From positions 32,001 to 96,000 of the forward strand of contig CAVZQN010000007.1 of NCBI GenBank assembly GCA_963777505.1: a DNA stretch of 64,000 bases, written 5' to 3'. Positions 1 to 64,000 of this stretch are shown piece by piece. The position numbers and the translations under genes were made by a program. A model generated the notes under the pieces. That model was given only the letters and a program-made list of their open reading frames with translations, made no database searches and had not been told where the DNA came from. Within the stretch, counting starts at the first letter, position 1. Every line of letters begins with the position of its first letter. Source of the DNA: an uncultured bacterium. Lineage in GTDB: Bacteria > Acidobacteriota > HRBIN11 > JAKEFK01.

Positions 1-1
1 G

Positions 2-160
2 CGTGGCGGAACATTTCGCTACAACAATTCAGACCATTCGATCGAAATGGGCTTGATGGCCGCAGAAAATTTGCTGGGTGCCTCGTATCGAATTGATTCT
101 GTAAATGAAGCACAGGAATACCTGGAAGAAAAACGTCTAGACCCCGTATCACCGCGTTAA
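2..160 (+). CDS. C-terminal fragment of FAD-dependent oxidoreductase (protoporphyrinogen oxidase / UDP-galactopyranose mutase-like), truncated by window edge
   Basis: Manual translation RGGTFRYNNSDHSIEMGLMAAENLLG...EYLEEK..R*; the GRxGxxRYNNxDHS motif is typical of this family's C-terminus. Confidence 0.75.
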   Translation, partial: RGGTFRYNNSDHSIEMGLMAAENLLGASYRIDSVNEAQEYLEEKRLDPVSPR

Positions 161-166
161 ACCTTT

Positions 167-290
167 TGTAGTAAGGCACGCAGCCGAGCGAATGCGAGGC
201 AGTGCCGTGAGCTTCTAAAGTCTATGGTTTGATAATTTACGGCACTGCTTCGTCTGCCTTCGGCAGACTTCAGCTGCGTGCCTTACTACA
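167..290. repeat. Inverted pair of GTAG-type REP-like elements (REPIN-like hairpin)
   Basis: TGTAGTAAGGCACGCAGC...GCAGTGCCGT (167-208) and its inverse ACGGCACTGC...GCTGCGTGCCTTACTACA (239-290), between convergent genes; third copy at 18076-18115. Confidence 0.8.
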
Positions 291-295
291 AATGG

Positions 296-1507
296 CTACT
301 TCAGGTTATAAATCGTTGTATCAGGATTGTAGTTCTTCCAATCAAACCAATAATCTTTAAGGGTGTAAATCTTCTGCAATTTTTGTCCCGCAAGAGGACC
401 AGACAAAGCCAATCCGGTAAAATCCCATCGTGAAGCCGTTTGTGAATCGGTCATTTGAAATTCATTTCCATCGACTTGAAAAAAATCCAGAACCTGTCCA
501 TTGATTTTTCGATAAAATGCCCGGACCGATTTTCCATCTGAGTGCAGCACAACACTGATCGGCTCACCGCCAACTGAATCCAAAATTAATTTTTGCTTCT
601 GTAGAATTTCAATCGGATATGCTTTCGCAGAGTTGTCCACTGTGAGACCAACGATCAAGGTTCTGGCAGTCACCCCATCTCCTGCTGGATTGATCACGAT
701 AGGCATAGTCTTCATCCGTTCTTCCCAATCTACCTTCGCATAGTCCCCTGCCTTTACGATTTCAGGAACGGGGCGTAGTACGCGTCCGCTTTTGTTTTCC
801 GCCTTCCATGTCGCGAATGTTAATTCATCATGGTCTATCAACTTTAGGCGCTTTCCTTTGAGGGGACCTTGAATTGCCTCACCCGAAACTTGCTGCCACC
901 AGCTTTTTGTTTCACGGTCCTGCATTATGAAGTTTTGGTTATTAATTCCGAATAAATTGAAATGCAGAATCTTTCCGTCAACATCGGCTTCCCACACCAG
1001 ACCGGTGTGACAGAGCGTTCAATAGGTAGCCACTATGGGCTTTCCTCCAACTGTATCGTTTACAAGATGGTGGTAGGCAAGCAAGCGCACTGGATAAGCA
1101 ACTGCATCCCCGTTGATACTCATCGAAAGAACCATATCGCTACCAGTAGTAAACTCTTGTTCGGAAGCTCGGACATACGCAGCATCAGGCAACGGATTGA
1201 ACATCCACTCGAAATAATTCTGCTGAGCAAACCACGCAAACACTCCTGAGACCAGTACCACGAACACTGCAGCAATCTTTTTCCACCATCGATTTGTACG
1301 CTTCAGCAGGATTGCCAGAAAGACCACATTCGCAACAAAGAAGATTATCGTCAGAATGGGCGACCATCTGCGCAGGAGATACGAAAGCTCAACGCCGTCA
1401 GGTGTTTGTGCCTTGAAAGGTTGAATGATCCAGGCAGGCACAAAAATGGAAATGAAAGCAATCGTTGTGCATAAAACGATACCAACCCAGAGCGACTTTG
1501 TTTTCAT
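296..1507 (-). CDS. DUF3179-family membrane-anchored probable selenoprotein (403 aa; TGA at 1019-1021 read as Sec, UxxC)
   Basis: ORFs 1019..1507 and 296..997 share a frame; read-through gives PIVATY-U-TLCHTGLVW, matching the family TYCxLC motif; AYP..HH..ND, DRETKSWWQQ..GEAI.GPL.G and WFDW motifs; SECIS-like hairpin follows the TGA. Confidence 0.85.
993..1009 (-). promoter_or_regulatory. Putative bacterial SECIS element
   Basis: Minus strand TGA-ACGCTCTGT-CACACC-GGTCT-GGTGTG: 6-bp stem with GGUCU loop, resembling the E. coli fdhF SECIS loop, at a plausible distance from UGA. Confidence 0.7.
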
Positions 1508-1601
1508 CAGAAGAATTCTAACTAAGAACGAGGGCCTAAGCCAGGGACATCTTTCCTAAATCATTGATTCCTTGGGCATTATGATTAGAGTAAATGGAAA
1601 C

Positions 1602-2471
1602 ATGAAAATTACTGTTATTGTGGCTGCAAAGAATGCTTCATCGATGATCAAAGAGAGTCTTACTGCATGGAAAAATCAACTGCATAACACCGATGAAATC
1701 ATTGTCTCAAATGCTTCCGATGAATCCACAGCTGAAATTGTTCGCCGGGAATTTCCTTCAGCAATACTGCTCAACTTAGACAAAAATGCCTTGATTCCCG
1801 AACTTTGGGCTGCAGCTATTCCACAATCAACAGGCGAGCTTATAGCAATTACAATCGCAAATTGCGTGCCGCGCAGCACATGGATCAAACACGCGCGAAT
1901 CTTGATTGCCTCGGGACTTTCAGGTGCCGGTGGTGCAATCGAAAATCACAGACAGGCTTCTCTCGCTGATACCGCTGTTTATTTCTCCAGGTACTGGCGC
2001 TACCTTCCTCCCTTTATCGCAAAGGAGACAGATGATCTTCCCGCCGATAATGTCGTTTACAAAACATCAGATTTATTGAAGTATCGAATGCTATTCAAGG
2101 ATGGCTTTTGGGACCATGAAATCAATAAGCAAATGATCGAAGAAGGAATGCATCTCCTCATTACACCGAATCTTACTGCATCCCACAAATATGGAGCCGG
2201 TTTTTTTTCGTTCTTTGCAAACAGATTTCACCATGGCTTTCACTTCGGGCGCGCGCGTTGCGAAGAGTTTGGTATTCCCAAAAGAATTCTTTATGTCCTG
2301 GCTGCTCCTGTCATTCCATTCGTACTCTTGTACCGCATTTGGAACGCCACAAAGGTTGATACAAGACAAAGGCGGTCCCTGACGCGCGTTGTGCCGCTTC
2401 TTCTTCCTTTCTTAATTGCATGGAGTATCGGAGAAGTTTTCGGATATATAGCAGGTCCACTTCAAGCTTGA
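1602..2471 (+). CDS. Glycosyltransferase family 2-like protein with C-terminal membrane segments
   Basis: N-terminal ITVIVAAKN..IKESL..EIIV GT-A pattern; hydrophobic C-terminus; canonical DxD is not evident. Confidence 0.7.
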   Translation: MKITVIVAAKNASSMIKESLTAWKNQLHNTDEIIVSNASDESTAEIVRREFPSAILLNLDKNALIPELWAAAIPQSTGELIAITIANCVPRSTWIKHARILIASGLSGAGGAIENHRQASLADTAVYFSRYWRYLPPFIAKETDDLPADNVVYKTSDLLKYRMLFKDGFWDHEINKQMIEEGMHLLITPNLTASHKYGAGFFSFFANRFHHGFHFGRARCEEFGIPKRILYVLAAPVIPFVLLYRIWNATKVDTRQRRSLTRVVPLLLPFLIAWSIGEVFGYIAGPLQA

Positions 2472-2479
2472 GTTAAGAT

Positions 2480-2507
2480 GGAAGAAATCGGCAACTATTG
2501 AGTCTAA
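2480..2507 (+). promoter_or_regulatory. Possible ECF (sigmaE-type) autoregulatory promoter
   Basis: GGAAG-N17-GTCTAA directly upstream of the ECF sigma gene. Confidence 0.4.
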
Positions 2508-2519
2508 TAATACGAAAGC

Positions 2520-3125
2520 ATGTTTAAGAAGCTTTTTGCTATCAAGAAGCTGTTTCCCGTTGAACCTGAACTCGATCCCGAGGAAATCAGCTTAATCCGT
2601 GCAGCTCAGCGTGGCGATCATGGTGCATTTCAGCAGTTGTATGAATCCTACCATCAGCGTTTTTATAACCTTGCCTACTACACGCTCAAGGACAAACAAC
2701 TGACTGAAGATACAGTGCAAACAATTTTTTTGAAGATCTATCGCGGGCTGCCTACCTATAGATTTGAATCAAGTTTCTTAACTTGGGCTTACAAAATTGC
2801 GATGAATGAAGCTAGAAATCAACTCAGGAACAAGAAAAATGATCTGCCGCTTGCAGTCCTTAACGGAAGCATTCATGAGATCCATGAAAAGGCGGGTCCG
2901 CATGAAGAGCACATGATTCAACAGCGTGAAGAGATTGTAAGACGCGCAGTCCTGGAACTCACGCCAAAGTTAAGAACTGTAATCGTTCTTAAATACGTAA
3001 ATGGATTGTCATATGACGAAATTGCATCCATTCTGAATTGTTCCCAGGGAACCGTAGCTTCACGATTAAATCGAGCTGTAGAAAAACTGGAGTCAATCCT
3101 GTCACCTTTCAGGAGTCTCCTGTAG
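2520..3125 (+). CDS. ECF sigma-70 family sigma factor
   Basis: AQRGDHGAFQQLY, EDTVQTIF, FLTWAYKIAMNEARN, LSYDEIASILNCSQGTVASRLNRA. Confidence 0.95.
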   Translation: MFKKLFAIKKLFPVEPELDPEEISLIRAAQRGDHGAFQQLYESYHQRFYNLAYYTLKDKQLTEDTVQTIFLKIYRGLPTYRFESSFLTWAYKIAMNEARNQLRNKKNDLPLAVLNGSIHEIHEKAGPHEEHMIQQREEIVRRAVLELTPKLRTVIVLKYVNGLSYDEIASILNCSQGTVASRLNRAVEKLESILSPFRSLL

Positions 3126-3135
3126 GAAGGTTTCT

Positions 3136-3798
3136 ATGAGATGTTTTCGGATCGGATATTCCAAAAAACTAATGCAGTATATTCATGACTCACTTTCTCC
3201 ACGTGAAACTCAAAATGTGGAGCAGCACGTTTCACAATGTAATTCCTGCAACACAAAGCTAAAACAATTAATGGAAGGAAATTCGCTTGCAAAGCTGATT
3301 CCTGTAATCCAAACACAACAAGATGGCTGGACAAAACTACAAGAGGCGATTTCAAACAATCAGGATGCCGTAAATTCAAAACCCTCTTCGATGGTTCTTC
3401 GAGCCAGTGTTGCTATTGTCTTTCTTTCCGTTGTGAGTTTCTTTTTATGGCGGGCTGCAGAAATGTCTTCTGACAAAATATCCGGACTTGAAGCCTATCG
3501 ATATCGCGAAGTTACAATTCGAAAAATGCCGGAAAATACGGAACCACATGTGGTTACCGAAGGTTACATCAGCGAAGTACGGGTTGATCATCACGACGGG
3601 GATCTTGTTTTTAAACTTGTTGAGAGTCTTGAGAGCCCTACTCCATTTGTGATTTGCGAAATTATTCCACCATTCCGCCTCGATAAGCCCGAGGTTGGCA
3701 ATAAAGTGCGGGTCTATGGTGTCAGCAGGTTTGATCCCAAAGAAAATCATCAATGGTATGAAGTCCATCCTGTTATGGGGATAGAAAAGGTCGAGTAA
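3136..3798 (+). CDS. Zinc-binding (zf-HC2/ZAS) anti-sigma factor with TM helix and extracytoplasmic OB-fold-like domain
   Basis: HVSQCNSC motif, one TM helix, beta-rich C-terminus (DGDLVF..ICEIIP..WYEVHPV); directly follows the ECF gene. Confidence 0.85.
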   Translation: MRCFRIGYSKKLMQYIHDSLSPRETQNVEQHVSQCNSCNTKLKQLMEGNSLAKLIPVIQTQQDGWTKLQEAISNNQDAVNSKPSSMVLRASVAIVFLSVVSFFLWRAAEMSSDKISGLEAYRYREVTIRKMPENTEPHVVTEGYISEVRVDHHDGDLVFKLVESLESPTPFVICEIIPPFRLDKPEVGNKVRVYGVSRFDPKENHQWYEVHPVMGIEKVE

Positions 3799-3841
3799 TT
3801 ATTCAGCTCTTAAAATAAATGTTCAAGGGGTAAATGAGACT

Positions 3842-6024
3842 ATGAGACGTTTCTTTATGATTTTGATTGCTGCGTTCTTTTCAACCGTAGCAAATGCAGA
3901 AGAGATTGAAGTAGTAGGAAATGTAAAACGAAGTGGGGGAATACCAATTTCGAATGCCACAATCTCAATCGAGCAGGCGGAGATTACAACTGAAACTGAC
4001 GCAGGATGGAAATTTTTCTTTGAGATTGCCAAGCGGAACTTACACGATTGTCGTAGAAGCGGCAGGCTACGAAGTACTCGGACAAAGCTTTACTACAAAC
4101 GATTCACAAAGCATGCAGCTGGAATTTTCGCTTATGCCAAAATATTTGGCCTTTGAGGAAATTGTTGTAGGAAAAGAAGCTTCCGAAAGTGCTGTCTCAG
4201 TTTCTTCACCAACCACAGTCGTAGATCCTGAACGTCAAAAAAGATCAAGTTCAGTTCTGAGCGCCGTAACGAGTGTCGCAGGAGTCGCACCACTCGGACA
4301 AGGTGGATTATTTCAGGTTCCAAGTATTCGTGGAGCAGCACGAGAAAGAACGATCCTGATGCTTGAATCAGTACGCGTTACATCAGAACGAAGAACCGGG
4401 CCAAGTTTTTCTTTTGTTGATCCGCTCATGCTTGATCGTATTACTGTTACGCGCGGACCAGCTCCTGTTCTTTATGGCTCGAATGGTGAGACCGGTCTGA
4501 TTCAATCTACTCTGTTAGAGCCAAATTCAATCTCTTCTGACATAGCTTTTCAAACCGGCTATCTCAGCAATATTAACGAAAACTGGCAAGCACTTTCATT
4601 TAAAGACGGATCCGAAAGCTTCCAGTATTCGCTAGGCGTTGCTCGAAGAGAAGCTGATACTTTTGAATCAGGCGATGGTCAAGAATTCTCATCAGGTTAT
4701 ACGCGTGTTAATTTACTGGCAAAAGGCCGATGGTTTTCAGATGCCGGAACATTAACATTCCTCGTTCTTCCATCCTGGACTGACGATATTGAAAAAGCCA
4801 GCAGCGACGCAGTTACGAGACCGACTCTCTATCCCGAAGAAAGACATCAGGTTTATTCAATCGATTGGCAAAACCGACTGCTGCAGGGTTTGTACAGTTA
4901 TCAGGTTCAAGGCTGGTACCATCCCAATTCATTGATTACACAAGATTCACAGCTTGCAGAGGATGGAGCTTTGACATCACGAAACCTCGTTTTTAACGAC
5001 ACAGATGATTATGGAATCCGGTTCCGTTTTGGCCGAACGTTTGCAGAAACGTGGACGCTTTGGACAGGAGTCGATCATTTTGGACGTACAAACGTGAACG
5101 CAAGCCAGGAATCCTTTGCCCCTAACGAAACAGGAAATTTAGAGCTTGTAAATGCTTTCGATTCGATTCAAAACGGAAGTTATTCTGATACAGGATTATT
5201 TTTTACCGGCAATGGAAATCTTGGAAAACTGATTACAAACTACGGTGTACGCTTCCAACGTACAGCCACTGAAAATCATGTAGCCCAGGAAATTTCAGAT
5301 TCAGAAAATAATTGGAGTGGAAATTTCGGAGCGAGCTTTCCATTTACTGAAAATTGGGATGCGATTTTTAACGTTGGTCGCGGAATTCGTCCTGCCACAA
5401 TCAGTGAGTTGTTTTTTACGGGTGAAACAGGACGCGGCAGCATCACAGGCAATCCAAATCTTGTGACTGAATCCAATTTCGAAGTGGATGGTGGTATCCG
5501 TTATCACCGCGCCAATGCGTTCGGCGGCCTCTATGTATTCCACAACGATATTGACGATTTTATCGCGCGTGTGCGTATCGCGGACGGAAGCTTTACTTAT
5601 TTCAATTTACCCGAAGTCAAAATCTATGGAATCGAAGGAGAAGGCCATTATCGTTGGGATGCTTTGCGATTCTATGGAAACTTTCATTCAATCGTAGGCC
5701 ACGATGGTCTTGATGTGGACGTTAATGATATTCCGCCTTCAAGACTCGTTGGCGGAATTGAATATGGAACTTTCGGAAGTCGATGGAATGCTTCAATGGA
5801 AGTTGTTCGACAATTCGAAAAATCAGATCCTGGTCCAGACGAATTACTAAGAGAAGCCGCTTGGGTTCTCAATGCATCAGCAGAAGTTGGATTGCTTGCA
5901 AAACCTGAGAATCCGTGTCTCCGGTTTGAATCTAACCAATGAAACATATTTCGACAGCGCCGACAATCGTGCGCCACTTGCGTGGGGCCGCAGTCTTGGC
6001 GCGGAGCTTCTGGTAGATTTCTAA
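3842..6024 (+). CDS. TonB-dependent outer-membrane receptor (two apparent frameshifts near 4005 and 5897)
   Basis: Signal peptide and carboxypeptidase-regulatory-like domain (3842 ORF) join the plug/barrel ORF 3933..5942 (SIRGA, RITVTRGPAPVLYGS, GNPNL.TE); the alternative frame at the end gives NLTNETY...GRSLGAELLVDF* with terminal Phe. Confidence 0.9.
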
Positions 6025-6068
6025 ACCAAAGGTCTCATAACCCTATCAAGTATCGTTCCTGGCGGTCT

Positions 6069-6818
6069 TCACGGGCCGCCAGGAAATTTTATATCAAGTG
6101 GAACCCCGCGGTAAACTGTGACCCCAGAACCATCCGCTGCAAACGTCGACAATGGTTCACATAAAAGATACTTGCCGAAAACAGAACCGTATAGTGCGTT
6201 CACATCACATTCAAACGAAAACTTTGCCGCTTTCCAAACTCTCCAATGTGGATGTTCTACCTTATACTCAATTGAAGTGCCATCCGATTGCTTCGTGTAA
6301 CCCCAATAATGCTGTGTAATAAATTCTTCAAGCGAGTTATTTGACGGAAAATCCGGAATGCCATCTACCTGAGCACTTAGATGACACCACTTATTTTCAA
6401 ATTTCCATTCATAGGAAAAACTTCCTGCCTGGTTTTGACACGGCGTTACAATATTGCTTCTTGTAGGCATTGAGATGTATGGTTCCTCATAAAGCCCACG
6501 CGCAACTAACGCAATTGCAGGCTTTGGAACAATCTCGCGAATGAAGACGACTCCACGCCTTATTTCATTTTGGTGCTGTCGACGAACATAAAAACGTAAA
6601 TTAATTTCTTCAAAATTTCGATGCAGCGGAATCGGAATGCCATAAACTTTTGTATTCAGAAATTGGAAAGCGACGATACTCACATACGTTGTGCCTTGAA
6701 AACTATCCAGCACAGTTCCTACCGGCACATATTGCTTTAATACTTCAGGATCAATTGCGAAATTTGCCATAACGAGATTTTCCCATTCAGCTTTCAGAAA
6801 TTTACCAGGGGCTTTCAT
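6069..6818 (-). CDS. YqjF/DUF2071 family protein
   Basis: AEWENLVMANF, FEEINLRFYV, RRGVVFIREIVP, YKVEHPHW. Confidence 0.9.
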   Translation of the reverse strand: MKAPGKFLKAEWENLVMANFAIDPEVLKQYVPVGTVLDSFQGTTYVSIVAFQFLNTKVYGIPIPLHRNFEEINLRFYVRRQHQNEIRRGVVFIREIVPKPAIALVARGLYEEPYISMPTRSNIVTPCQNQAGSFSYEWKFENKWCHLSAQVDGIPDFPSNNSLEEFITQHYWGYTKQSDGTSIEYKVEHPHWRVWKAAKFSFECDVNALYGSVFGKYLLCEPLSTFAADGSGVTVYRGVPLDIKFPGGP

Positions 6819-6944
6819 TTCTGTTAACCTCATGAGTGGCAAGCTTCATTGTCAATTATTCTCTGACATGAAATCTGCGAACCCCACTACAGCATGAGTT
6901 TGTAGTTTACTTAGCTTTAAACAAATCACCAAGGAGGTGGCAGA

Positions 6945-7097
6945 ATGATAACAATCCTGATAGTTGTTTTAGTATTGCTGCTTGTTGGCGCACTCCCCAA
7001 TTGGGGTCACAGCAGAAGCTGGGGATATGGGCCTAGCGGCGTTCTGGGATTGATCGTTGTGGTGTTACTAATTCTATTTCTGATGGGGAGAATATAA
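6945..7097 (+). CDS. DUF3309 family small membrane protein (50 aa; not in ORF track)
   Basis: AGGAGG RBS, then MITILIVVLVLLLVGALPNWGHSRSWGYGPSGVLGLIVVVLLILFLMGRI*. Confidence 0.92.
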   Translation: MITILIVVLVLLLVGALPNWGHSRSWGYGPSGVLGLIVVVLLILFLMGRI

Positions 7098-7141
7098 GGA
7101 CACTCACGATAGAGTTTCTATCTATTCAATCATCTTGCAGG

Positions 7142-7168
7142 GCGGCTTGTGAAGCCGCCTTTTCTTTT
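7142..7168 (+). terminator. Intrinsic terminator (probably bidirectional)
   Basis: GGCGGCTT-GTG-AAGCCGCC followed by a T-rich tract, between convergent genes. Confidence 0.7.
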
Positions 7169-7171
7169 AAA

Positions 7172-7576
7172 CTATTGGACTTCGCTAAAAGTTCCCTTTT
7201 CTAGAGTACATCGTCTCTTCGAACCTGAATTGTAAGTAATAAACGCGGAAACTGTAGACTTTGAGAAATCCAGTATCTGGCTCACTGTGATTCCTGACTT
7301 TTCAAGCCAGTTAATAAAGTAAATGTCAGGTGCGATCTCTAACGACTGAATTTTTTCGACGCCTTTTTCCCCTTTTGCTGGACCGGAGAGCGCTTCCCAT
7401 TGAAGTTCTGTGGACGTCTTATAGTCACCACTAATTTCTAAACCATTCTCATAATGCAATAAAATCTTTTTACCTTCGAATCTCATCTTTCTCTCCTGTG
7501 CCTGTGGGATGGTTAGACTTGAGCTGCATACCGACCAAAACACAATTAAAAATAGGGCGCGCTTCAAAAAAAACAT
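7172..7576 (-). CDS. Exported MoaF/phenolic-acid-decarboxylase-like beta-barrel protein
   Basis: Signal peptide; YENG, W..LSGP.KG, IYFINWLEKSGITVSQILDF. Confidence 0.65.
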   Translation of the reverse strand: MFFLKRALFLIVFWSVCSSSLTIPQAQERKMRFEGKKILLHYENGLEISGDYKTSTELQWEALSGPAKGEKGVEKIQSLEIAPDIYFINWLEKSGITVSQILDFSKSTVSAFITYNSGSKRRCTLEKGTFSEVQ

Positions 7577-7640
7577 TAACCCTCCTGACAGATCATAAAA
7601 ATGAAAGAATAATTATTCCTCATTTCCAAGGTCAATATCA

Positions 7641-7676
7641 TTGACTTTAATCAATTAATTGATTGCTTTTAGTCAA
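7641..7676. promoter_or_regulatory. Putative MarR operator repeats
   Basis: Imperfect palindromes TTGACTTTAATCAA and TTGCTTTTAGTCAA in the divergent promoter of a MarR-GNAT gene. Confidence 0.55.
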
Positions 7677-7714
7677 CTAATAGTGATATAGTCGTAAACG
7701 CAAGGTAGAGTCAC

Positions 7715-8644
7715 ATGCCTGAAACCCGCATTGATGCACGGATCGAATACATACGCCACTTTAATCGATTTTACACCCAGAAGATCGGGGTTTTGCAAGA
7801 AGGTCTTCTGAAAAGCCCTTTTTCCCTAACCCAGCTTCGTGTTTTGTATGAGCTGGCCTATCGTGAACACATTTCGGCGGCAGAACTCTGTCAGGATTTG
7901 AACCTGGATGCGGGCTATCTGAGCAGGATCCTTACTGACTTTGAAAATCGTGGCTTCATTGAACGAAAACAATCAAAGGAAGACGGTAGACAAAACACAC
8001 TTGAGCTCACAAAAAAAGGGCATGATGCTTTTGAACCATTAAACACCCGCTCCCATGAGGAAATTGGCGAACTACTTTCGACCCTCTCAGTCGCCGATCA
8101 AATAAAGATGGTTGATGCAATGAAAGCAATTGAAACGATGCTTGAGACTAAGCCTGAAAAGAAACCCGCTTACATTTTGCGTCCACACCAACCAGGAGAT
8201 ATGGGTTGGGTCGTTTATCGGCATGGAGTGTTGTACTCGCAAGAGTATGGATGGGATGAACAATTTGAAGCGTTAGTTGCAACAATTGTCGCAAATTTTT
8301 TGAAACGCTTTGATGCAAAACGCGAACGCTGCTGGATTGCAGAAAAAGATGGAGAAATTGTGGGTTCTGTTTTTCTGGTAAAACGTTCGAAAAATATAGC
8401 ACAGCTTCGGATGCTTTACGTAGAACCTTCCGCACGAGGTTTGGGTATTGGTGGACGCCTTGTGAGCGAATGTGTACGTTTCGCCAAACAGTCGGGATAT
8501 AAAAAAATAGTCCTATGGACGAATAACATTTTGCACGCGGCAAGAAAGATTTACGAAGCACAAGGATTTCAAATCACAAAGAAAGAGCCAGAACATGCTT
8601 TTGGCCATGATATGGTTTTTGAAACCTGGGAACTGGAGCTCTGA
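7715..8644 (+). CDS. Bifunctional MarR HTH transcriptional regulator / GNAT N-acetyltransferase
   Basis: IRHFNRFYT..LRVLYEL..LDAGYLSRIL wHTH; C-terminal LYVEPSARGLGIG acetyl-CoA motif. Confidence 0.95.
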   Translation: MPETRIDARIEYIRHFNRFYTQKIGVLQEGLLKSPFSLTQLRVLYELAYREHISAAELCQDLNLDAGYLSRILTDFENRGFIERKQSKEDGRQNTLELTKKGHDAFEPLNTRSHEEIGELLSTLSVADQIKMVDAMKAIETMLETKPEKKPAYILRPHQPGDMGWVVYRHGVLYSQEYGWDEQFEALVATIVANFLKRFDAKRERCWIAEKDGEIVGSVFLVKRSKNIAQLRMLYVEPSARGLGIGGRLVSECVRFAKQSGYKKIVLWTNNILHAARKIYEAQGFQITKKEPEHAFGHDMVFETWELEL

Positions 8645-8647
8645 TGT

Positions 8648-8672
8648 GTGATACGAGATGCTGGATGCGGGA
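8648..8672. repeat. Short degenerate heptamer tandem repeat
   Basis: GATACGA-GATGCTG-GATGCGG-GAT between convergent genes; related (reverse complement) to the repeat at 9430-9462. Confidence 0.5.
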
Positions 8673-9389
8673 TTAGACTTTTTTCCATACAATGTCGATT
8701 CCCTCCCTTCGAAATAACATGCCGCTCACATTGCCTGATTTATCAGTAGCAAATAGGATCCGGCTGCGAGGCGAACCTTTCCGGAAGAAAACATTCTCCG
8801 TTTCTGAAAATAATTGTTCTTTTTCGCGTCCCGTTCGTTGGCCCATCAGTTTGCCTTGCTCAACACTTAAGATGTAAGTATCCTGCCCAAGCTGATACCG
8901 TCCCGCATATTTTTGCAATGTTTCGGAAGGAACTTCAATAGCCGGAGGATCATTATTAATTGCGATGACTTGCGCAGCGACAAGTTGCCAGTGTCCCTTT
9001 GTGCGAATAAAGGTGCTCGTTTGTAAATAGCGGGCTGTAATTTTTTGCCCAAAAATTTCCATATTCTCCAACTCTCGGACGGTAAGAATGGCTGTGTCAC
9101 CATAAACCTGCGATTTCGCTTCTTCTACCTTGAGGTTTCCAGAATATCCTGGAGGGAGAGGTCCAAAATCTGCTAGCAACTCTTTCTTAGAGTATGTTTT
9201 GCCATTCTCATCGCTGAATAAACACATATCGGACAGATGCTTTTCCCAAACTTCTTTCTTTCCGGCAGCAACTGAATCCAATAACTCATTCAAGATTGCT
9301 ACAAGTTCTTTTTCGATTTCGGCATCTGACGAAAATGAAAACTGTGGAGCGGCCAGAATTAGAAAAAGTAGAAACACAATTTGTTTCAT
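8673..9389 (-). CDS. Exported NTF2-like (DUF4440) + DUF3471 domain protein
   Basis: Signal peptide; VYGDTAI..WQLVAAQV; LQKYAGRYQL. Confidence 0.8.
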   Translation of the reverse strand: MKQIVFLLFLILAAPQFSFSSDAEIEKELVAILNELLDSVAAGKKEVWEKHLSDMCLFSDENGKTYSKKELLADFGPLPPGYSGNLKVEEAKSQVYGDTAILTVRELENMEIFGQKITARYLQTSTFIRTKGHWQLVAAQVIAINNDPPAIEVPSETLQKYAGRYQLGQDTYILSVEQGKLMGQRTGREKEQLFSETENVFFRKGSPRSRILFATDKSGNVSGMLFRREGIDIVWKKV

Positions 9390-9423
9390 GATCTTTGTTC
9401 CTTAGGAGAGAGCGTTAATTGTA

Positions 9424-11793
9424 TTGCACCTTGTATCCTGTATCCTGAATCCTGTATCCTGTAACTTGATTCTGGGTGAACGTGGTGTTTTAGTCCGGCA
9501 TCTCGCGGCAATCGCACTGTTGGCTGCCGCATTCTATTTTCTAAAACAGTGGTATTTGTATCAAGGCCCTCTTGATCAAATTCTCTTCATACTCCTCTTT
9601 GCTACTTCCATTCTCCTCGCAATTTGGCGCGCCTTGCGAGTTGTCAATTCCCTTCCAATCATGCGCGTTTTAGTTTGCGGAATTCTCATTTTCCTAATAT
9701 TTCCGTGGGGCGAATGGCTCCGGCTGAGTACTTCCACATCACGTGCCGAGTGGAGTCTTCAACTTTATACCCAGGCAATCTTTCTATATGGATCGTTCCT
9801 CTTCCTGAGCTTTTTACCGGGAATCGTATCGCGTGTGCATTCAGCCATTTTGGCTGCTCTTGAAACAGTTTACAGAAGGCGGCTGCTTTGGATTCCACCT
9901 ATTTTGTTTTTTCTATTTACAAGCTGGATCGCATTTTTCGTTTATAGGCAAACACCAATTGTCCAAGATTCTGCCGCGCACATCTTTCAAGCCAAAATTT
10001 TTCTGAATGGAAAGTTATTTGCACCTGCCCCGCCGGCTCCGGATTTCTTTTCAATCATTGGTGACATGCTTGTCATTCATGACGGCCGTTGGTTCGGAAT
10101 GTATCAGCCGGGTTTTGCCGCTCTTTTAGCATTTGCCATGATGTTAAAAGCGCAATGGTTTCTATCACCGATTTTGGGTGCCGCAACAATTGCAATTTGG
10201 ATCGCTTATGTTCGCCGTTGGCACAATCCGCTTGCCGCTGCACTTTTTTCCTTGTTAGCTCTGCTTTCTCCTTTCCTTTTCATGATGTCTTCAACCATCA
10301 TGGTTTTCACACCTGAACTTTTTACAGCAACATCCATCATCTATTTGTGCCGCTTACAAACAGAACAAGAGCGCTCATGGAGATATGCAGTCATTTTTGT
10401 GCTGTTGTTCTACGGAACGTTGGTCCGTTCATTTTCGCTAATTCCGTTTCTTGCACCCGTGCTTGCATATACCTCGTGGAATCGTTTTCGATCGCGTTCC
10501 TATTTATGTCCAATCATAATTGCCGGAGGAATCATTGCAGGCACTTTAGTGATGATGTGGTATCAAATACAAACCACGGGAAATGCATTACTACCCGGTT
10601 ATCTGATCGAATATCCCGACGTTGGTTATGGATTCGGGCAGCATTTTGCAGGACGTCATACCCCGATTAAGAGCCTGGAAAACATTTCCAATAACTTGCT
10701 CGGAATGAACGACTGGTTAAATGGCTGGATTTCTGGATCCATATTTTTCGTCATTCTATTTTTTATTCTTGAAAAAAGAATCAAAAAATGGGATCTCTTG
10801 CTGCTGCTTGGTTGCGCAGGTCTGGCCAGTTTCTATTTCTTCTTCTTTTTCCAGGATCTCTTTTTCGGACCTCGTTATTATTACTGCCTGGCTCCTGTTT
10901 TCCTTTTAATGGTTACCCGCAGTATTACACCGGACGAAAATGCTTTACCGAAATTGCAACCTTATTTGGTCTGCATTCTTGTTATCTGTACTTCAAGTTT
11001 CCTGTTTTACAAATTACCAAAGTACGTCTATCGTTATCCGCTCGAAAGCAATGGTGGCTATCTTAAAAGCGAAATCGAGGAAAACGGGGATCAGAAAAGG
11101 CTTGTCTTTCTAGACAAGAATATTCAAAACCAATTTGTAAGCTGGAACGATCCGTTTTTGCGAGACCCTGTAATCATTGTTCGAGACTATGGCAGCCGTA
11201 ACCCCGAGGTGATGAGATTCTTTCCAGATTACAAACCCACATATTACCGGATGGAAATTGAATACAAAAAGAAAAAGCTCAAGGCAGAATTCAAGTTTTA
11301 TGACAAGCCAACAGACCGTCATCCGGGTTATTTGAGCTCATTTGAACTAGCTATGACCATGCAGGCTGCCAACAATTATTGGACGAAAGATTGCTTTGAT
11401 ATTACATACACTGATTTATTCAATGCCCATGAATCACCGGCAAACTTAATGTTTCTCGCGAAGGAGGAACAAAGTCTCCCAGCAGTAAGAAGATATAAGG
11501 ATCATTTTCGTGAAGGATTAATTCATTCAGCCAGAATGCTTCTACTTCCAAAGTTAGCTTTTGAAGAACGTGGATTGGAATGGTTTTCTGCTTTTCAACC
11601 GGAACAATTTCGAAAAGAACATTCGTCAGCTGTTCACAGTTTTAAACTAGCCGGAGATGTGGGAAATAGCATTCTTCAACAGCTTGAGAAAGTGCGGAGA
11701 CGGATCGATCGCGATCGAAATGGAGTAATGTCCGATTCAGAATTAAATCGCTTTCTTAATGAAAAGATCCGGATCTTTTTTATGGGCGGCTAG
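9424..11793 (+). CDS. Polytopic GT-C (ArnT/PMT-like) membrane glycosyltransferase; start uncertain
   Basis: Many TM helices; QDSAAHIFQAKIF, WFGMYQPG, GPRYYY; the listed start lies inside the heptamer repeat. Confidence 0.7.
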   Translation: MHLVSCILNPVSCNLILGERGVLVRHLAAIALLAAAFYFLKQWYLYQGPLDQILFILLFATSILLAIWRALRVVNSLPIMRVLVCGILIFLIFPWGEWLRLSTSTSRAEWSLQLYTQAIFLYGSFLFLSFLPGIVSRVHSAILAALETVYRRRLLWIPPILFFLFTSWIAFFVYRQTPIVQDSAAHIFQAKIFLNGKLFAPAPPAPDFFSIIGDMLVIHDGRWFGMYQPGFAALLAFAMMLKAQWFLSPILGAATIAIWIAYVRRWHNPLAAALFSLLALLSPFLFMMSSTIMVFTPELFTATSIIYLCRLQTEQERSWRYAVIFVLLFYGTLVRSFSLIPFLAPVLAYTSWNRFRSRSYLCPIIIAGGIIAGTLVMMWYQIQTTGNALLPGYLIEYPDVGYGFGQHFAGRHTPIKSLENISNNLLGMNDWLNGWISGSIFFVILFFILEKRIKKWDLLLLLGCAGLASFYFFFFFQDLFFGPRYYYCLAPVFLLMVTRSITPDENALPKLQPYLVCILVICTSSFLFYKLPKYVYRYPLESNGGYLKSEIEENGDQKRLVFLDKNIQNQFVSWNDPFLRDPVIIVRDYGSRNPEVMRFFPDYKPTYYRMEIEYKKKKLKAEFKFYDKPTDRHPGYLSSFELAMTMQAANNYWTKDCFDITYTDLFNAHESPANLMFLAKEEQSLPAVRRYKDHFREGLIHSARMLLLPKLAFEERGLEWFSAFQPEQFRKEHSSAVHSFKLAGDVGNSILQQLEKVRRRIDRDRNGVMSDSELNRFLNEKIRIFFMGG
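9430..9462. repeat. Heptamer tandem repeat (TGTATCC)n
   Basis: TGTATCC TGTATCC TGAATCC TGTATCC TGTA. Confidence 0.75.
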
Positions 11794-11876
11794 CTCATAT
11801 AAAAAACGTTTCAACCTTAGAATACAATGATGATTGAATTGCTAGCGGGACAAAGATCGGGGGGCTCGCACGAGAT

Positions 11877-13163
11877 ATGAACGATCCTGTTATTCTCGTT
11901 GAAGATTTAACGAAGATATATCACATTGGGGCTAGAGAAGACTCGTTTCGAACATTCCGGGATGTTGTTTCGTCAGCATTGTCTGCGCCAGCTCGTAGTA
12001 TAAAAAAATGGATCGATCATTCAGTCGACCACAATAGCTCTGACGAGGACCACATTTATGCTTTAAAAAATGTTTCTTTTGAAGTTAAACAAGGTGAAGT
12101 GGTTGGCGTCATCGGTCGCAATGGTGCTGGAAAAAGTACGCTTCTTAAGATTCTTTCGAGAATTACGGAACCAAGTAGTGGATATGCCCAAATCAGAGGC
12201 CGCGTAGGATCGTTGCTGGAAGTTGGAACAGGTTTTCATCCGGAATTAACAGGACGTGAAAATATTTATCTGAACGGCGCGATTCTTGGGATGAGAAAAG
12301 CAGAGATTCAAACAAAGTTTGATGAAATTGTCGCGTTCTCTGAATTAGATAAATTCCTTGATACTCCCGTCAAACATTACTCAAGCGGGATGTATGTTCG
12401 TCTGGCTTTTGCTGTGGCAGCTCATCTTGAGCCAGAGGTGCTCTTAATAGACGAAGTTCTGGCTGTTGGCGATTTGGCCTTCCAAAAAAAGTGCCAAGGC
12501 AAAATGGGAGACGTTGCTCAGCATGGACGAACAATTCTCTTTGTAAGCCACAATATTGTTTCGATTCAAAATTTATGCCCATCTGCAATCTTATTGGACG
12601 ATGGCCAAATGATTTGCCAGAGTGATACAACGAAAGTTCTTCAAAATTATCTTTCTCGAATCAGTGAAGAACCACAAAAGTTCTTGAATACAAGACAAGA
12701 TCGCAAAGGCGATGGAAGCTTACGTTGGAAAGAAGTCTCTTTTGAGAGGGGTGACGGAAAGAAAACATCTACCTTTCTGAGCGGTGAAAGCTTTGTTGCA
12801 AATTTGTACTATGAAGGAAACGTGATTTCTCCATCACATTCAGTCATTGTCGGGATCACGGTAAAAGACAGATTTGATCAGATTCTATTCAACTGCAGTA
12901 ATCAAGTTTCCGGACAAACATTAAGTGGCTGGTCTGAGGCCGGTTATGTTAGTTGCAGGATTCCACGTCTTCCGCTAACATCAGGCACTTATAACATTAA
13001 TTTATTCATTTCAATTAATGGACTCGTTGCTGATTGGATTCAAAACGCAGCTACTTTCAACGTACAAAGCGCAGATTACTTTGGCACAGGACACCTTCCG
13101 CCAGCAACACATGGGAGTTTTCTCGTAGATCATTCTTGGGAACTCCACAAGAAAGAGGAATAG
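11877..13163 (+). CDS. wzt: Polysaccharide ABC exporter ATP-binding subunit with Wzt C-terminal domain
   Basis: GRNGAGKS, GFHPELTGREN, YSSGMYVRLAF, DEVLAVGD; C-terminal Ig-like domain. Confidence 0.93.
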   Translation: MNDPVILVEDLTKIYHIGAREDSFRTFRDVVSSALSAPARSIKKWIDHSVDHNSSDEDHIYALKNVSFEVKQGEVVGVIGRNGAGKSTLLKILSRITEPSSGYAQIRGRVGSLLEVGTGFHPELTGRENIYLNGAILGMRKAEIQTKFDEIVAFSELDKFLDTPVKHYSSGMYVRLAFAVAAHLEPEVLLIDEVLAVGDLAFQKKCQGKMGDVAQHGRTILFVSHNIVSIQNLCPSAILLDDGQMICQSDTTKVLQNYLSRISEEPQKFLNTRQDRKGDGSLRWKEVSFERGDGKKTSTFLSGESFVANLYYEGNVISPSHSVIVGITVKDRFDQILFNCSNQVSGQTLSGWSEAGYVSCRIPRLPLTSGTYNINLFISINGLVADWIQNAATFNVQSADYFGTGHLPPATHGSFLVDHSWELHKKEE

Positions 13164-13269
13164 AATCCACACACAAATGAGTGAAAGCAATTGCGGCTAA
13201 AGACCTTCGGAAAATCTTGCTTATGTCAGAAAAGCATAAACACACAGATCGAGATTTAATCTGAAGTTT

Positions 13270-13983
13270 ATGTTAAAAGAACTGATCCCACGATGGATAA
13301 CAAAGTTTTTTCGGGAACCACAACCAGACCTTTCGCAAAACTACATGGATCCCGATATACCCCAAAAACAGCGCCAGCTGGTCGATCAACAATTAGAAAA
13401 AATGTATCGGGGCGATATCGTTCCGCATTTTAGAGTACTCGCCAACGTTTTTGAAAAACTGGAAAATGGCAAATATGCATTGAAGATTCTAGATGCAGGA
13501 TGTGCTTCAGCTTATTATTCTGAAATCATAAAACATCTAGTCCCACGACCTTTTGATTACGTAGGCTCCGATTACAATCCTGAAATGCTTCAGTTGGCAA
13601 AAGAAAAATATCCTGTACTTCCTTTTTTCAGGATGGATCTGCGGCGATTGGCCTGGCTTGATTCATCGTTTGATGTGGTGATGTCTGGCGCTGTAATTGT
13701 TCATATCAAGGAATGGGAAAAAGCAGTTTCAGAGATCGCGCGAGTCTCAAAGAAATGGCTAATCTTGCACCGCACTCGGGTACGCACAGAGGCAGAAACC
13801 ATCATCAAAGTTGAGACGCATTACGATGTTCAGGTTTATCGAGTGTCGATTGCAGAAAACGAACTGGTCAAGCATTTAAGTGGTTTAAACTTTGAGTTGG
13901 TTTCAAAGATGGATTGTTATGAAGGAGAAATGGAAGAAGGGTTCGGAAATTTTACATATTTGTTTTCGCGGAAGAGACCTTAA
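13270..13983 (+). CDS. Class I SAM-dependent methyltransferase
   Basis: ILDAGCASAYY, SFDVVMS, EIARVSK. Confidence 0.9.
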   Translation: MLKELIPRWITKFFREPQPDLSQNYMDPDIPQKQRQLVDQQLEKMYRGDIVPHFRVLANVFEKLENGKYALKILDAGCASAYYSEIIKHLVPRPFDYVGSDYNPEMLQLAKEKYPVLPFFRMDLRRLAWLDSSFDVVMSGAVIVHIKEWEKAVSEIARVSKKWLILHRTRVRTEAETIIKVETHYDVQVYRVSIAENELVKHLSGLNFELVSKMDCYEGEMEEGFGNFTYLFSRKRP

Positions 13984-15032
13984 TGTCCAATTTTCCTCGC
14001 ATCACCTTTGGAATCATCGTTTTTAATGGTGAACCATTTGTGCGCTACAATCTTCGCGCGCTTTATCCATTCGCTCATGAAATCATTGTAGTCGAGGGTG
14101 CATGCGAAGCCTCTTCCACGCTTACCACAAAAGATGCTCATTCAACCGACGGAACTTTGGAGACTCTCCATCGCTTCAAGAGCGAAGAAGATAAGGAAAA
14201 CAAGCTTCAAATCATAACTCAGGACTCCTTCTGGACAGAAAAAGATCAACAATCGCGGGCATATACAGATCGAGCGACAGGGGACTATATCTGGCAGATT
14301 GATATTGATGAATTTTATCAACCTGAAGATATGTCAAAGATTATCGAAATGATCCGAAAAGATCCTTCGATCTCAGGCGCCTCCATCAAACAAATTACAT
14401 TTTGGGGAGGATTTGATTATTTGACGGATGGATTTTACCTCCGTAGTGGAGCTGATATTTTTCATCGAATATTTCGATGGCAACTTGGATACTCTTACAT
14501 TACACATCGTCCTCCCACTGTTTACGATGTAGAAAAACACGATCTCACATCTTTGAATTGGTTAGATGGAGGAAGGCTCGCGCAAAATGGAATTTTGCTC
14601 TATCACTATTCCCTTTTGTTTCCAAAACAAGTTATTGAAAAATGCGAGTATTACGGCCAGGCTGCATGGGCGGAGCGTCCGATGGCCCAGAAATGGGCTC
14701 AAGACGTCTACATGAATTTAAAAAATCCGTATCGCGTTCACAATGTTTATGATTATCCGAGTTGGTTAGAAAGGTTTAAAGGAAAACATCCGCCTCAGAT
14801 TCAATCGCTTATGAAAGATATTCAGAGTGGTTTTATTAAAACTGAACTCAGAAAAACAGATGACGTGGAAAAACTTCTTCGATCTCCAACTTATAAGATA
14901 GGTCGTTCACTCTTAAAGCAATGTGAACGGATTCAACGAAAATATCAGACACCCTGGAATCGAAATATGTATCGCTTGAAACACCCAATCAATTCCTTCA
15001 AAAACCTTGCACGCAAGATCGTTCGAGAATGA
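13983..15032 (+). CDS. Glycosyltransferase family 2
   Basis: ITFGIIVFNGE, STDGT, WQIDIDEFY (DxD). Confidence 0.85.
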   Translation: MSNFPRITFGIIVFNGEPFVRYNLRALYPFAHEIIVVEGACEASSTLTTKDAHSTDGTLETLHRFKSEEDKENKLQIITQDSFWTEKDQQSRAYTDRATGDYIWQIDIDEFYQPEDMSKIIEMIRKDPSISGASIKQITFWGGFDYLTDGFYLRSGADIFHRIFRWQLGYSYITHRPPTVYDVEKHDLTSLNWLDGGRLAQNGILLYHYSLLFPKQVIEKCEYYGQAAWAERPMAQKWAQDVYMNLKNPYRVHNVYDYPSWLERFKGKHPPQIQSLMKDIQSGFIKTELRKTDDVEKLLRSPTYKIGRSLLKQCERIQRKYQTPWNRNMYRLKHPINSFKNLARKIVRE

Positions 15033-15054
15033 AACGCATTGACGCCCAGAATTT

Positions 15055-16263
15055 ATGAATATTGCAGTTCTTTCCGATTTTGAGACATACGGAGGAGCTG
15101 CAACCGCAACAAGCAGATTGTCCCAGGAACTATGCGAAGCAGGGATCACGGTTACTCGGATCGTCGCCCATGAAGATGGTAATAAGCATTCCTGGAGAAC
15201 GGTACCTCTCAACCAAAAGCGGTTGATGGATCGTATTACACGAAAATCACCTGCCAGTGAAAAGCGGATGCTCAAGCGTCTTGAAGATTTGCTTGAATCG
15301 ATTCGTCCGCAAGTAATTAATGTTCACAATATACATGGTGCGCTATCGGAAGGCTGGTCTATCGACTTTTTGAGTGTTTGCAAGAATTTTGCACCAACAA
15401 TCTGGACGCTTCATGATATGTGGAGTTTTACCGGGCGCTGCGCATACAGTTATGATTGTCGAAAATTCATTGATGGCTGTGATTCAAATTGCCCTACACC
15501 GGATGAATATCCATCACTTGCGCCGGACCAGATCAAACCTGCATGGCTTAATAGGCAGGCAATTTTAACAAATGAAAAAGGAATTTCGTGTGTTACTCCT
15601 TCTCAATGGATGGCGAACGAAGCGCGCGCTGGAATTTGGAACAAATCACAGATCGATGTGATTCCAAATGGTTTGCCGTTAGAAATATTTAAACCCGTGG
15701 ATCGTGCTTATGCGCGAGAAGAGCTGGGAATTGCGTCCAAAGGTATTGTGATGGTTTCTGTTGCACAGAATTTTGATGAACGCAGAAAAGGTGGAATCTA
15801 TTTACAGGAAGGACTCAATCACATTCTTAATCAGGATTTAACATTGATCGTAATGGGACAAGGAAAATTAGAGATGCCCTCTGACCGGTTAAGGATTTGC
15901 TCTTTGGGCTTTGTTGCAGAAGATCGAATAAAGACTCTCGCTTACAGTGCGGCCGATTTCTTAATTCATACAGCTCCTGTTGATAATTTTCCCAATGTCA
16001 TCGTTGAGGCAATGGCTTGTGGCACCCCAACTGTCGCTTTCGATGTTTGTGGCATTCCTGAACTTATCCGCACCGGTGTAACAGGTTGGCTCGCAAAAGA
16101 AGTGAATGCCTCTTCCCTTTCGAATACTGTGCAAACGGCAATTCAAGATATTCAAAGTGGGATTAATCTTCGAGCATCATGCAGGAATGTAGTTGAAGCG
16201 GAATACCCTTTGTCTTTGCAGGCAAAACGTTACGCTGATTTGTTTTCTAATTTAGCGTCCTAA
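15055..16263 (+). CDS. Glycosyltransferase family 4 (WcaC-like)
   Basis: GGAATAT, WTLHDMW.FTG.C, DNFPNVIVEAMACGTP. Confidence 0.92.
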   Translation: MNIAVLSDFETYGGAATATSRLSQELCEAGITVTRIVAHEDGNKHSWRTVPLNQKRLMDRITRKSPASEKRMLKRLEDLLESIRPQVINVHNIHGALSEGWSIDFLSVCKNFAPTIWTLHDMWSFTGRCAYSYDCRKFIDGCDSNCPTPDEYPSLAPDQIKPAWLNRQAILTNEKGISCVTPSQWMANEARAGIWNKSQIDVIPNGLPLEIFKPVDRAYAREELGIASKGIVMVSVAQNFDERRKGGIYLQEGLNHILNQDLTLIVMGQGKLEMPSDRLRICSLGFVAEDRIKTLAYSAADFLIHTAPVDNFPNVIVEAMACGTPTVAFDVCGIPELIRTGVTGWLAKEVNASSLSNTVQTAIQDIQSGINLRASCRNVVEAEYPLSLQAKRYADLFSNLAS

Positions 16264-16293
16264 CCCATCACCGTTTCGCCCAACCACCAGAAT

Positions 16294-16356
16294 AAGGTGA
16301 GCTTCCACCCAAGCTAACTAGAGGTTTTCTGACATGGAACGGGTGGAAGCTCACTT
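16294..16356. repeat. Intergenic inverted repeat
   Basis: AGGTGAGCTTCCACCC ... GGGTGGAAGCTCACTT. Confidence 0.6.
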
Positions 16357-16826
16357 GCTTTGTGGGTGAAAATTACCGTTGTGTAAAAATGCCTCAAGGG
16401 GGCCAAACCAATCGTTCGGCCCCCTATTGCGAGCCAAGTCATCTGACACGTCTTAGAGCCACTTATAAAACTTTAATTCTCAACCTGAGGAGTTAATCTC
16501 AGTCTTTGAAATGTTGGAGGCACAAGCTATGAGTTTTAGTCGTGAACATTTTCAACTGAAACTTCCCATCTCTGAATCGAAATTTCATCTGTTGTCCTAA
16601 AATTTCTTGGACTTCATATCCTGTGCACGACAATACTATTTATAGCGCACCGAAAAATGATGCTGCATGGTAGTGCCTCCCGTAGTGCCGTTATTTTTGT
16701 TTGGGCTGTTACAATGGGTGGATCTCTGATCGAATGATTCCAATTTCTGAAGGTACAATTTGAGTCTCAAACATTTTCTCTTACTATTAAATGTGAGTCT
16801 CTAAACTTTAAAGGAGCATTAAATCG

Positions 16827-18071
16827 ATGACTAAAATAAGACACTTCCTATTCTTCTTACTCCTTTCATTCATCGCTTTTTCTATTGTGTCGGCAGAAAA
16901 TTGGCCAAGTTGGCGCGGGCCTAGGAGCGATGGGACAAGTCAAGAGACAGGCATTCCTTCAAAGTGGAGTAAAACAGAAAACGTGGCCTGGCGTGTGCCT
17001 CTCCCCGGTCCTGCTGGTTCAACTCCTATCATATGGGGAAAACAAATATTTCTTACATCCGGAGAAGAAGACAATATTGTCCTGATTAGCCTCAGTACAG
17101 ATGGGAAAGTTCTATGGAAACAAGTCTTAGGAACTGGAAATAGTTCAGTGCGAGGTGATGAAGCAAATTTCGCGGCACCGTCGCCATCAACAGATGGTAA
17201 ACACGTTTGGACATTTGCGGGTACCGGTGACCTTGCTTGTTTTGATTTTGCAGGCAAACAAATATGGAAAACAAATCTTCAAGAGCGCTATGGCAAGTTT
17301 GATTTGAATTTTGTAATGTCATCCACCCCGGTTCTTGATGGAAACCGTCTTTATGTTCAGCTTCTCCATACCGGCGCTCAACTTGTTCTTGCACTGGATA
17401 AAACAAACGGAAAGGAAGTATGGAAGCATGAGCGCATTAGTGATGCAAAAGAAGAATCACGACATTCTTATGCGTCTCCATTTTTATACCGCGATGGAAA
17501 ACGAGAATTTCTTTTGGTTCATGGAAGCGATTACATTACCGCGCATAAGCTGAGCGATGGAACTGAAATTTGGCGATCCGGAGAACTCAACTCAAAAGAA
17601 AGTTACAATCCCGCTTTCCGTTTTGTTACGTCTCCTGTTGCAGCATCGGGAATCATCATCGTTCCGTCTGCAAAAAAAGGACCGGTGCATGCCATCAATC
17701 CTGATTCACAAAAACTATGGACTCTTCCCAAAGTCACGCCCGACGTACCTTCACCAGTGATCCATGACGGCATCCTTTATCTTTGCCGTGAAAACGGCGA
17801 TCTGATTGCTATTGATGCAAAGAATGGAAAACAGATTTACCTGAATCCAACGCATGAACACAGACATCGCTCTTCTCCGATTTATGCGGATGGAAAGATC
17901 TTTCTCATCGCAAGAGATGGTGTTACGACTGTCGTAAAAGCAGGACAAACATTTGAGGTTTTATCTACCAACGAAATCGGAGAACCCATTTCATCTTCCC
18001 CAGTAGTATCAAATGGAACGCTGTACATTCGAAGTTTCGCGGCGCTCTATGCAATTCGCAACAGCATGTAA
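16827..18071 (+). CDS. Exported PQQ-binding-like beta-propeller protein
   Basis: Signal peptide, ENWPSWRGP, repeated SP / G..W blade motifs. Confidence 0.9.
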   Translation: MTKIRHFLFFLLLSFIAFSIVSAENWPSWRGPRSDGTSQETGIPSKWSKTENVAWRVPLPGPAGSTPIIWGKQIFLTSGEEDNIVLISLSTDGKVLWKQVLGTGNSSVRGDEANFAAPSPSTDGKHVWTFAGTGDLACFDFAGKQIWKTNLQERYGKFDLNFVMSSTPVLDGNRLYVQLLHTGAQLVLALDKTNGKEVWKHERISDAKEESRHSYASPFLYRDGKREFLLVHGSDYITAHKLSDGTEIWRSGELNSKESYNPAFRFVTSPVAASGIIIVPSAKKGPVHAINPDSQKLWTLPKVTPDVPSPVIHDGILYLCRENGDLIAIDAKNGKQIYLNPTHEHRHRSSPIYADGKIFLIARDGVTTVVKAGQTFEVLSTNEIGEPISSSPVVSNGTLYIRSFAALYAIRNSM

Positions 18072-18075
18072 GTTC

Positions 18076-18115
18076 GTAGTAAGGCACGCAGCTGAGCGAC
18101 GCGAGGCAGTGCCGT
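18076..18115 (+). repeat. GTAG-type REP-like element (same family as 167-290)
   Basis: GTAGTAAGGCACGCAGCTGAGCGACGCGAGGCAGTGCCGT between convergent genes. Confidence 0.8.
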
Positions 18116-18943
18116 TTACGTGAGAGATGTTAACTCAGTGCTAATTTGCCAGAGTCGTTCTGCTGCCTCTTTATCATAAGAGATCGGAGAGGATTTGGAC
18201 TCTTTGAGGCCATTGAAATATTTGCCGGATACTTTTTCCATTTCAGGCGAAGTTGCAAGACGAACAATTGCCTCTGAACCTTTTTCGGGTGAACCAGCAA
18301 TCATTCGAACAAGAACGCGCACAAAGCCAGGAGCTTCGCGAAAAATGCCTGTACTTAAAAAGCCTGGATGGAGAGCATTCACAGTTACATTCGATCCTTC
18401 CAACCGCCTGGAAAGCTCGTATGTAAAAAGAAGATTCAATAATTTTGAAAGGCTATACGCACGAAATCCGCCATAATTTTTTTCCATCTGCAGATCATCA
18501 AAATCGAGTTGAGCATTCCGATGTGCTTCGGACGAAACATTGATGATCCGCGCAGGTGCACTTGCTTTGAGTACATCCACCAAAAGGTTCGTGAATAAGA
18601 AATATGCGAGATGATTCACTGCCAATGTCATCTCAATTCCATCCGGAGATAACAATCTTGGTCCGGCCAACCCTGCATTATTCACAAGAATGTGTAAATT
18701 CTTGTATCGCGATTTAAAAACCTCTGCTGCTTTGTGGATTGCAGCTTGAGAAGATAAATCAGCAATTAGAATATCGATATTCTGGTTGCCAGTTTTCTTC
18801 ACAATTTCTTTTTTAGTCTCCTCTGCTAACTCCGGATTTCTAGCAACCATCACAACTGTTGCTCCGCGGCGCGCAAATTCCACGACAGTGGACTTCCCTA
18901 TTCCACTCGTTGATCCAGTAACAACAGCAACTTTATTTTCCAT
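18116..18943 (-). CDS. Short-chain dehydrogenase/reductase (retinol dehydrogenase-like)
   Basis: TGSTSGIG, NNAG, YSLSK, HPG. Confidence 0.95.
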   Translation of the reverse strand: MENKVAVVTGSTSGIGKSTVVEFARRGATVVMVARNPELAEETKKEIVKKTGNQNIDILIADLSSQAAIHKAAEVFKSRYKNLHILVNNAGLAGPRLLSPDGIEMTLAVNHLAYFLFTNLLVDVLKASAPARIINVSSEAHRNAQLDFDDLQMEKNYGGFRAYSLSKLLNLLFTYELSRRLEGSNVTVNALHPGFLSTGIFREAPGFVRVLVRMIAGSPEKGSEAIVRLATSPEMEKVSGKYFNGLKESKSSPISYDKEAAERLWQISTELTSLT

Positions 18944-19004
18944 GGTATTCACAATATGGAACAAAACTGAACGTATTCAACTCCCCATGCTACTATAAAT
19001 TCCT

Positions 19005-21281
19005 ATGTACTTGACGAGAATACTGCTCGCTATATGTGCTCTGATCTTGTCTTTTCAATCCTCTTTATTCAGCGAGACAGCCGAACTTATCGTTCCACGG
19101 ATCTCTCAACGAATTACGATCGACGATTTTACAGGAATGACTCCGCGAGAAGGGCTTGCAGAAAAACTGGCAGTCATTGAAGGATTCATCCAAACATCGC
19201 CAACAGACGGCGCACCTTCTACACAAAAAACGGTTGTATATCTTGCCTATGACAATGACAACCTCTATGTAGTCTTTCTCTGTTTCGACAAAGAACCTGG
19301 AAAAATTAGCGCGGCGATGACACGCCGTGAAGCTTTTGGTCAAGATGAAGATTGGATTGAAATTTACCTGGATACATACAATGATCAGCGCCGTTCTTAT
19401 TGTTTTTCAGCAAATGCATATGGAATTCAATGGGACTCGCGCTATTCAGAAACCAGCGGTTATTCTGACAACCGCGGGCATCAACCGTCCTTTGATGCAC
19501 TCTGGTATTCGGATGGAAAAATTACTGATCAAGGCTACATCGTTTGGATGGCGCTCCCGTTCAAAAGCATGCGTTTTCCTTCGGGTGATATTCAAAAATG
19601 GAGAACTCTGGTCGGACGGAGTATTCCGAGAAGCAGTGAATATTCTGCCTGGCCGCATAAAAGCCGCGATGTTCAGGGGATTCTGACACAGACTTCATTT
19701 CTGAATGGGCTGGAAGATGTTGCACCTGGAAGAAGCCTTCAGTTTATTCCGTATACAAGTTTCCGATCCTTCCGATTGCTGGATGCGCAGGCTTCGCCCC
19801 CAGCCTTCATTAGCGATCGGAGCGATCCATCAGTAGGGCTGGATACAAAATTGGTTTTAAAGGACTCATACGTTTTGGATTTCGCATTAAATCCTGATTT
19901 CAGCCAGATTGAGTCCGACGAACCTCAAGTTACAGTCAATCAACGCTTTGAAGTTTTCTTCCGCGAGAAGCGTCCATTTTTTCTAGAGAATGCACAATAT
20001 TTCGAAACTCCACTGAATCTTGTTTTCACCCGGCGAATTGCTGATCCACAATTGGGCGGTCGTCTGACTGGAAAGTATGGCCCGTACACAATGGGATTTT
20101 TATTTGCGAATGATGAAGCTCCAGGTAAACAAGAACCGATTGAGAGTCCGATTTATGGCGATGATGCATATTTCGGGATCTTTCGTGTCAGCAGAGATAT
20201 TTTTGGACAATCCTCAATTGGGGCGCTATTTACTACAAGAGATTTTGAAGACGACACTAACAGTGTCGGGGGCGGCGATTTTCGATTGCGTTTAAATGAT
20301 CAGTGGCAGGCAAATGGACAATTCGTTGCGAGCCGTACAGATTTTGATGATGGAAGTAACTTTTCAGGACATGCAATCCGCAGCGAAATTACAAGAACAG
20401 GCAGCCAATTTGGCCTGGACATTCTCTATAACGATCTGTCACCGGAATTTCGAACTTTTACCGGATTCATTCCACGCGTTGATTTTCGAAGTATTGAAGG
20501 AAGCACACACTATTATTTTCGACCGGAAGGTAAATTTCTAATTGCATGGGGACCGGAGATAGGCGCTCTTGAATTATGGGATTACAATGGCACCCGCCTT
20601 GATTCCAGCTTACACCCATCGCTTTATGTGGAGCTGCAACGTCAAACCTACATTAGAATGAATTACTTTCATGATCGCCAGAGACTCCGGCCAGAAGATT
20701 TTATTGAACTATCGGAAGATGTGGATTTCAAAACACCTCAATACCTCTTTAATCTTGAAACCTCTTTCTTGCAAAGAGCTACAATCCGTTTCTCGTACGA
20801 ATTCGGGAAAGAAATCAATTTTGTTCCGCCTGTAGGCCAGACTCCTGACCTGAGTGACTTCAATTCTGCAGATTTGGAATTGATCATGCGGCCGCTTCCG
20901 CGCCTTCAAGTGCGTACAAATTATCTATTCACAGGACTGAAATCACTGGATGACGAAAAGATCTTTGATGATCATATCGTTAGCGTTCGATCAAATTACC
21001 AGTTTACGAAGGAATTTTCCCTCCGGCTGATCCTCCAGTATGAATCGACTCTCGCAAATCCGGCCCTGACGAGTTTAGAGGATAGGCGCAATTTGAATGC
21101 GGATGTTCTTCTTACATACATGGTAAATCCATGGACTGCTTTATACGTCGGATATAACGGCAATCGTCAAAACTTAAGTCTGATCGATGAGATCGGAAGG
21201 CCTGAACTCATTCGTACCGGAAGACTCATTAATGATGCAAATCAGTTCTTTCTAAAATTCTCCTACCTGATCCGCTTGTAG
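19005..21281 (+). CDS. DUF5916 / CBM9-like domain outer-membrane protein
   Basis: Signal peptide; YDNDNLYV, LNPDFSQIESD, FFREKRPFFLE, FTRRI; beta-barrel-like C-terminus FFLKFSYL. Confidence 0.85.
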   Translation: MYLTRILLAICALILSFQSSLFSETAELIVPRISQRITIDDFTGMTPREGLAEKLAVIEGFIQTSPTDGAPSTQKTVVYLAYDNDNLYVVFLCFDKEPGKISAAMTRREAFGQDEDWIEIYLDTYNDQRRSYCFSANAYGIQWDSRYSETSGYSDNRGHQPSFDALWYSDGKITDQGYIVWMALPFKSMRFPSGDIQKWRTLVGRSIPRSSEYSAWPHKSRDVQGILTQTSFLNGLEDVAPGRSLQFIPYTSFRSFRLLDAQASPPAFISDRSDPSVGLDTKLVLKDSYVLDFALNPDFSQIESDEPQVTVNQRFEVFFREKRPFFLENAQYFETPLNLVFTRRIADPQLGGRLTGKYGPYTMGFLFANDEAPGKQEPIESPIYGDDAYFGIFRVSRDIFGQSSIGALFTTRDFEDDTNSVGGGDFRLRLNDQWQANGQFVASRTDFDDGSNFSGHAIRSEITRTGSQFGLDILYNDLSPEFRTFTGFIPRVDFRSIEGSTHYYFRPEGKFLIAWGPEIGALELWDYNGTRLDSSLHPSLYVELQRQTYIRMNYFHDRQRLRPEDFIELSEDVDFKTPQYLFNLETSFLQRATIRFSYEFGKEINFVPPVGQTPDLSDFNSADLELIMRPLPRLQVRTNYLFTGLKSLDDEKIFDDHIVSVRSNYQFTKEFSLRLILQYESTLANPALTSLEDRRNLNADVLLTYMVNPWTALYVGYNGNRQNLSLIDEIGRPELIRTGRLINDANQFFLKFSYLIRL

Positions 21282-21362
21282 CTCTTCTTTCGATTGTATG
21301 TAGCCTAAATTACTATACCGCTATTCGTGCTAACGCTTATTTTCTTGTTAAGGTTTGTGTGG

Positions 21363-22508
21363 ATGAATACCCGAACGATCTGGCCCCTTGCAAAGGAAAC
21401 ATTTAAAGAATGGCAGGAAGACAATGCTCTCCGGCTGGGAGCTGCACTTTCCTATTACACGATCTTTTCACTTGCTCCTTTACTAATTATCATCATTGGG
21501 ATTGTCTCTATTGTCTTTGGAAATGATGTGGCACGTACACGAATCATGGAACAAATGCAGGGTCTTATAGGGGAACAAAGTGCCGCCGCTATTGGCGATC
21601 TTCTGAAGTCCCAGGAAGAAAAGACATCCACCGGAATTTTTGCAACGCTTGTTGGAGTGATCACCTTACTGGTTGGCGCTACGGGAGTTGTTGGAGAACT
21701 TCAAAAATCACTTAGCACAATTTGGGAAGCCCCGGAACCAAAAGGAGGGCTAGTCGCTTTGATACGCGAACGGATACTTTCCCTGGCGATGATTTTAGGA
21801 ATTGGTTTTCTCCTTTTAGTTTCTCTGTTGTTATCAGCCGCTTTAACGGCACTCGGCGATTCTTGGGGAACAGCAAAAATACTGGAAAGTATCAATTTCG
21901 TTATCTCACTTGCGGTTATAACTGTTCTATTCGCTGCAATGTTCAAATTCCTTCCTAACGTCAAGATCCCATGGCGAAACGTTTGGATTGGTGCAGCTTT
22001 CACAGCGATATTATTTACAATAGGGAAAACACTGACAGGATTGTACCTCTCCAAAAGCGCAGTCGCATCGGGTTTTGGAGCAGCTGGTTCTCTGGTCATT
22101 ATTCTTGTGTGGGTCTATTACAATTCTCAAATCTTGTTTCTTGGAGCTGAATTCACGCAAGTGTATTCAAAATCTCGCGCAAGAATAAACGATGAAGAAA
22201 TAGAAGGTGAAATTTTGGAGGCTGATACGATGAACAATGTGGAAAAAGGAGTAGACAACAAATCGCCATTGTATAAAGTTGCCTACAAAGCCGGTTACCA
22301 AAGTGCAAAGGCTGATGAGCTTGAAAATAAACTCGAATCCAAGTGGAAACTTGTAAAGTGGGGCTATCGAGTTGTTGATTTCCTGGGTTTTAGAAGATCC
22401 GCAAAATTAGGCTGGAAAGGTTATAAAGCAAAAAAGAAAATCGACAAAGTTACGCAGAAAATAAAGGCAGAACCGCCAGAACAAGATCGTGTTCACAAGA
22501 GTCGTTAA
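21363..22508 (+). CDS. YihY/virulence factor BrkB family membrane protein with C-terminal extension
   Basis: GAALSYYTIFSLAPLL, GAAGSLVIILVWVYY..ILFLGAEF. Confidence 0.92.
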   Translation: MNTRTIWPLAKETFKEWQEDNALRLGAALSYYTIFSLAPLLIIIIGIVSIVFGNDVARTRIMEQMQGLIGEQSAAAIGDLLKSQEEKTSTGIFATLVGVITLLVGATGVVGELQKSLSTIWEAPEPKGGLVALIRERILSLAMILGIGFLLLVSLLLSAALTALGDSWGTAKILESINFVISLAVITVLFAAMFKFLPNVKIPWRNVWIGAAFTAILFTIGKTLTGLYLSKSAVASGFGAAGSLVIILVWVYYNSQILFLGAEFTQVYSKSRARINDEEIEGEILEADTMNNVEKGVDNKSPLYKVAYKAGYQSAKADELENKLESKWKLVKWGYRVVDFLGFRRSAKLGWKGYKAKKKIDKVTQKIKAEPPEQDRVHKSR

Positions 22509-22556
22509 TCATTCCGCTCTAGAATAAAAGGGAATCTTTTATATATACTTGTCAGC

Positions 22557-23108
22557 ATGCGACTAGTAACCGCGACCCTTCTAATGTTGTTAGCATTTCA
22601 GATGAGTGCAAGCACGCCGGTTATTCCTCCTAAAATCCGAAATGAAGGCGAAAAGATTCTTGGTTGGGTCAAAGATCCTACCTTATTGGAAGCACTCCAG
22701 AAGCAAAATAAAATGTCAAAAAGCCTTGATGAGATTCAAAAAGTTGATCGTGAGTGGGTGGAAGGTAACATCTCAGAAGATTTCGTTAATTCAAAGCTGC
22801 AAGGTCCCTGCGCAGAAAAGCTGAAAGAATTAGAACGTAAAATTCCGAGTGCATCTGAATCGTTTTTAATGGATGCACAGGGCGGCCTTGTTTGCGCTAC
22901 AAAAAAGACTTCTGATTACTGGCAAGGCGATGAACCAAAATGGAAAGATGCCTTCGAAGGCTCTGAGGACATCGTCTTTGGCGCACGAAACTATGATGAA
23001 AGCACGAAATCCACATTAATGCATATTTCTGCGCCAGTTAGAGAAAATCAGAAAACAATTGGGGTCGTTTCTGTAGGAATTAATCTGACAAAACTTTCAG
23101 AATATTAA
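22557..23108 (+). CDS. Stand-alone periplasmic PDC/dCache-like sensor domain protein
   Basis: Signal peptide; TSDYWQGDEPKW, YDEST, ISAPV..IGV. Confidence 0.75.
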   Translation: MRLVTATLLMLLAFQMSASTPVIPPKIRNEGEKILGWVKDPTLLEALQKQNKMSKSLDEIQKVDREWVEGNISEDFVNSKLQGPCAEKLKELERKIPSASESFLMDAQGGLVCATKKTSDYWQGDEPKWKDAFEGSEDIVFGARNYDESTKSTLMHISAPVRENQKTIGVVSVGINLTKLSEY

Positions 23109-23117
23109 GCAGGGCAC

Positions 23118-24017
23118 TTATTTTGTTAGCTTTGAATTTAATTCCGTCAGTGATTCATCTGCAATAATACGAAATACTCGTGGGTTGGCTCCGGCGGGAA
23201 AGTGTTCAGCCAGTAGACTATCGGTAACAATAAACCGCCGGGAAGACAAAGCCCGTTGCCAGTCTTTTCTTCGTGCATCCCGAAGTTCAATCGCTGACGT
23301 ATCGATACCAACAGATATAAGTGTTGTCTTGGCCCAAAGCAAAAACTCAGACCAGCGAGATACGATTGTAATTAATGTATCCGGTTCAGGTTTTGGTTGC
23401 GAGGCAAGTACTTTAGGAACTGAACGCGACCGTAGATAAAAGCATGAAGTTTCAGATGACAAAATTTTTTGTATATCCTCAGCGCTGTCATAGAGTGCGA
23501 CACAAAATGCACCAACGAGATTTTTTGGATCTGCACTTTCTTCAAAGCCTATTCCTTTTACGGGCATCGAGTTTGAATTACGAACTTCGGTAACTAAAAT
23601 TGCCCGCAGTTCTGGATCTGGTTCAATCACAAGAATATGATCCGGAGGCTGCATTGAAAGCCATCGTGCAATTCTGGATTGAATTTCATTTAACGAATAG
23701 CCTTTGTCTCGCATCACTTGAAAAAATGTAGATATCAAGCGATCCAGGTTCAAAGATGAGTCGAGTCTTTGGTCTTCCGTCAGAGCGCGCACATAAAATC
23801 CACTTCCCCGCTTCCATTTAGCCCAACCCCTTTTTACCAATTCTCGATACGCAGCACGAACGGTGTTTGGATGGATATGGAAACGCCTTCCCAGTTCACT
23901 GGTGCTTGGCAGTTGTTCACCTGGTGAGAGATCGGCGCTCACGATTCCAAGGATCAATTGTGTAATTAGTTGTTCTTGAAGAGGTACTTCGCTGCTTTTA
24001 GACAGCCAGATTTTCAT
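23118..24017 (-). CDS. GntR family transcriptional regulator
   Basis: PGEQLPSTSELGRRFHIHPNTVRAAYREL..GSGFYV wHTH. Confidence 0.92.
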   Translation of the reverse strand: MKIWLSKSSEVPLQEQLITQLILGIVSADLSPGEQLPSTSELGRRFHIHPNTVRAAYRELVKRGWAKWKRGSGFYVRALTEDQRLDSSLNLDRLISTFFQVMRDKGYSLNEIQSRIARWLSMQPPDHILVIEPDPELRAILVTEVRNSNSMPVKGIGFEESADPKNLVGAFCVALYDSAEDIQKILSSETSCFYLRSRSVPKVLASQPKPEPDTLITIVSRWSEFLLWAKTTLISVGIDTSAIELRDARRKDWQRALSSRRFIVTDSLLAEHFPAGANPRVFRIIADESLTELNSKLTK

Positions 24018-24162
24018 TGCTTCTGTAATTAAAACACAGGTAAGTCGTCAATCTGTAATGACGACAAGGCTCATCTCACAATGTGACAGTTAAGAAACTA
24101 TAACAATGTGTCGATTCTTGAGCATAAGAACCTCGTATATTGCGGTTGAGAGGTAAAACATT

Positions 24163-24972
24163 ATGAGCCTGATTCAATCGTATGAAAGGAACCGTTCAAT
24201 CTTGTTTAGCCGAATCATTATTTCTGCCGTTGTTACCAGCGCAATTGCAACATATTTCTGGCACCCTGCAGGCGCCTTGCTTGTTGTACTGGACTTAATC
24301 ATACGGACGTATTTGCATTTTATTGCAGGTGCGATGGCCCATGAAGGTGTTCACGGACATCTTGGCAATACGAAAAAATCAAATCGTTGGTGGAGTCGCA
24401 TTGCACTAATTCCAACGACAGTTCCGGAAGTTACATTTCGCAAAACACATATCCAGCATCATGCGGCAACAAACATTCCTGATAAAGATCCGGATGAATT
24501 TCTGAATACAAATCACACCTGGCAAATTCCGTTTCGCGCCCTCGCAATGCCGCATCACTGGCTTATGTGGCTTTTAAAGAGAGGACAATTTTCTCGTTCA
24601 GACCGGATCGAGTATGTTCTGACTTATGTTGGGCTAATAGCAATCTACGGCGCGATTGCTTCCGTTGTTGGCGTTCAGCGCGTTCTACTCGGACTGATTC
24701 CTTCAGCCATTTTGCATTCTTTATTCTTGTGGTACTTCTTTGCAATCAAAACACATGAAGGCTATCACCTGGGAATGGCTGCCAGACGCTCTCACAATTA
24801 TTACGGCAAATTAATCTACTGGCTCTCATTCGGACTCTCCATGCATCGTACACATCACATGAAACCACAACTTGCATGGCTACAAATGTCGAGTGAAGTG
24901 GAATCTGGTACATGGACACAACGTCTTCTGTTTCAACGGAGCATCGACCCCTCCGTAAAGAAAATTGCATGA
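24163..24972 (+). CDS. Membrane fatty-acid desaturase/hydroxylase family protein
   Basis: His boxes HEGVH, HIQHH, HRTHH; TM segments. Confidence 0.88.
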   Translation: MSLIQSYERNRSILFSRIIISAVVTSAIATYFWHPAGALLVVLDLIIRTYLHFIAGAMAHEGVHGHLGNTKKSNRWWSRIALIPTTVPEVTFRKTHIQHHAATNIPDKDPDEFLNTNHTWQIPFRALAMPHHWLMWLLKRGQFSRSDRIEYVLTYVGLIAIYGAIASVVGVQRVLLGLIPSAILHSLFLWYFFAIKTHEGYHLGMAARRSHNYYGKLIYWLSFGLSMHRTHHMKPQLAWLQMSSEVESGTWTQRLLFQRSIDPSVKKIA

Positions 24973-26555
24973 ACCACGAACGGATCAATGACTTTCTGCG
25001 TTTTCTAATCGACTACGCAATAAAGACTTTGGCGCTGATTTTTCGATTTCTGCTGTTCATCAGATTGAACACCTATTCCATCAATCAAGCATGGCTAAGA
25101 CGCAAATATCGAATTGTTGGAGGTACTCCGATTCATGGCTTTGATGAGGAGATTCTGACTTCGATTGAATTACGTTTCGGCAAAATGGGAACTTCCGCTG
25201 CATACGCTTACACATCCGGCTCTACAAGCCATCCAAAGAAAATCGCATACGATGCCAAACGGCTGCGGCGAACCCGAATTGTATTCATTGATGCATTCTT
25301 CAGGTATCTTGCGTTGCTGCCAAATAACTGCACTCTATTCATCTTTTCACCCTTTGAATCAGATGATTCACTCACTGGATTGCTGATGCAAGAATCAGGA
25401 TTGCCCTCCTATGTTTCCGGGCTTCAAGCACCTCACCGCGTCCAGAATCACCCAGCCATTCAAGCATTGGCAAAAGTCTATGGAGATACCGCCGTTCGAT
25501 TTTGGATCCTTACAATCGCAAATCCAGGAATGATTTACGCAACAAACCCATCAACAATCGCGCTATTCCTTAACGAACTCCATGAACAATGGGAAACATC
25601 CAGTGCTTTAATCAAAGACTATGTCAACAATCCAGAAGAATTTTCTGAAACGGTAGGCAAAATTCATTGTCGAATTGCATCGCTTGGATCGAGTGAAAGA
25701 CTCAAGAAAATTGCGTCAAGCCACGAGCCATTAGCCGAAAAAGAATTATTCCCAGGACTGCATGGATTTGCGTGCTGGGACGGTGGGTACGTCAGACCAT
25801 TCATTCAACAAATCCGAAAATATCTTCCCTCCGAACAGTACAAGCATTATCCAATGTATTCGATGTCAACTGAGGTAATTGAAACAATTATGAAACTAAA
25901 CGGCGTTCAGCCTGTTTTTCTTCCGATGGCACCTGGAGTTTGTTACGAATTCATTGATGAACACAACGAAGATATTGTGGCCAATGTTTTGCGTCCTAAC
26001 CAACTGACTCCTGGCCGTCTCTATTCAATGCTTGTCAGTGATGCTTACGGTCTTAAGCGATATCAAACTGAGGATCTCTTTGAGTGTGTTGGTGCTGTTA
26101 GCGGTATTCCTGATCTTCGGTTTGTACGCAGGCGGAATCTATCCTATTCATTCACCGGAGAAAAATTAACGGCCGAACAATTGAGTCTAGCATTCGCAGA
26201 TGTCGAATCCTTTTTTCCTGAATTGTGGAAAAGTGGTTTTTTGACATGCTTTCCAACAATGGCACCACACCAACCTTCTCCATCCTATCGTGTCGTTTTT
26301 GTCTACAACAATGGAAATCTTCCAAAGAATATTGCCAACATCGCTTCTCAAGTGCAAGAAAGACTCAAACATTACAATTACGAATTCAAATCTAAGATTG
26401 AAAGCCGCCGTCTCGGAGAATTAACATTTGAATGCATGCCAATTCGCGAATTTTTTCAGCATCTATGCAACACAAGAGACGCATCCTGTTCGAGATCGCA
26501 GATTAAAACACTGCCTCTCTATACAAAATTATGGGAAAACTTCTGCATACAATGA
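24969..26555 (+). CDS. GH3-family acyl-adenylate-forming (acyl acid amido synthetase-like) protein
   Basis: YTSGSTSHPKKI P-loop, YSMSTE, CYEFI, GLKRYQTEDL, SFTGEKL; ATGA overlap with the desaturase. Confidence 0.8.
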   Translation: MNHERINDFLRFLIDYAIKTLALIFRFLLFIRLNTYSINQAWLRRKYRIVGGTPIHGFDEEILTSIELRFGKMGTSAAYAYTSGSTSHPKKIAYDAKRLRRTRIVFIDAFFRYLALLPNNCTLFIFSPFESDDSLTGLLMQESGLPSYVSGLQAPHRVQNHPAIQALAKVYGDTAVRFWILTIANPGMIYATNPSTIALFLNELHEQWETSSALIKDYVNNPEEFSETVGKIHCRIASLGSSERLKKIASSHEPLAEKELFPGLHGFACWDGGYVRPFIQQIRKYLPSEQYKHYPMYSMSTEVIETIMKLNGVQPVFLPMAPGVCYEFIDEHNEDIVANVLRPNQLTPGRLYSMLVSDAYGLKRYQTEDLFECVGAVSGIPDLRFVRRRNLSYSFTGEKLTAEQLSLAFADVESFFPELWKSGFLTCFPTMAPHQPSPSYRVVFVYNNGNLPKNIANIASQVQERLKHYNYEFKSKIESRRLGELTFECMPIREFFQHLCNTRDASCSRSQIKTLPLYTKLWENFCIQ

Positions 26556-27256
26556 GCAGTGACATTAATTTATCTCGTATCAAATTAGTAAGCTGGGATG
26601 TTGATGGAACTTTGTTCTCATATAAAGAGTTAATTCTTCAGCTACTTTCGAGTACATTTCGCAGAATGAATGTAATGGGCCTGAGAAATACGGCAAAATG
26701 TCTCATTGAAATTTTCAGGTTTCATCACAAAGTTGAAGCGCAGCGGCTGAGTAGCGAATGTAGAGTCATTAATACCGAATTGGATCAATATGAAGCTGCG
26801 AAGGCAGATGAAAAAGAAGCAATACGAGTTGGGCTGAGTAAAATTGCGCCTCGATCGGAAGCAATTGCGATGATTGAGCAATTCGCTGCTGCGGCAATTG
26901 TGCAAGTCGCTCTGAGTGATTTTGAATGTGATTACAAATTAGATGCACTCCGCTTAAGTCATCATTTCAAAAAAGCATATGCTTGTGAGCGCATTGGCTA
27001 TTGGAAGCCATCACCGATTCCTCTTGCACAAATTCAGCGCGATTTCGGAATTGATCCCCAAGAGCATCTTCATATTGGTGATCGATCGTCAACAGATGGT
27101 CTGGCATGTGCGCGGAATGGCTGCCACTTTCTATCTGTGAAACATCTAATAACTCAGCGCCTCGGTAACGGTAGGGGCGGCCCTTCAATTTTTGTTCACC
27201 CAAACGGGCGACCACAAGGGTCGCCCCTACCCCGATCCATATCGAGAGCATATTGA
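26552..27256 (+). CDS. HAD-superfamily hydrolase
   Basis: WDVDGTL, LSD, WKPSP, HIGDRSSTDG; ATGA overlap with the GH3 gene. Confidence 0.9.
   Translation: MSSDINLSRIKLVSWDVDGTLFSYKELILQLLSSTFRRMNVMGLRNTAKCLIEIFRFHHKVEAQRLSSECRVINTELDQYEAAKADEKEAIRVGLSKIAPRSEAIAMIEQFAAAAIVQVALSDFECDYKLDALRLSHHFKKAYACERIGYWKPSPIPLAQIQRDFGIDPQEHLHIGDRSSTDGLACARNGCHFLSVKHLITQRLGNGRGGPSIFVHPNGRPQGSPLPRSISRAY
27171..27230. repeat. GTAGGGGCG-type REP-like element (partial doublet)
   Basis: GTAGGGGCGGCCCTT ... GGGCGACCACAAGGGTCGCCCCTAC. Confidence 0.8.
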
Positions 27257-30177
27257 GCGGCGAATTCCAGGCTCATTTTCGTGCCTGCCTGTTTTAACTT
27301 CGCCGCCTGATCGCTACCAATCCTGATTTCAGCTGGATCTAAGTATCGTCTTTTCAGCTCACTCCAAAATGCGATGGTCAAATTTAGTCCTTCAAAATCT
27401 TTTGCAGCAGTGACAGCCGCAGCAAGACATAAGGCTTTCGAATCCCTTCCCATTCCAGCCAGTGACATCGCAACACCTTCAATCTCAAAAGCGATTTCGA
27501 CACGGTCTCCGTATTTCATTGCAGCTCGTAAACTTTCTACATAATTCATTGCAGCTTTGTTCACATCACCACGGATCAATGCACAGTCCGCCAAGTAGTG
27601 AAGCGCACTATGAATGTCGCGAGGCTCATCATATTTACGCGCAATTTCCAGAGCCTTTACGGATAATGGTTCAGCTTTATCCACTTCCCATTCACTCACA
27701 AGAACCTGACAAATATTTAAAGTCGCCCGATTCATTAACTTTTCGTTTCCGAGTTTACGAAATTGTTCAAGGCTTTCTTCAAAAGCTTTGTATGCGCCAG
27801 CATTATCTCCAACAAACCATAGACTCCATCCATAAGGTTCTAGTGCTAGAGCAACCTCCATCGTATTTCCAAGCTTTCGCCAAATTTCAATACTCTTCTC
27901 AGCTAATTGACGGCCTTCGCTGTGATCAGCCTGCATAGAGGCAAACATTGAAGCTCCCCAAAGTGCGCGGGCCATTTCAGCAGACTCATCAAAGTTTTGT
28001 TTTAGTACACTTTGAAGTTTTTGCCTCCCTTCGGAAATGTGACCATGCAAAAACCAGAACCACACAACGGCACCGATCAGTCTAAGTTCGCCTTCAGGAC
28101 TATTTTTCGATGCCCACAAAATTGCAGAGCGCAAATTATCATGGTCGCGCTCCAGTCTTTCAAGCCAGAAAGTCGAAGATGCGTTACGCTCGTCGTAGGC
28201 ACGATCCGCCATGTTCGCATAATGATCAAAGTGGCGCCTTTGCAATTCCGTGGCATCACTACTTTCTGCGAGTTTTTCCACAGCATACTGCCGAAGCGGC
28301 TCAAGCATTCGATACCGCATCGAATCTTTTTCGCTGCGTTCAGAAACAACAAGCGACTTATCAACGAGTCTTCCCAGTGAATCAAGAATGTCATCCTGAT
28401 TCAATTCACCATATCCGCAGACGTTTTCCACGGCTTCAAGATCAAAACCGGAAAAGCAGGAGAGTCTACGGAATAAAATTCGCTCCGATTCCGGCAGCAG
28501 ATCATAACTCCAATCAACCGCGGCCCGTAAAGTTTGATGACGTTGTAAAGAAGCGCGTGAACTGGATGTTAGCAGTCTAAAACAGTCATCCAACCGTTTA
28601 TGAATTTCAACAACCGACATTGCTTTAATTCGCGCAGCGGCTAGTTCGATTGCTAGTGGAATTCCATCAAGTCTGCGGCAAATCTTAACAACAAAATCTA
28701 GATTGGTTTCGGTTAAAGTGAATCGAGGATCGATTGACTTTGCTCGATCTATGAATAATTGAATTGCATCAAACTGTTTCACGGTTTCAATTGTAAAAAC
28801 ATCGCTTTGCGATGGAAGCGACAGAGGTGGAACAAACCAGACTTGTTCTCCCGCCAGATTAAGTGATTCGCGGCTAGCGGCAAGGACCTTGATGTTTGGA
28901 GCTTTTTGAAGAATCACGCTGATGGCCGCAGCGGTTTCATCAAGCACATGTTCACAATTGTCCATGATTAGCAAAGCATTCTTGTGTCGAAGATAATCCA
29001 CGACAACATCCAGCAAGGGACTATCCTTTTCCTCTTTTAAATTCAGAGCGGTTGCGATACTTTGCAGAACAAGATCATCCGAAGAAATAGGTGCAAGATT
29101 AATAAACCAAACACCATCCGAAAAATTGCGAAGGCTTTTTCCTGCGGCTTCAATTGCAAGACGTGTCTTACCCGACCCTCCAGTTCCACAAACTGTCAGT
29201 AAACGAGAAGACGATAATATCTTTCGTATCTCAGTAAGTTCCTGACTTCGGCCAATGAAATGAGTAATAAAATCCGGAAGATTGTTCCGAGGACCATCGT
29301 GGATTTGCGAACGCGCACTTTCTGATGTTCCGGAACCGGCTGAAAGTTCTTTGAGGTGGTCATATATGTCACGCACGGTTTGATAGCGATCATTCGGATG
29401 TTTCATCAAGCAAAGCTTGATCATCTGATCAAGTTGTTCAGGTATATCGGCTTTGAGATTAGTAATAGGCTCAGGCGTATCTCTCAGTATGGATGAAATA
29501 ATCTCAGCAGTTGAATCTCCTTGAAAAGGTTTTCCACCGGTGATCATTTCAAAGAAAATAATTCCCAGAGAAAAAATATCGGAACGAGAATCCAACTTTT
29601 TTCCTTGAAGCTGCTCTGGAGACATGTAATGGAGAGTTCCGATAACCGTGCCTTCTTTTGTTTCTGCTACTGTTTCGAGATTTGAAGCGCCTGAATCGGA
29701 ATCCTGTATTAAGAGTTTTGCCAGGCCAAAGTCTAAAACCTTCACTCTGCCTTCTTTGCTTACCATTATGTTGGCTGGCTTAAGATCACGATGAATGATT
29801 CCTTTTTCATGCGCTGCGCATAAGGCATCTGCAATTGGGGTTGCGATTCGAAGAAATGCCTCCACATCAAAACCATCTTTAGGAATTATGCTTGCGAGAG
29901 TATTCCCTTCCACAAGCTCCATTGTTAAGAAGTGAATTGATCCGGACTCTTCAACCGAAAAAATCGTCACAATATTCGGGTGATTGAGTGCAGCAACCGA
30001 TTGAGCTTCAGTCTTAAATCGAGTAGCTCGTGCTGGGTCTGCGGAAACGTCTTCAGGTAGTACCTTAATCGCTATCTTGCGCTTCAGTCGCGTATCTTCA
30101 GCTGCATACACTTCGCCCATGCCCCCTTTTCCGAGACGGGCAATAACTTTGTAATGATTGATCATGGTCCCGATCAT
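27196..30177 (-). CDS. Ser/Thr protein kinase fused to STAND/NB-ARC-type ATPase and TPR region
   Basis: GKGGMG, HRDLKPAN, DFGLAK; GTGGSGKT, MDNCEH, LDGIPLAIELAAAR, RHQTLRAAVDWSY; no TM helix. Confidence 0.93.
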   Translation of the reverse strand: MIGTMINHYKVIARLGKGGMGEVYAAEDTRLKRKIAIKVLPEDVSADPARATRFKTEAQSVAALNHPNIVTIFSVEESGSIHFLTMELVEGNTLASIIPKDGFDVEAFLRIATPIADALCAAHEKGIIHRDLKPANIMVSKEGRVKVLDFGLAKLLIQDSDSGASNLETVAETKEGTVIGTLHYMSPEQLQGKKLDSRSDIFSLGIIFFEMITGGKPFQGDSTAEIISSILRDTPEPITNLKADIPEQLDQMIKLCLMKHPNDRYQTVRDIYDHLKELSAGSGTSESARSQIHDGPRNNLPDFITHFIGRSQELTEIRKILSSSRLLTVCGTGGSGKTRLAIEAAGKSLRNFSDGVWFINLAPISSDDLVLQSIATALNLKEEKDSPLLDVVVDYLRHKNALLIMDNCEHVLDETAAAISVILQKAPNIKVLAASRESLNLAGEQVWFVPPLSLPSQSDVFTIETVKQFDAIQLFIDRAKSIDPRFTLTETNLDFVVKICRRLDGIPLAIELAAARIKAMSVVEIHKRLDDCFRLLTSSSRASLQRHQTLRAAVDWSYDLLPESERILFRRLSCFSGFDLEAVENVCGYGELNQDDILDSLGRLVDKSLVVSERSEKDSMRYRMLEPLRQYAVEKLAESSDATELQRRHFDHYANMADRAYDERNASSTFWLERLERDHDNLRSAILWASKNSPEGELRLIGAVVWFWFLHGHISEGRQKLQSVLKQNFDESAEMARALWGASMFASMQADHSEGRQLAEKSIEIWRKLGNTMEVALALEPYGWSLWFVGDNAGAYKAFEESLEQFRKLGNEKLMNRATLNICQVLVSEWEVDKAEPLSVKALEIARKYDEPRDIHSALHYLADCALIRGDVNKAAMNYVESLRAAMKYGDRVEIAFEIEGVAMSLAGMGRDSKALCLAAAVTAAKDFEGLNLTIAFWSELKRRYLDPAEIRIGSDQAAKLKQAGTKMSLEFAAQYALDMDRGRGDPCGRPFG

Positions 30178-30217
30178 GATCAATTATTGTAAACGAAACC
30201 CTGAGAATTGAACTATT

Positions 30218-30292
30218 ACCACGGAGTCACGGAGAACACGGAGTTAGATCAGTAATGTATAAAGAACTCCGTGCCCTCTGTGACTCCGTGGT
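30218..30292. repeat. Inverted array of 9-bp CACGGAG units
   Basis: ACCACGGAGTCACGGAGAACACGGAGTT ... AACTCCGTGCCCTCTGTGACTCCGTGGT. Confidence 0.75.
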
Positions 30293-30308
30293 GAAAAATA
30301 ACTTTCGA

Positions 30309-30815
30309 TTACTTCCCAATCCTTTTATAAATGCCATCAAATTCAACGTTCCAGGTTTTCCCTTCATCCGATGATTGTTTCCAGATCTGGCGAATTGTGC
30401 CATCTGATGATGGGGTAAACGACATGCTTCCAAGAACATTTTTACCTTCTGTAGTTTTGTAACGTGCGGTGTATTGCAGGGTTTTACCCTCAAAGGTTCC
30501 TTCAAATTCAAGTAACTGACCACGGATATCAACCCACTTTTGAACCCATTTCTTCCTGTTCCGGTCATACAGATTGAAGCTTTTACCTTCGAATCCATCA
30601 ACACCAGTCCAGTTTTCAAGGATCACACAGCTTTTTAATATTTGTTGCACCGAACTCTTACCTGCCGGTCTTCCATCGCTATAAGAAACTGTCCATTCAC
30701 CGACCCAAAAATCGAGCTGACGATATTCAGCAGCTGTGCAGTCCGGCTCCGCTGCGAATCCAAATGATGTTAAACAAAACAATACGATGCAATGTGCTAC
30801 TAAAACTTTCATCAT
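30309..30815 (-). CDS. Exported DUF1579-like beta-barrel protein
   Basis: Signal peptide; C..EYRQLDFWVGEW, GKSFNLYD..W.Q.WVD, S.DEGKTW. Confidence 0.75.
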   Translation of the reverse strand: MMKVLVAHCIVLFCLTSFGFAAEPDCTAAEYRQLDFWVGEWTVSYSDGRPAGKSSVQQILKSCVILENWTGVDGFEGKSFNLYDRNRKKWVQKWVDIRGQLLEFEGTFEGKTLQYTARYKTTEGKNVLGSMSFTPSSDGTIRQIWKQSSDEGKTWNVEFDGIYKRIGK

Positions 30816-31010
30816 GTTAGTCAACCTCACTGTTTTGAGTATGAATGAAGTCACTGCTCAGACGCATGAATTTGGAATATGCGGGGAAAATTAAGCTACA
30901 AAAGGCGCTTCAAAATGTCAGACTTCTTAAACTTCTGATGTTTGCTCTCTAAATTGCATGTTGTTATATTGTCTCGAAGAATACGTAAACATTGCTGATA
31001 AGGAGAGTTC

Positions 31011-32249
31011 ATGAGTGAGGATATTCTTGAAAAATCGGAACTAGCAGAGAGCGACGCAATTGCTTCGTTAGGAAACGAGATTTCTTTGATGGGACCGTAT
31101 GAAGCGTCAGAGCGGCTAGAAAATGAACCGGATGAAATCATTGTAGAAGTACTTCAAACAATGAACCCATCTCTGGGGATGGATATTCTGGATGATTTAC
31201 CTCCCCAGAAAAGGCGGACCGTAATTGCAGCTGCTTCTCCTGAAGTTGGACAACAATGGTCACGAAATCAGCAATATGAAGAAGACACAATTGGGCGACT
31301 TATGGAGCCACCTGTTGCAGTGTTCAGACCAGAAACTACTGTAAAACAAACGATCGATCGCCTTCGCGTTCTAGTTCAAACAGCAACGGTTACCTATGGT
31401 TATGTGACAGACAATGCTGCCAGACTCCTGGGTGTGATCGTAATGCGTGATCTTTTGTTTGCAGAGGACTCAGCTTTGCTGCAGAACATCATGATTAAGG
31501 ATCCATTTTATTTGGATCCAAAAATGGAACTCCATGATGCAATGAGACTTGTCTTGAATCGTCATTATCCTGTTTATCCGGTATGCGAAGAAGGAGGCCG
31601 GCTCGTTGGAATTGTGCGTGGACAGATGATGTTTGAAGAACAAGCATTTGAAATCAGCGCACAACCTGGAAGCATGGTTGGTGTTGAAAAAGAAGAACGA
31701 CTTTCCACACCATGGCCGCGCAGTTTGAAATTTCGTCATCCCTGGCTTCAATTGAATTTACTTACAGCCTTTTTTGCGGGTGGAGTCGTTAGTCTCTTTC
31801 AAACAACAATCGATCAACTCGTTATTCTTGCTGTATTCCTTCCAATTCTTGCTGGACAATCCGGAAACACAGGTTGTCAGGCACTTGCTGTCGCTTTGCG
31901 TGGACTAACGCTGGGTGACTTAAAACCAGGTCAAGAAAAGAAATTAGTTCTAAAGGAAGGGCTGCTTGGTCTTCTAAATGGTGCACTTGTTGGAGTCTCT
32001 GCATCGATCGGAATGTATATTCTGGCAAGGACGCAAAATCATCCAGCTGCCTTTCTGCTATCGATCGTTGTTTTTTGCGCAATGGTAGCTGCATGCGTCA
32101 TCAGCGGAATTTCTGGAGCTCTTGTGCCTCTAACTTTAAAGAAATTTGGTGCTGATCCTGCAACTGCTTCGAGTATCTTTTTGACGACTGCTACAGACGT
32201 AGTCAGTATGGGAATGTTGCTTGGGCTCGCATCTTGGATAATTTTATAG
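31011..32249 (+). CDS. mgtE: Magnesium transporter MgtE
   Basis: CBS pair, RHPWL, GNTGCQ, DPATAS..TTATDV. Confidence 0.93.
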   Translation: MSEDILEKSELAESDAIASLGNEISLMGPYEASERLENEPDEIIVEVLQTMNPSLGMDILDDLPPQKRRTVIAAASPEVGQQWSRNQQYEEDTIGRLMEPPVAVFRPETTVKQTIDRLRVLVQTATVTYGYVTDNAARLLGVIVMRDLLFAEDSALLQNIMIKDPFYLDPKMELHDAMRLVLNRHYPVYPVCEEGGRLVGIVRGQMMFEEQAFEISAQPGSMVGVEKEERLSTPWPRSLKFRHPWLQLNLLTAFFAGGVVSLFQTTIDQLVILAVFLPILAGQSGNTGCQALAVALRGLTLGDLKPGQEKKLVLKEGLLGLLNGALVGVSASIGMYILARTQNHPAAFLLSIVVFCAMVAACVISGISGALVPLTLKKFGADPATASSIFLTTATDVVSMGMLLGLASWIIL

Positions 32250-32264
32250 ACGAACGAATCTGAC

Positions 32265-32663
32265 CTAAGGAACAACAAATAAATGTGTCAAAATGCCCCG
32301 ACCTCTTGGTTTGTCCCGGCCCTTAGGATCCTTTTGAATAAACCCTACATCTTTAAGTATGGAACCCACTGGAACTTCTGAACAATTCATCAACATTTCA
32401 CGCGCGTCGAAACATTGAGTCTTCAAGTCAAAATATCCGACAAATTCAAAAACGTCGAACGTCCCTTCCGGTTCATATCTGAAGTGAATTTTTCCTAACA
32501 GCTGACCTCGTTCCGTAAAACATTTGTTCCGTCTCGGCGAATTAAAGGTGACTACATTCAATACATCTACTTTCCCAAAAGATCTTCCAAGTAGAAAATC
32601 GCAGTCAGCACCCGCAAAACCAACAGAAACAACTACTCCCACTAAGCAAAAGACCTTTTTCAT
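32265..32663 (-). CDS. Hypothetical exported protein
   Basis: Signal-peptide-like N-terminus; fills the gap between genes. Confidence 0.5.
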   Translation of the reverse strand: MKKVFCLVGVVVSVGFAGADCDFLLGRSFGKVDVLNVVTFNSPRRNKCFTERGQLLGKIHFRYEPEGTFDVFEFVGYFDLKTQCFDAREMLMNCSEVPVGSILKDVGFIQKDPKGRDKPRGRGILTHLFVVP

Positions 32664-32858
32664 GGGTTTTTCTCAACAATATAAGTTCGTGCATTTTGAC
32701 TCTAAACGCTAGCTTAATGGTTGCGGAATTTGTAGTTAATTGACCCGAATCCCTGTAGTAATACTTGAAAACTACGCCTCATCACTTAAATTGACTTTGG
32801 GGACTTGATCCAAGGGTGTGAAAGTATTTAGAAAAATTTAAGAACTGAGGAGGTTCTA

Positions 32859-33308
32859 ATGAAACGAGTGCTGATGATTTTTGCAGGAGCTTTACTAGTT
32901 TGTGGGCTTGCATTCGCGCAAACCGAACAACAACCAGTACCACCAGCCATAACAGATCCAGGTGTTGCTGGAGCACCGGCAGCCACAACGTTGCAAGGTA
33001 CCGGAACAATCACTAAGATTGATCCAGAGTCGAGAACAATCACATTGAGTGATTTCACGACCACAACGGCTCCTGAGAGCGCAAATACAGAACCAATGCC
33101 TGAAGGCACTGAACAATCAGCCACCAAAGGCGAAACAAAATCATTAAAATATAATGAGAGAACTAACTTTGCATCAGCTAATCCTGAATCAGTTGATGGA
33201 AGGATGAGTGATCTAAAAGTTGGTGACGTTGTTTCGATTCAATTCAATGACAGCGGCTTGATTGTTCGTATTGAAGAAGTTGCGGCGCTACAGTCGTCAC
33301 AACAATAA
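32859..33308 (+). CDS. Exported OB-fold-like (DUF5666-like) protein
   Basis: GGAGG RBS, signal peptide, GTITKIDPESRTITL...SDLKVGDVV. Confidence 0.75.
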   Translation: MKRVLMIFAGALLVCGLAFAQTEQQPVPPAITDPGVAGAPAATTLQGTGTITKIDPESRTITLSDFTTTTAPESANTEPMPEGTEQSATKGETKSLKYNERTNFASANPESVDGRMSDLKVGDVVSIQFNDSGLIVRIEEVAALQSSQQ

Positions 33309-33330
33309 CAAATAATTTGGCTTCGTAAAT

Positions 33331-33370
33331 GCAGCCTTTTCTGCCCGAATTAAGGGCAGAAAAAGGCTGC
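33331..33370. terminator. Long hairpin, probable terminator
   Basis: GCAGCCTTTTCTGCCC-GAATTAA-GGGCAGAAAAAGGCTGC. Confidence 0.65.
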
Positions 33371-33398
33371 TAGTTGAAACCAAGAGAGGAACTGAGAG

Positions 33399-33575
33399 AT
33401 GAACAGGGACCTAAAAATATTAGAATTCAACGATGAAACGACAGTTGATTCATCACATCCTGAGGAAACGAGACAGGAAATGAACGATCTTAAAGAAGGA
33501 GATCGTGTCACAATTTATTACGACGATCAGAATGTTATTTATCGCGTAGAAGTAGAACCTGACGACGAAAGCTGA
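33399..33575 (+). CDS. Small protein (58 aa) paralogous to the C-terminal half of 32859..33308; not in ORF track
   Basis: MNRDLKILEFNDETTVDSSHPEETRQEMNDLKEGDRVTIYYDDQNVIYRVEVEPDDES*, GAGG RBS. Confidence 0.65.
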   Translation: MNRDLKILEFNDETTVDSSHPEETRQEMNDLKEGDRVTIYYDDQNVIYRVEVEPDDES

Positions 33576-33589
33576 TCGCACAATCAGAA

Positions 33590-33613
33590 GGCGGCCACAA
33601 GGGCCGCCCCTAC
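33590..33613 (-). repeat. GTAGGGGCG-type REP-like element
   Basis: GGCGGCCACAAGGGCCGCCCCTAC. Confidence 0.8.
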
Positions 33614-33623
33614 AGTTTATGAA

Positions 33624-34640
33624 TTACTTACTATCATGTTTTGAGAGCCATCGAGCTGTCTCGTCAACTGCTGTATCATGATCCGCATTTTTGAAATGGA
33701 TACGCTCTGCATTTAGTTTTTTGCACATCGCATCAAAGCTTTCATCGCGGCTGACAACATCGTCTTTGCCACCGGTAAAGACTCGCACTTTGACATTTTT
33801 TCCAAAGGTAATGTTGTTTAAATCCGTTTGAAATTTTGAAGAAGTACCCATATCCATACCGGGCACGTCACCTGGAATCATCTTACCGACCAATGGACCG
33901 ATTACAGGCGGCTTTAATCCCTGAACAGTATCGACCCAACCGAGCCCGTTGATTGGGCTTGCGACAAGATTCAATTCCACCTTATGACCTTTTAATGCTC
34001 CCTTTTGTTCAAGAATATCCAGTGCCTTAAGCGCTATGCGGCCACCCATTGAATGTGCATCCACCCGTAAGGGGCGTCCCGGATTTGCCTTCAGTTGTTT
34101 CTCAAGGCTGTTCGCAAGATCTTGTGAACTCTTTGTGAGGCGTGCGTTTTGATCATCATACAGAAATGTTTTTACCTTATCTCCAGCTTTTTCAGCACGA
34201 TCTGATAAGGGCTTCACACCTTCTGGACTATTGTTAATTCCATGAACTGTAACTGTCATGGGACGGTCCGCGCGTTCATGCGAATATGGTCCGATTGTGT
34301 AATTCACCAAACGTCCACCTTTTTTTGTGTTCGCACGTTCAGCATCTTCGTTAAATCGTGGATCAGAGAGCGGCTTGTCGTTCACTTTGTGTTCATCAGC
34401 ATCATTAAACCAATTTGAATAATCCTGCTGAACTTCAGCCTGGCGAAGCGACCCTTCCAGTTTTTTCTCTTCTTTTCTTTCACTGGCATGCTGCTTGGAC
34501 GCTTTTGCTGATTTCGGACTTTCCGAAGTGTCTGTCTCTCCCTTTTTGCGTGGCACAGGTGCGTTGTAAAAAGGGTTCACATCCTGCGTTTGCGACTGCG
34601 AAGCCGCCTGAGCATTATTTTGACTAGCAACTTTATTCAT
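33624..34640 (-). CDS. Alpha/beta-hydrolase (lipase/esterase-like) with disordered signal-peptide-less N-terminus
   Basis: VHGI oxyanion motif, AHSMGG nucleophile, GKDDVV, ADHD; about 110 aa Q/S/K/E-rich N-terminus. Confidence 0.85.
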   Translation of the reverse strand: MNKVASQNNAQAASQSQTQDVNPFYNAPVPRKKGETDTSESPKSAKASKQHASERKEEKKLEGSLRQAEVQQDYSNWFNDADEHKVNDKPLSDPRFNEDAERANTKKGGRLVNYTIGPYSHERADRPMTVTVHGINNSPEGVKPLSDRAEKAGDKVKTFLYDDQNARLTKSSQDLANSLEKQLKANPGRPLRVDAHSMGGRIALKALDILEQKGALKGHKVELNLVASPINGLGWVDTVQGLKPPVIGPLVGKMIPGDVPGMDMGTSSKFQTDLNNITFGKNVKVRVFTGGKDDVVSRDESFDAMCKKLNAERIHFKNADHDTAVDETARWLSKHDSK

Positions 34641-34706
34641 CGTAGGTCTCCTTAATCTGACCGCTCTTCACTAAAGAAGATGAAATTCAGAACATATTCG
34701 TCAGGT

Positions 34707-34732
34707 TATCGCACGGACGGCGGATAAATACC
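34707..34732 (-). promoter_or_regulatory. Copy 1 of shared bipartite promoter-like motif
   Basis: GGTATTT-N11-GTGCGATA, 66 nt upstream of the ATG at 34640. Confidence 0.5.
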
Positions 34733-34786
34733 CACCTGAATAGGTAGTAATGATTTGAGAGAGGCGGGTTTACGCCCTGTGTAGGC

Positions 34787-35941
34787 TTAGCTCGCCGATG
34801 CCGAGGCAGACTTCATGAGCTGCAAATACAATTCTTCCTGCTGGCGAACCATTTGTCTGATATCGAAATCATGTTGTACCTGGCGCGAAAGATCAGGATC
34901 TACTTCCCAACCTTCTTTCAATGCACGCAAAATCTTTTCCGCAAAATCTTCAGCATTTCGTGGCTCTGCCAGAATTCCATTGCGGCCTTCGAAAATGATT
35001 TCACGATTTCCATCAATATTGCTTGCAACAACTGGAACCCCAGCTATAGTTGCTTCTGGAATGACACGTGGCAGTCCTTCCCATAGTGAAGTGAGGACCA
35101 CAAGATCGAGGTTTGCTAGAATTTCGGGGACGTTTCGTGCCCAGCCGGCATGTTGAAAGTTTTGAGGGTTTCGCATTTTCGATACACGCCGCGCCACAGC
35201 ATCCGCCAATTCACCATCACCAAATAAAAAGAACCGCACGTTTGAATTTTTTCGGCTAACAAGATCAGCAACATCCACAAATGTTAACGGATCCTTCTGT
35301 GACTTTAAGCATGCAATCATCCCAACGGCTTTCCCGTTTCGCGAAAGGCCAAGCTGCTCTCGAAATGCATCACTGCGTTTGGCTTCCAACAACGGCTCAA
35401 TCTCAACACCGCTTCGTATTAGAGATACGCCACAATTTTGAATCAGATCTAGTTCTTCTGCCCACCTAAGATTGTCATTCGATACAAATATCAAATGATT
35501 ACTTCTTCGACAGGCCTCTCGTTCTAAGGCAACATATAGCTTAAAAACTCCAGGATTTTGATATCGATGAAATCCGAATCCATGATATGTATGGATGATC
35601 ACCGGAACATCCTGCGCAGCGGCGGCCAATCTTCCAAGTACTCCAGCTTTAGAACTGTGCGTATGTACGATATCAGGCTTGATCTCCAGCAATAGTTTTC
35701 GAAGCAAGTTGTATGCGTGAAAATCTGCGATTGGACGGATCGCGCGGCTCAAGTCTCCGCAAAAATGCACAGTCACATCCTTCATTTGGACAGCTTCATC
35801 GTCCAGTAAACCTCCAGGCCCTGAAATCAAATGGACGTCAAATAAAGAACGATTGAGATGGGAAACCGTGTAGAGTGTATTCCCTTGTGCGCCCCCCAAT
35901 TCCAATTTTGTAATTACATGAGCGATACGTATTCGCGGCAT
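34787..35941 (-). CDS. Glycosyltransferase family 4
   Basis: ITKLELGGAQ, HTHSSKAG, EGLPRVIPEA. Confidence 0.93.
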   Translation of the reverse strand: MPRIRIAHVITKLELGGAQGNTLYTVSHLNRSLFDVHLISGPGGLLDDEAVQMKDVTVHFCGDLSRAIRPIADFHAYNLLRKLLLEIKPDIVHTHSSKAGVLGRLAAAAQDVPVIIHTYHGFGFHRYQNPGVFKLYVALEREACRRSNHLIFVSNDNLRWAEELDLIQNCGVSLIRSGVEIEPLLEAKRSDAFREQLGLSRNGKAVGMIACLKSQKDPLTFVDVADLVSRKNSNVRFFLFGDGELADAVARRVSKMRNPQNFQHAGWARNVPEILANLDLVVLTSLWEGLPRVIPEATIAGVPVVASNIDGNREIIFEGRNGILAEPRNAEDFAEKILRALKEGWEVDPDLSRQVQHDFDIRQMVRQQEELYLQLMKSASASAS

Positions 35942-35973
35942 TATTAAAAATTCTAGCACGTATATGCGATCTG

Positions 35974-36027
35974 GTAGGCGCGGTCTTGTGCCCGCCCGTT
36001 TATGGGCAACCACAAGGTCGCCCCTAC
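35974..36027. repeat. GTAGG-type REP-like doublet
   Basis: GTAGGCGCGGTCTTGTGCCCGCCC ... GGGCAACCACAAGGTCGCCCCTAC. Confidence 0.75.
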
Positions 36028-36071
36028 AACGTATAAAGACATATAATTAAGGCAATATCTTGGAGGATTTC

Positions 36072-36257
36072 ATGTCAAAAGTATTACGTTGTGCCGATGT
36101 TGGAATGAATTGCTCATTTGAAGTGCGCGGCGAAACTGAAGCAGAAATTTTGCAAAAAGCAGCACCTCACGCAAAAGAAGCTCATCAATTGGAGACTATT
36201 CCACCGGAAGTGCTTCAAAAAATTCGTGAAGCAATCCGTGACGAAAATCCTGTATAA
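36072..36257 (+). CDS. DUF1059 small metal-binding protein
   Basis: LRCADVGMNCSF..HAKEAH. Confidence 0.9.
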   Translation: MSKVLRCADVGMNCSFEVRGETEAEILQKAAPHAKEAHQLETIPPEVLQKIREAIRDENPV

Positions 36258-36265
36258 GACTGATC

Positions 36266-36832
36266 TTGTGGTACCGATTCTTCTTGCCATTCATTCTTGC
36301 AGCGGGTTTTGTAATTTCAGATCAAGGAAGTAGCCTGATCGGAACACAGGCACCTGAGTGGAAAAACCAGACCTGGATTAATTCAAAGCCACTTCAGCTT
36401 TCTGAGCTGAAAGGAAGGGTTGTCTTAATCCGTTTCTTTACTGGAACTACTTGTCCCTTTTGCAGTGCTACTGCGCCTGCATTGAACGAATTTCACTCCA
36501 GGTATTCAGAGCGCGGCCTCACTGTTGTGGGCATGTTTACACCAAAACCTGCTCCAGAAGAAGTTCCACTGGATACGATTCGCAGCTTAGTCGCTACATA
36601 CAATTTCCAGTTCCCGATTGCAGTAGACAATGATTGGATGACACTGAAAACATTCTGGCTCGATCGTGTTTCCGACGCAGAATTCACATCGGTCAGTTTC
36701 CTTATTGATAAAGAAGGACTGATCCGGTATGTGCATCCTGGCGGCGAGTACAGTGCGAACAGCGCGGCCTCTGAGTCGCGCAAAGCATACCAGCACATCA
36801 AATTACAGATTGAAAAACTACTAGCAGAATAG
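36266..36832 (+). CDS. TlpA/redoxin-family thiol-disulfide oxidoreductase
   Basis: WINSKPL..LKGRVVL, CPFC, FLIDKEGLIRY. Confidence 0.9.
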   Translation: MWYRFFLPFILAAGFVISDQGSSLIGTQAPEWKNQTWINSKPLQLSELKGRVVLIRFFTGTTCPFCSATAPALNEFHSRYSERGLTVVGMFTPKPAPEEVPLDTIRSLVATYNFQFPIAVDNDWMTLKTFWLDRVSDAEFTSVSFLIDKEGLIRYVHPGGEYSANSAASESRKAYQHIKLQIEKLLAE

Positions 36833-36835
36833 GGA

Positions 36836-37525
36836 TTACTTCTTCCAACGCTTAGCAGAAAGACCTGGCCATTTTACAGGCGCGTGTATATTCACTTTTT
36901 GATGATGCGACCATGTAGGTTTGCAATGAGGAATAAAGTGACGTGCAGGAATAAAAGAAATTGTTGAATAGAAAGGATAGTATCCGCTGTAGTCAGAAAT
37001 TCCAATTGATGACGGCTGATACCTTTGTGCGTCCTGTTCTTGCGAAGCCCATGCAGGACCTTGCGATCTAGCCTCAACATAAATTGGTTGTGGTGGTTGT
37101 TGTGGATAAATCACTTGCGGCTGTGATTCAGGATCTCGTTTGGGTGGCGGCGGAGGACCCATTCGTCTTCCCTCTTCATCCAAATTTGTCAGCACAACAA
37201 TCTTATTTCCTGCCCTATCGATACCCTCATAGGTTCTAAGGCTATCGTCGATCATTCTAGATTCGCCTTCCTGCGGAGGTAAAAACTCTTTATCTTGAAA
37301 GGACTGCTTCCAAAGATAATCAATCACGCGTTCCGAAAGACCTCGTTCTTTTAGATAAATCACATCTTTCGCATTGATAGGACGATTCATGCCTTCTTTA
37401 TCGATAATCTGGAACACTAATTCGTCGGCTGTACCGAGTTCAGCCAGGCGGCCGAGATCGTCTACCGAAATGCACATACCTGCAACCGGTACCAGGATGA
37501 AGAAAACGCTGGCAAGAAGCTTCAT
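36836..37525 (-). CDS. Hypothetical exported protein, Pro/Gln-rich C-terminal half
   Basis: Signal peptide; DVIYLKERGLSERVI helical motif. Confidence 0.7.
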   Translation of the reverse strand: MKLLASVFFILVPVAGMCISVDDLGRLAELGTADELVFQIIDKEGMNRPINAKDVIYLKERGLSERVIDYLWKQSFQDKEFLPPQEGESRMIDDSLRTYEGIDRAGNKIVVLTNLDEEGRRMGPPPPPKRDPESQPQVIYPQQPPQPIYVEARSQGPAWASQEQDAQRYQPSSIGISDYSGYYPFYSTISFIPARHFIPHCKPTWSHHQKVNIHAPVKWPGLSAKRWKK

Positions 37526-37639
37526 AACTAAAAGTATACATCTTCTTGTCACAAACTGACCTGAATTCGTGTAGGACACTTGAAAAGGAAACTTCTTCTC
37601 TTAACTTGAATCATGAGACATACATGTGGAGGGACAACA

Positions 37640-38132
37640 ATGAAGAAAATGCTTGCTTTGCTTGGGATTTCTTTACTGATCGGCGGTTTATCATTTGCAG
37701 AGGATCAAAATCAATCACAAACCAATCCAAATGATGCAAACGAATTGAAACGCCATTCCGGAACAGTCCGAAAGGTCGACGCAAAAGAAAAGACAATCAC
37801 GTTACTGCTTGATCCTTCAACATACAGAGCAAAACAAAGCCGTCACTCAGGAAGTATCAGCCACTACTCAAACACAAACGGCAACAGCGGCCGATAAACT
37901 AAAAGTACTAAGGTTCACAGATAAAACGACGATTGCCGCAATCGAAACCGAGGAAACCCCGTTGACAACGAAGATCACTGATTTGGATTCGGACGATAGA
38001 ATTATTGTGTATGTCGATTCTGATGGATTGATTCACAAGATTGAAATGACAGTCGGACGAAGATTGACAATCGTTAGGAAGAACCGTCTAACCACAAAAT
38101 CGCAGGAGCAACAGGATCGGTGGGTGGACTAA
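37640..38132 (+). CDS. Exported OB-fold-like protein, paralog of 32859..33308 (frameshift near 37820; true end may be 38067)
   Basis: Signal peptide + SGTVRKVDAKEKTITL in one frame; LRFTDKTT..TDLDSDDRIIVYVDSDGLIHKIE in the next. Confidence 0.7.
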
Positions 38133-38731
38133 TATGCCACATCTGTGAAAAAAATTTCCAGCCATCATCCTCATGAATAAGTTGAGCAACTCCGGTGGCG
38201 CCTAATGCATTGCCCTTATCATCTGTAAATCCCCCAGCCGTTTCTATGTTCGTAGCAATGACTGCACGGTTTCCCTTTACTTCTATGCGCTTGATTACAA
38301 TCCCATCCATTGAAACATCGGGGATTAACTCATCATAGATACCAGAACTCTCTCCACGTTCATCAAGTTCTTTTAACCGACTGCTTGGAACGAACCGTCT
38401 GAGTTCTTGAGGGTTCGGATTGGCAAGCATTGTCACGTAACTTTGATAAAGCGACCTCAATTGAAGTTCATCGGATGCAGCATTGCGGGCTGGAGTTGAT
38501 GACTCCTGGGGTTGTTGTTTATCGCGACCAATGGAAAGAACTTCGTCGTAACTGAGGGACAACAAAATAGGCAGCGACAGCAAACATAGCGAATGTGAGA
38601 AGGAAGAAACCCAGGGTGATACAAGAACGAGCAGACTTTGCAGTGGCTAAGGATTTTCCTAACGGCTTTTCACAATAAGGACAATTCGCCGCTTGAACCT
38701 TAACCTCATTTCCACAATGTGAACAAAACAT
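38074..38731 (-). CDS. Zinc-ribbon + TM + NTF2-like extracytoplasmic protein (frameshift near 38530)
   Basis: MFCSHCG..NCPYC, TM helix, continuing in ORF 38074..38583 (EVKGNRAVI..HEDDGWK). Confidence 0.7.
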
Positions 38732-38738
38732 AATAGTC

Positions 38739-38790
38739 AGTGCTGAGTAATGAGTGCTGAGTATAACACTCATTACTAATTACTCGGCAC
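38739..38790. repeat. Inverted heptamer repeat cluster
   Basis: AGTGCTG AGTAATG AGTGCTG AGT ... ACTCATT ACTAATT ACTCGGCAC. Confidence 0.65.
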
Positions 38791-38800
38791 AAAGGCTCGA

Positions 38801-39865
38801 TTATCGGCTCATTCTGTCGGCTGCCATTTCAGTCCCTAAAATTCGCGAGCGGATCTTTTGAAATGCAATCTGACGTGATGTGGATGTATCATCCCCAAAA
38901 GGAGAAAAGCCACAATCGTCGGTTGTTCCGAGACGCTCTACAGGAATGTATTTTGCGGCTGTGAGAATTTGATCGCGAATCTCTTCCGGTGTCTCTACCC
39001 TTGAATTGATTGGGTCAGTGACCCCAACAAATATCATTTGATCCGGTTTTGAATATTTAGCAATGGCCTCCAGAACTCGAACTCTATCGTTTTCGCTTGC
39101 AAGCTGAATATAAAAATTTCCAGCAGTCAATTGAAAAAGATCCGGCAGTAATTGTAGATAATCAACATCTTCACTGTGCGTAGAATCCTGATCACCACCT
39201 GGACATGTATGCACACCAATTTTCTTCCGTTCTGAATCCGAAAAGCGACTCAGTACTTTGTTATTCAAGCTAATGAATTGCTTTAGCAATCCTTTACTTG
39301 GATCAAGCTTCACGGCAAGCCGCCCTTCGGTGAAATCAATCTGCACGCTATGCGCTCCTTTTTCCAGTGAAGTGCGAATATCCTTTTCATTTTCGTTCAA
39401 CAGATCTTCAAGGAATTGATCTTTTGGATAATCCTGAATCCCGTTTTGCGGATAAAGGAGTGACAAAGCTGATGCAGATATGACCGCTTGTTTAACAGGA
39501 ACATGCGCATATTTTTTTGCTGTTTCCAGATAACGGGAAGCGAACGTTTGATAACGAAACGGTCCTGACCCAAGTGTTGGTAATTGGCGTGAATGTCCGT
39601 CTCTGAAGAGGATTGTAACTCCGCCTGAAGCAAGATTTTTCAGTCCTGCGATAGGGTAGGACACAAAGCTGGGCTTGCTTTGTTCGCCATCTGTTATGAT
39701 CGGAGATCCGGTAGCTTCAAATTCTTCGATTGTGCTTCGTACTTCGGATTCAAAGATCGAGTCCATCTCTGCTTTGGTTAATTCGCCATGCGCAAATGTT
39801 CGCATAGCAGTGATTAATTCATCGCGGCGCGGGATGCTGCCGATTGGCTCACTAGGGACTAACAT
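38801..39865 (-). CDS. Cobalamin-independent methionine synthase II family protein (MetE C-terminal-like)
   Basis: IGSIPR, ITDGEQ, VQID, HTC, DCGF zinc ligands. Confidence 0.92.
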   Translation of the reverse strand: MLVPSEPIGSIPRRDELITAMRTFAHGELTKAEMDSIFESEVRSTIEEFEATGSPIITDGEQSKPSFVSYPIAGLKNLASGGVTILFRDGHSRQLPTLGSGPFRYQTFASRYLETAKKYAHVPVKQAVISASALSLLYPQNGIQDYPKDQFLEDLLNENEKDIRTSLEKGAHSVQIDFTEGRLAVKLDPSKGLLKQFISLNNKVLSRFSDSERKKIGVHTCPGGDQDSTHSEDVDYLQLLPDLFQLTAGNFYIQLASENDRVRVLEAIAKYSKPDQMIFVGVTDPINSRVETPEEIRDQILTAAKYIPVERLGTTDDCGFSPFGDDTSTSRQIAFQKIRSRILGTEMAADRMSR

Positions 39866-39990
39866 AGTTCACCTCCGAAGATCACTTTAATTTTATATTC
39901 AACAGCGTGAAAACTTCCAGCGGAGCTAACTAATAACAAAAGGAATGTTTAGCGCTTCTCCCGCCATGTAACGTGTGATTGCATAGTGTT

Positions 39991-40029
39991 CCTCCCCCTT
40001 AGATAAGGGGGAGGTTAGGAGGGGGTTGA
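39991..40029. repeat. CCTCCCCC/GGGGGAGG palindromic REP-like element
   Basis: CCTCCCCCTTAGATAAGGGGGAGGTTAGGAGGGGGTTG. Confidence 0.6.
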
Positions 40030-40058
40030 AAATAATTTCCAAACAGAAAAACTCTAAA

Positions 40059-41783
40059 TCATTGTTTCTGATAAACAATCTTGCCGCCAACAATCGTGTA
40101 GAGGACCTGGGTGTTCAGAATTTCTGGAGGTTTCAATTCCAACAGATTTGACGAAAGGACTGTAATATCGGCGAGCTTGCCAACACGAATCGATCCTTTG
40201 ATCTCATCTTCAAAATTTCCATAGGCGGTATTCAAAGTGTATGCACGAATTGCATCTTCAATTGAAATACGTTCATCCGGAAACCAGCCCGCTGCAGGTT
40301 CCCCCTTGATTGTCTGACGAGTAACAGAGGCATAGAGTCCAAGCATTGGATTAATCGGATACTCTGCAGCGGAAGTACCGGGCCAATCGGTTCCAAATGA
40401 TAAAACCGCACCGCTCTTTTGAATACTTTTGAATGCGTATGCTCCTTTGCATCGTTCTGTGCCGATCCGTTCCTCCATCCATCGCATGTCATCGCTCAGA
40501 TGAAAAGGTTGTACTTCTGCAACTACTTTGAGTTCACCAAGTCTTGGAAAATCGCGTGGAGACATGACTTGTGCGTGTACGAGACGAAATCTTCGATCCT
40601 TCGCGCCGTTGATTTTGTTCAGTTCATCCAGATAATTCAACAACAAATGATTTGCTTCATCCCCGATCGCATGCACGGTCAGTTGAAGGTTCGCTTTATC
40701 TGCATCTAACATGTATTTCAGAAATTTACCTTCAACAAAATTACCTTTGTCATCTACCATTAACGGACGCCATCGTCCGCGGTTGGAAGGATCGTGCGAA
40801 TAAGGCTCGAAAAATCGCGCAGTACTGTTGCCCATAATTCCATCAATATGCCCTTTTAATGAACCTAGCCGGATCCACTCATCACCTGAGCCAACTTTAA
40901 TATTCCTTTCAGAAAGCTCATGCCAGCGATCCAGACCATAACGAAAATGCACGCGCACTGTTAACTCACCTTTCTGATGCAACTCGCGATAAATTTCAAG
41001 CTGAACATCATCTGACATATCGCTGACATTCGTGACTCCATATTTCGCAATTTCCGCCAGCGCCTTTTTCGTTTGGTTCAAACGCCGTTCATGCGATTGT
41101 TCTTTCGGAATCACTGAATCAAATGTCTCGGGTACGCTCTTGCCTTTCATGATTCCGGTGAACTTATTTTTATCGTGGATGAATTCAATCCCTTCCTTTT
41201 TTGGATTCGATGGCTCGATTCCGGCTGCCTTTAGAGCAGTTGCGTTTGCAGCAAACTCCGAATCGTCAAACTTACGGATGAATATCGGATAGTTACGTGT
41301 AATTTCAGAAATCAACGATAGATCAGGCGTGAACGCTTCACGGCGCTTACCGCCGGCACTATCTTCCGTCCATTGATCATATGCACCCCAATATCCACCT
41401 GTGATCCATTCACCTTCTGGAAGAGAGGCAATCAACTCTTTTATTCGATTTACAAAATCGGCTTGAGTTGTGACTTTCATGATGTTGAATTCAAGAAACT
41501 TTGCGGCTGAAGCAAAATGAACGTGGTTATCGTTAAATCCAGGGACAACAAAAGCCTTTTGCAAATCGATCTTGCGCGTGCGTTCTCCTTGTCTTGCAAG
41601 AACGGCGCTGTTGGAACCAACTGCTACAATTTTGTCTTTAACAATTGCAACAGCTTCCGCTTTTGGATTTGCAGAATCGACAGTCCAGATCGTTCCGTTA
41701 TAAAGAATGAGATCGGCAGGTTCTTCCGATGCAGATAGAAATGCTGAGAGAAACAAAACGAAGATCGTGATCCAAAATTTCAT
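40059..41783 (-). CDS. Exported amidohydrolase 3 (YtcJ-like)
   Basis: PGFNDNHVH, HAIGD, RLVHAQ, GTDWP, GKLAD. Confidence 0.93.
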   Translation of the reverse strand: MKFWITIFVLFLSAFLSASEEPADLILYNGTIWTVDSANPKAEAVAIVKDKIVAVGSNSAVLARQGERTRKIDLQKAFVVPGFNDNHVHFASAAKFLEFNIMKVTTQADFVNRIKELIASLPEGEWITGGYWGAYDQWTEDSAGGKRREAFTPDLSLISEITRNYPIFIRKFDDSEFAANATALKAAGIEPSNPKKEGIEFIHDKNKFTGIMKGKSVPETFDSVIPKEQSHERRLNQTKKALAEIAKYGVTNVSDMSDDVQLEIYRELHQKGELTVRVHFRYGLDRWHELSERNIKVGSGDEWIRLGSLKGHIDGIMGNSTARFFEPYSHDPSNRGRWRPLMVDDKGNFVEGKFLKYMLDADKANLQLTVHAIGDEANHLLLNYLDELNKINGAKDRRFRLVHAQVMSPRDFPRLGELKVVAEVQPFHLSDDMRWMEERIGTERCKGAYAFKSIQKSGAVLSFGTDWPGTSAAEYPINPMLGLYASVTRQTIKGEPAAGWFPDERISIEDAIRAYTLNTAYGNFEDEIKGSIRVGKLADITVLSSNLLELKPPEILNTQVLYTIVGGKIVYQKQ

Positions 41784-42269
41784 TTGCAGGATTCCTTCGC
41801 ATTGAAAGGCTTTGTATCAGTTCAGTCCCTGATTATACGTCCGAATTGACGCAACTTACGGCCGTCATCTAATATAGCCAATAGCTTTTTGGTTTCAGGA
41901 TATTAAATGGAGGAAATAGGTTCTTCAGACCATTATTGATAACTGTATTTATCTTAGTCTCAGTGTCACTCCTCGTTTCATACGGTGCAACAAACGCAGG
42001 AACGGCTCCTTCCAATTACGGTTTTGATGTTTTCAATTTACCCTGATTCGGCAAAGGAAGGAGTCTTTCAGGCGAAACTTATTATTTCCCAACTTGCAAC
42101 CGGCAAAATTATCGCTGACCAATTAAATCCATTTTCTGAAGCCGAACAAGTCGTTCGAGCGGACAACACCTGCGTATTATTCAGTCTTGCTGCTTGCATT
42201 TAGATTGAAATGGGATTTTACTGACGCCAAAGTTTTTCGGTTAATCGTTTACTCAGACAAGGAGAATAG

Positions 42270-42794
42270 ATGCCTATCACTGCCTTCAACAGTTTCACCG
42301 ACGGCCTCGATCCAAATCGAAGAAGCCGCGAGCACTTTATAGCCAACATTAACTTTGATGATGACCGCCTCTGGGTTCCTTATGCTGATGGTGTGTGGTT
42401 CCAGCCCTGCTGCTTTAATGTCACGTCCGGGGGATTCAGTGTAGTTCTGAAAGGTCTCCCGGGTGCGATGCTAGGGACGCATTACCACGTTGGCACCGTA
42501 CGTGGATATACGATGCGTGGCTATTGGCGATACCTTGAGCATGACTGGGTAGCAAAACCGGGTACGTTTATCTACGAACCCGCGGGCGAGGCCCACACGC
42601 TGGTTATCACTGACGACTCACCTGAACCAGCGGTGATTCTTTTCATGGTTGAGGGCGGACTCATCTATTTGGACAAGGCAGTCAGCGGTGGCTTTGCTGC
42701 CTACGAGGATGGATTCACCGCTCTCGAGCTGAGTCGGAAGTACTATCGCGAGGCCGGTCTCGATGTGCGCCAGTTGGACCTGCTAATTCGCTAA
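42270..42794 (+). CDS. 2,4'-dihydroxyacetophenone dioxygenase-like cupin
   Basis: HYHVG..G.WRYLEHDW..YEPAGEAHTL. Confidence 0.88.
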   Translation: MPITAFNSFTDGLDPNRRSREHFIANINFDDDRLWVPYADGVWFQPCCFNVTSGGFSVVLKGLPGAMLGTHYHVGTVRGYTMRGYWRYLEHDWVAKPGTFIYEPAGEAHTLVITDDSPEPAVILFMVEGGLIYLDKAVSGGFAAYEDGFTALELSRKYYREAGLDVRQLDLLIR

Positions 42795-42880
42795 TTGTTT
42801 CAGGTAAATCTTTTCAAGTACGGTCAGTGCCGGCGTCATAGCATAAACTCTAATCCGTTAGAAGTTATTCTGGAGTAATT

Positions 42881-43506
42881 ATGACGATCAAGAGCAAGTT
42901 CAAAAGGCTGGCCCGCTGGTTTCTATGGGCGATTGCTATTCTGACAGTGACCGTCGGAGCATTGGTCATTTCTGACAGTCTGCATACAAAGACATGTCCG
43001 GATCCAGTTCTAAAAGGAAAGGTTGTACATATACCGGGTGAGCGCATGGAGTTCCTCAATTCCGGAAACGAAGCAGACGGTTATGTGATTTCGATGGATA
43101 CCGTACGAGAGCCTGACAAGCCAGGCTTTCAACTGCGCCGCGAAGCTGGTCATCTTCATCCGCATCAGGAAGAGCGCTTTGAGATTATCGAAGGCAGGCA
43201 CGTTTCCTGATCGGTGATCGGGAAGTAGTACTGGAAGCTGGTCAAGTTGGTGTGGTCACGCCCAATACAGTCCACAATTGGATGGCCCTTGATGGCCAGC
43301 CTGTCCGTGTAAAAGCGCAGTTCAACCCGGCACTGGACACCGGTGCATGGTTCCTAAATTTTCATGGTCATATCGAAAAAGGAGACACGAATCTTCTTCA
43401 GGCAGCCGTGATTTCGAGTGAGTTCGAAAAAGGCAGCCCACTGCCTGCCGATCCTGCGCCAGGGGTGTGGAAGGTATTGGTGAAGATCCTCGCTCCGATT
43501 GGTTGA
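42881..43506 (+). CDS. Cupin domain protein (frameshift near 43198; possibly truncated)
   Basis: HLHPHQEERFEIIEG continues in another frame as ARFLIGDREVVLEAGQ..PNTVHNW. Confidence 0.7.
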
Positions 43507-43543
43507 AGAGTGAAGACTCAGAGCGTTGACTGATTATTTCAGG

Positions 43544-44737
43544 TTACATCGCGTCGTGTGGGTGAATCCGTTCATACAAACGTGCGCTCATTTCTCTCGC
43601 TTCGGAAGAGATTACTTTTAGCGATTGTTTGTCGCCTGAAAAAACATCAACATATTCGCCATTTTTTTCAATCGCTTCACCCAGTTCAACCGATGTAAGG
43701 AAGACAGGGTCAAATTCAGATACGAACTCCAACAGCTTTTGCAGCTCTATTAATCCTCTCTTCTTGTGAACGCCGGTGTAATTAATTCGATGAGTATCAA
43801 TTACAACAGGGACTCCGGATTTTATTAGGTTTGGAACAAGGCCAGTAGCATGAGCCAAACTCTGCTTTTCTCTGCCATGACCCGGCTCGAACTTGACGGT
43901 GCGAGTCATACAAACAAGCCCTTCCTTAGACCGTTGTCCCATATAATGGGCACGTATCTTTTTTTGCGCGCCGGATCGCTTTAAACAATAGCCCGTTCCT
44001 TGGATGAAACGAATGCCGACTTCTCGCCATGCTCTTTCTGCTTCTTCTGTAAAAATGTAGTGCGGAGCAATCGTGGATTTTGGACTGAAACCGAACTGTC
44101 TTTCAAAAAATGCTGCCGATTCATAAAGATCCTTCAAGATGTCATCGGTTGAAATTGGTTCCCCTGCTTCCCAATCCATGTATTCCGAGTGATATCTCCA
44201 ATTCTGACCTTTGTATAAAGATGCGCCTCCATGATGGCCCGCTTGCAACAGGTCGCGAGAGCCTACAGAATTTTCTTTTAAATCGGAAAGAAAAGCATTT
44301 GTAGCAAGATGTCTTCGCCCATGATATTGCGGATAAAATACAGCTCGCCGAATTCCTTCATTATATTTATCGAAAATTTCCTTCGGTTCTGTTTCATCAA
44401 GGAACTGGTCGTAATATTTTGTAAATCCCGATGCTTCAATCGATTTAAAATCAGCGTTCGCTACAATGAAGTTTGCAGTCATGCATGGCGGGCGATTGTT
44501 TTTACCCTTAAAACGATCCAGAACTTCATAGAGATCTTCAAGATCGGAAGTTGTTTCAAATTCTTCATCAGCCCAGTCACTCGCTATTCCATACTGAGAG
44601 ACCATCGCTGCGCTTTGCTTTCTTTTCATCCCCCAATCGTCACTTTCAATGACGACAACTGGACTCGCACAACGCCAGTGCGACCAATACATAAGTTTTC
44701 TGTCAAGCTTTTTAAAGAAATGTCGAAACCGATCCAC
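43544..44737 (-). CDS. Polysaccharide deacetylase-like protein
   Basis: VVIESDDWG, TANFIVAN, PQYHGRRH, HRINY. Confidence 0.7.
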   Translation of the reverse strand: MDRFRHFFKKLDRKLMYWSHWRCASPVVVIESDDWGMKRKQSAAMVSQYGIASDWADEEFETTSDLEDLYEVLDRFKGKNNRPPCMTANFIVANADFKSIEASGFTKYYDQFLDETEPKEIFDKYNEGIRRAVFYPQYHGRRHLATNAFLSDLKENSVGSRDLLQAGHHGGASLYKGQNWRYHSEYMDWEAGEPISTDDILKDLYESAAFFERQFGFSPKSTIAPHYIFTEEAERAWREVGIRFIQGTGYCLKRSGAQKKIRAHYMGQRSKEGLVCMTRTVKFEPGHGREKQSLAHATGLVPNLIKSGVPVVIDTHRINYTGVHKKRGLIELQKLLEFVSEFDPVFLTSVELGEAIEKNGEYVDVFSGDKQSLKVISSEAREMSARLYERIHPHDAM

Positions 44738-44887
44738 GATTGTAACTACCCCCCGCCCAATGCCTAGAAATCTAAATAGAATCTTATATCATAAAGGGGA
44801 CGAATGGACATAATTTTTTAGAACATGCTTTAAGACATTCTTACCTTGCGGTCGAAACAACTGACTTAGATAAATCCAGGAGAGAAA

Positions 44888-46375
44888 ATGAAACGATCAC
44901 TCTGTTATGTCGTTCTATTCATACTCGGCGTGCATTTGCTTGCATTTGCGGAGTCTGAAGATCGCACACCTATATATAAGGAAGTAAAAAACCGGCACGA
45001 TGAAGCCGTTCAACGGTTACAGGCTTGGATTCGACAGCCATCCATTGCTGCCGAAAAGTTAGGCATGAATGAAGGGTGCGAGCTCATGATGAAAATGCTG
45101 CGAGAAGCGGGTTTTCAGAAAGTTGAACGGATCGAAACAGATGGTCAACCCGCCGTTTTTGGAACTCTGGATGCAGGAGCACCGCGTACAGTTGGAATTT
45201 ATTTTATGTATGACGTAAAACAGGTCGACCCTTCGGAATGGAGCTCGCCACCCTGGGATGCCGCCATCATTGATAAGCCAGACTTTGGAAAGATCGTTAT
45301 GGGTCGCGGCGCCGTAAATCAAAAGGGTCCTCAATCCGCATTGATTGCTGCGCTTCATGCATTCAAAAATGCAGGACACAAATTGCCTGTCAATCTTGTG
45401 CTGCTTGCAGAAGGTGAAGAAGAAATCGGATCACCGCATTTTCATCAAGTCATCAATAAACCACAGGTAACTGAAGCGTTAAAAAAATGTACGGGTGTAT
45501 TTATGCCCAGCGCTGAACAAGATCCTGATGGCTCACTGACAGTGTCGCTTGGAGCAAAAGGTATTGTTGAACTGGAACTTGTTGCGAGCGGAAAGAAATG
45601 GGGACGTGGTCCGGGAAAAGATGTTCATTCGAGTTTGCGCGCAATTCTGGATAGCCCTTCATATCATCTCGTTCAAGCGCTCTCAACACTGGTCACACCG
45701 GATGGCGATCCTGCAATCGAAGGTTTTGCAGATCGTGCATTGCCAGCTTCTGCAGAATATCAGGAGATGCTGGACGTTGCTTCGAAGACTATTGAAGAGG
45801 ATGTTTACAAAAAAATGCTTTCCGCAAATCAATGGGCCCGCGATCTGCCGTGGCGTAAGACTCTAGAACGCCTTTTGTTTACGCCAACTGTAAATATTGA
45901 AGGACTCGTTGCAGGTTATACAGGTCCAGGCGGCAAGACTGTATTGCCGCATCGCGCAGTTGCAAAACTCGATTTGCGTCTTGTGCCAGATATGACGTTT
46001 GATGGCGCTGTTGCTGCGCTCAAAGCTCATCTTGCAAAACGCGGTTTTGGCGATATCGAAGTCAATCCAAGCGGCGGATATGATCCAACACAAACCTCAT
46101 CCAAGGCTCCGTTGATTCAAGCACAACTTTCTGTGTACCGAAAAGCAGGATTAAAACCAATCCTTTGGCCGCGGAATGCTGGCTCGTATCCAGGATATGT
46201 ATTCACAAACAAACCGATTTCTTTACCCGCTGGCCATTTCGGACTCGGCCATGGAAGTGGAGCACATGCACCTGATGAATACTTTGTGATCGAATCTACG
46301 AATCCAAACTTTGGCGGCTACGATGATGCTGTGCGCTCGTTTGTTGATTACTTATTTGAATTGGCTGCAATTTAG
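44888..46375 (+). CDS. M20/M25/M40 family metallopeptidase, exported
   Basis: MYDVKQ, GRGAVNQKG, EGEEEIGS, AHAPDEY. Confidence 0.92.
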   Translation: MKRSLCYVVLFILGVHLLAFAESEDRTPIYKEVKNRHDEAVQRLQAWIRQPSIAAEKLGMNEGCELMMKMLREAGFQKVERIETDGQPAVFGTLDAGAPRTVGIYFMYDVKQVDPSEWSSPPWDAAIIDKPDFGKIVMGRGAVNQKGPQSALIAALHAFKNAGHKLPVNLVLLAEGEEEIGSPHFHQVINKPQVTEALKKCTGVFMPSAEQDPDGSLTVSLGAKGIVELELVASGKKWGRGPGKDVHSSLRAILDSPSYHLVQALSTLVTPDGDPAIEGFADRALPASAEYQEMLDVASKTIEEDVYKKMLSANQWARDLPWRKTLERLLFTPTVNIEGLVAGYTGPGGKTVLPHRAVAKLDLRLVPDMTFDGAVAALKAHLAKRGFGDIEVNPSGGYDPTQTSSKAPLIQAQLSVYRKAGLKPILWPRNAGSYPGYVFTNKPISLPAGHFGLGHGSGAHAPDEYFVIESTNPNFGGYDDAVRSFVDYLFELAAI

Positions 46376-46381
46376 GAAGTG

Positions 46382-47329
46382 TTAACGTTGTGATGAGCAT
46401 AAAGGGTTGATGCCTTTAATGCATGGAAGGATACCAGACAGAAGTATCGATCGTGCAACTTTGCCTTTTAGATGATTTTTTTCGATAGGCAAGCATAACC
46501 AATTCGATTGCTTTGGACTGCTCACGTCAGGCTGGTGCAGTCCCAATTTGGATATGCGATAAACTTCATATTCCCAAAGCTTCAATTGCTTATAAAGGTC
46601 AGACGGCTCATATCCGAGGCGCTTCATATGACTTTTCTTCACTTCAAGAATAATGTTTGGACGCACCGATTGGATAAAATGCTCCGCACCTGAAAGTACA
46701 GGAAGTTCATCTCCTTCAACATCTAACGTCATCAATGAAACAGGCAGCATAAGAGTATCCCTTTGTGAGTCAAGGGTTAAGCATTGTACTTCGATTACGG
46801 GGCTTTTAATGTCGGTATGTACATTAACAATGTGACCAATTCCTGAATTCTCATCCGGTGGGATTTCAAATAATCGTCTGCGGTTTTCTTTATCCAGCGC
46901 ATAGTCATACATCAATACATTCTTCTTGTTTCCATTTCCAAATAGGTCTTGCAATATCTGGAAATTATCCGGGAAAGGTTCGTATGCGTAGACATGACCT
47001 GCATCTTTGACAATATCTGAAAAACCGATCGTTTCTGTTCCAATATTCGCACCGACTTCCACAATGGAATCCCCAGGATTGCACAAGACGCGAGCAATCG
47101 AAATGATCCTCCAGTCGTTGTAGCCATGCATACAAAAGAGGTATCCATGGTATTCGCCGATTCGGCCTTTATATAACGACCCTGTTTGTGAAAAGCTTTC
47201 AAAAGAACGATTGTCCGTCCAAGCAAGTTCTATCGGAAAGATCCAATTCCGAATTTGTTGGGCGATGATGGGAGGAAGAAAACGACAAATCCGTTTTGCG
47301 AAGCTAAATCGCAGATCCTCGGTGGTCAT
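46382..47329 (-). CDS. FkbM family methyltransferase
   Basis: VEVGANIG, YEP, LDVEGDE..VL.GA. Confidence 0.9.
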   Translation of the reverse strand: MTTEDLRFSFAKRICRFLPPIIAQQIRNWIFPIELAWTDNRSFESFSQTGSLYKGRIGEYHGYLFCMHGYNDWRIISIARVLCNPGDSIVEVGANIGTETIGFSDIVKDAGHVYAYEPFPDNFQILQDLFGNGNKKNVLMYDYALDKENRRRLFEIPPDENSGIGHIVNVHTDIKSPVIEVQCLTLDSQRDTLMLPVSLMTLDVEGDELPVLSGAEHFIQSVRPNIILEVKKSHMKRLGYEPSDLYKQLKLWEYEVYRISKLGLHQPDVSSPKQSNWLCLPIEKNHLKGKVARSILLSGILPCIKGINPLCSSQR

Positions 47330-47464
47330 TTTTCACGACGATATACGCAAATTCTATCGATATTATTTTACCAATTCGGCTGCGAGCCTAATCCCACTTA
47401 AATATATACCCCTTTCGGGAATTGTTTACAGCATGCATAAACAACTTTCGATGATTAAAGGCTG

Positions 47465-48393
47465 TTATCTGCGGTGTCGGGTTTGAGTCTCCTTCTCATC
47501 TTCGGACTTTTGCTCTTCAATGAATATCGTATTGGAAGTGCCATCTTGAATTGATGGCACGCCACTTTGTTGATCCTGCGCCGGGGGAGTTGTTGAATCT
47601 TCCGCAGCCTCTTCTCCAATGAATATCGTATTGGAAGTGCCATCTTGAATTGATGGCACGCCACTTTGTTGATCCTGCGCCGGCGGAGTTGTTGAATCTT
47701 CTGCAGCCTCTTCTCCAATGAATATCGTATTGGAAGTGCCATCTTGAATTGGATGGCACGCCACTTTGTTGATCCTGCGCCGGCGGAGTTGTTGAACCTT
47801 CTGCAGCCTCTTCACCAATGAATATCGTATTGGAAGTGCCATCTTGAATTGGATGGCACGCCACTTTGTTGATCCTGCGCCGGCGGAGTTGTTGAATCTT
47901 CTGCAGCCTCTTCTCCAATGAATATCGTATTGGAAGTTCCATCTTGAATTGGAGGCACGCCACTTTGTTGGTCCTGCGCTGGCGGAGTTGTTGAACCTTC
48001 TGCAGCCTCTTCTCCAATGAATATCGTATTGGAAGTGCCATCTTGAATTGGAGGCACGCCACTTTGTTGGTCCTGCGCCGGCGGAGTTGTTGAACCTTCT
48101 GCAGCCTCTTCTCCAATGAATATCGTATTGGAAGTTCCATCTGCGATTGTTCCGGTAGAATTATTGTTGGCACCAGCCGATGATTGCGCAGTATTTTCGT
48201 TTGATGTAGCGCTTCGAGAGCTCGGATAGGTACGTTCGTTAAATAGAGGGTTTGCTTTCGGAGTTTCAAATTTGCTTTCCGATTCCGCGATTCCTCGCGA
48301 ACTTCGAGCTTTGTTCGAAACAGAAGATTCTGTTTTGCTGGATTCGTCCGCTCCAGTTATATTCGCTTGATTGTCCGCTTTTCTGATTTGCAT
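47465..48393 (-). CDS. Tandem-repeat protein (about 308 aa once two +1 indels are corrected) with 7 DGTSNTIFI motifs
   Basis: GGAGG RBS, MQIRKADNQ...; 33-aa unit IQDGTSNTIFIGEEAAE(G/D)STTPPAQDQQSGVP(P/S) across ORFs 47812..48393 and 47465..47842. Confidence 0.8.
47519..48145. repeat. Coding tandem repeat, 99-bp unit, about 6.3 copies
   Basis: AATGAATATCGTATTGGAAGT starts at 47519, 47618, 47717, 47817, 47917, 48016, 48115 (spacing 99,99,100,100,99,99). Confidence 0.97.
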
Positions 48394-48430
48394 CGCACCC
48401 TCCGTTACTTAGAAAGTCGATCCATGATTA

Positions 48431-48446
48431 TGCAATTCACATACCA
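48431..48446 (-). promoter_or_regulatory. Sigma54 (RpoN) -24/-12 promoter
   Basis: Minus strand TGGTATGTGAATTGCA (GG-N10-GC), 37 nt upstream of the ATG at 48393; palindrome GCAAC-N4-GTTGC at 48490-48503. Confidence 0.65.
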
Positions 48447-48589
48447 TAAGCTTAGCGAGAATTGAGTGAGGATTGGAAGCACATGAAACGCAACATAAGT
48501 TGCTACTTGAAGAGACACAAGTTGCCTCTTTGAATAAACTCTCCTCTCACAAATTGATCTCTATCGCATGTTAGAATCTTAATCAGACA

Positions 48590-48715
48590 TGAAAGAATCA
48601 ACCTTCTGGCAAGCACTCGATGTGTATATCAAACTCTCCCCTGTTCTACAGGCAGACAAATTAATGAGCCATTGCTGTTGATTCATGGCGAGATTGATCA
48701 AAACGCCGGACCACG
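48590..48715 (+). pseudogene. Fragment of an S9 prolyl-oligopeptidase-family gene
   Basis: Translates with one frameshift to ESTFWQALDVYIKLSPVLQADK/NEPLLLIHGEIDQNAG, the S9 catalytic-Asp region, without the rest of the gene. Confidence 0.65.
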
Positions 48716-48821
48716 CAAGGCAACTCAATAAGCGTATTTTGGAATGTTTGACTCAGGTCAAAATGACTGATAACTTTCGGACTTCTAGCATTGAACCAAC
48801 TTCATATAAAGAAGGAGCAAA

Positions 48822-49280
48822 ATGAAAACAAAATCGATCGTACTGGCATTGACTTTGTGCATAGCAGCGGTATGTCTGGCAGCGGACATTCAAATGGGAA
48901 CATGGAAGCTGAACGAATCCAAGTCAAAGCTCGATCCTGGAATGGCTAAGCACAACACGATCGTCTATGCTGCTGAGGGCGACAATGTGAAAATCACCGT
49001 TGATGGCGTTGACAGCAAGGGTAATCCGATACATAACGAATGGACTGGCAAGTTCGATGAAAAAGATTACTCCGTCAGCGGAGATCCGAGTTCTGACACG
49101 CGGTCTTATAAAATAGTCAATGATCATACACTGACGATGATTGTGAAAAAGGGTGACAAAGTCATTGCACAAGGAATCATTACTGTGTCATCTGACGGCA
49201 AAACTCGAACCTTCACCCTGAGGCGAACTGACGCGATGGGAAAGGAGATTAGCAGTATCGCCACTTACGACAAACAGTAA
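48822..49280 (+). CDS. Exported lipocalin-like hypothetical protein
   Basis: Signal peptide; GTWKLNESKS, VSSDGKT.T, YDKQ. Confidence 0.8.
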   Translation: MKTKSIVLALTLCIAAVCLAADIQMGTWKLNESKSKLDPGMAKHNTIVYAAEGDNVKITVDGVDSKGNPIHNEWTGKFDEKDYSVSGDPSSDTRSYKIVNDHTLTMIVKKGDKVIAQGIITVSSDGKTRTFTLRRTDAMGKEISSIATYDKQ

Positions 49281-49344
49281 ACTGCTGCTGTTGAGCATCT
49301 TGGATGCGCAGGCCGTTCGCCAAAGTCGCCACACGCACTATATG

Positions 49345-50301
49345 TTACATTCCAGCGTCTGCCGCGCAACGAAAACCGTTGGTCGGGCGACGATCCAATT
49401 TTTCCATTCTTCGTCTGAATGTTGTCCGCATCTCAACCCATGAAGATTGATATGTTCCACCGCGAAGAATGCCGAATGTATCATCCGGTTTTTCAAGCTG
49501 GCCAGCTGGTGAATTGGGATAAGGATACCAGGAATCAGTAACCCACTCCCAAACATTTCCAGCAAGATCAAAAACGCCCATGGGACTCTTGTCTTCAGGA
49601 GCTGAACCGACCGGTCTTGCAACAAGTTCTCCTGAACTCCACTTGGATGCAACGGAAGCATCATTGCCCCACGGAAATCTTCGTCGATCATTCCCACGTG
49701 ACGCATATTCCCATTCCACTTCGGCGGGCAATCGTACTTTTCGCCACCTGCAATACGCAACCGCTTCATACCAGGAAACTCCTTCTACTGGATGATTCTC
49801 TTTTCCGGATGCAAAGGAACCATTTGCCCAGGTCGCCGGCCCGAACTTCCCTGTTGTATCTTTAAAAAGTCTGACTCGATCCATGCCTGTATAATCGGCA
49901 TTTAGATTGGGAGTCACAATCAACTCTTTCCAGAATTCCTTTCGTTCATAACCGCCATCGGAGATGAAGTCTTTATATTCTTGATTCGTTACTTCATACT
50001 TCGAGATTCTAAATGCTCGAACTTTTACCTTGTGATCCGGGCATTCCAAAAAGTACATCCGCGGACTGACGGTTGCATCAGGCGGGTAAAAATCTTTAAC
50101 AACTTGTTCGGCCTCTTCCGTTGAGAGCCCCATAACAAATTCACCTTCAGGAATTAATACAAGATCTTTGCTAATATCTTTTGCCATAATTTCCTCGCTT
50201 TTTATTTTCTGAATTTGTTTCGTCTGTGCTTCAGGATTTGATATACCATCCGAAATGATCCCTGTTGCACAAAAGAACACCAGAAAGATTTTCCACGGCA
50301 T
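49345..50301 (-). CDS. Formylglycine-generating enzyme (FGE-sulfatase/SUMF1) domain protein, probably exported
   Basis: IPEGEFVMG, YEVTNQEY, HPVEGVSWYEA, RLPAEVEWE, DLAGNVWEW, GFRC; hydrophobic N-terminus; starts 7 nt after the upstream gene's stop. Confidence 0.9.
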   Translation of the reverse strand: MPWKIFLVFFCATGIISDGISNPEAQTKQIQKIKSEEIMAKDISKDLVLIPEGEFVMGLSTEEAEQVVKDFYPPDATVSPRMYFLECPDHKVKVRAFRISKYEVTNQEYKDFISDGGYERKEFWKELIVTPNLNADYTGMDRVRLFKDTTGKFGPATWANGSFASGKENHPVEGVSWYEAVAYCRWRKVRLPAEVEWEYASRGNDRRRFPWGNDASVASKWSSGELVARPVGSAPEDKSPMGVFDLAGNVWEWVTDSWYPYPNSPAGQLEKPDDTFGILRGGTYQSSWVEMRTTFRRRMEKLDRRPTNGFRCAADAGM

Positions 50302-50308
50302 CCGATCA

Positions 50309-52447
50309 TTAATCCGGAACAATAACGCCCCGTACGTGTTTCTTATACTCTTCAACCGTCATGGATTGAATTCCATTGCGCGCATCGTCAGTTCGTACAT
50401 TAGGATTCGTTTGCGTAGTTCCATTCGGACCTACATCGGTTCCTATTCCGGCCTGATCTCCGCCCCACGGATTCCTGAAGTACACGCGTCCATCTCGGAC
50501 TTCAGTGACCTCCACGGCGTGTCCACCGCCCTGCCAGGCAAGACGTGTATGTACCGGACCTTTTCCGTTTGCGAGTTCCGATTTGGTTTTTTCAAGAATA
50601 TCTGTCTTGTCGTCGCGGAAATTCCATGAACCGTCATAGTGGGAATAATTTTTGTTGTGCAATCCTTCCATGACTCTTTCCTGTTCGTCATATACCAGAC
50701 CTGTTTGGCCATCATTGAATCGGCCAGGCTGAGGCAAGTTCGTATATCCCTTACCTGGGCGCGCATAATCCATCAATGCGGATTGCATAAGCCGTTCACT
50801 GTCGCTTCGAGTGCTGGTATCTTGAGCAAAAGCATCAGCTGGAGCCTGAATTGTCTTACCGTTTGCAAGTTTAGATTGTCCTGTTTGGGCAAGATCTGTT
50901 GCAATACGGGCATATTCCGCTGGATTCTTCGATGCCATCGTATGACTCATGCTGGTAACCGTACATGTGTCTCGGTTGGACTGATCTATATAATGATTCG
51001 GATCGCTAACTTCATTCAGCAGGTTCTCAGTGAAACGTTCCTTCGTTGTTCCCGTCATGCGGGTATCGAGAGGATTCATCGCAGCACGATCCAATTGCTC
51101 TAGCAGCGTTCCTGTATTTCCGTACCCACGGCTGGTCAATGCAGGTTGTCCATTAACATCGCGGCTCATGAGGTTCTGTAGAGCGTCTCGACCGCGCGGA
51201 GATGTATTCTCAAAAACATTCAGCATGCGCTTCTGATCTTGAGTTGATAATCCCGCAAAGCGATCATGCTTGATCATGCGATCTAGACTCTGCAAATATG
51301 CCGGGTTCGCTTTGTCCGAAGCTGCCATGTTAAGCACTTGTGTTTTATTCGCATCATCCATGCCGCGGAAATTTGGACTTCCTGAGATATCGCGAAGACT
51401 TTGCGTGTAAGCTGCATCCTCCGGCTTCTTGGCTTGTGCCTTCAAAAGTTGATCTTGATGTGTGCGTGAAAGCTGACCGAAATTAGGATCGGTTGCAAGC
51501 TTACTCAAATTGTCTTTTGCAGCTTGATTTCCATGATGTTTTTCTAATTGTTCAAGAGTTTGCTTTTGAGTATCTGCATTCAGCTTTTTAAAGTTCGCAT
51601 CATTTTCAAGGTTGGCGCGGTCTTTTACTGTGTCTTTTACAGCCTGGGTATGAGTAGCATCCGTTGGATTGGTTTGCAAACGATCCAATGCGGCTTTTTG
51701 CCCTTCAGGAGAAAGCTTTGCGAAGTTAGGATCAGTCGCGACTCCAACTAAATTTGTGCGTGATGCCTGATTTTCCGGTGCGTCCGGTTTACCGGCTTTT
51801 TGTTCGCTGTATTTGCCCATCTGATCCCGGATTTGCTGTTGTGTTTCCGGTTTCAGAGTTTTGAAGTTCGGGTCCGATTCAAGCTTTAAACGGTCTTGCG
51901 TTCTCGCACCCGCATCTCCATCTGCAGTAAGTCCATTTTCCTTTTGAAATTCTTTTACTGCGCCTTTCGTTTCATTACCATATTTACCATCAACTCCGAT
52001 CTGAGCTTTGCCTTGCCCGGCACGAACATCGTTTAACTGATTTTGAAGATTTTCAACTTCCGGACCTTTACTTCCTTCTTTTAATAATTTCGGAGCCGCT
52101 GGGGCAGTGGAAGTTGTAGCTCCCGTACCCGTACCAGTTGTTGGAGGCGGTGTTGAACCGGTTACAGGAGGTCCACCAGAAGGAGGCGTACCCGTGCCTG
52201 TCACAGTCGGTGGAGCCGCTTGTGATTCAATTTGTGCCTGACGCGCTTGTCCTTCGATCGTATGTTCGGCAACTCGTGCTGATCGGCCCTCCGCGGTCAT
52301 CGGTTTCGAAGTTTGCGTTGTTTGTGCCTGACTTTCAGGCGTGGATGTTTGTTTTACACTTTCCTCTTTTGCAACTGGTGTCGTACTTTCGGTCGCAGCA
52401 GGAGCAGGCTGCGGACTCGTTGACCGTGGACCAACTTTATCAACCAT
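50309..52447 (-). CDS. Putative secreted effector: disordered N-terminus + peptidoglycan-binding domain + helical repeats + papain-fold Cys-His-Asn domain
   Basis: LLKEGSKGPEV..LQ..DGKYG..T..AV..FQ..GL.ADG (PG_binding_1); six (D/S)PNF..L-like repeats; IDQSNRDTC, GGHAV, FRNPWG; no signal peptide. Confidence 0.8.
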   Translation of the reverse strand: MVDKVGPRSTSPQPAPAATESTTPVAKEESVKQTSTPESQAQTTQTSKPMTAEGRSARVAEHTIEGQARQAQIESQAAPPTVTGTGTPPSGGPPVTGSTPPPTTGTGTGATTSTAPAAPKLLKEGSKGPEVENLQNQLNDVRAGQGKAQIGVDGKYGNETKGAVKEFQKENGLTADGDAGARTQDRLKLESDPNFKTLKPETQQQIRDQMGKYSEQKAGKPDAPENQASRTNLVGVATDPNFAKLSPEGQKAALDRLQTNPTDATHTQAVKDTVKDRANLENDANFKKLNADTQKQTLEQLEKHHGNQAAKDNLSKLATDPNFGQLSRTHQDQLLKAQAKKPEDAAYTQSLRDISGSPNFRGMDDANKTQVLNMAASDKANPAYLQSLDRMIKHDRFAGLSTQDQKRMLNVFENTSPRGRDALQNLMSRDVNGQPALTSRGYGNTGTLLEQLDRAAMNPLDTRMTGTTKERFTENLLNEVSDPNHYIDQSNRDTCTVTSMSHTMASKNPAEYARIATDLAQTGQSKLANGKTIQAPADAFAQDTSTRSDSERLMQSALMDYARPGKGYTNLPQPGRFNDGQTGLVYDEQERVMEGLHNKNYSHYDGSWNFRDDKTDILEKTKSELANGKGPVHTRLAWQGGGHAVEVTEVRDGRVYFRNPWGGDQAGIGTDVGPNGTTQTNPNVRTDDARNGIQSMTVEEYKKHVRGVIVPD

Positions 52448-52501
52448 AATTCCTCCTAATATTAAGATCTTATCGATAAACGAAAACTATCGGCTATTGA
52501 G

Positions 52502-52528
52502 TTATCGACAAATTGATTGCGCGAGTTG
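52502..52528 (-). promoter_or_regulatory. FliA/sigma28-like promoter
   Basis: Minus strand CAAC-N15-GTCGATAA (sigma28 consensus TAAA-N15-GCCGATAA), 54 nt upstream of the ATG at 52447. Confidence 0.5.
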
Positions 52529-52632
52529 TGTCGCTGGCTATTTGCGGATGTTCTTTGTTTCTACCTTCTTGTTATATCACGGAAGATAAGGAAATGTTCA
52601 GGTAATCTTTACGCGTTTCACGTCATGAAATG

Positions 52633-52653
52633 TAGTTTCACAATGTGAAACTA
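52633..52653. promoter_or_regulatory. Perfect palindrome, candidate transcription-factor site in a divergent promoter
   Basis: TAGTTTCACA-A-TGTGAAACTA. Confidence 0.55.
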
Positions 52654-52681
52654 TCGTACAAATCGTGCTGCCGCGCGTTGG

Positions 52682-52707
52682 GGAATTTTTCTGCCAATTG
52701 TGCGTTA
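52682..52707 (+). promoter_or_regulatory. Copy 2 of shared bipartite promoter-like motif
   Basis: GGAATTT-N11-GTGCGTTA, 20 nt before the ATG at 52728, GGAGGA RBS between. Confidence 0.6.
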
Positions 52708-52727
52708 TCAGTAGGAGGAATACCTTA

Positions 52728-53327
52728 ATGGCAGCGGAAATAATTCGGACGCCGGAAACAAAGCGGGCTCTACCTCCCAATATTCAGACCGTTGCCTCGG
52801 GAATTTCTTCGGCCGCGAAATCACAACCGAAAGAATTAATCGATCATGCCATCCAGTCCTTTAAGTCGATTCAGGAAAAGCAGCTTGGAACTGATGAGTT
52901 GTTTAGATTGCTTGGAGATACATCTGCCCAAGCTGCAGGCCATGTAGACCATCCATTAAAGTATTTCACGTACGAATCCGGAATACGAAAACATCCAGAT
53001 CATAATTCGATTGTCTCAATGAATGATGTGCTTTCACGTCTTCGCAATCAAAGTCTGCATTTTCATCAAGGAATTTCTTCCTTTTTGAGATCAGGTGTTC
53101 AGGAATCTCTTGCGAGTCTGAAAATTAGCAGCAATCCAGGCCTGACTCATCCGCCTGTTCCAACGTCACTGGATGAACTGATTTCAACTGAAAAGTTGAG
53201 AAATCCTGATCGTGATGGATTACAAGTATCGTTGCAAATTATGAATGAAATGTTTTCGACGCTTAAAAGCCTGCAAAGCGACGTCACCGATTTGCGTGTA
53301 AACATGATGCGTTCCATTCGAGCATAG
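52728..53327 (+). CDS. Hypothetical 199-aa helical protein with T3SS needle/filament/translocator-like C-terminal helix
   Basis: Strong RBS, no signal peptide; ends LQIMNEMFSTLKSLQSDVTDLRVNMMRSIRA; directly upstream of a SycD-like chaperone. The functional call is an inference. Confidence 0.6.
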   Translation: MAAEIIRTPETKRALPPNIQTVASGISSAAKSQPKELIDHAIQSFKSIQEKQLGTDELFRLLGDTSAQAAGHVDHPLKYFTYESGIRKHPDHNSIVSMNDVLSRLRNQSLHFHQGISSFLRSGVQESLASLKISSNPGLTHPPVPTSLDELISTEKLRNPDRDGLQVSLQIMNEMFSTLKSLQSDVTDLRVNMMRSIRA

Positions 53328-53336
53328 AGGTTAAGA

Positions 53337-53810
53337 ATGCCAGGAATCAATAAAGTCAAATTCGAACAATTTCGAAACGGGGAAATCAAGTTCACTCAAG
53401 TTTTGAATCTTGACGCGAACCAGGTCGCTTCCCTTTTGCTTTGCGGGCATAATTTTTTTTCTCATGGCCGCATGGAGGAAGCCAAAAAGATCTTTGAGGG
53501 ATTATCTCTTTTGGATCCTAATATTCCATATGTTCACTGCATTCTGGGAGCTATTTATCAACACCTGGAAAAATATGATGCAGCAATCCTTCGATATAGC
53601 CGCGCGATAGAACTTTTTCCACAGGATATCCTCTCCTTAACAAATCGAGCCGAAATTTATCTGAACCAGGGAAAGTTCCAGGAAGCGGCACAGGATTTAA
53701 GAAAAGCAATTGAACTGGACCCGGAAAACAACAATCCTTCAGCGAAACGTGCCCGATTATTAGCTGCCATCACGGCAGAAGCATTGCTGTCAGCAAAAGG
53801 AAAACGATAG
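53337..53810 (+). CDS. TPR protein resembling SycD/LcrH (class II T3SS translocator chaperone)
   Basis: 157 aa, three TPRs; N-terminal FRNGEIKFTQVLNLD..GHNFFSHGRMEEAKKIFEGLSLLDP matches the LcrH-type layout. Confidence 0.72.
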   Translation: MPGINKVKFEQFRNGEIKFTQVLNLDANQVASLLLCGHNFFSHGRMEEAKKIFEGLSLLDPNIPYVHCILGAIYQHLEKYDAAILRYSRAIELFPQDILSLTNRAEIYLNQGKFQEAAQDLRKAIELDPENNNPSAKRARLLAAITAEALLSAKGKR

Positions 53811-53864
53811 TATATTTGCGGATAACATTTATGAGGGGTCTTAGACCGCTCATCATACATTGCG

Positions 53865-56800
53865 ATGTCTTCCGAGAATTGGAATCGGATTAATGAACTG
53901 TTTTATGCAGCTCTGGACCGCCCTCCAGAGTTGCGCGCTGCCTTTCTGAAAGATGCATGCGGTTCGGATTCAACACTTCAGCAAGAAGTAGAATCGCTGC
54001 TTGCTGCGTATACTGACTCAGAGAACTTCATTCAATCCCCTGCCAGTAAAAATGCTCTTGAGTTTTTGCAACATCAGGATGTACAGCTAGCTACCGGCGA
54101 TCGGGTTGGCGCATATAATATCGTTCGCGAAATTGGACGCGGTGGAATGGGTGCCGTTTATCTTGGAGCACGCGCCGATGAACGATTCCAAAAATCAGTT
54201 GCAATCAAACTCATAAAGCGCGGAAGAGACACGGATGATGTCTTAAGGCACTTCCGTAATGAGCAACAAATTCTTGCAAACTTTGATCATCCAAACATTG
54301 CCCGTTTAATTGATGCAGGCAGTACCGAAAACGGCCTTCCGTATTTCATTATGGAACACGTTGAAGGTCAGCCGATCGATCAATTTTGCGATGGGCGATC
54401 GCTTTCAATTACGCAGCGTTTAGAGTTATTTCAGCAAGTGTGTGCTGCGGTATCCTATGCGCATCGCAATCTCGTTGTTCATCGGGATATCAAGCCATCC
54501 AATATCCTGGTGAATTCAGCTGGCGTTCCAAAATTACTCGATTTTGGTATCGCCAAAATCCTGCAGTCCGAAACAGGCGAGCGATCCACCGCAACCGGCA
54601 TCCATTTTATGACGCCCGAATATGCGAGTCCCGAGCAAGCGCAAGGAATGCCGGTAACAACTCTGAGTGATGTCTATTCATTGGGCGTTTTGTTGTACGA
54701 ACTTTTAACCGGTCACTCACCTTACCCTTTGGAAAATCGTTCGGCATTAGAGGTTATGCGGACGATTACGGAGACCCAGCCACAATTACCTAGCGCGATC
54801 ATCAATTCAATTAATCCTGAGTCTGTCAGTAAGACTCGCGAAGGCAGTCCGGAAAAGTTGCGCAGGCGATTGCGTGGAGATTTGGACACTATTGTTTTGA
54901 TGGCGATGCGGAAAGAACCTCAACGGCGTTATCAATCCGTTGATCAACTTTCAGAAGACATTCGGCGACACTTGCAAGAGCTTCCGATCACAGCACGCAA
55001 GGATACATTCGCTTACCGAACCGCAAGATTCGTACTCCGAAACAGAGTCACCGTTGCGATTACTATACTGTCCCTTTTAACAATCGCCTTATTCGGTGCT
55101 GTCATGCAATGGAGATCAAACAAGCAAGCGAAGTTGTTTCAGGAATTCGGACAGGAGGTCAGCCGGATCGAAGCGTCCATGCGTTATGTCTACCTTCTTC
55201 CTTTGCATAATATTCAGCGCGATAAACAGAAAGTCGTAAATCGGCTGAACTCCATGAAGAAAAGGATGCAAGAGATGGGCGGCGTTGCTTACGGACCTGG
55301 CTATTATTCGATCGGAAGAGGCTATCTTTCACTTCATCGATTTCAAGATGCCCACGACAACCTGATTCTTGCATGGCAAAAATATCAGTATCAAGAACCG
55401 GCCGCAGCAAATGCACTGGGTTTATCTCTCGCAATGCTCTATCAGGAAAAGCTTCGTGAAGCAGAACAGTTATATAACAAGGAACAATTGAACCGGCGGA
55501 AAAAAGAACTCGAAGAACTGTATGGCGTACCTGCGCAACAATACATTCAAAAAGGATCGAACGCCTCCGAAGCTCCTGAATATGTGCAAGCACTGTTGGC
55601 ATTTCTTGCAAAACAGTATCCTGAAGCGCTAGATAAAGCGCGCGCTGCAGAACAAGAAATTTCCTGGCATTACGAATCGCAAAAACTTCAAGGTGACATT
55701 TTTGCCGCGATGGGCAATGAACAAAGCAGTGTAGGAAAGAATCCTGATGCTTTAGCATTATATGAGAAAGCAAAGGCGGCATATCTAGAAGCAGCAAAGA
55801 AAGGACAAAGCGATCCACAGATCTATGATGCGTTGTGTTCAGTTCACGCTTCAATTCAAGAAATGCTGGTTCAACAAAAAGGAAGTTCGCCCGAGTCAGT
55901 TTTCACGGAAGGGGTGACCTTTTGTGAGAAAGCAATCATGGCAGATTCAAAGGATATCAATGCAAATCTCATTGCTTCCAAAATTTATCTCGGTTGGGCT
56001 TTTTATCAAAATGAACTGGGAATAGACTCATCGCAAATGTTCGACAAATCTGCGGACTTCGCACGCGAAGCGCTTAAGATCGACCCCGAAAGTGGCCTGG
56101 CTCATCTTGCACTTGGCAATACTCTCAGCAACAACGCAAATTTTGATCTTATTCAAGGGAAAGATCCATCTCCATTTCTAGATCTTGCTGAGCCCAGTCT
56201 TATAAAGGCAAGCAAAAAAATGCCTGAAGACCATGAGCTGTTATCAGTTATGGCCAACAATTCTTTGAAGCGCGGTCAATATGAATTCGAAAAAGGAAAA
56301 AATCCACATCAGAGATTCCAAACAACGATCGATCTATTAAAAAAAGCAATTCAGCTTAGTCCTGACAATTCTAGATACTTTGCCATGCTTGGGGCGGCTT
56401 ATTGTCGGAAAGCTAACAATGAGGATTACACTGGGTTAGATCCTCGTGCATCATTGGAAGAGTCGATTCAGCACTCCAAGCGAAGTTTTACGATCAACCC
56501 AAATTATTTAGCCCCATATGTATGGAGTGGACTTGCTTATATGGGATTGGCAAGCTATGAAATCGAGAGGGGCGAGAATCCGAATCAAGCACTTGATGAA
56601 GCCCTGAAGGCATACAACCAATGTATAGCATTACATCCTGGACAATCGTATGCTCACGCAGGTGTTGGTATCGCACTATGGAAGAGAGCGCATGTTTTAC
56701 AGAAAGAAGGAAAGGATCCGACGGCCGATCTGAATAAGTCTCGTGAGGCATTCAAAAAAGCATTGCAGTTAGACAAACAGACAGTCATTACGTATGCATT

Positions 56801-57245
56801 TTTTGCTGAAGTGGGACTTGTTGCAGCACGCGATGCTATATCGAAAAGAAAGTCTCCACAGCCTTTTTTTAACGAATCAGAAGAAATTGTGCGTGCTTGT
56901 TTATCAATCAATCTGGATTCGAATGAATGTCTGGAATCTTTGACTGCTCTCCATTTGTTGCGCGCAGAATATCGTGTTTCCTTGGGAAAATCTCCGGAAA
57001 GCGAAATTCGCATTGGGCTTAGCACCGCCGAGAAAGCTCTCAAAGAGAATCCAAGAAATGCTCTCGAAACGGCATATCGCGGACAATTATTCTTAATACG
57101 CGCTCAATCCTCAACCGGAGAAACACGTCAAAAAGCTGCACGAAAAGCTGCTGAGTCTTTCGATCAGTCATTCAAGATGAAGAGTATTCTCCGCAGGGAG
57201 TACGGGAAAAATTGGGAAGAATCAAAACAACTTGCTAAGAATTAG
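53865..57245 (+). CDS. Membrane Hanks-type Ser/Thr kinase with large C-terminal TPR region (copy 1)
   Basis: GRGGMG, HRDIKPSN, DFGIAK, TPEYASPEQ, LRGDLDTIV; single TM helix; N-terminal W.RI.ELF..AL..P..R..FL..ACG extension typical of ECF-linked kinases. Confidence 0.95.
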   Translation: MSSENWNRINELFYAALDRPPELRAAFLKDACGSDSTLQQEVESLLAAYTDSENFIQSPASKNALEFLQHQDVQLATGDRVGAYNIVREIGRGGMGAVYLGARADERFQKSVAIKLIKRGRDTDDVLRHFRNEQQILANFDHPNIARLIDAGSTENGLPYFIMEHVEGQPIDQFCDGRSLSITQRLELFQQVCAAVSYAHRNLVVHRDIKPSNILVNSAGVPKLLDFGIAKILQSETGERSTATGIHFMTPEYASPEQAQGMPVTTLSDVYSLGVLLYELLTGHSPYPLENRSALEVMRTITETQPQLPSAIINSINPESVSKTREGSPEKLRRRLRGDLDTIVLMAMRKEPQRRYQSVDQLSEDIRRHLQELPITARKDTFAYRTARFVLRNRVTVAITILSLLTIALFGAVMQWRSNKQAKLFQEFGQEVSRIEASMRYVYLLPLHNIQRDKQKVVNRLNSMKKRMQEMGGVAYGPGYYSIGRGYLSLHRFQDAHDNLILAWQKYQYQEPAAANALGLSLAMLYQEKLREAEQLYNKEQLNRRKKELEELYGVPAQQYIQKGSNASEAPEYVQALLAFLAKQYPEALDKARAAEQEISWHYESQKLQGDIFAAMGNEQSSVGKNPDALALYEKAKAAYLEAAKKGQSDPQIYDALCSVHASIQEMLVQQKGSSPESVFTEGVTFCEKAIMADSKDINANLIASKIYLGWAFYQNELGIDSSQMFDKSADFAREALKIDPESGLAHLALGNTLSNNANFDLIQGKDPSPFLDLAEPSLIKASKKMPEDHELLSVMANNSLKRGQYEFEKGKNPHQRFQTTIDLLKKAIQLSPDNSRYFAMLGAAYCRKANNEDYTGLDPRASLEESIQHSKRSFTINPNYLAPYVWSGLAYMGLASYEIERGENPNQALDEALKAYNQCIALHPGQSYAHAGVGIALWKRAHVLQKEGKDPTADLNKSREAFKKALQLDKQTVITYAFFAEVGLVAARDAISKRKSPQPFFNESEEIVRACLSINLDSNECLESLTALHLLRAEYRVSLGKSPESEIRIGLSTAEKALKENPRNALETAYRGQLFLIRAQSSTGETRQKAARKAAESFDQSFKMKSILRREYGKNWEESKQLAKN

Positions 57246-57253
57246 AGCTGCAA

Positions 57254-60200
57254 ATGTCATCCGAAAATTGGAATCGGATTAATGAGCTGTTTTACGCAGC
57301 TTTGGAGCATGCTCCGGAGCTGCGTGATTCATTCTTAAAAGATGCATGCGGAACAGATTCAACACTTCAGCAAGAAGTAGAATCGCTGCTTGCTGCGTAT
57401 ACTGACTCAGAAAACTTCATTCAATCCCCTGCCAGTAAAAATGCTCTTGAGTTTTTGCAACATCAGGATGTACAGCTAGCTACCGGCGATCGGGTTGGCG
57501 CATATAATATCGTTCGCGAAATTGGACGCGGTGGAATGGGTGCCGTTTATCTTGGAACACGCGCCGATGAACGATTCCAAAAATCAGTTGCAATCAAACT
57601 CATAAAGCGCGGAAGAGACACGGATGATGTCTTAAGGCACTTCCGTAATGAGCAACAAATTCTTGCAAACTTTGATCATCCAAACATTGCCCGTTTAATT
57701 GATGCAGGCAGTACCGAAAACGGCCTTCCGTATTTCATTATGGAACACGTTGAAGGTCAGCCGATCGATCAATTTTGCGATGGGCGATCGCTTTCAATAT
57801 CACGCAGCGTTTAGAGTTATTTCAGCAAGTGTGTGCAGCGGTATCCTATGCGCACCGCAATCTCGTTGTTCATCGGGACATCAAGCCATCCAATATCCTG
57901 GTATCGAATTCAGCTGGCGTGCCAAAATTACTCGATTTTGGTATCGCCAAAATCCTGCAGTCCGAAACAGGCGAGCGATCCACCGCAACCGGCATCCATT
58001 TTATGACGCCCGAATATGCGAGTCCCGAGCAAGCGCAAGGACTGGCGGTAACAACTCTGAGTGATGTCTATTCATTGGGCGTTTTGTTGTACGAACTTTT
58101 AACCGGTCACTCACCTTACCCTTTGGAAAATCGTTCGGCGTTAGAGGTTATGCGGACGATTACGGAGATACCCAGCCACAATTGCCTAGCGCGAATCATC
58201 AATTCAATTTCTAATCCTGAGTCTGTCAGTAAGACTCGCGAAGGCAGTCCGGAAAAGTTGCGCAGGCGATTGCGTGGAGATTTGGACACTATTGTTTTGA
58301 TGGCGATGCGGAAAGAACCTCAACGGCGTTATCAATCCGTTGATCAACTTTCAGAAGACATTCGGCGACACTTGCAAGGGCTTCCAATCACAGCACGCAA
58401 AGATACTTTTGCATATCGCACTACACGATTTGTGCTGAGAAACAGAATCACCGTTGCGATTACCATACTTTCGCTTTTAACAATTGCTTTGTTTGGTGCA
58501 ATCATGCAATGGAGATCGAATAAGCAAGCCAAGTTATTTCAGGAATTCGGACAGGAGGTCACGCGAATCGAAGCATCTATGCGATATGCGTACCTGCTGC
58601 CTTTACATAACATTCAACCCGATAAAGAGAAAGTCGTTGACCGGTTGGACTACATGAAAAAGAGAATGCAAGAAATGGGAAGTGTTGCATACGGAGCTGG
58701 TTATTATTCGCTGGGAAGAGGCTATCTCTCACTTCATCGATTTCAAGATGCGTATGACAATCTGATTCTGGCCTGGCAAAAGTATCAGTATCAAGAGCCG
58801 GCTGCTGCAAATGCACTGGGGCTGTCACTTGCAATGCTTTATCAGGAAAAGCTTCGTGAAGTAGAACAGTTACGTGATAAGGAACAATTGAATAAGCAAA
58901 AAGCAGAACTCGAAAAACGGTATGGGGTACCTGCACAACAATACATTCAAAAGGGAGCAAATTCGTCTGAAGCTCCTGAATATGTACAAGCACTATTGTC
59001 GTTTCTGGCAAAACAATATCCCGAGGCTTTAAACAAAGCGCAAACAGCTGAGCAAGAAATTTCATGGCATTACGAATCAAAAACACTTCAAGGTGACATT
59101 TTTTCTGCTATGGCAAATGAACAATACCGTGTAGGAAATATTTCTGAAGCTTCCGAACTATATGAAAAAGCAAAGGCTGCATATCTTGAAGCGGCAAAGA
59201 AAGGGCAAAGCGATCCACAGATCTATGAGGCGTTATGTTATGTTCAATCCCAGATTCAAGAAATACAAATAGATCACAAAAGAAAATCATCAGAAGAAGG
59301 TGTTGACGAAGCAATCAACTATTGCAAGAGCGCACTACAGATTGATTCAAAAAACATCAACGCAAATTTAATTGCGTCAAGAGTCTATAAAAATTGGGCT
59401 TATTATCAGTCCGATCATGGTAATGATCCATCCATCCCGGCGGAAAAGTCTGCCAACTTCGCACATGCAGCGCTAAAGATCGATTCAGAAAATGCGTTCG
59501 CGCATATTGCACTCGGTGAGGCATATTCAACACGTTCCAATTGGGAACTCATTCGCGGGCGAGATCCGATTCCATTTCTGGACCGTGCTGATGTCAGTTT
59601 TACAAAAGCAGCACAAAAACTGCCGGACGATTATCAGTTGTTGTTTCTTCTTGCCAACAATTCTATAAAGCGGGCACAAGATAATATTGTTAACGGGAAG
59701 GATCCGCGCCCGGCGCTCGAAAAATCGATCGAATTTACCGGAAAGGCAATCCCGCTCAATCCGCCGCACATTTTTAGGTATTTCACCATGCTCGGCCACG
59801 CATATCATGTGAAGGGGCAATATGAATTTGACATCGGGTTAGATCCACGAGACTCATTTAACAAATCGATTGAACTATCAAAGCAAAGCATTACAGCGAA
59901 TCCCAACTATTTCATACCTTATATATGGTGTGGACACTCCTATTTGGGACTCGCATTTCATCATATTCAAACAGGAAAGGATCCAAATGCGGCATTGGAT
60001 GAAGCACTCAAGTTTTACAAAAGCACTATTACCATGGACCCTGAGAATTCTTATGCATATCTCGGGATTGGTCTTGTGCACTCAAGGAAAGCCGAGGTTT
60101 TGCTGAAAGAGGGAAAGGATGTAACTCACATCATCAAAATGTGGCGCGAAGCGTTTGGGAAAACGTTGCAATTGGATAATTCGTACACCGCCTTTTATTA

Positions 60201-60648
60201 CTATTTTGCAGAAGCCGAACTCATTGCAGCACGAGATGCTGTATTTCGACGTAAGCAACCAGAGCCATTCTTCAAGGAATTGGAACGAATTGTGCGGGAA
60301 TGCCTTTCAATCAATCCACAATCGGCGGAATGTTTGGAATCATCAGCGGCATTCCATTGGTTGCGCACTGAGTATTCTGCTTCTTTAGGGAAATCAACTG
60401 AAAGCGAAATCCGTATCAGCATGAAAGCTGCCGATGACTCTTTGAAAGTGACCCCCAACAATGGTTTAGTACTCGCCTATCGCGGAAAATTACTTTTGAT
60501 CCGGGCCCAATCTTCATCCGGGGCAGAAAGAAAAAAAGCTGCACAAGAAGCGCAGGCCTCATTTGATAAAGCATTCAAGGCGAAAACAACTCTCCGCAAG
60601 GAATACGAAAAATATTGGGAAGAGGCAAAACGGCTGAGTCAAGACTAA
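57254..60648 (+). CDS. Membrane Hanks-type Ser/Thr kinase with TPR region (copy 2; net frameshift near 57798, likely artefact)
   Basis: ORFs 57254..57814 and 57775..60648 are colinear with copy 1. Confidence 0.88.
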
Positions 60649-60655
60649 GCTGGCA

Positions 60656-60679
60656 GGCGGGTCTTAGACCCGCCCCTAC
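60656..60679 (-). repeat. GTAGGGGCG-type REP-like element
   Basis: GGCGGGTCTTAGACCCGCCCCTAC. Confidence 0.75.
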
Positions 60680-60686
60680 AAGGCTA

Positions 60687-61530
60687 TTAATCTTCTTTTG
60701 GGAGGGTCTGATCTAAATGGAAAAGGGACGAATTGTTTTCTTGTTGTGAGAGATTTTCATTCGTCTGAAATTCTTGCCACACTGGCTCTTGTACGATCGC
60801 ATCCATGTTCATGATCTGTTCACGGGCCGGCTGAGCTTCACGTTCCAGTCTCAACTTTTCCTGCTCAATCGATGCAATGGTGGATTGAATTTCGTTATCT
60901 GTACTCTCCAGGTCCGACATGAGTTGATCCGCATTCATCTCATGCTGCACTGCTTTTTTCTCCAACTCAGCTTGAGCCTGTTTTGCCTTAGCTTTGTAAT
61001 CGCCGGATAGTCCAGCAAAAGCTCCCACTAATCCACCTATGATAGGGATAGCAGGTAGACCACCAATGATTCCTAAAATCCCGGCTGAGCCCATTAGTGC
61101 AAGAACTTCCTCTGAAATCGGCTTGTCAGCCTTGATGGAATCCGCTATTTCCTCTTGCGGCCATTTGAGCATTCTTTCCCTCGGTTTTCTGATGCTCGAT
61201 CTGTTTTACAAATTCGAGCCTCTTTTCTTCCAAAGACTTCAACTTGTCATTCAGCTGCGGTAACGTGTTATCGAATTGTGGACTCATTTCGAAAGAACTA
61301 AAAAGAGACGAAGCTTCTACAGTTGTGTCCAGAGTTGTCGGTGGCTGGATCACGTCTGCAGGTTGAGACTGCGGATCAATGAGATACGAATTGTACGTCT
61401 TAGCCGTCTCAAATAAATCGGTATCTTTCGCAACCCCAAAACTGGTCGTGGGTTGAGGTGGAACCTCCGGTTGCGGCTCCTGATTCACTGTCGTAGGAAC
61501 AAAGTTGGATATTCTTCTGATGAAACTCAT
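60687..61530 (-). CDS. About 280-aa coiled-coil protein with central hydrophobic hairpin, translocator/pore-former-like (frameshift near 61160)
   Basis: ORF 61126..61530 (RBS, Pro/Thr/Gln-rich N-terminus, coiled coil) joins ORF 60687..61172 (LMGSAGILGIIGGLPAIPIIGGLVGAFAGL, coiled coil); no signal peptide. Confidence 0.62.
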
Positions 61531-61549
61531 TTGTGCTCCTCCATATCAG

Positions 61550-61575
61550 TAACGCACGGGTCTTGTGTAAATCGC
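61550..61575 (-). promoter_or_regulatory. Copy 3 of shared bipartite promoter-like motif
   Basis: GCGATTT-N11-GTGCGTTA, 19 nt before the ATG at 61530, GGAGGA RBS between. Confidence 0.6.
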
Positions 61576-61609
61576 CCAGAAAAACTTCTTTTCTACCTGG
61601 CAACTAACT

Positions 61610-61634
61610 GGGCGGCCACAAGGGCCGCCCCTAC
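61610..61634 (-). repeat. GTAGGGGCG-type REP-like element
   Basis: GGGCGGCCACAAGGGCCGCCCCTAC, identical core to 33590-33613. Confidence 0.8.
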
Positions 61635-61671
61635 TAGTTCTGCCATGCGCTATAATTTGGATAACGAGAAG

Positions 61672-62256
61672 ATGAAGGAAGAGCAAGATCCGAAAAGCCG
61701 CGAAGATGTTACCAAACTCCTGATCGATTGGGGGAAAGGAGATCGTTCTGCGCTTGATGAAATGCTGCCGCTTGTCTACAGCGAGCTAAAGCGTCTTGCG
61801 TCTTACTATCTCAGTCAGGAGCGCAACGACCACACGTTGCAGACTACCGCATTAGTTCACGAAGCATATATGCGGTTAGTGGATCAACAAAACGTGAATT
61901 GGAAAAATAGGGCGCACTTTCTTGGGGTAGCTGCAGAAATGATGCGCAGGATTCTGGTAAATCATGCACGCGATCGCGCTGCTGCAAAGCGCGGCGGCGG
62001 AGCAAAACGCGTTTCATTAAGCGGCATTGGCGAAGGCGGCGACCAACCCGATATTGATCTGATTGCGCTCGATCAAGCACTCACAGAACTTGCCGTTTTC
62101 GATGCCCGGAAAAGCCGCATCGTGGAACTAAAGTTTTTTGGAGGATTGACCACAGAAGAAACGGCCGAAGTGATGGACATTTCGCACGGTACAGTGGAAA
62201 CCGAATGGAAGATGGCACGCGCCTGGCTCTATCGTGCAATTTCTGGAAATAAATAG
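61672..62256 (+). CDS. ECF sigma factor, TIGR02999 / ECF43-type (kinase-activated)
   Basis: VTKLLIDW..GDRSALDEMLPLVYSELKRLA, HTLQTTALVHEAY, RRILVNHAR, AKRGGG, W.MARAWL. Confidence 0.93.
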   Translation: MKEEQDPKSREDVTKLLIDWGKGDRSALDEMLPLVYSELKRLASYYLSQERNDHTLQTTALVHEAYMRLVDQQNVNWKNRAHFLGVAAEMMRRILVNHARDRAAAKRGGGAKRVSLSGIGEGGDQPDIDLIALDQALTELAVFDARKSRIVELKFFGGLTTEETAEVMDISHGTVETEWKMARAWLYRAISGNK

Positions 62257-62260
62257 CGTC

Positions 62261-63413
62261 TCAGTTTCTTGCCTTCTGAAAAATTTCCTTTAACCTCTTG
62301 ATCGGAATCGCTTCACTCGTATTCCCTTTAAAGCCACGTACAGTTTTTGCTGCAACCAGGGAGTTATAAACGGCCTCTTCCACAGCTTCCACGGTTGCGA
62401 GAAAAAGTGGATCCATATCATCGTTTCGTAGTTCTGTTGTTTGCAAGTTCTACTGGAGAGCTGCCAGCAGTAATCAGATTTTGAGTTGAAAAGGCTATAA
62501 TAAAATCGCCTGAACCATTACTCATGTAGCTTCCGGTTCGTGCAAGCCCCATAATTGCTCGCTTCGCAATCCGCTCAAGATTGCGTGAAGAAACAGGCGC
62601 ATCAGTTGCAATAACAATCATGCATGAGCCATCGCGATTATTTTCTTTGACCTGTTTGCCTACTTCATTTCCGAAATCAAATACTCCAAGAAGTTCACCA
62701 ACACGGATTCCATCGATCATTAAAACTCCGCCAAAATTGGATTGCACCAAAACACCCAGAGTATGTCCACCCAGTGATTCGGGTAAACGTCTTGAAGCTG
62801 TACCAATTCCGCCTTTCCATCCAAAAGCAGAAGTGCCTGTACCTGCACCGACGGCTCCTTCTTCTACACGGCCTGTAGTTGCGGTGTCGATCGCGGCGAA
62901 AATATCTTCTTGAGTAACATGCATTCCACGAATGTCATTCAGGTACGAATCATTCGTTTCGCCAACAACAGCATTTACAGAACGGATGTTTTCGTGGCCG
63001 GGCTGGTTTAAAGTCCATTGCACAACTGATTCCACTGCTCTTCCAACGTTGAGTGTATTTGTAAGAACAATCGGAGTTTCAATATTTCCAAGCTCCTGGA
63101 CTTGCAAAAACCCAGCAGCCTTACCAAAACCATTTCCCGTGTAAACAGCAGCCGGAGTCTTTTGATTGAACAGATCTCCATCATGCGGCAGAATAGCGGT
63201 CACTCCAGTGCGAATGGATTCCCCTTTCCAGATGGTTCGATGTCCAACACGAACACCACTCACATCCGTGATCGCGTTTAAAGGACCTGGCGAAAAGATT
63301 CCAGGCCGTATTCCAAGGTCGCGTATCCTGACTTGCTGCTCAGCATCCGATAAGCTGCTAAACGCGAATAGGTATGCAATAATGCCTAAAATGAACTTAA
63401 GCTTCATCATCAA
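62261..63413 (-). CDS. dmpA: DmpA/peptidase S58 (P1) family aminopeptidase, exported (frameshift near 62445)
   Basis: NAITDVSGVRVGH, VGETNDSYLNDI, GAGTG, KGGIGTASR, NGSGDF; the C-terminus (LFLATVEAVEEAVYNSL) is in the next frame. Confidence 0.88.
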
Positions 63414-63462
63414 TCTCCGATTGTTACTATGAATATAGTATTACGATACTAGCATGCCACCA

Positions 63463-64000
63463 ATGGATCATAAAATTCGTCCTTTTGTTAGTATAGCAAT
63501 ACTCCTGTTTGCGCTGGCTGCAGGCTGTAAATCAAAGAGTACCGAAACTTCACCCAAACGCGTCCTGAATCTTTATATATGGTCCGCCTATCTGTCGCCG
63601 CCAATTCTCGAAAAATTTGAAAAGGCGACTGGTATCGAAACCAGATATGACACATACGACTCAAATGAAGCTTTAATGGAAAAACTCCAGGGCGGAGTCT
63701 CAGAATATGATGTGGTTGTTCCTACCAACGATATTGTAGACACCCTTGTCCATATCAATTTACTTCACAAACTCGACTTCAACCTTTTGCCCAATCGAAA
63801 AAATCTGAGTGAACGATTCAAAAATCCAGCTTTCGATCCAAACAACCAACACTCTCTTCCCTTCGTGTGGGGCACAACTGGCATTGCGTACGATAAAACA
63901 AAGGTCACAGATCCGGTTGATTCCTGGTCGATTCTTTGGAATACAAAATATAAAGGCCGAATTTTAATGCTTGATGATCCTTGGGAATCACTGGGAGTTG
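63463..64000 (+). CDS. potD: Spermidine/putrescine ABC transporter substrate-binding lipoprotein (PotD/PotF), truncated by window edge
   Basis: Manual translation: LAAGC lipobox, LNLYIWSAY..FEKATGI..YDTYDSNE..YDVVVP..WGTTGIAY. Confidence 0.85.
   Translation, partial: MDHKIRPFVSIAILLFALAAGCKSKSTETSPKRVLNLYIWSAYLSPPILEKFEKATGIETRYDTYDSNEALMEKLQGGVSEYDVVVPTNDIVDTLVHINLLHKLDFNLLPNRKNLSERFKNPAFDPNNQHSLPFVWGTTGIAYDKTKVTDPVDSWSILWNTKYKGRILMLDDPWESLGV

Follow-up and report, generated by a model that had tools for sequence, protein, structure and literature searches.

The closest described counterparts of the small protein pair considered here are the class II chaperones with their cargos (SycD/LcrH with YopB/YopD, AcrH with AopB, IpgC with IpaB/IpaC, and PcrH with PopB/PopD). 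Needle chaperones, which act with the needle proteins, form a second group, represented by PscE/PscG-PscF, YscE/YscG-YscF, and SsaE/SsaH-SsaG. The adjoining signalling genes recall the ECF43 sigma factors that Hanks kinases activate, in the systems EcfP/PknT of Vibrio parahaemolyticus and EcfK/PknS of Xanthomonas citri; PMC13147305 gives QTTA as the ECF43 consensus, and co-occurrence with a kinase as the hallmark of the ECF43 group. A further point of comparison is the "Myxo" T3SS, a secretin-less system of the non-flagellar type that Abby and Rocha (2012, PMC3459982) describe as being without SctF.

The locus at 49345..62256 of the window (the whole 64,000-nucleotide stretch that was analysed) combines a probable kinase-plus-sigma-factor switch with a small type-III-style chaperone candidate and helper proteins. 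All of the elements that the initial annotation had listed were found at their positions by family searches and translations, and its guess of an Acidobacteriota-like host agrees with the labels on close homologs of the kinases. The features are as follows:

49345..50355, minus strand: FGE-sulfatase domain protein (PF03781, 168 bits)
50309..52447, minus strand: 712-aa PG_binding_1 protein, candidate effector (domain search and translation)
52633..52653: perfect inverted repeat (10-1-10), divergent promoter region, ~75 bases before X199
52728..53327, plus strand: X199, 199-aa all-helical protein, presumed cargo, no known family assigned
53337..53810, plus strand: TPR157, 157-aa SycD/AcrH-like three-TPR chaperone candidate (best NCBIfam match TIGR02552 LcrH_SycD)
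53865..57245, plus strand: STK1, 1126-aa receptor Hanks kinase with a TPR ectodomain, starting 55 bases past the TPR157 gene
57254..60648, plus strand: STK2, tandem STK1 paralog, split (+2-base difference near codon 181)
60687..61530, minus strand: frameshift-split gene of a coiled-coil protein whose central hydrophobic segment is Gly-rich
61645..62256 (ORF callable from 61453), plus strand: ECF43-type sigma factor (PF07638, TIGR02999, QTTA)

The already known part of the locus is the ECF43-type sigma factor with QTTA, together with kinases that share an ECF43-adjacent N-terminal extension. The sigma factor is clearly of the ECF43 type, as had been claimed: it passes both family models (PF07638 with 184.5 bits against a cut-off of 21.1, TIGR02999 with 218 bits against 126.15), carries QTTA in place of DAED in region 2.2 (61840-61851), and is adjoined by matching kinases, which end ~1 kb upstream of its gene. 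Its true start is probably the ATG at 61645, giving a protein of 203 aa, and there is therefore no overlap with the coiled-coil gene. Family searches found no anti-sigma-like family among its neighbours. STK1 has one transmembrane segment (about 393-416), C-terminal TPRs, and an 80-aa N-terminal extension that is common to four other kinases of the genome, three of which are encoded directly after an ECF43-type gene; STK1 and STK2 are thus the kind of kinase that adjoins ECF43 genes elsewhere in the genome. The two membrane kinases with TPR ectodomains foreseen by the initial annotation are both present, but the STK2 frame is split in the assembly by a +2-base insertion relative to STK1, with which it shares 95% identity in the first 184 aa and about 70% beyond.

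The likeness to EcfP/PknT and EcfK/PknS (PMC13147305) thus extends to the family models, the QTTA motif, and the adjoining transmembrane TPR Hanks kinase. Unlike in those systems, the sigma gene here lies 3' of the kinases with an opposite-strand gene in between, and the kinases are two in tandem; in three paralogous pairs of the same genome an ECF43-type gene directly precedes the kinase. The presumed output would also differ, being type III cargo and not a T6SS. Because there was no ECF hit in nine relatives' loci of 7 to 20 kb, sigma control of the X199-TPR genes is something that we infer.

The new part of the locus is TPR157 itself, a member of a family of SycD/AcrH-like chaperones that is confined to its clade and tied to injectisome-type SctV, often with needle-domain partners encoded upstream. 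The TIGR02552 match spans model positions 4-130 of 136. By the cut-off of that curated model (104.8 bits) TPR157, with 69.8 bits, is not a member, and two paralogs adjacent to a type III cluster in a genome of the same genus (G001) likewise fall below it (85.1 and 81.7 bits). The predicted model is of high quality (pLDDT 92.1): it is small and all-helical with three TPRs, its whole fold matches solved class II chaperones, and over its full length it is most similar in structure to AcrH, a translocator chaperone. The earlier assignment to the type III class II chaperones, as against generic TPR proteins, is therefore supported once the entire structure and the genomic setting are taken into account. 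TPR157 has the size, the three-TPR fold, and the N- and C-terminal capping helices of class II chaperones, and its gene tightly adjoins that of a small helical protein, the presumed cargo, and, in relatives, sctV. It differs from them in that the cargo gene lies 5' of the chaperone gene instead of 3', in that many cargos of the family carry a needle domain and not transmembrane translocator features, in its score below the TIGR02552 cut-off, in the 4 to 9 family copies per genome, and in that no PxLxxP-type motif is conserved in the X199 family.

X199, the presumed cargo, is predicted to consist of helices, with a long and conserved C-terminal one at 162-198; the predicted model is poor (pLDDT 48.8). 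Its family comprises 35 representatives, 30 of them with E below 1e-10, and in all six family loci a TPR-family gene follows directly 3' after a gap of 7 to 13 bases. The PxLxxP motif (PGLTHP, encoded at 53136-53153) to which the initial annotation had drawn attention is present, but it is best read as chance, since it falls where the family alignment is variable and none of the 12 other sequences, of 13 aligned, has kept it.

The genes before such chaperones encode small helical proteins, often ending in a needle (SctF) domain. PF09392 matches 6 of 15 partners encoded directly upstream of TPR-family members (best 32.8 bits, cut-off 29.4), and in two genomes (G028 and G002) the upstream partners are the sole PF09392 matches in the whole genome. 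A profile of the upstream partners retrieved 7y6c_F from the PDB (E 3.7e-5), followed by YscF, MxiH, and PrgI. The needle-like C-terminus proposed for X199 accordingly stands as to gene position but not as to family membership: PF09392 gave no match at E 0.05 to the last 75 residues of X199 or to three family members tested. When end-anchored, the C-terminus of the X199 family aligned to the needle-like partners with an hhalign E of 0.0016 and a probability of 16%; elsewhere the profile link was similarly weak (probability 28%), and the X199 profile did not match the G002 partner. X199 thus occupies the needle-partner position while resembling needle proteins only weakly.

This arrangement is similar to that of the needle chaperone systems, in which the partner of a TPR-like chaperone carries a C-terminal needle helix that must not polymerise; entries 7y6c and 2p58 were among the PDB hits for this comparison. 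In contrast to these systems, the partners here are 105-465 aa long with long variable N-terminal regions (the solved needle chains matched have 80-98 aa), and the chaperone is SycD-like with no small YscE-like co-chaperone identified.

The coiled-coil protein is present with its hydrophobic segment as described earlier, but its reading frame is split, whereas paralogs of 291 and 294 aa are intact. An N-terminal domain of ~95 aa is common to this protein and to neighbours of X199-TPR pairs in relatives (hhalign against the G003 neighbour: probability 96%, E 4.3e-9). The only matches to this domain in G003 and in G005 abut an X199-family gene. The claim that the gene set is kept together thus holds for X199 and the TPR gene in 6/6 loci and for the coiled-coil N-domain gene in both relatives that have one, but not for the ECF43 gene (0/9 relatives' loci).

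In a survey of 251 genomes of the phylum, with SctV called above the hrcV cut-off, injectisome-type SctV was found in 15 of 18 carriers of the TPR family as opposed to 4 of 233 non-carriers, counts that are not independent because they rest on only five families of related genomes. In eight genomes of three families, sctV and a TPR-family gene are no more than 4 kb apart. The congeneric G001 carries a complete cluster of the non-flagellar type (SctV, U, T, S, R, N, L, J, and an FHA-SctQ), with SctV passing the hrcV equivalog cut-off, and the cluster is flanked by two partner-plus-TPR pairs. G001 and the window genome have three secretin genes each, and none lies near the cluster. In the absence of a secretin of its own from the relatives' cluster, and in the free-living environmental hosts, this resembles the Myxo T3SS, whereas the relatives here have needle-domain proteins, in multiplied form, and an SctV that passes the hrcV cut-off (PMC3459982 for the Myxo systems).

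The test that had been named beforehand, for a type III export apparatus in the genome, went the other way: the window genome assembly (95.86% complete, 14 contigs) contains no export gate gene, with no match to PF00771 (FHIPEP), PF01312 (FlhB/SctU), or PF00813 (FliP/SctR). The core T3SS proteins of G001 likewise had no tblastn match (86 ORFs, 80 kb) except for FHA-domain matches and a 30%-identical ATPase, presumably the F1-type ATP synthase. Export by a type III machine is therefore unproven in this organism, and so, at 95.86% completeness, is the absence of such a machine.

Linkage to kinases recurs at the paralogous modules. X, TPR, and kinase genes run in one direction at G003:C295 and G002:C12. 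In the window genome, the TPR copy on contig C5 has a perfect sigma-54 promoter 24 bases before a start preceded by a Shine-Dalgarno sequence, and its neighbours encode an FHA-GAF sigma-54 activator, a kinase, and a PP2C phosphatase; the same layout of sigma-54 promoter (with one mismatch), FHA activator, and kinase is found at G003:C283.

With moderate confidence, we read the locus as a signalling unit of Ser/Thr kinases and a sigma factor, with a type-III-style chaperone and its cargo at its core. TPR157 would hold X199 by its C-terminal helix, and may also hold the coiled-coil protein through the shared N-domain, so that neither assembles before its export by a type III machine. The TPR ectodomains of STK1/STK2 would sense a signal that leads to phosphorylation of the Thr in QTTA, and the phosphorylated sigma factor would bind RNA polymerase and increase transcription of the X199-TPR157-kinase operon, and perhaps that of the divergent PG-binding/FGE genes as well. 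As to the export machine, it would be either missed by the assembly or lost, and if lost, the module would be an orphan.

In Ser/Thr-kinase signalling, the small TPR protein and the variable protein paired with it may instead serve as adaptors or substrates and act without any secretion machine, their chaperone likeness being one of ancestry or fold only. This is what might be expected from a genome whose assembly contains no type III core gene and which keeps four TPR-family genes with intact reading frames, none farther than 3.5 kb from a kinase domain, from the C5 copy set among a phosphatase, a kinase, and an FHA activator, and from two genomes (G085 and G107) that carry the family with no SctV match. 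We nevertheless consider it unlikely, given the presence of SctV in most carriers, the family members next to sctV in eight genomes, and the needle domains borne by partner proteins, for which we know of no signalling role; the three carriers without an SctV match are draft genomes, 90-96% complete. Another reading, a loss of the type III machine in this lineage that left the genes behind on their way to decay, seems quite improbable to us, as X199, TPR157, and the other three TPR-family copies have open frames. The type III core genes are indeed missing without remnants, and splits affect STK2, the coiled-coil gene, and a kinase gene close to another of the TPR copies (C7:169.4-170.4k). An intact 1123-aa form of STK2, 96% identical, exists in another assembly, however, and unrelated window genes are split too (DUF3179 at 296-1507 and DUF1559 at 47517-48393), which points to assembly indels and makes these indistinguishable from real decay.

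Chance adjacency of kinase and TPR genes must be common in a genome with about 96 kinase loci and 66 TIGR02552-like TPR matches, and the locus could on that account be a routine ECF43-kinase pair with a generic TPR protein and hypothetical genes as unrelated neighbours, as could also be argued from the lack of the ECF43 gene in the nine relatives' loci. Already weak, this explanation is highly improbable in view of the constant X199-TPR adjacency with its short gaps, the sole coiled-coil N-domain genes of G003 and G005 abutting such pairs, and the position of three of the four TPR genes within 1 kb of a kinase domain, a distance within which 4.8% of the genome, the expected share, falls. As a doubtful extension of the favoured signalling unit with chaperone and cargo, the lineage might have multiplied needle-domain proteins and related helical ones, each with its own SycD-like chaperone (4-9 sets per genome) and each wired to its own kinase-driven switch, either ECF43 or an FHA-type sigma-54 activator. 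If so, one secretin-less type III machine could take up needle, tip, or translocator parts chosen according to the signal; in genomes that lack the machine, such as the window genome, the parts would have acquired a secretion-independent role instead.

The divergent gene pair offers some further observations. The N-terminus of the 712-aa protein is disordered, rich in Thr and Pro, and free of a signal peptide; the protein also has a PG_binding_1 domain and five repeats of the DPNF type. Its C-terminal domain, in which Cys495, His643, and Asn659 are invariant, was found only in 4 of the 251 phylum genomes, all of one family (f1). In the FGE protein a lipobox-like leader after an internal Met places the probable start near 50301; encoded downstream of the PG-binding protein, it may be its partner, as a candidate periplasmic or immunity protein. 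No promoter dyad was common to at least 5 of 15 upstream regions. The inverted repeat before X199 is a probable operator, its 17-base core having six exact copies in the genome, each between called ORFs. Paralogous PG-binding/FGE pairs occur in the same gene order at C5:115.6-118.6k and C3:396.2-398.9k, and at G005:C542 the genes of a 712-aa protein homolog and of a TPR-family member, on opposite strands, are ~1.8 kb apart.

The ECF43-kinase part of the locus is of an already known kind, and in the chaperone-cargo part we see a novel variant of the accessory genes of type III systems, for which the evidence comes mostly from relatives. All the elements listed in the initial annotation are present in the window, as seen by ORF listing and family scans of the genome under study (G000; 5.23 Mb in 14 contigs, 95.86% complete; window at C7:32001-96000):

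49345-50355, minus strand: protein with an FGE-sulfatase domain (family scan)
50309-52447, minus strand: PG_binding_1 protein, 712 aa (family scan)
52728-53327, plus strand: X199, a helical protein of 199 aa without family, presumed cargo (ORF listing, family scan)
53337-53810, plus strand: TPR157, a TPR protein of 157 aa and chaperone candidate; best NCBIfam match TIGR02552 (SycD/LcrH)
53865-57245, plus strand: Hanks kinase 1 (STK1), one TM segment and C-terminal TPRs
57254-60648, plus strand: Hanks kinase 2 (STK2), one TM segment and C-terminal TPRs
60687-61530, minus strand: coiled-coil protein with a Gly-rich hydrophobic segment
near the coiled-coil gene: ECF sigma factor with QTTA

The claim of an ECF factor with QTTA next to Hanks kinases was borne out, the factor passing the cut-offs of both PF07638 and TIGR02999. 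According to PMC13147305, ECF43 factors have QTTA as their consensus, with its Thr as the phospho-site inferred from EcfP and EcfK, and an adjacent Hanks kinase is the hallmark of the group. G000 has about 96 kinase loci, and the 80-aa N-terminal extension of STK1 is common to four other kinases, three of which directly follow an ECF43-type gene. A PVC-group host, to which DUF1559 and PF07638 had pointed, was rejected because close kinase homologs (61–73% identity) carry 'Acidobacteriota bacterium' labels; the TPR homologs are labelled only 'bacterium'.

Compared with kinase 1, kinase 2 has a +2-base difference that splits it, and the coiled-coil gene is broken in comparison with its intact paralogs of 291 and 294 aa. 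Neither can be called a pseudogene, since an intact 1123-aa kinase 2, 96% identical, is present in another assembly and two unrelated genes of the window, for a DUF3179 (296-1507) and a DUF1559 protein (47517-48393), are also in two ORFs each; four split genes within 64 kb hint at indel errors of assembly. Elsewhere in the window, a minus-strand gene (27196-30183) encodes a STAND-type kinase of 995 aa with Ser/Thr kinase, NB-ARC and TPR domains, and a second ECF sigma gene, followed by a gene for a 220-aa protein without family and one for a TonB-dependent receptor (2520-5942), looks like a FecI-type surface-signalling layout. A reading of the locus as a defence system was dropped, as PADLOC models gave just generic kinase and coiled-coil matches.

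The initial annotation had tied the locus to a T3SS-like system and had itself named the lack of a type III export apparatus in the genome among the findings that would refute it. Six-frame HMM searches of the 95.86%-complete assembly found no FHIPEP, FlhB/SctU or FliP/SctR, an absence of core genes from the assembly that on this test would refute the claim. The same-genus genome G001 has a non-flagellar type III cluster (G001:C3, about 92–110 kb; L068, L069) encoding SctV, SctU, SctT, SctS, SctR, SctN, SctL, a short SctJ, FliO and an FHA-SctQ fusion, together with a FliK-like protein, a YscO-like protein and a FliA-like sigma factor. Its SctV, the injectisome-type export gate protein, scores 786.7 bits against a cut-off of 692, the FlhA model stays under its own cut-off, and searches for rod, hook and flagellin families gave nothing in the cluster. 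Two TPR-family genes, each with its partner (the ORF directly upstream), flank the cluster. Each of the two genomes has three secretin genes, none of them close to the cluster, and the G001 machine is therefore without a secretin of its own. The cluster proteins have no counterpart in G000; the orthologs of the two genomes are 25–60% identical and scattered, a comparison too poor to tell deletion of the cluster from an assembly gap.

TPR157 aligns with TIGR02552 over almost its full length, yet at 69.8 bits it falls below the cut-off of 104.8, and a scan of the genome collection returned generic TPR matches only (24–70% local identity, unrelated phyla). G000 holds three small paralogs, and at E 1e-20 the family is found in 11 of 40 relatives, all 11 of which also have FHIPEP. 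In a survey of 251 genomes of the phylum, 18 have the TPR family, 19 have SctV (called by a score over the hrcV equivalog cut-off) and 15 have both, counts that are not independent, since the TPR-family carriers are confined to just five families of genomes. The family occurs without SctV in G000, G085 and G107, and SctV without the family in G007, G039, G054 and G084. In G001, G003, G005, G028, G045, G073, G129 and G160, sctV has a family member no more than 4 kb away, and in four of these eight the gap is about 200 bases. Nine TPR-family matches were counted in G003 and seven in G005, with tandem copies beside sctV (G003:C187, G005:C778).

The X199 family is compact (35 representatives), its C-terminal helix is conserved, and a TPR157-family gene follows the X199-family gene after 7–13 bases in all six family loci, namely the window, G003:C331, G003:C295, G005:C522 and two short metagenome contigs (1773 and 1455 bases), which confirm the pair and give no wider context. 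The PxLxxP-type motif (PGLTHP) on which the initial annotation had drawn does not stand up, lying in a variable part of the 13-sequence X199 alignment with no conservation. Among the partners, taken as the ORF immediately 5' of each TPR-family gene in the fetched loci, many have a C-terminal tail of needle-protein type. PF09392 (T3SS_needle_F) matches 6 of 15, with a top score of 32.8 bits (cut-off 29.4), and a profile of eight partners leads to the 7y6c needle fragment (E 3.7e-5) and then to YscF, MxiH and PrgI, spurious designed-repeat matches aside. Partner ORFs are the sole PF09392 matches genome-wide in G028 and G002, and the one in G002 is the partner of the TPR protein nearest TPR157 (59% identity).

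X199 itself has no PF09392 match. Its profile gives a weak, end-anchored alignment with the needle-like set (E 0.0016, probability 16%), reaches E 6e-4 (probability 28%) with the cluster-side partner of G001 and gives no alignment with the G002 partner. The needle-like C-terminus first claimed for X199 thus survives as a matter of gene position, shared with partners that match PF09392, but not of family membership: judged from sequence, X199 has the needle-like position and is at most a candidate needle homologue. Its structure model (pLDDT 48.8) is too low in confidence for a fold search, no clear match came from comparing its profile with the PDB, and the language-model atlas offered only weak leads (scores 0.88–0.91) to clusters with EspA, with LcrV and with chlamydial effectors.

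Of 41 genomes, G000 alone has the whole-length coiled-coil protein, with no relative in the other 40 at E 1e-5, and a paralog found no usable match in the atlas. Its first ~95 residues match a 464-aa divergent neighbour of an X199-family gene (G003:C331; probability 96%, E 4.3e-9), and within G003 and within G005 the only matches of this N-domain are genes abutting the X199-TPR pair. Secreted cargo families often have a common N-domain on differing C-terminal bodies, and by analogy the N-domain family of the coiled-coil protein may be a cargo family of this sort.

TPR-family genes also lie close to kinases: in G000, three of four have a kinase domain no more than 1 kb away, compared with 4.8% of the genome, and all four have one within 3.5 kb, compared with 13.1%. 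The order X-TPR-kinase, in one direction, is found at G003:C295 and G002:C12. The TPR157 paralog on contig C5 of G000 has a kinase on one side and an FHA-GAF sigma-54 activator on the other. A perfect sigma-54 promoter consensus (G000:C5:6170-6185; L014), the sole perfect match in 18 kb, stands 24 bases 5' of its Shine-Dalgarno-preceded ATG; at G003:C283 a one-mismatch sigma-54 site (L078:9494-9509) stands directly upstream of a TPR-family gene whose neighbours are again a Ser/Thr kinase and a sigma-54 activator of the FHA-GAF type. This combination of site, activator and kinase makes it likely that in both modules a kinase-fed transcription factor drives the chaperone operon. By the same logic, ECF43, fed by the kinases, would drive the chaperone operon of the window. 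A sigma-54 promoter was discarded for the window itself, where the three matches with one mismatch are as many as chance would give and X199 has none of them upstream. The loci of nine relatives contain no ECF gene, and no 5-mer/4-mer dyad is common to at least 5 of 15 regions upstream of ECF43, partner and coiled-coil genes. Between the PG-binding gene and X199 there is a perfect 10-1-10 inverted repeat (52633-52653), whose 17-base core has exactly six copies genome-wide, all between called ORFs, and whose near-copies are often paired, 19–20 bases apart; it looks like a putative operator of a global regulator.

Most of what is known of type III secretion comes from Proteobacteria, Chlamydiae and myxobacteria. 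In the literature covered, which leaves out most subscription journals, we found no account of it in Acidobacteriota and no description of such chaperone-cargo-kinase modules. The relatives are unusual in having an injectisome-type export gate without its own secretin, several proteins in which a long N-terminal extension precedes the needle domain, each paired with a translocator-type chaperone, and a recurring physical link of these pairs to Hanks kinases feeding into established transcriptional switches (ECF43, FHA-sigma-54 activators). If functional, the kinase link would provide a testable path by which a signal from outside determines which type III parts free-living soil bacteria use, and the known outputs of ECF43 signalling would then extend further than the T6SS. 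G000, with modules and no detectable machine, is a natural test case.

The PG-binding protein has a disordered N-terminus, repeats and no signal peptide, and its C-terminal domain, with Cys, His and Asn invariant in three paralogs, occurs in 4 of 251 genomes, all of this genome's family. No relative of this domain by sequence was found in the PDB; from motif patterns and the three invariant residues it may be papain-like. An FGE-domain gene follows each PG-binding paralog, the window copy having a lipobox-like leader, and in G005 about 1.8 kb separates a PG-binding homolog from a TPR-family gene of the opposite strand. The PG-binding and FGE proteins are a possible effector and immunity pair. 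G000 and G001 (C3:675661-676419) share 89% identity in the C-terminal domain, compared with 25–60% for other shared proteins, which points to either a recent transfer or a constraint of unusual strength. A paralogous ECF43-kinase pair at G000:C7:137267-145072 (L010), with identities of 71% for the sigma factor and 43% for the kinase, has paralogs of the PG-binding N-terminal half on both flanks.
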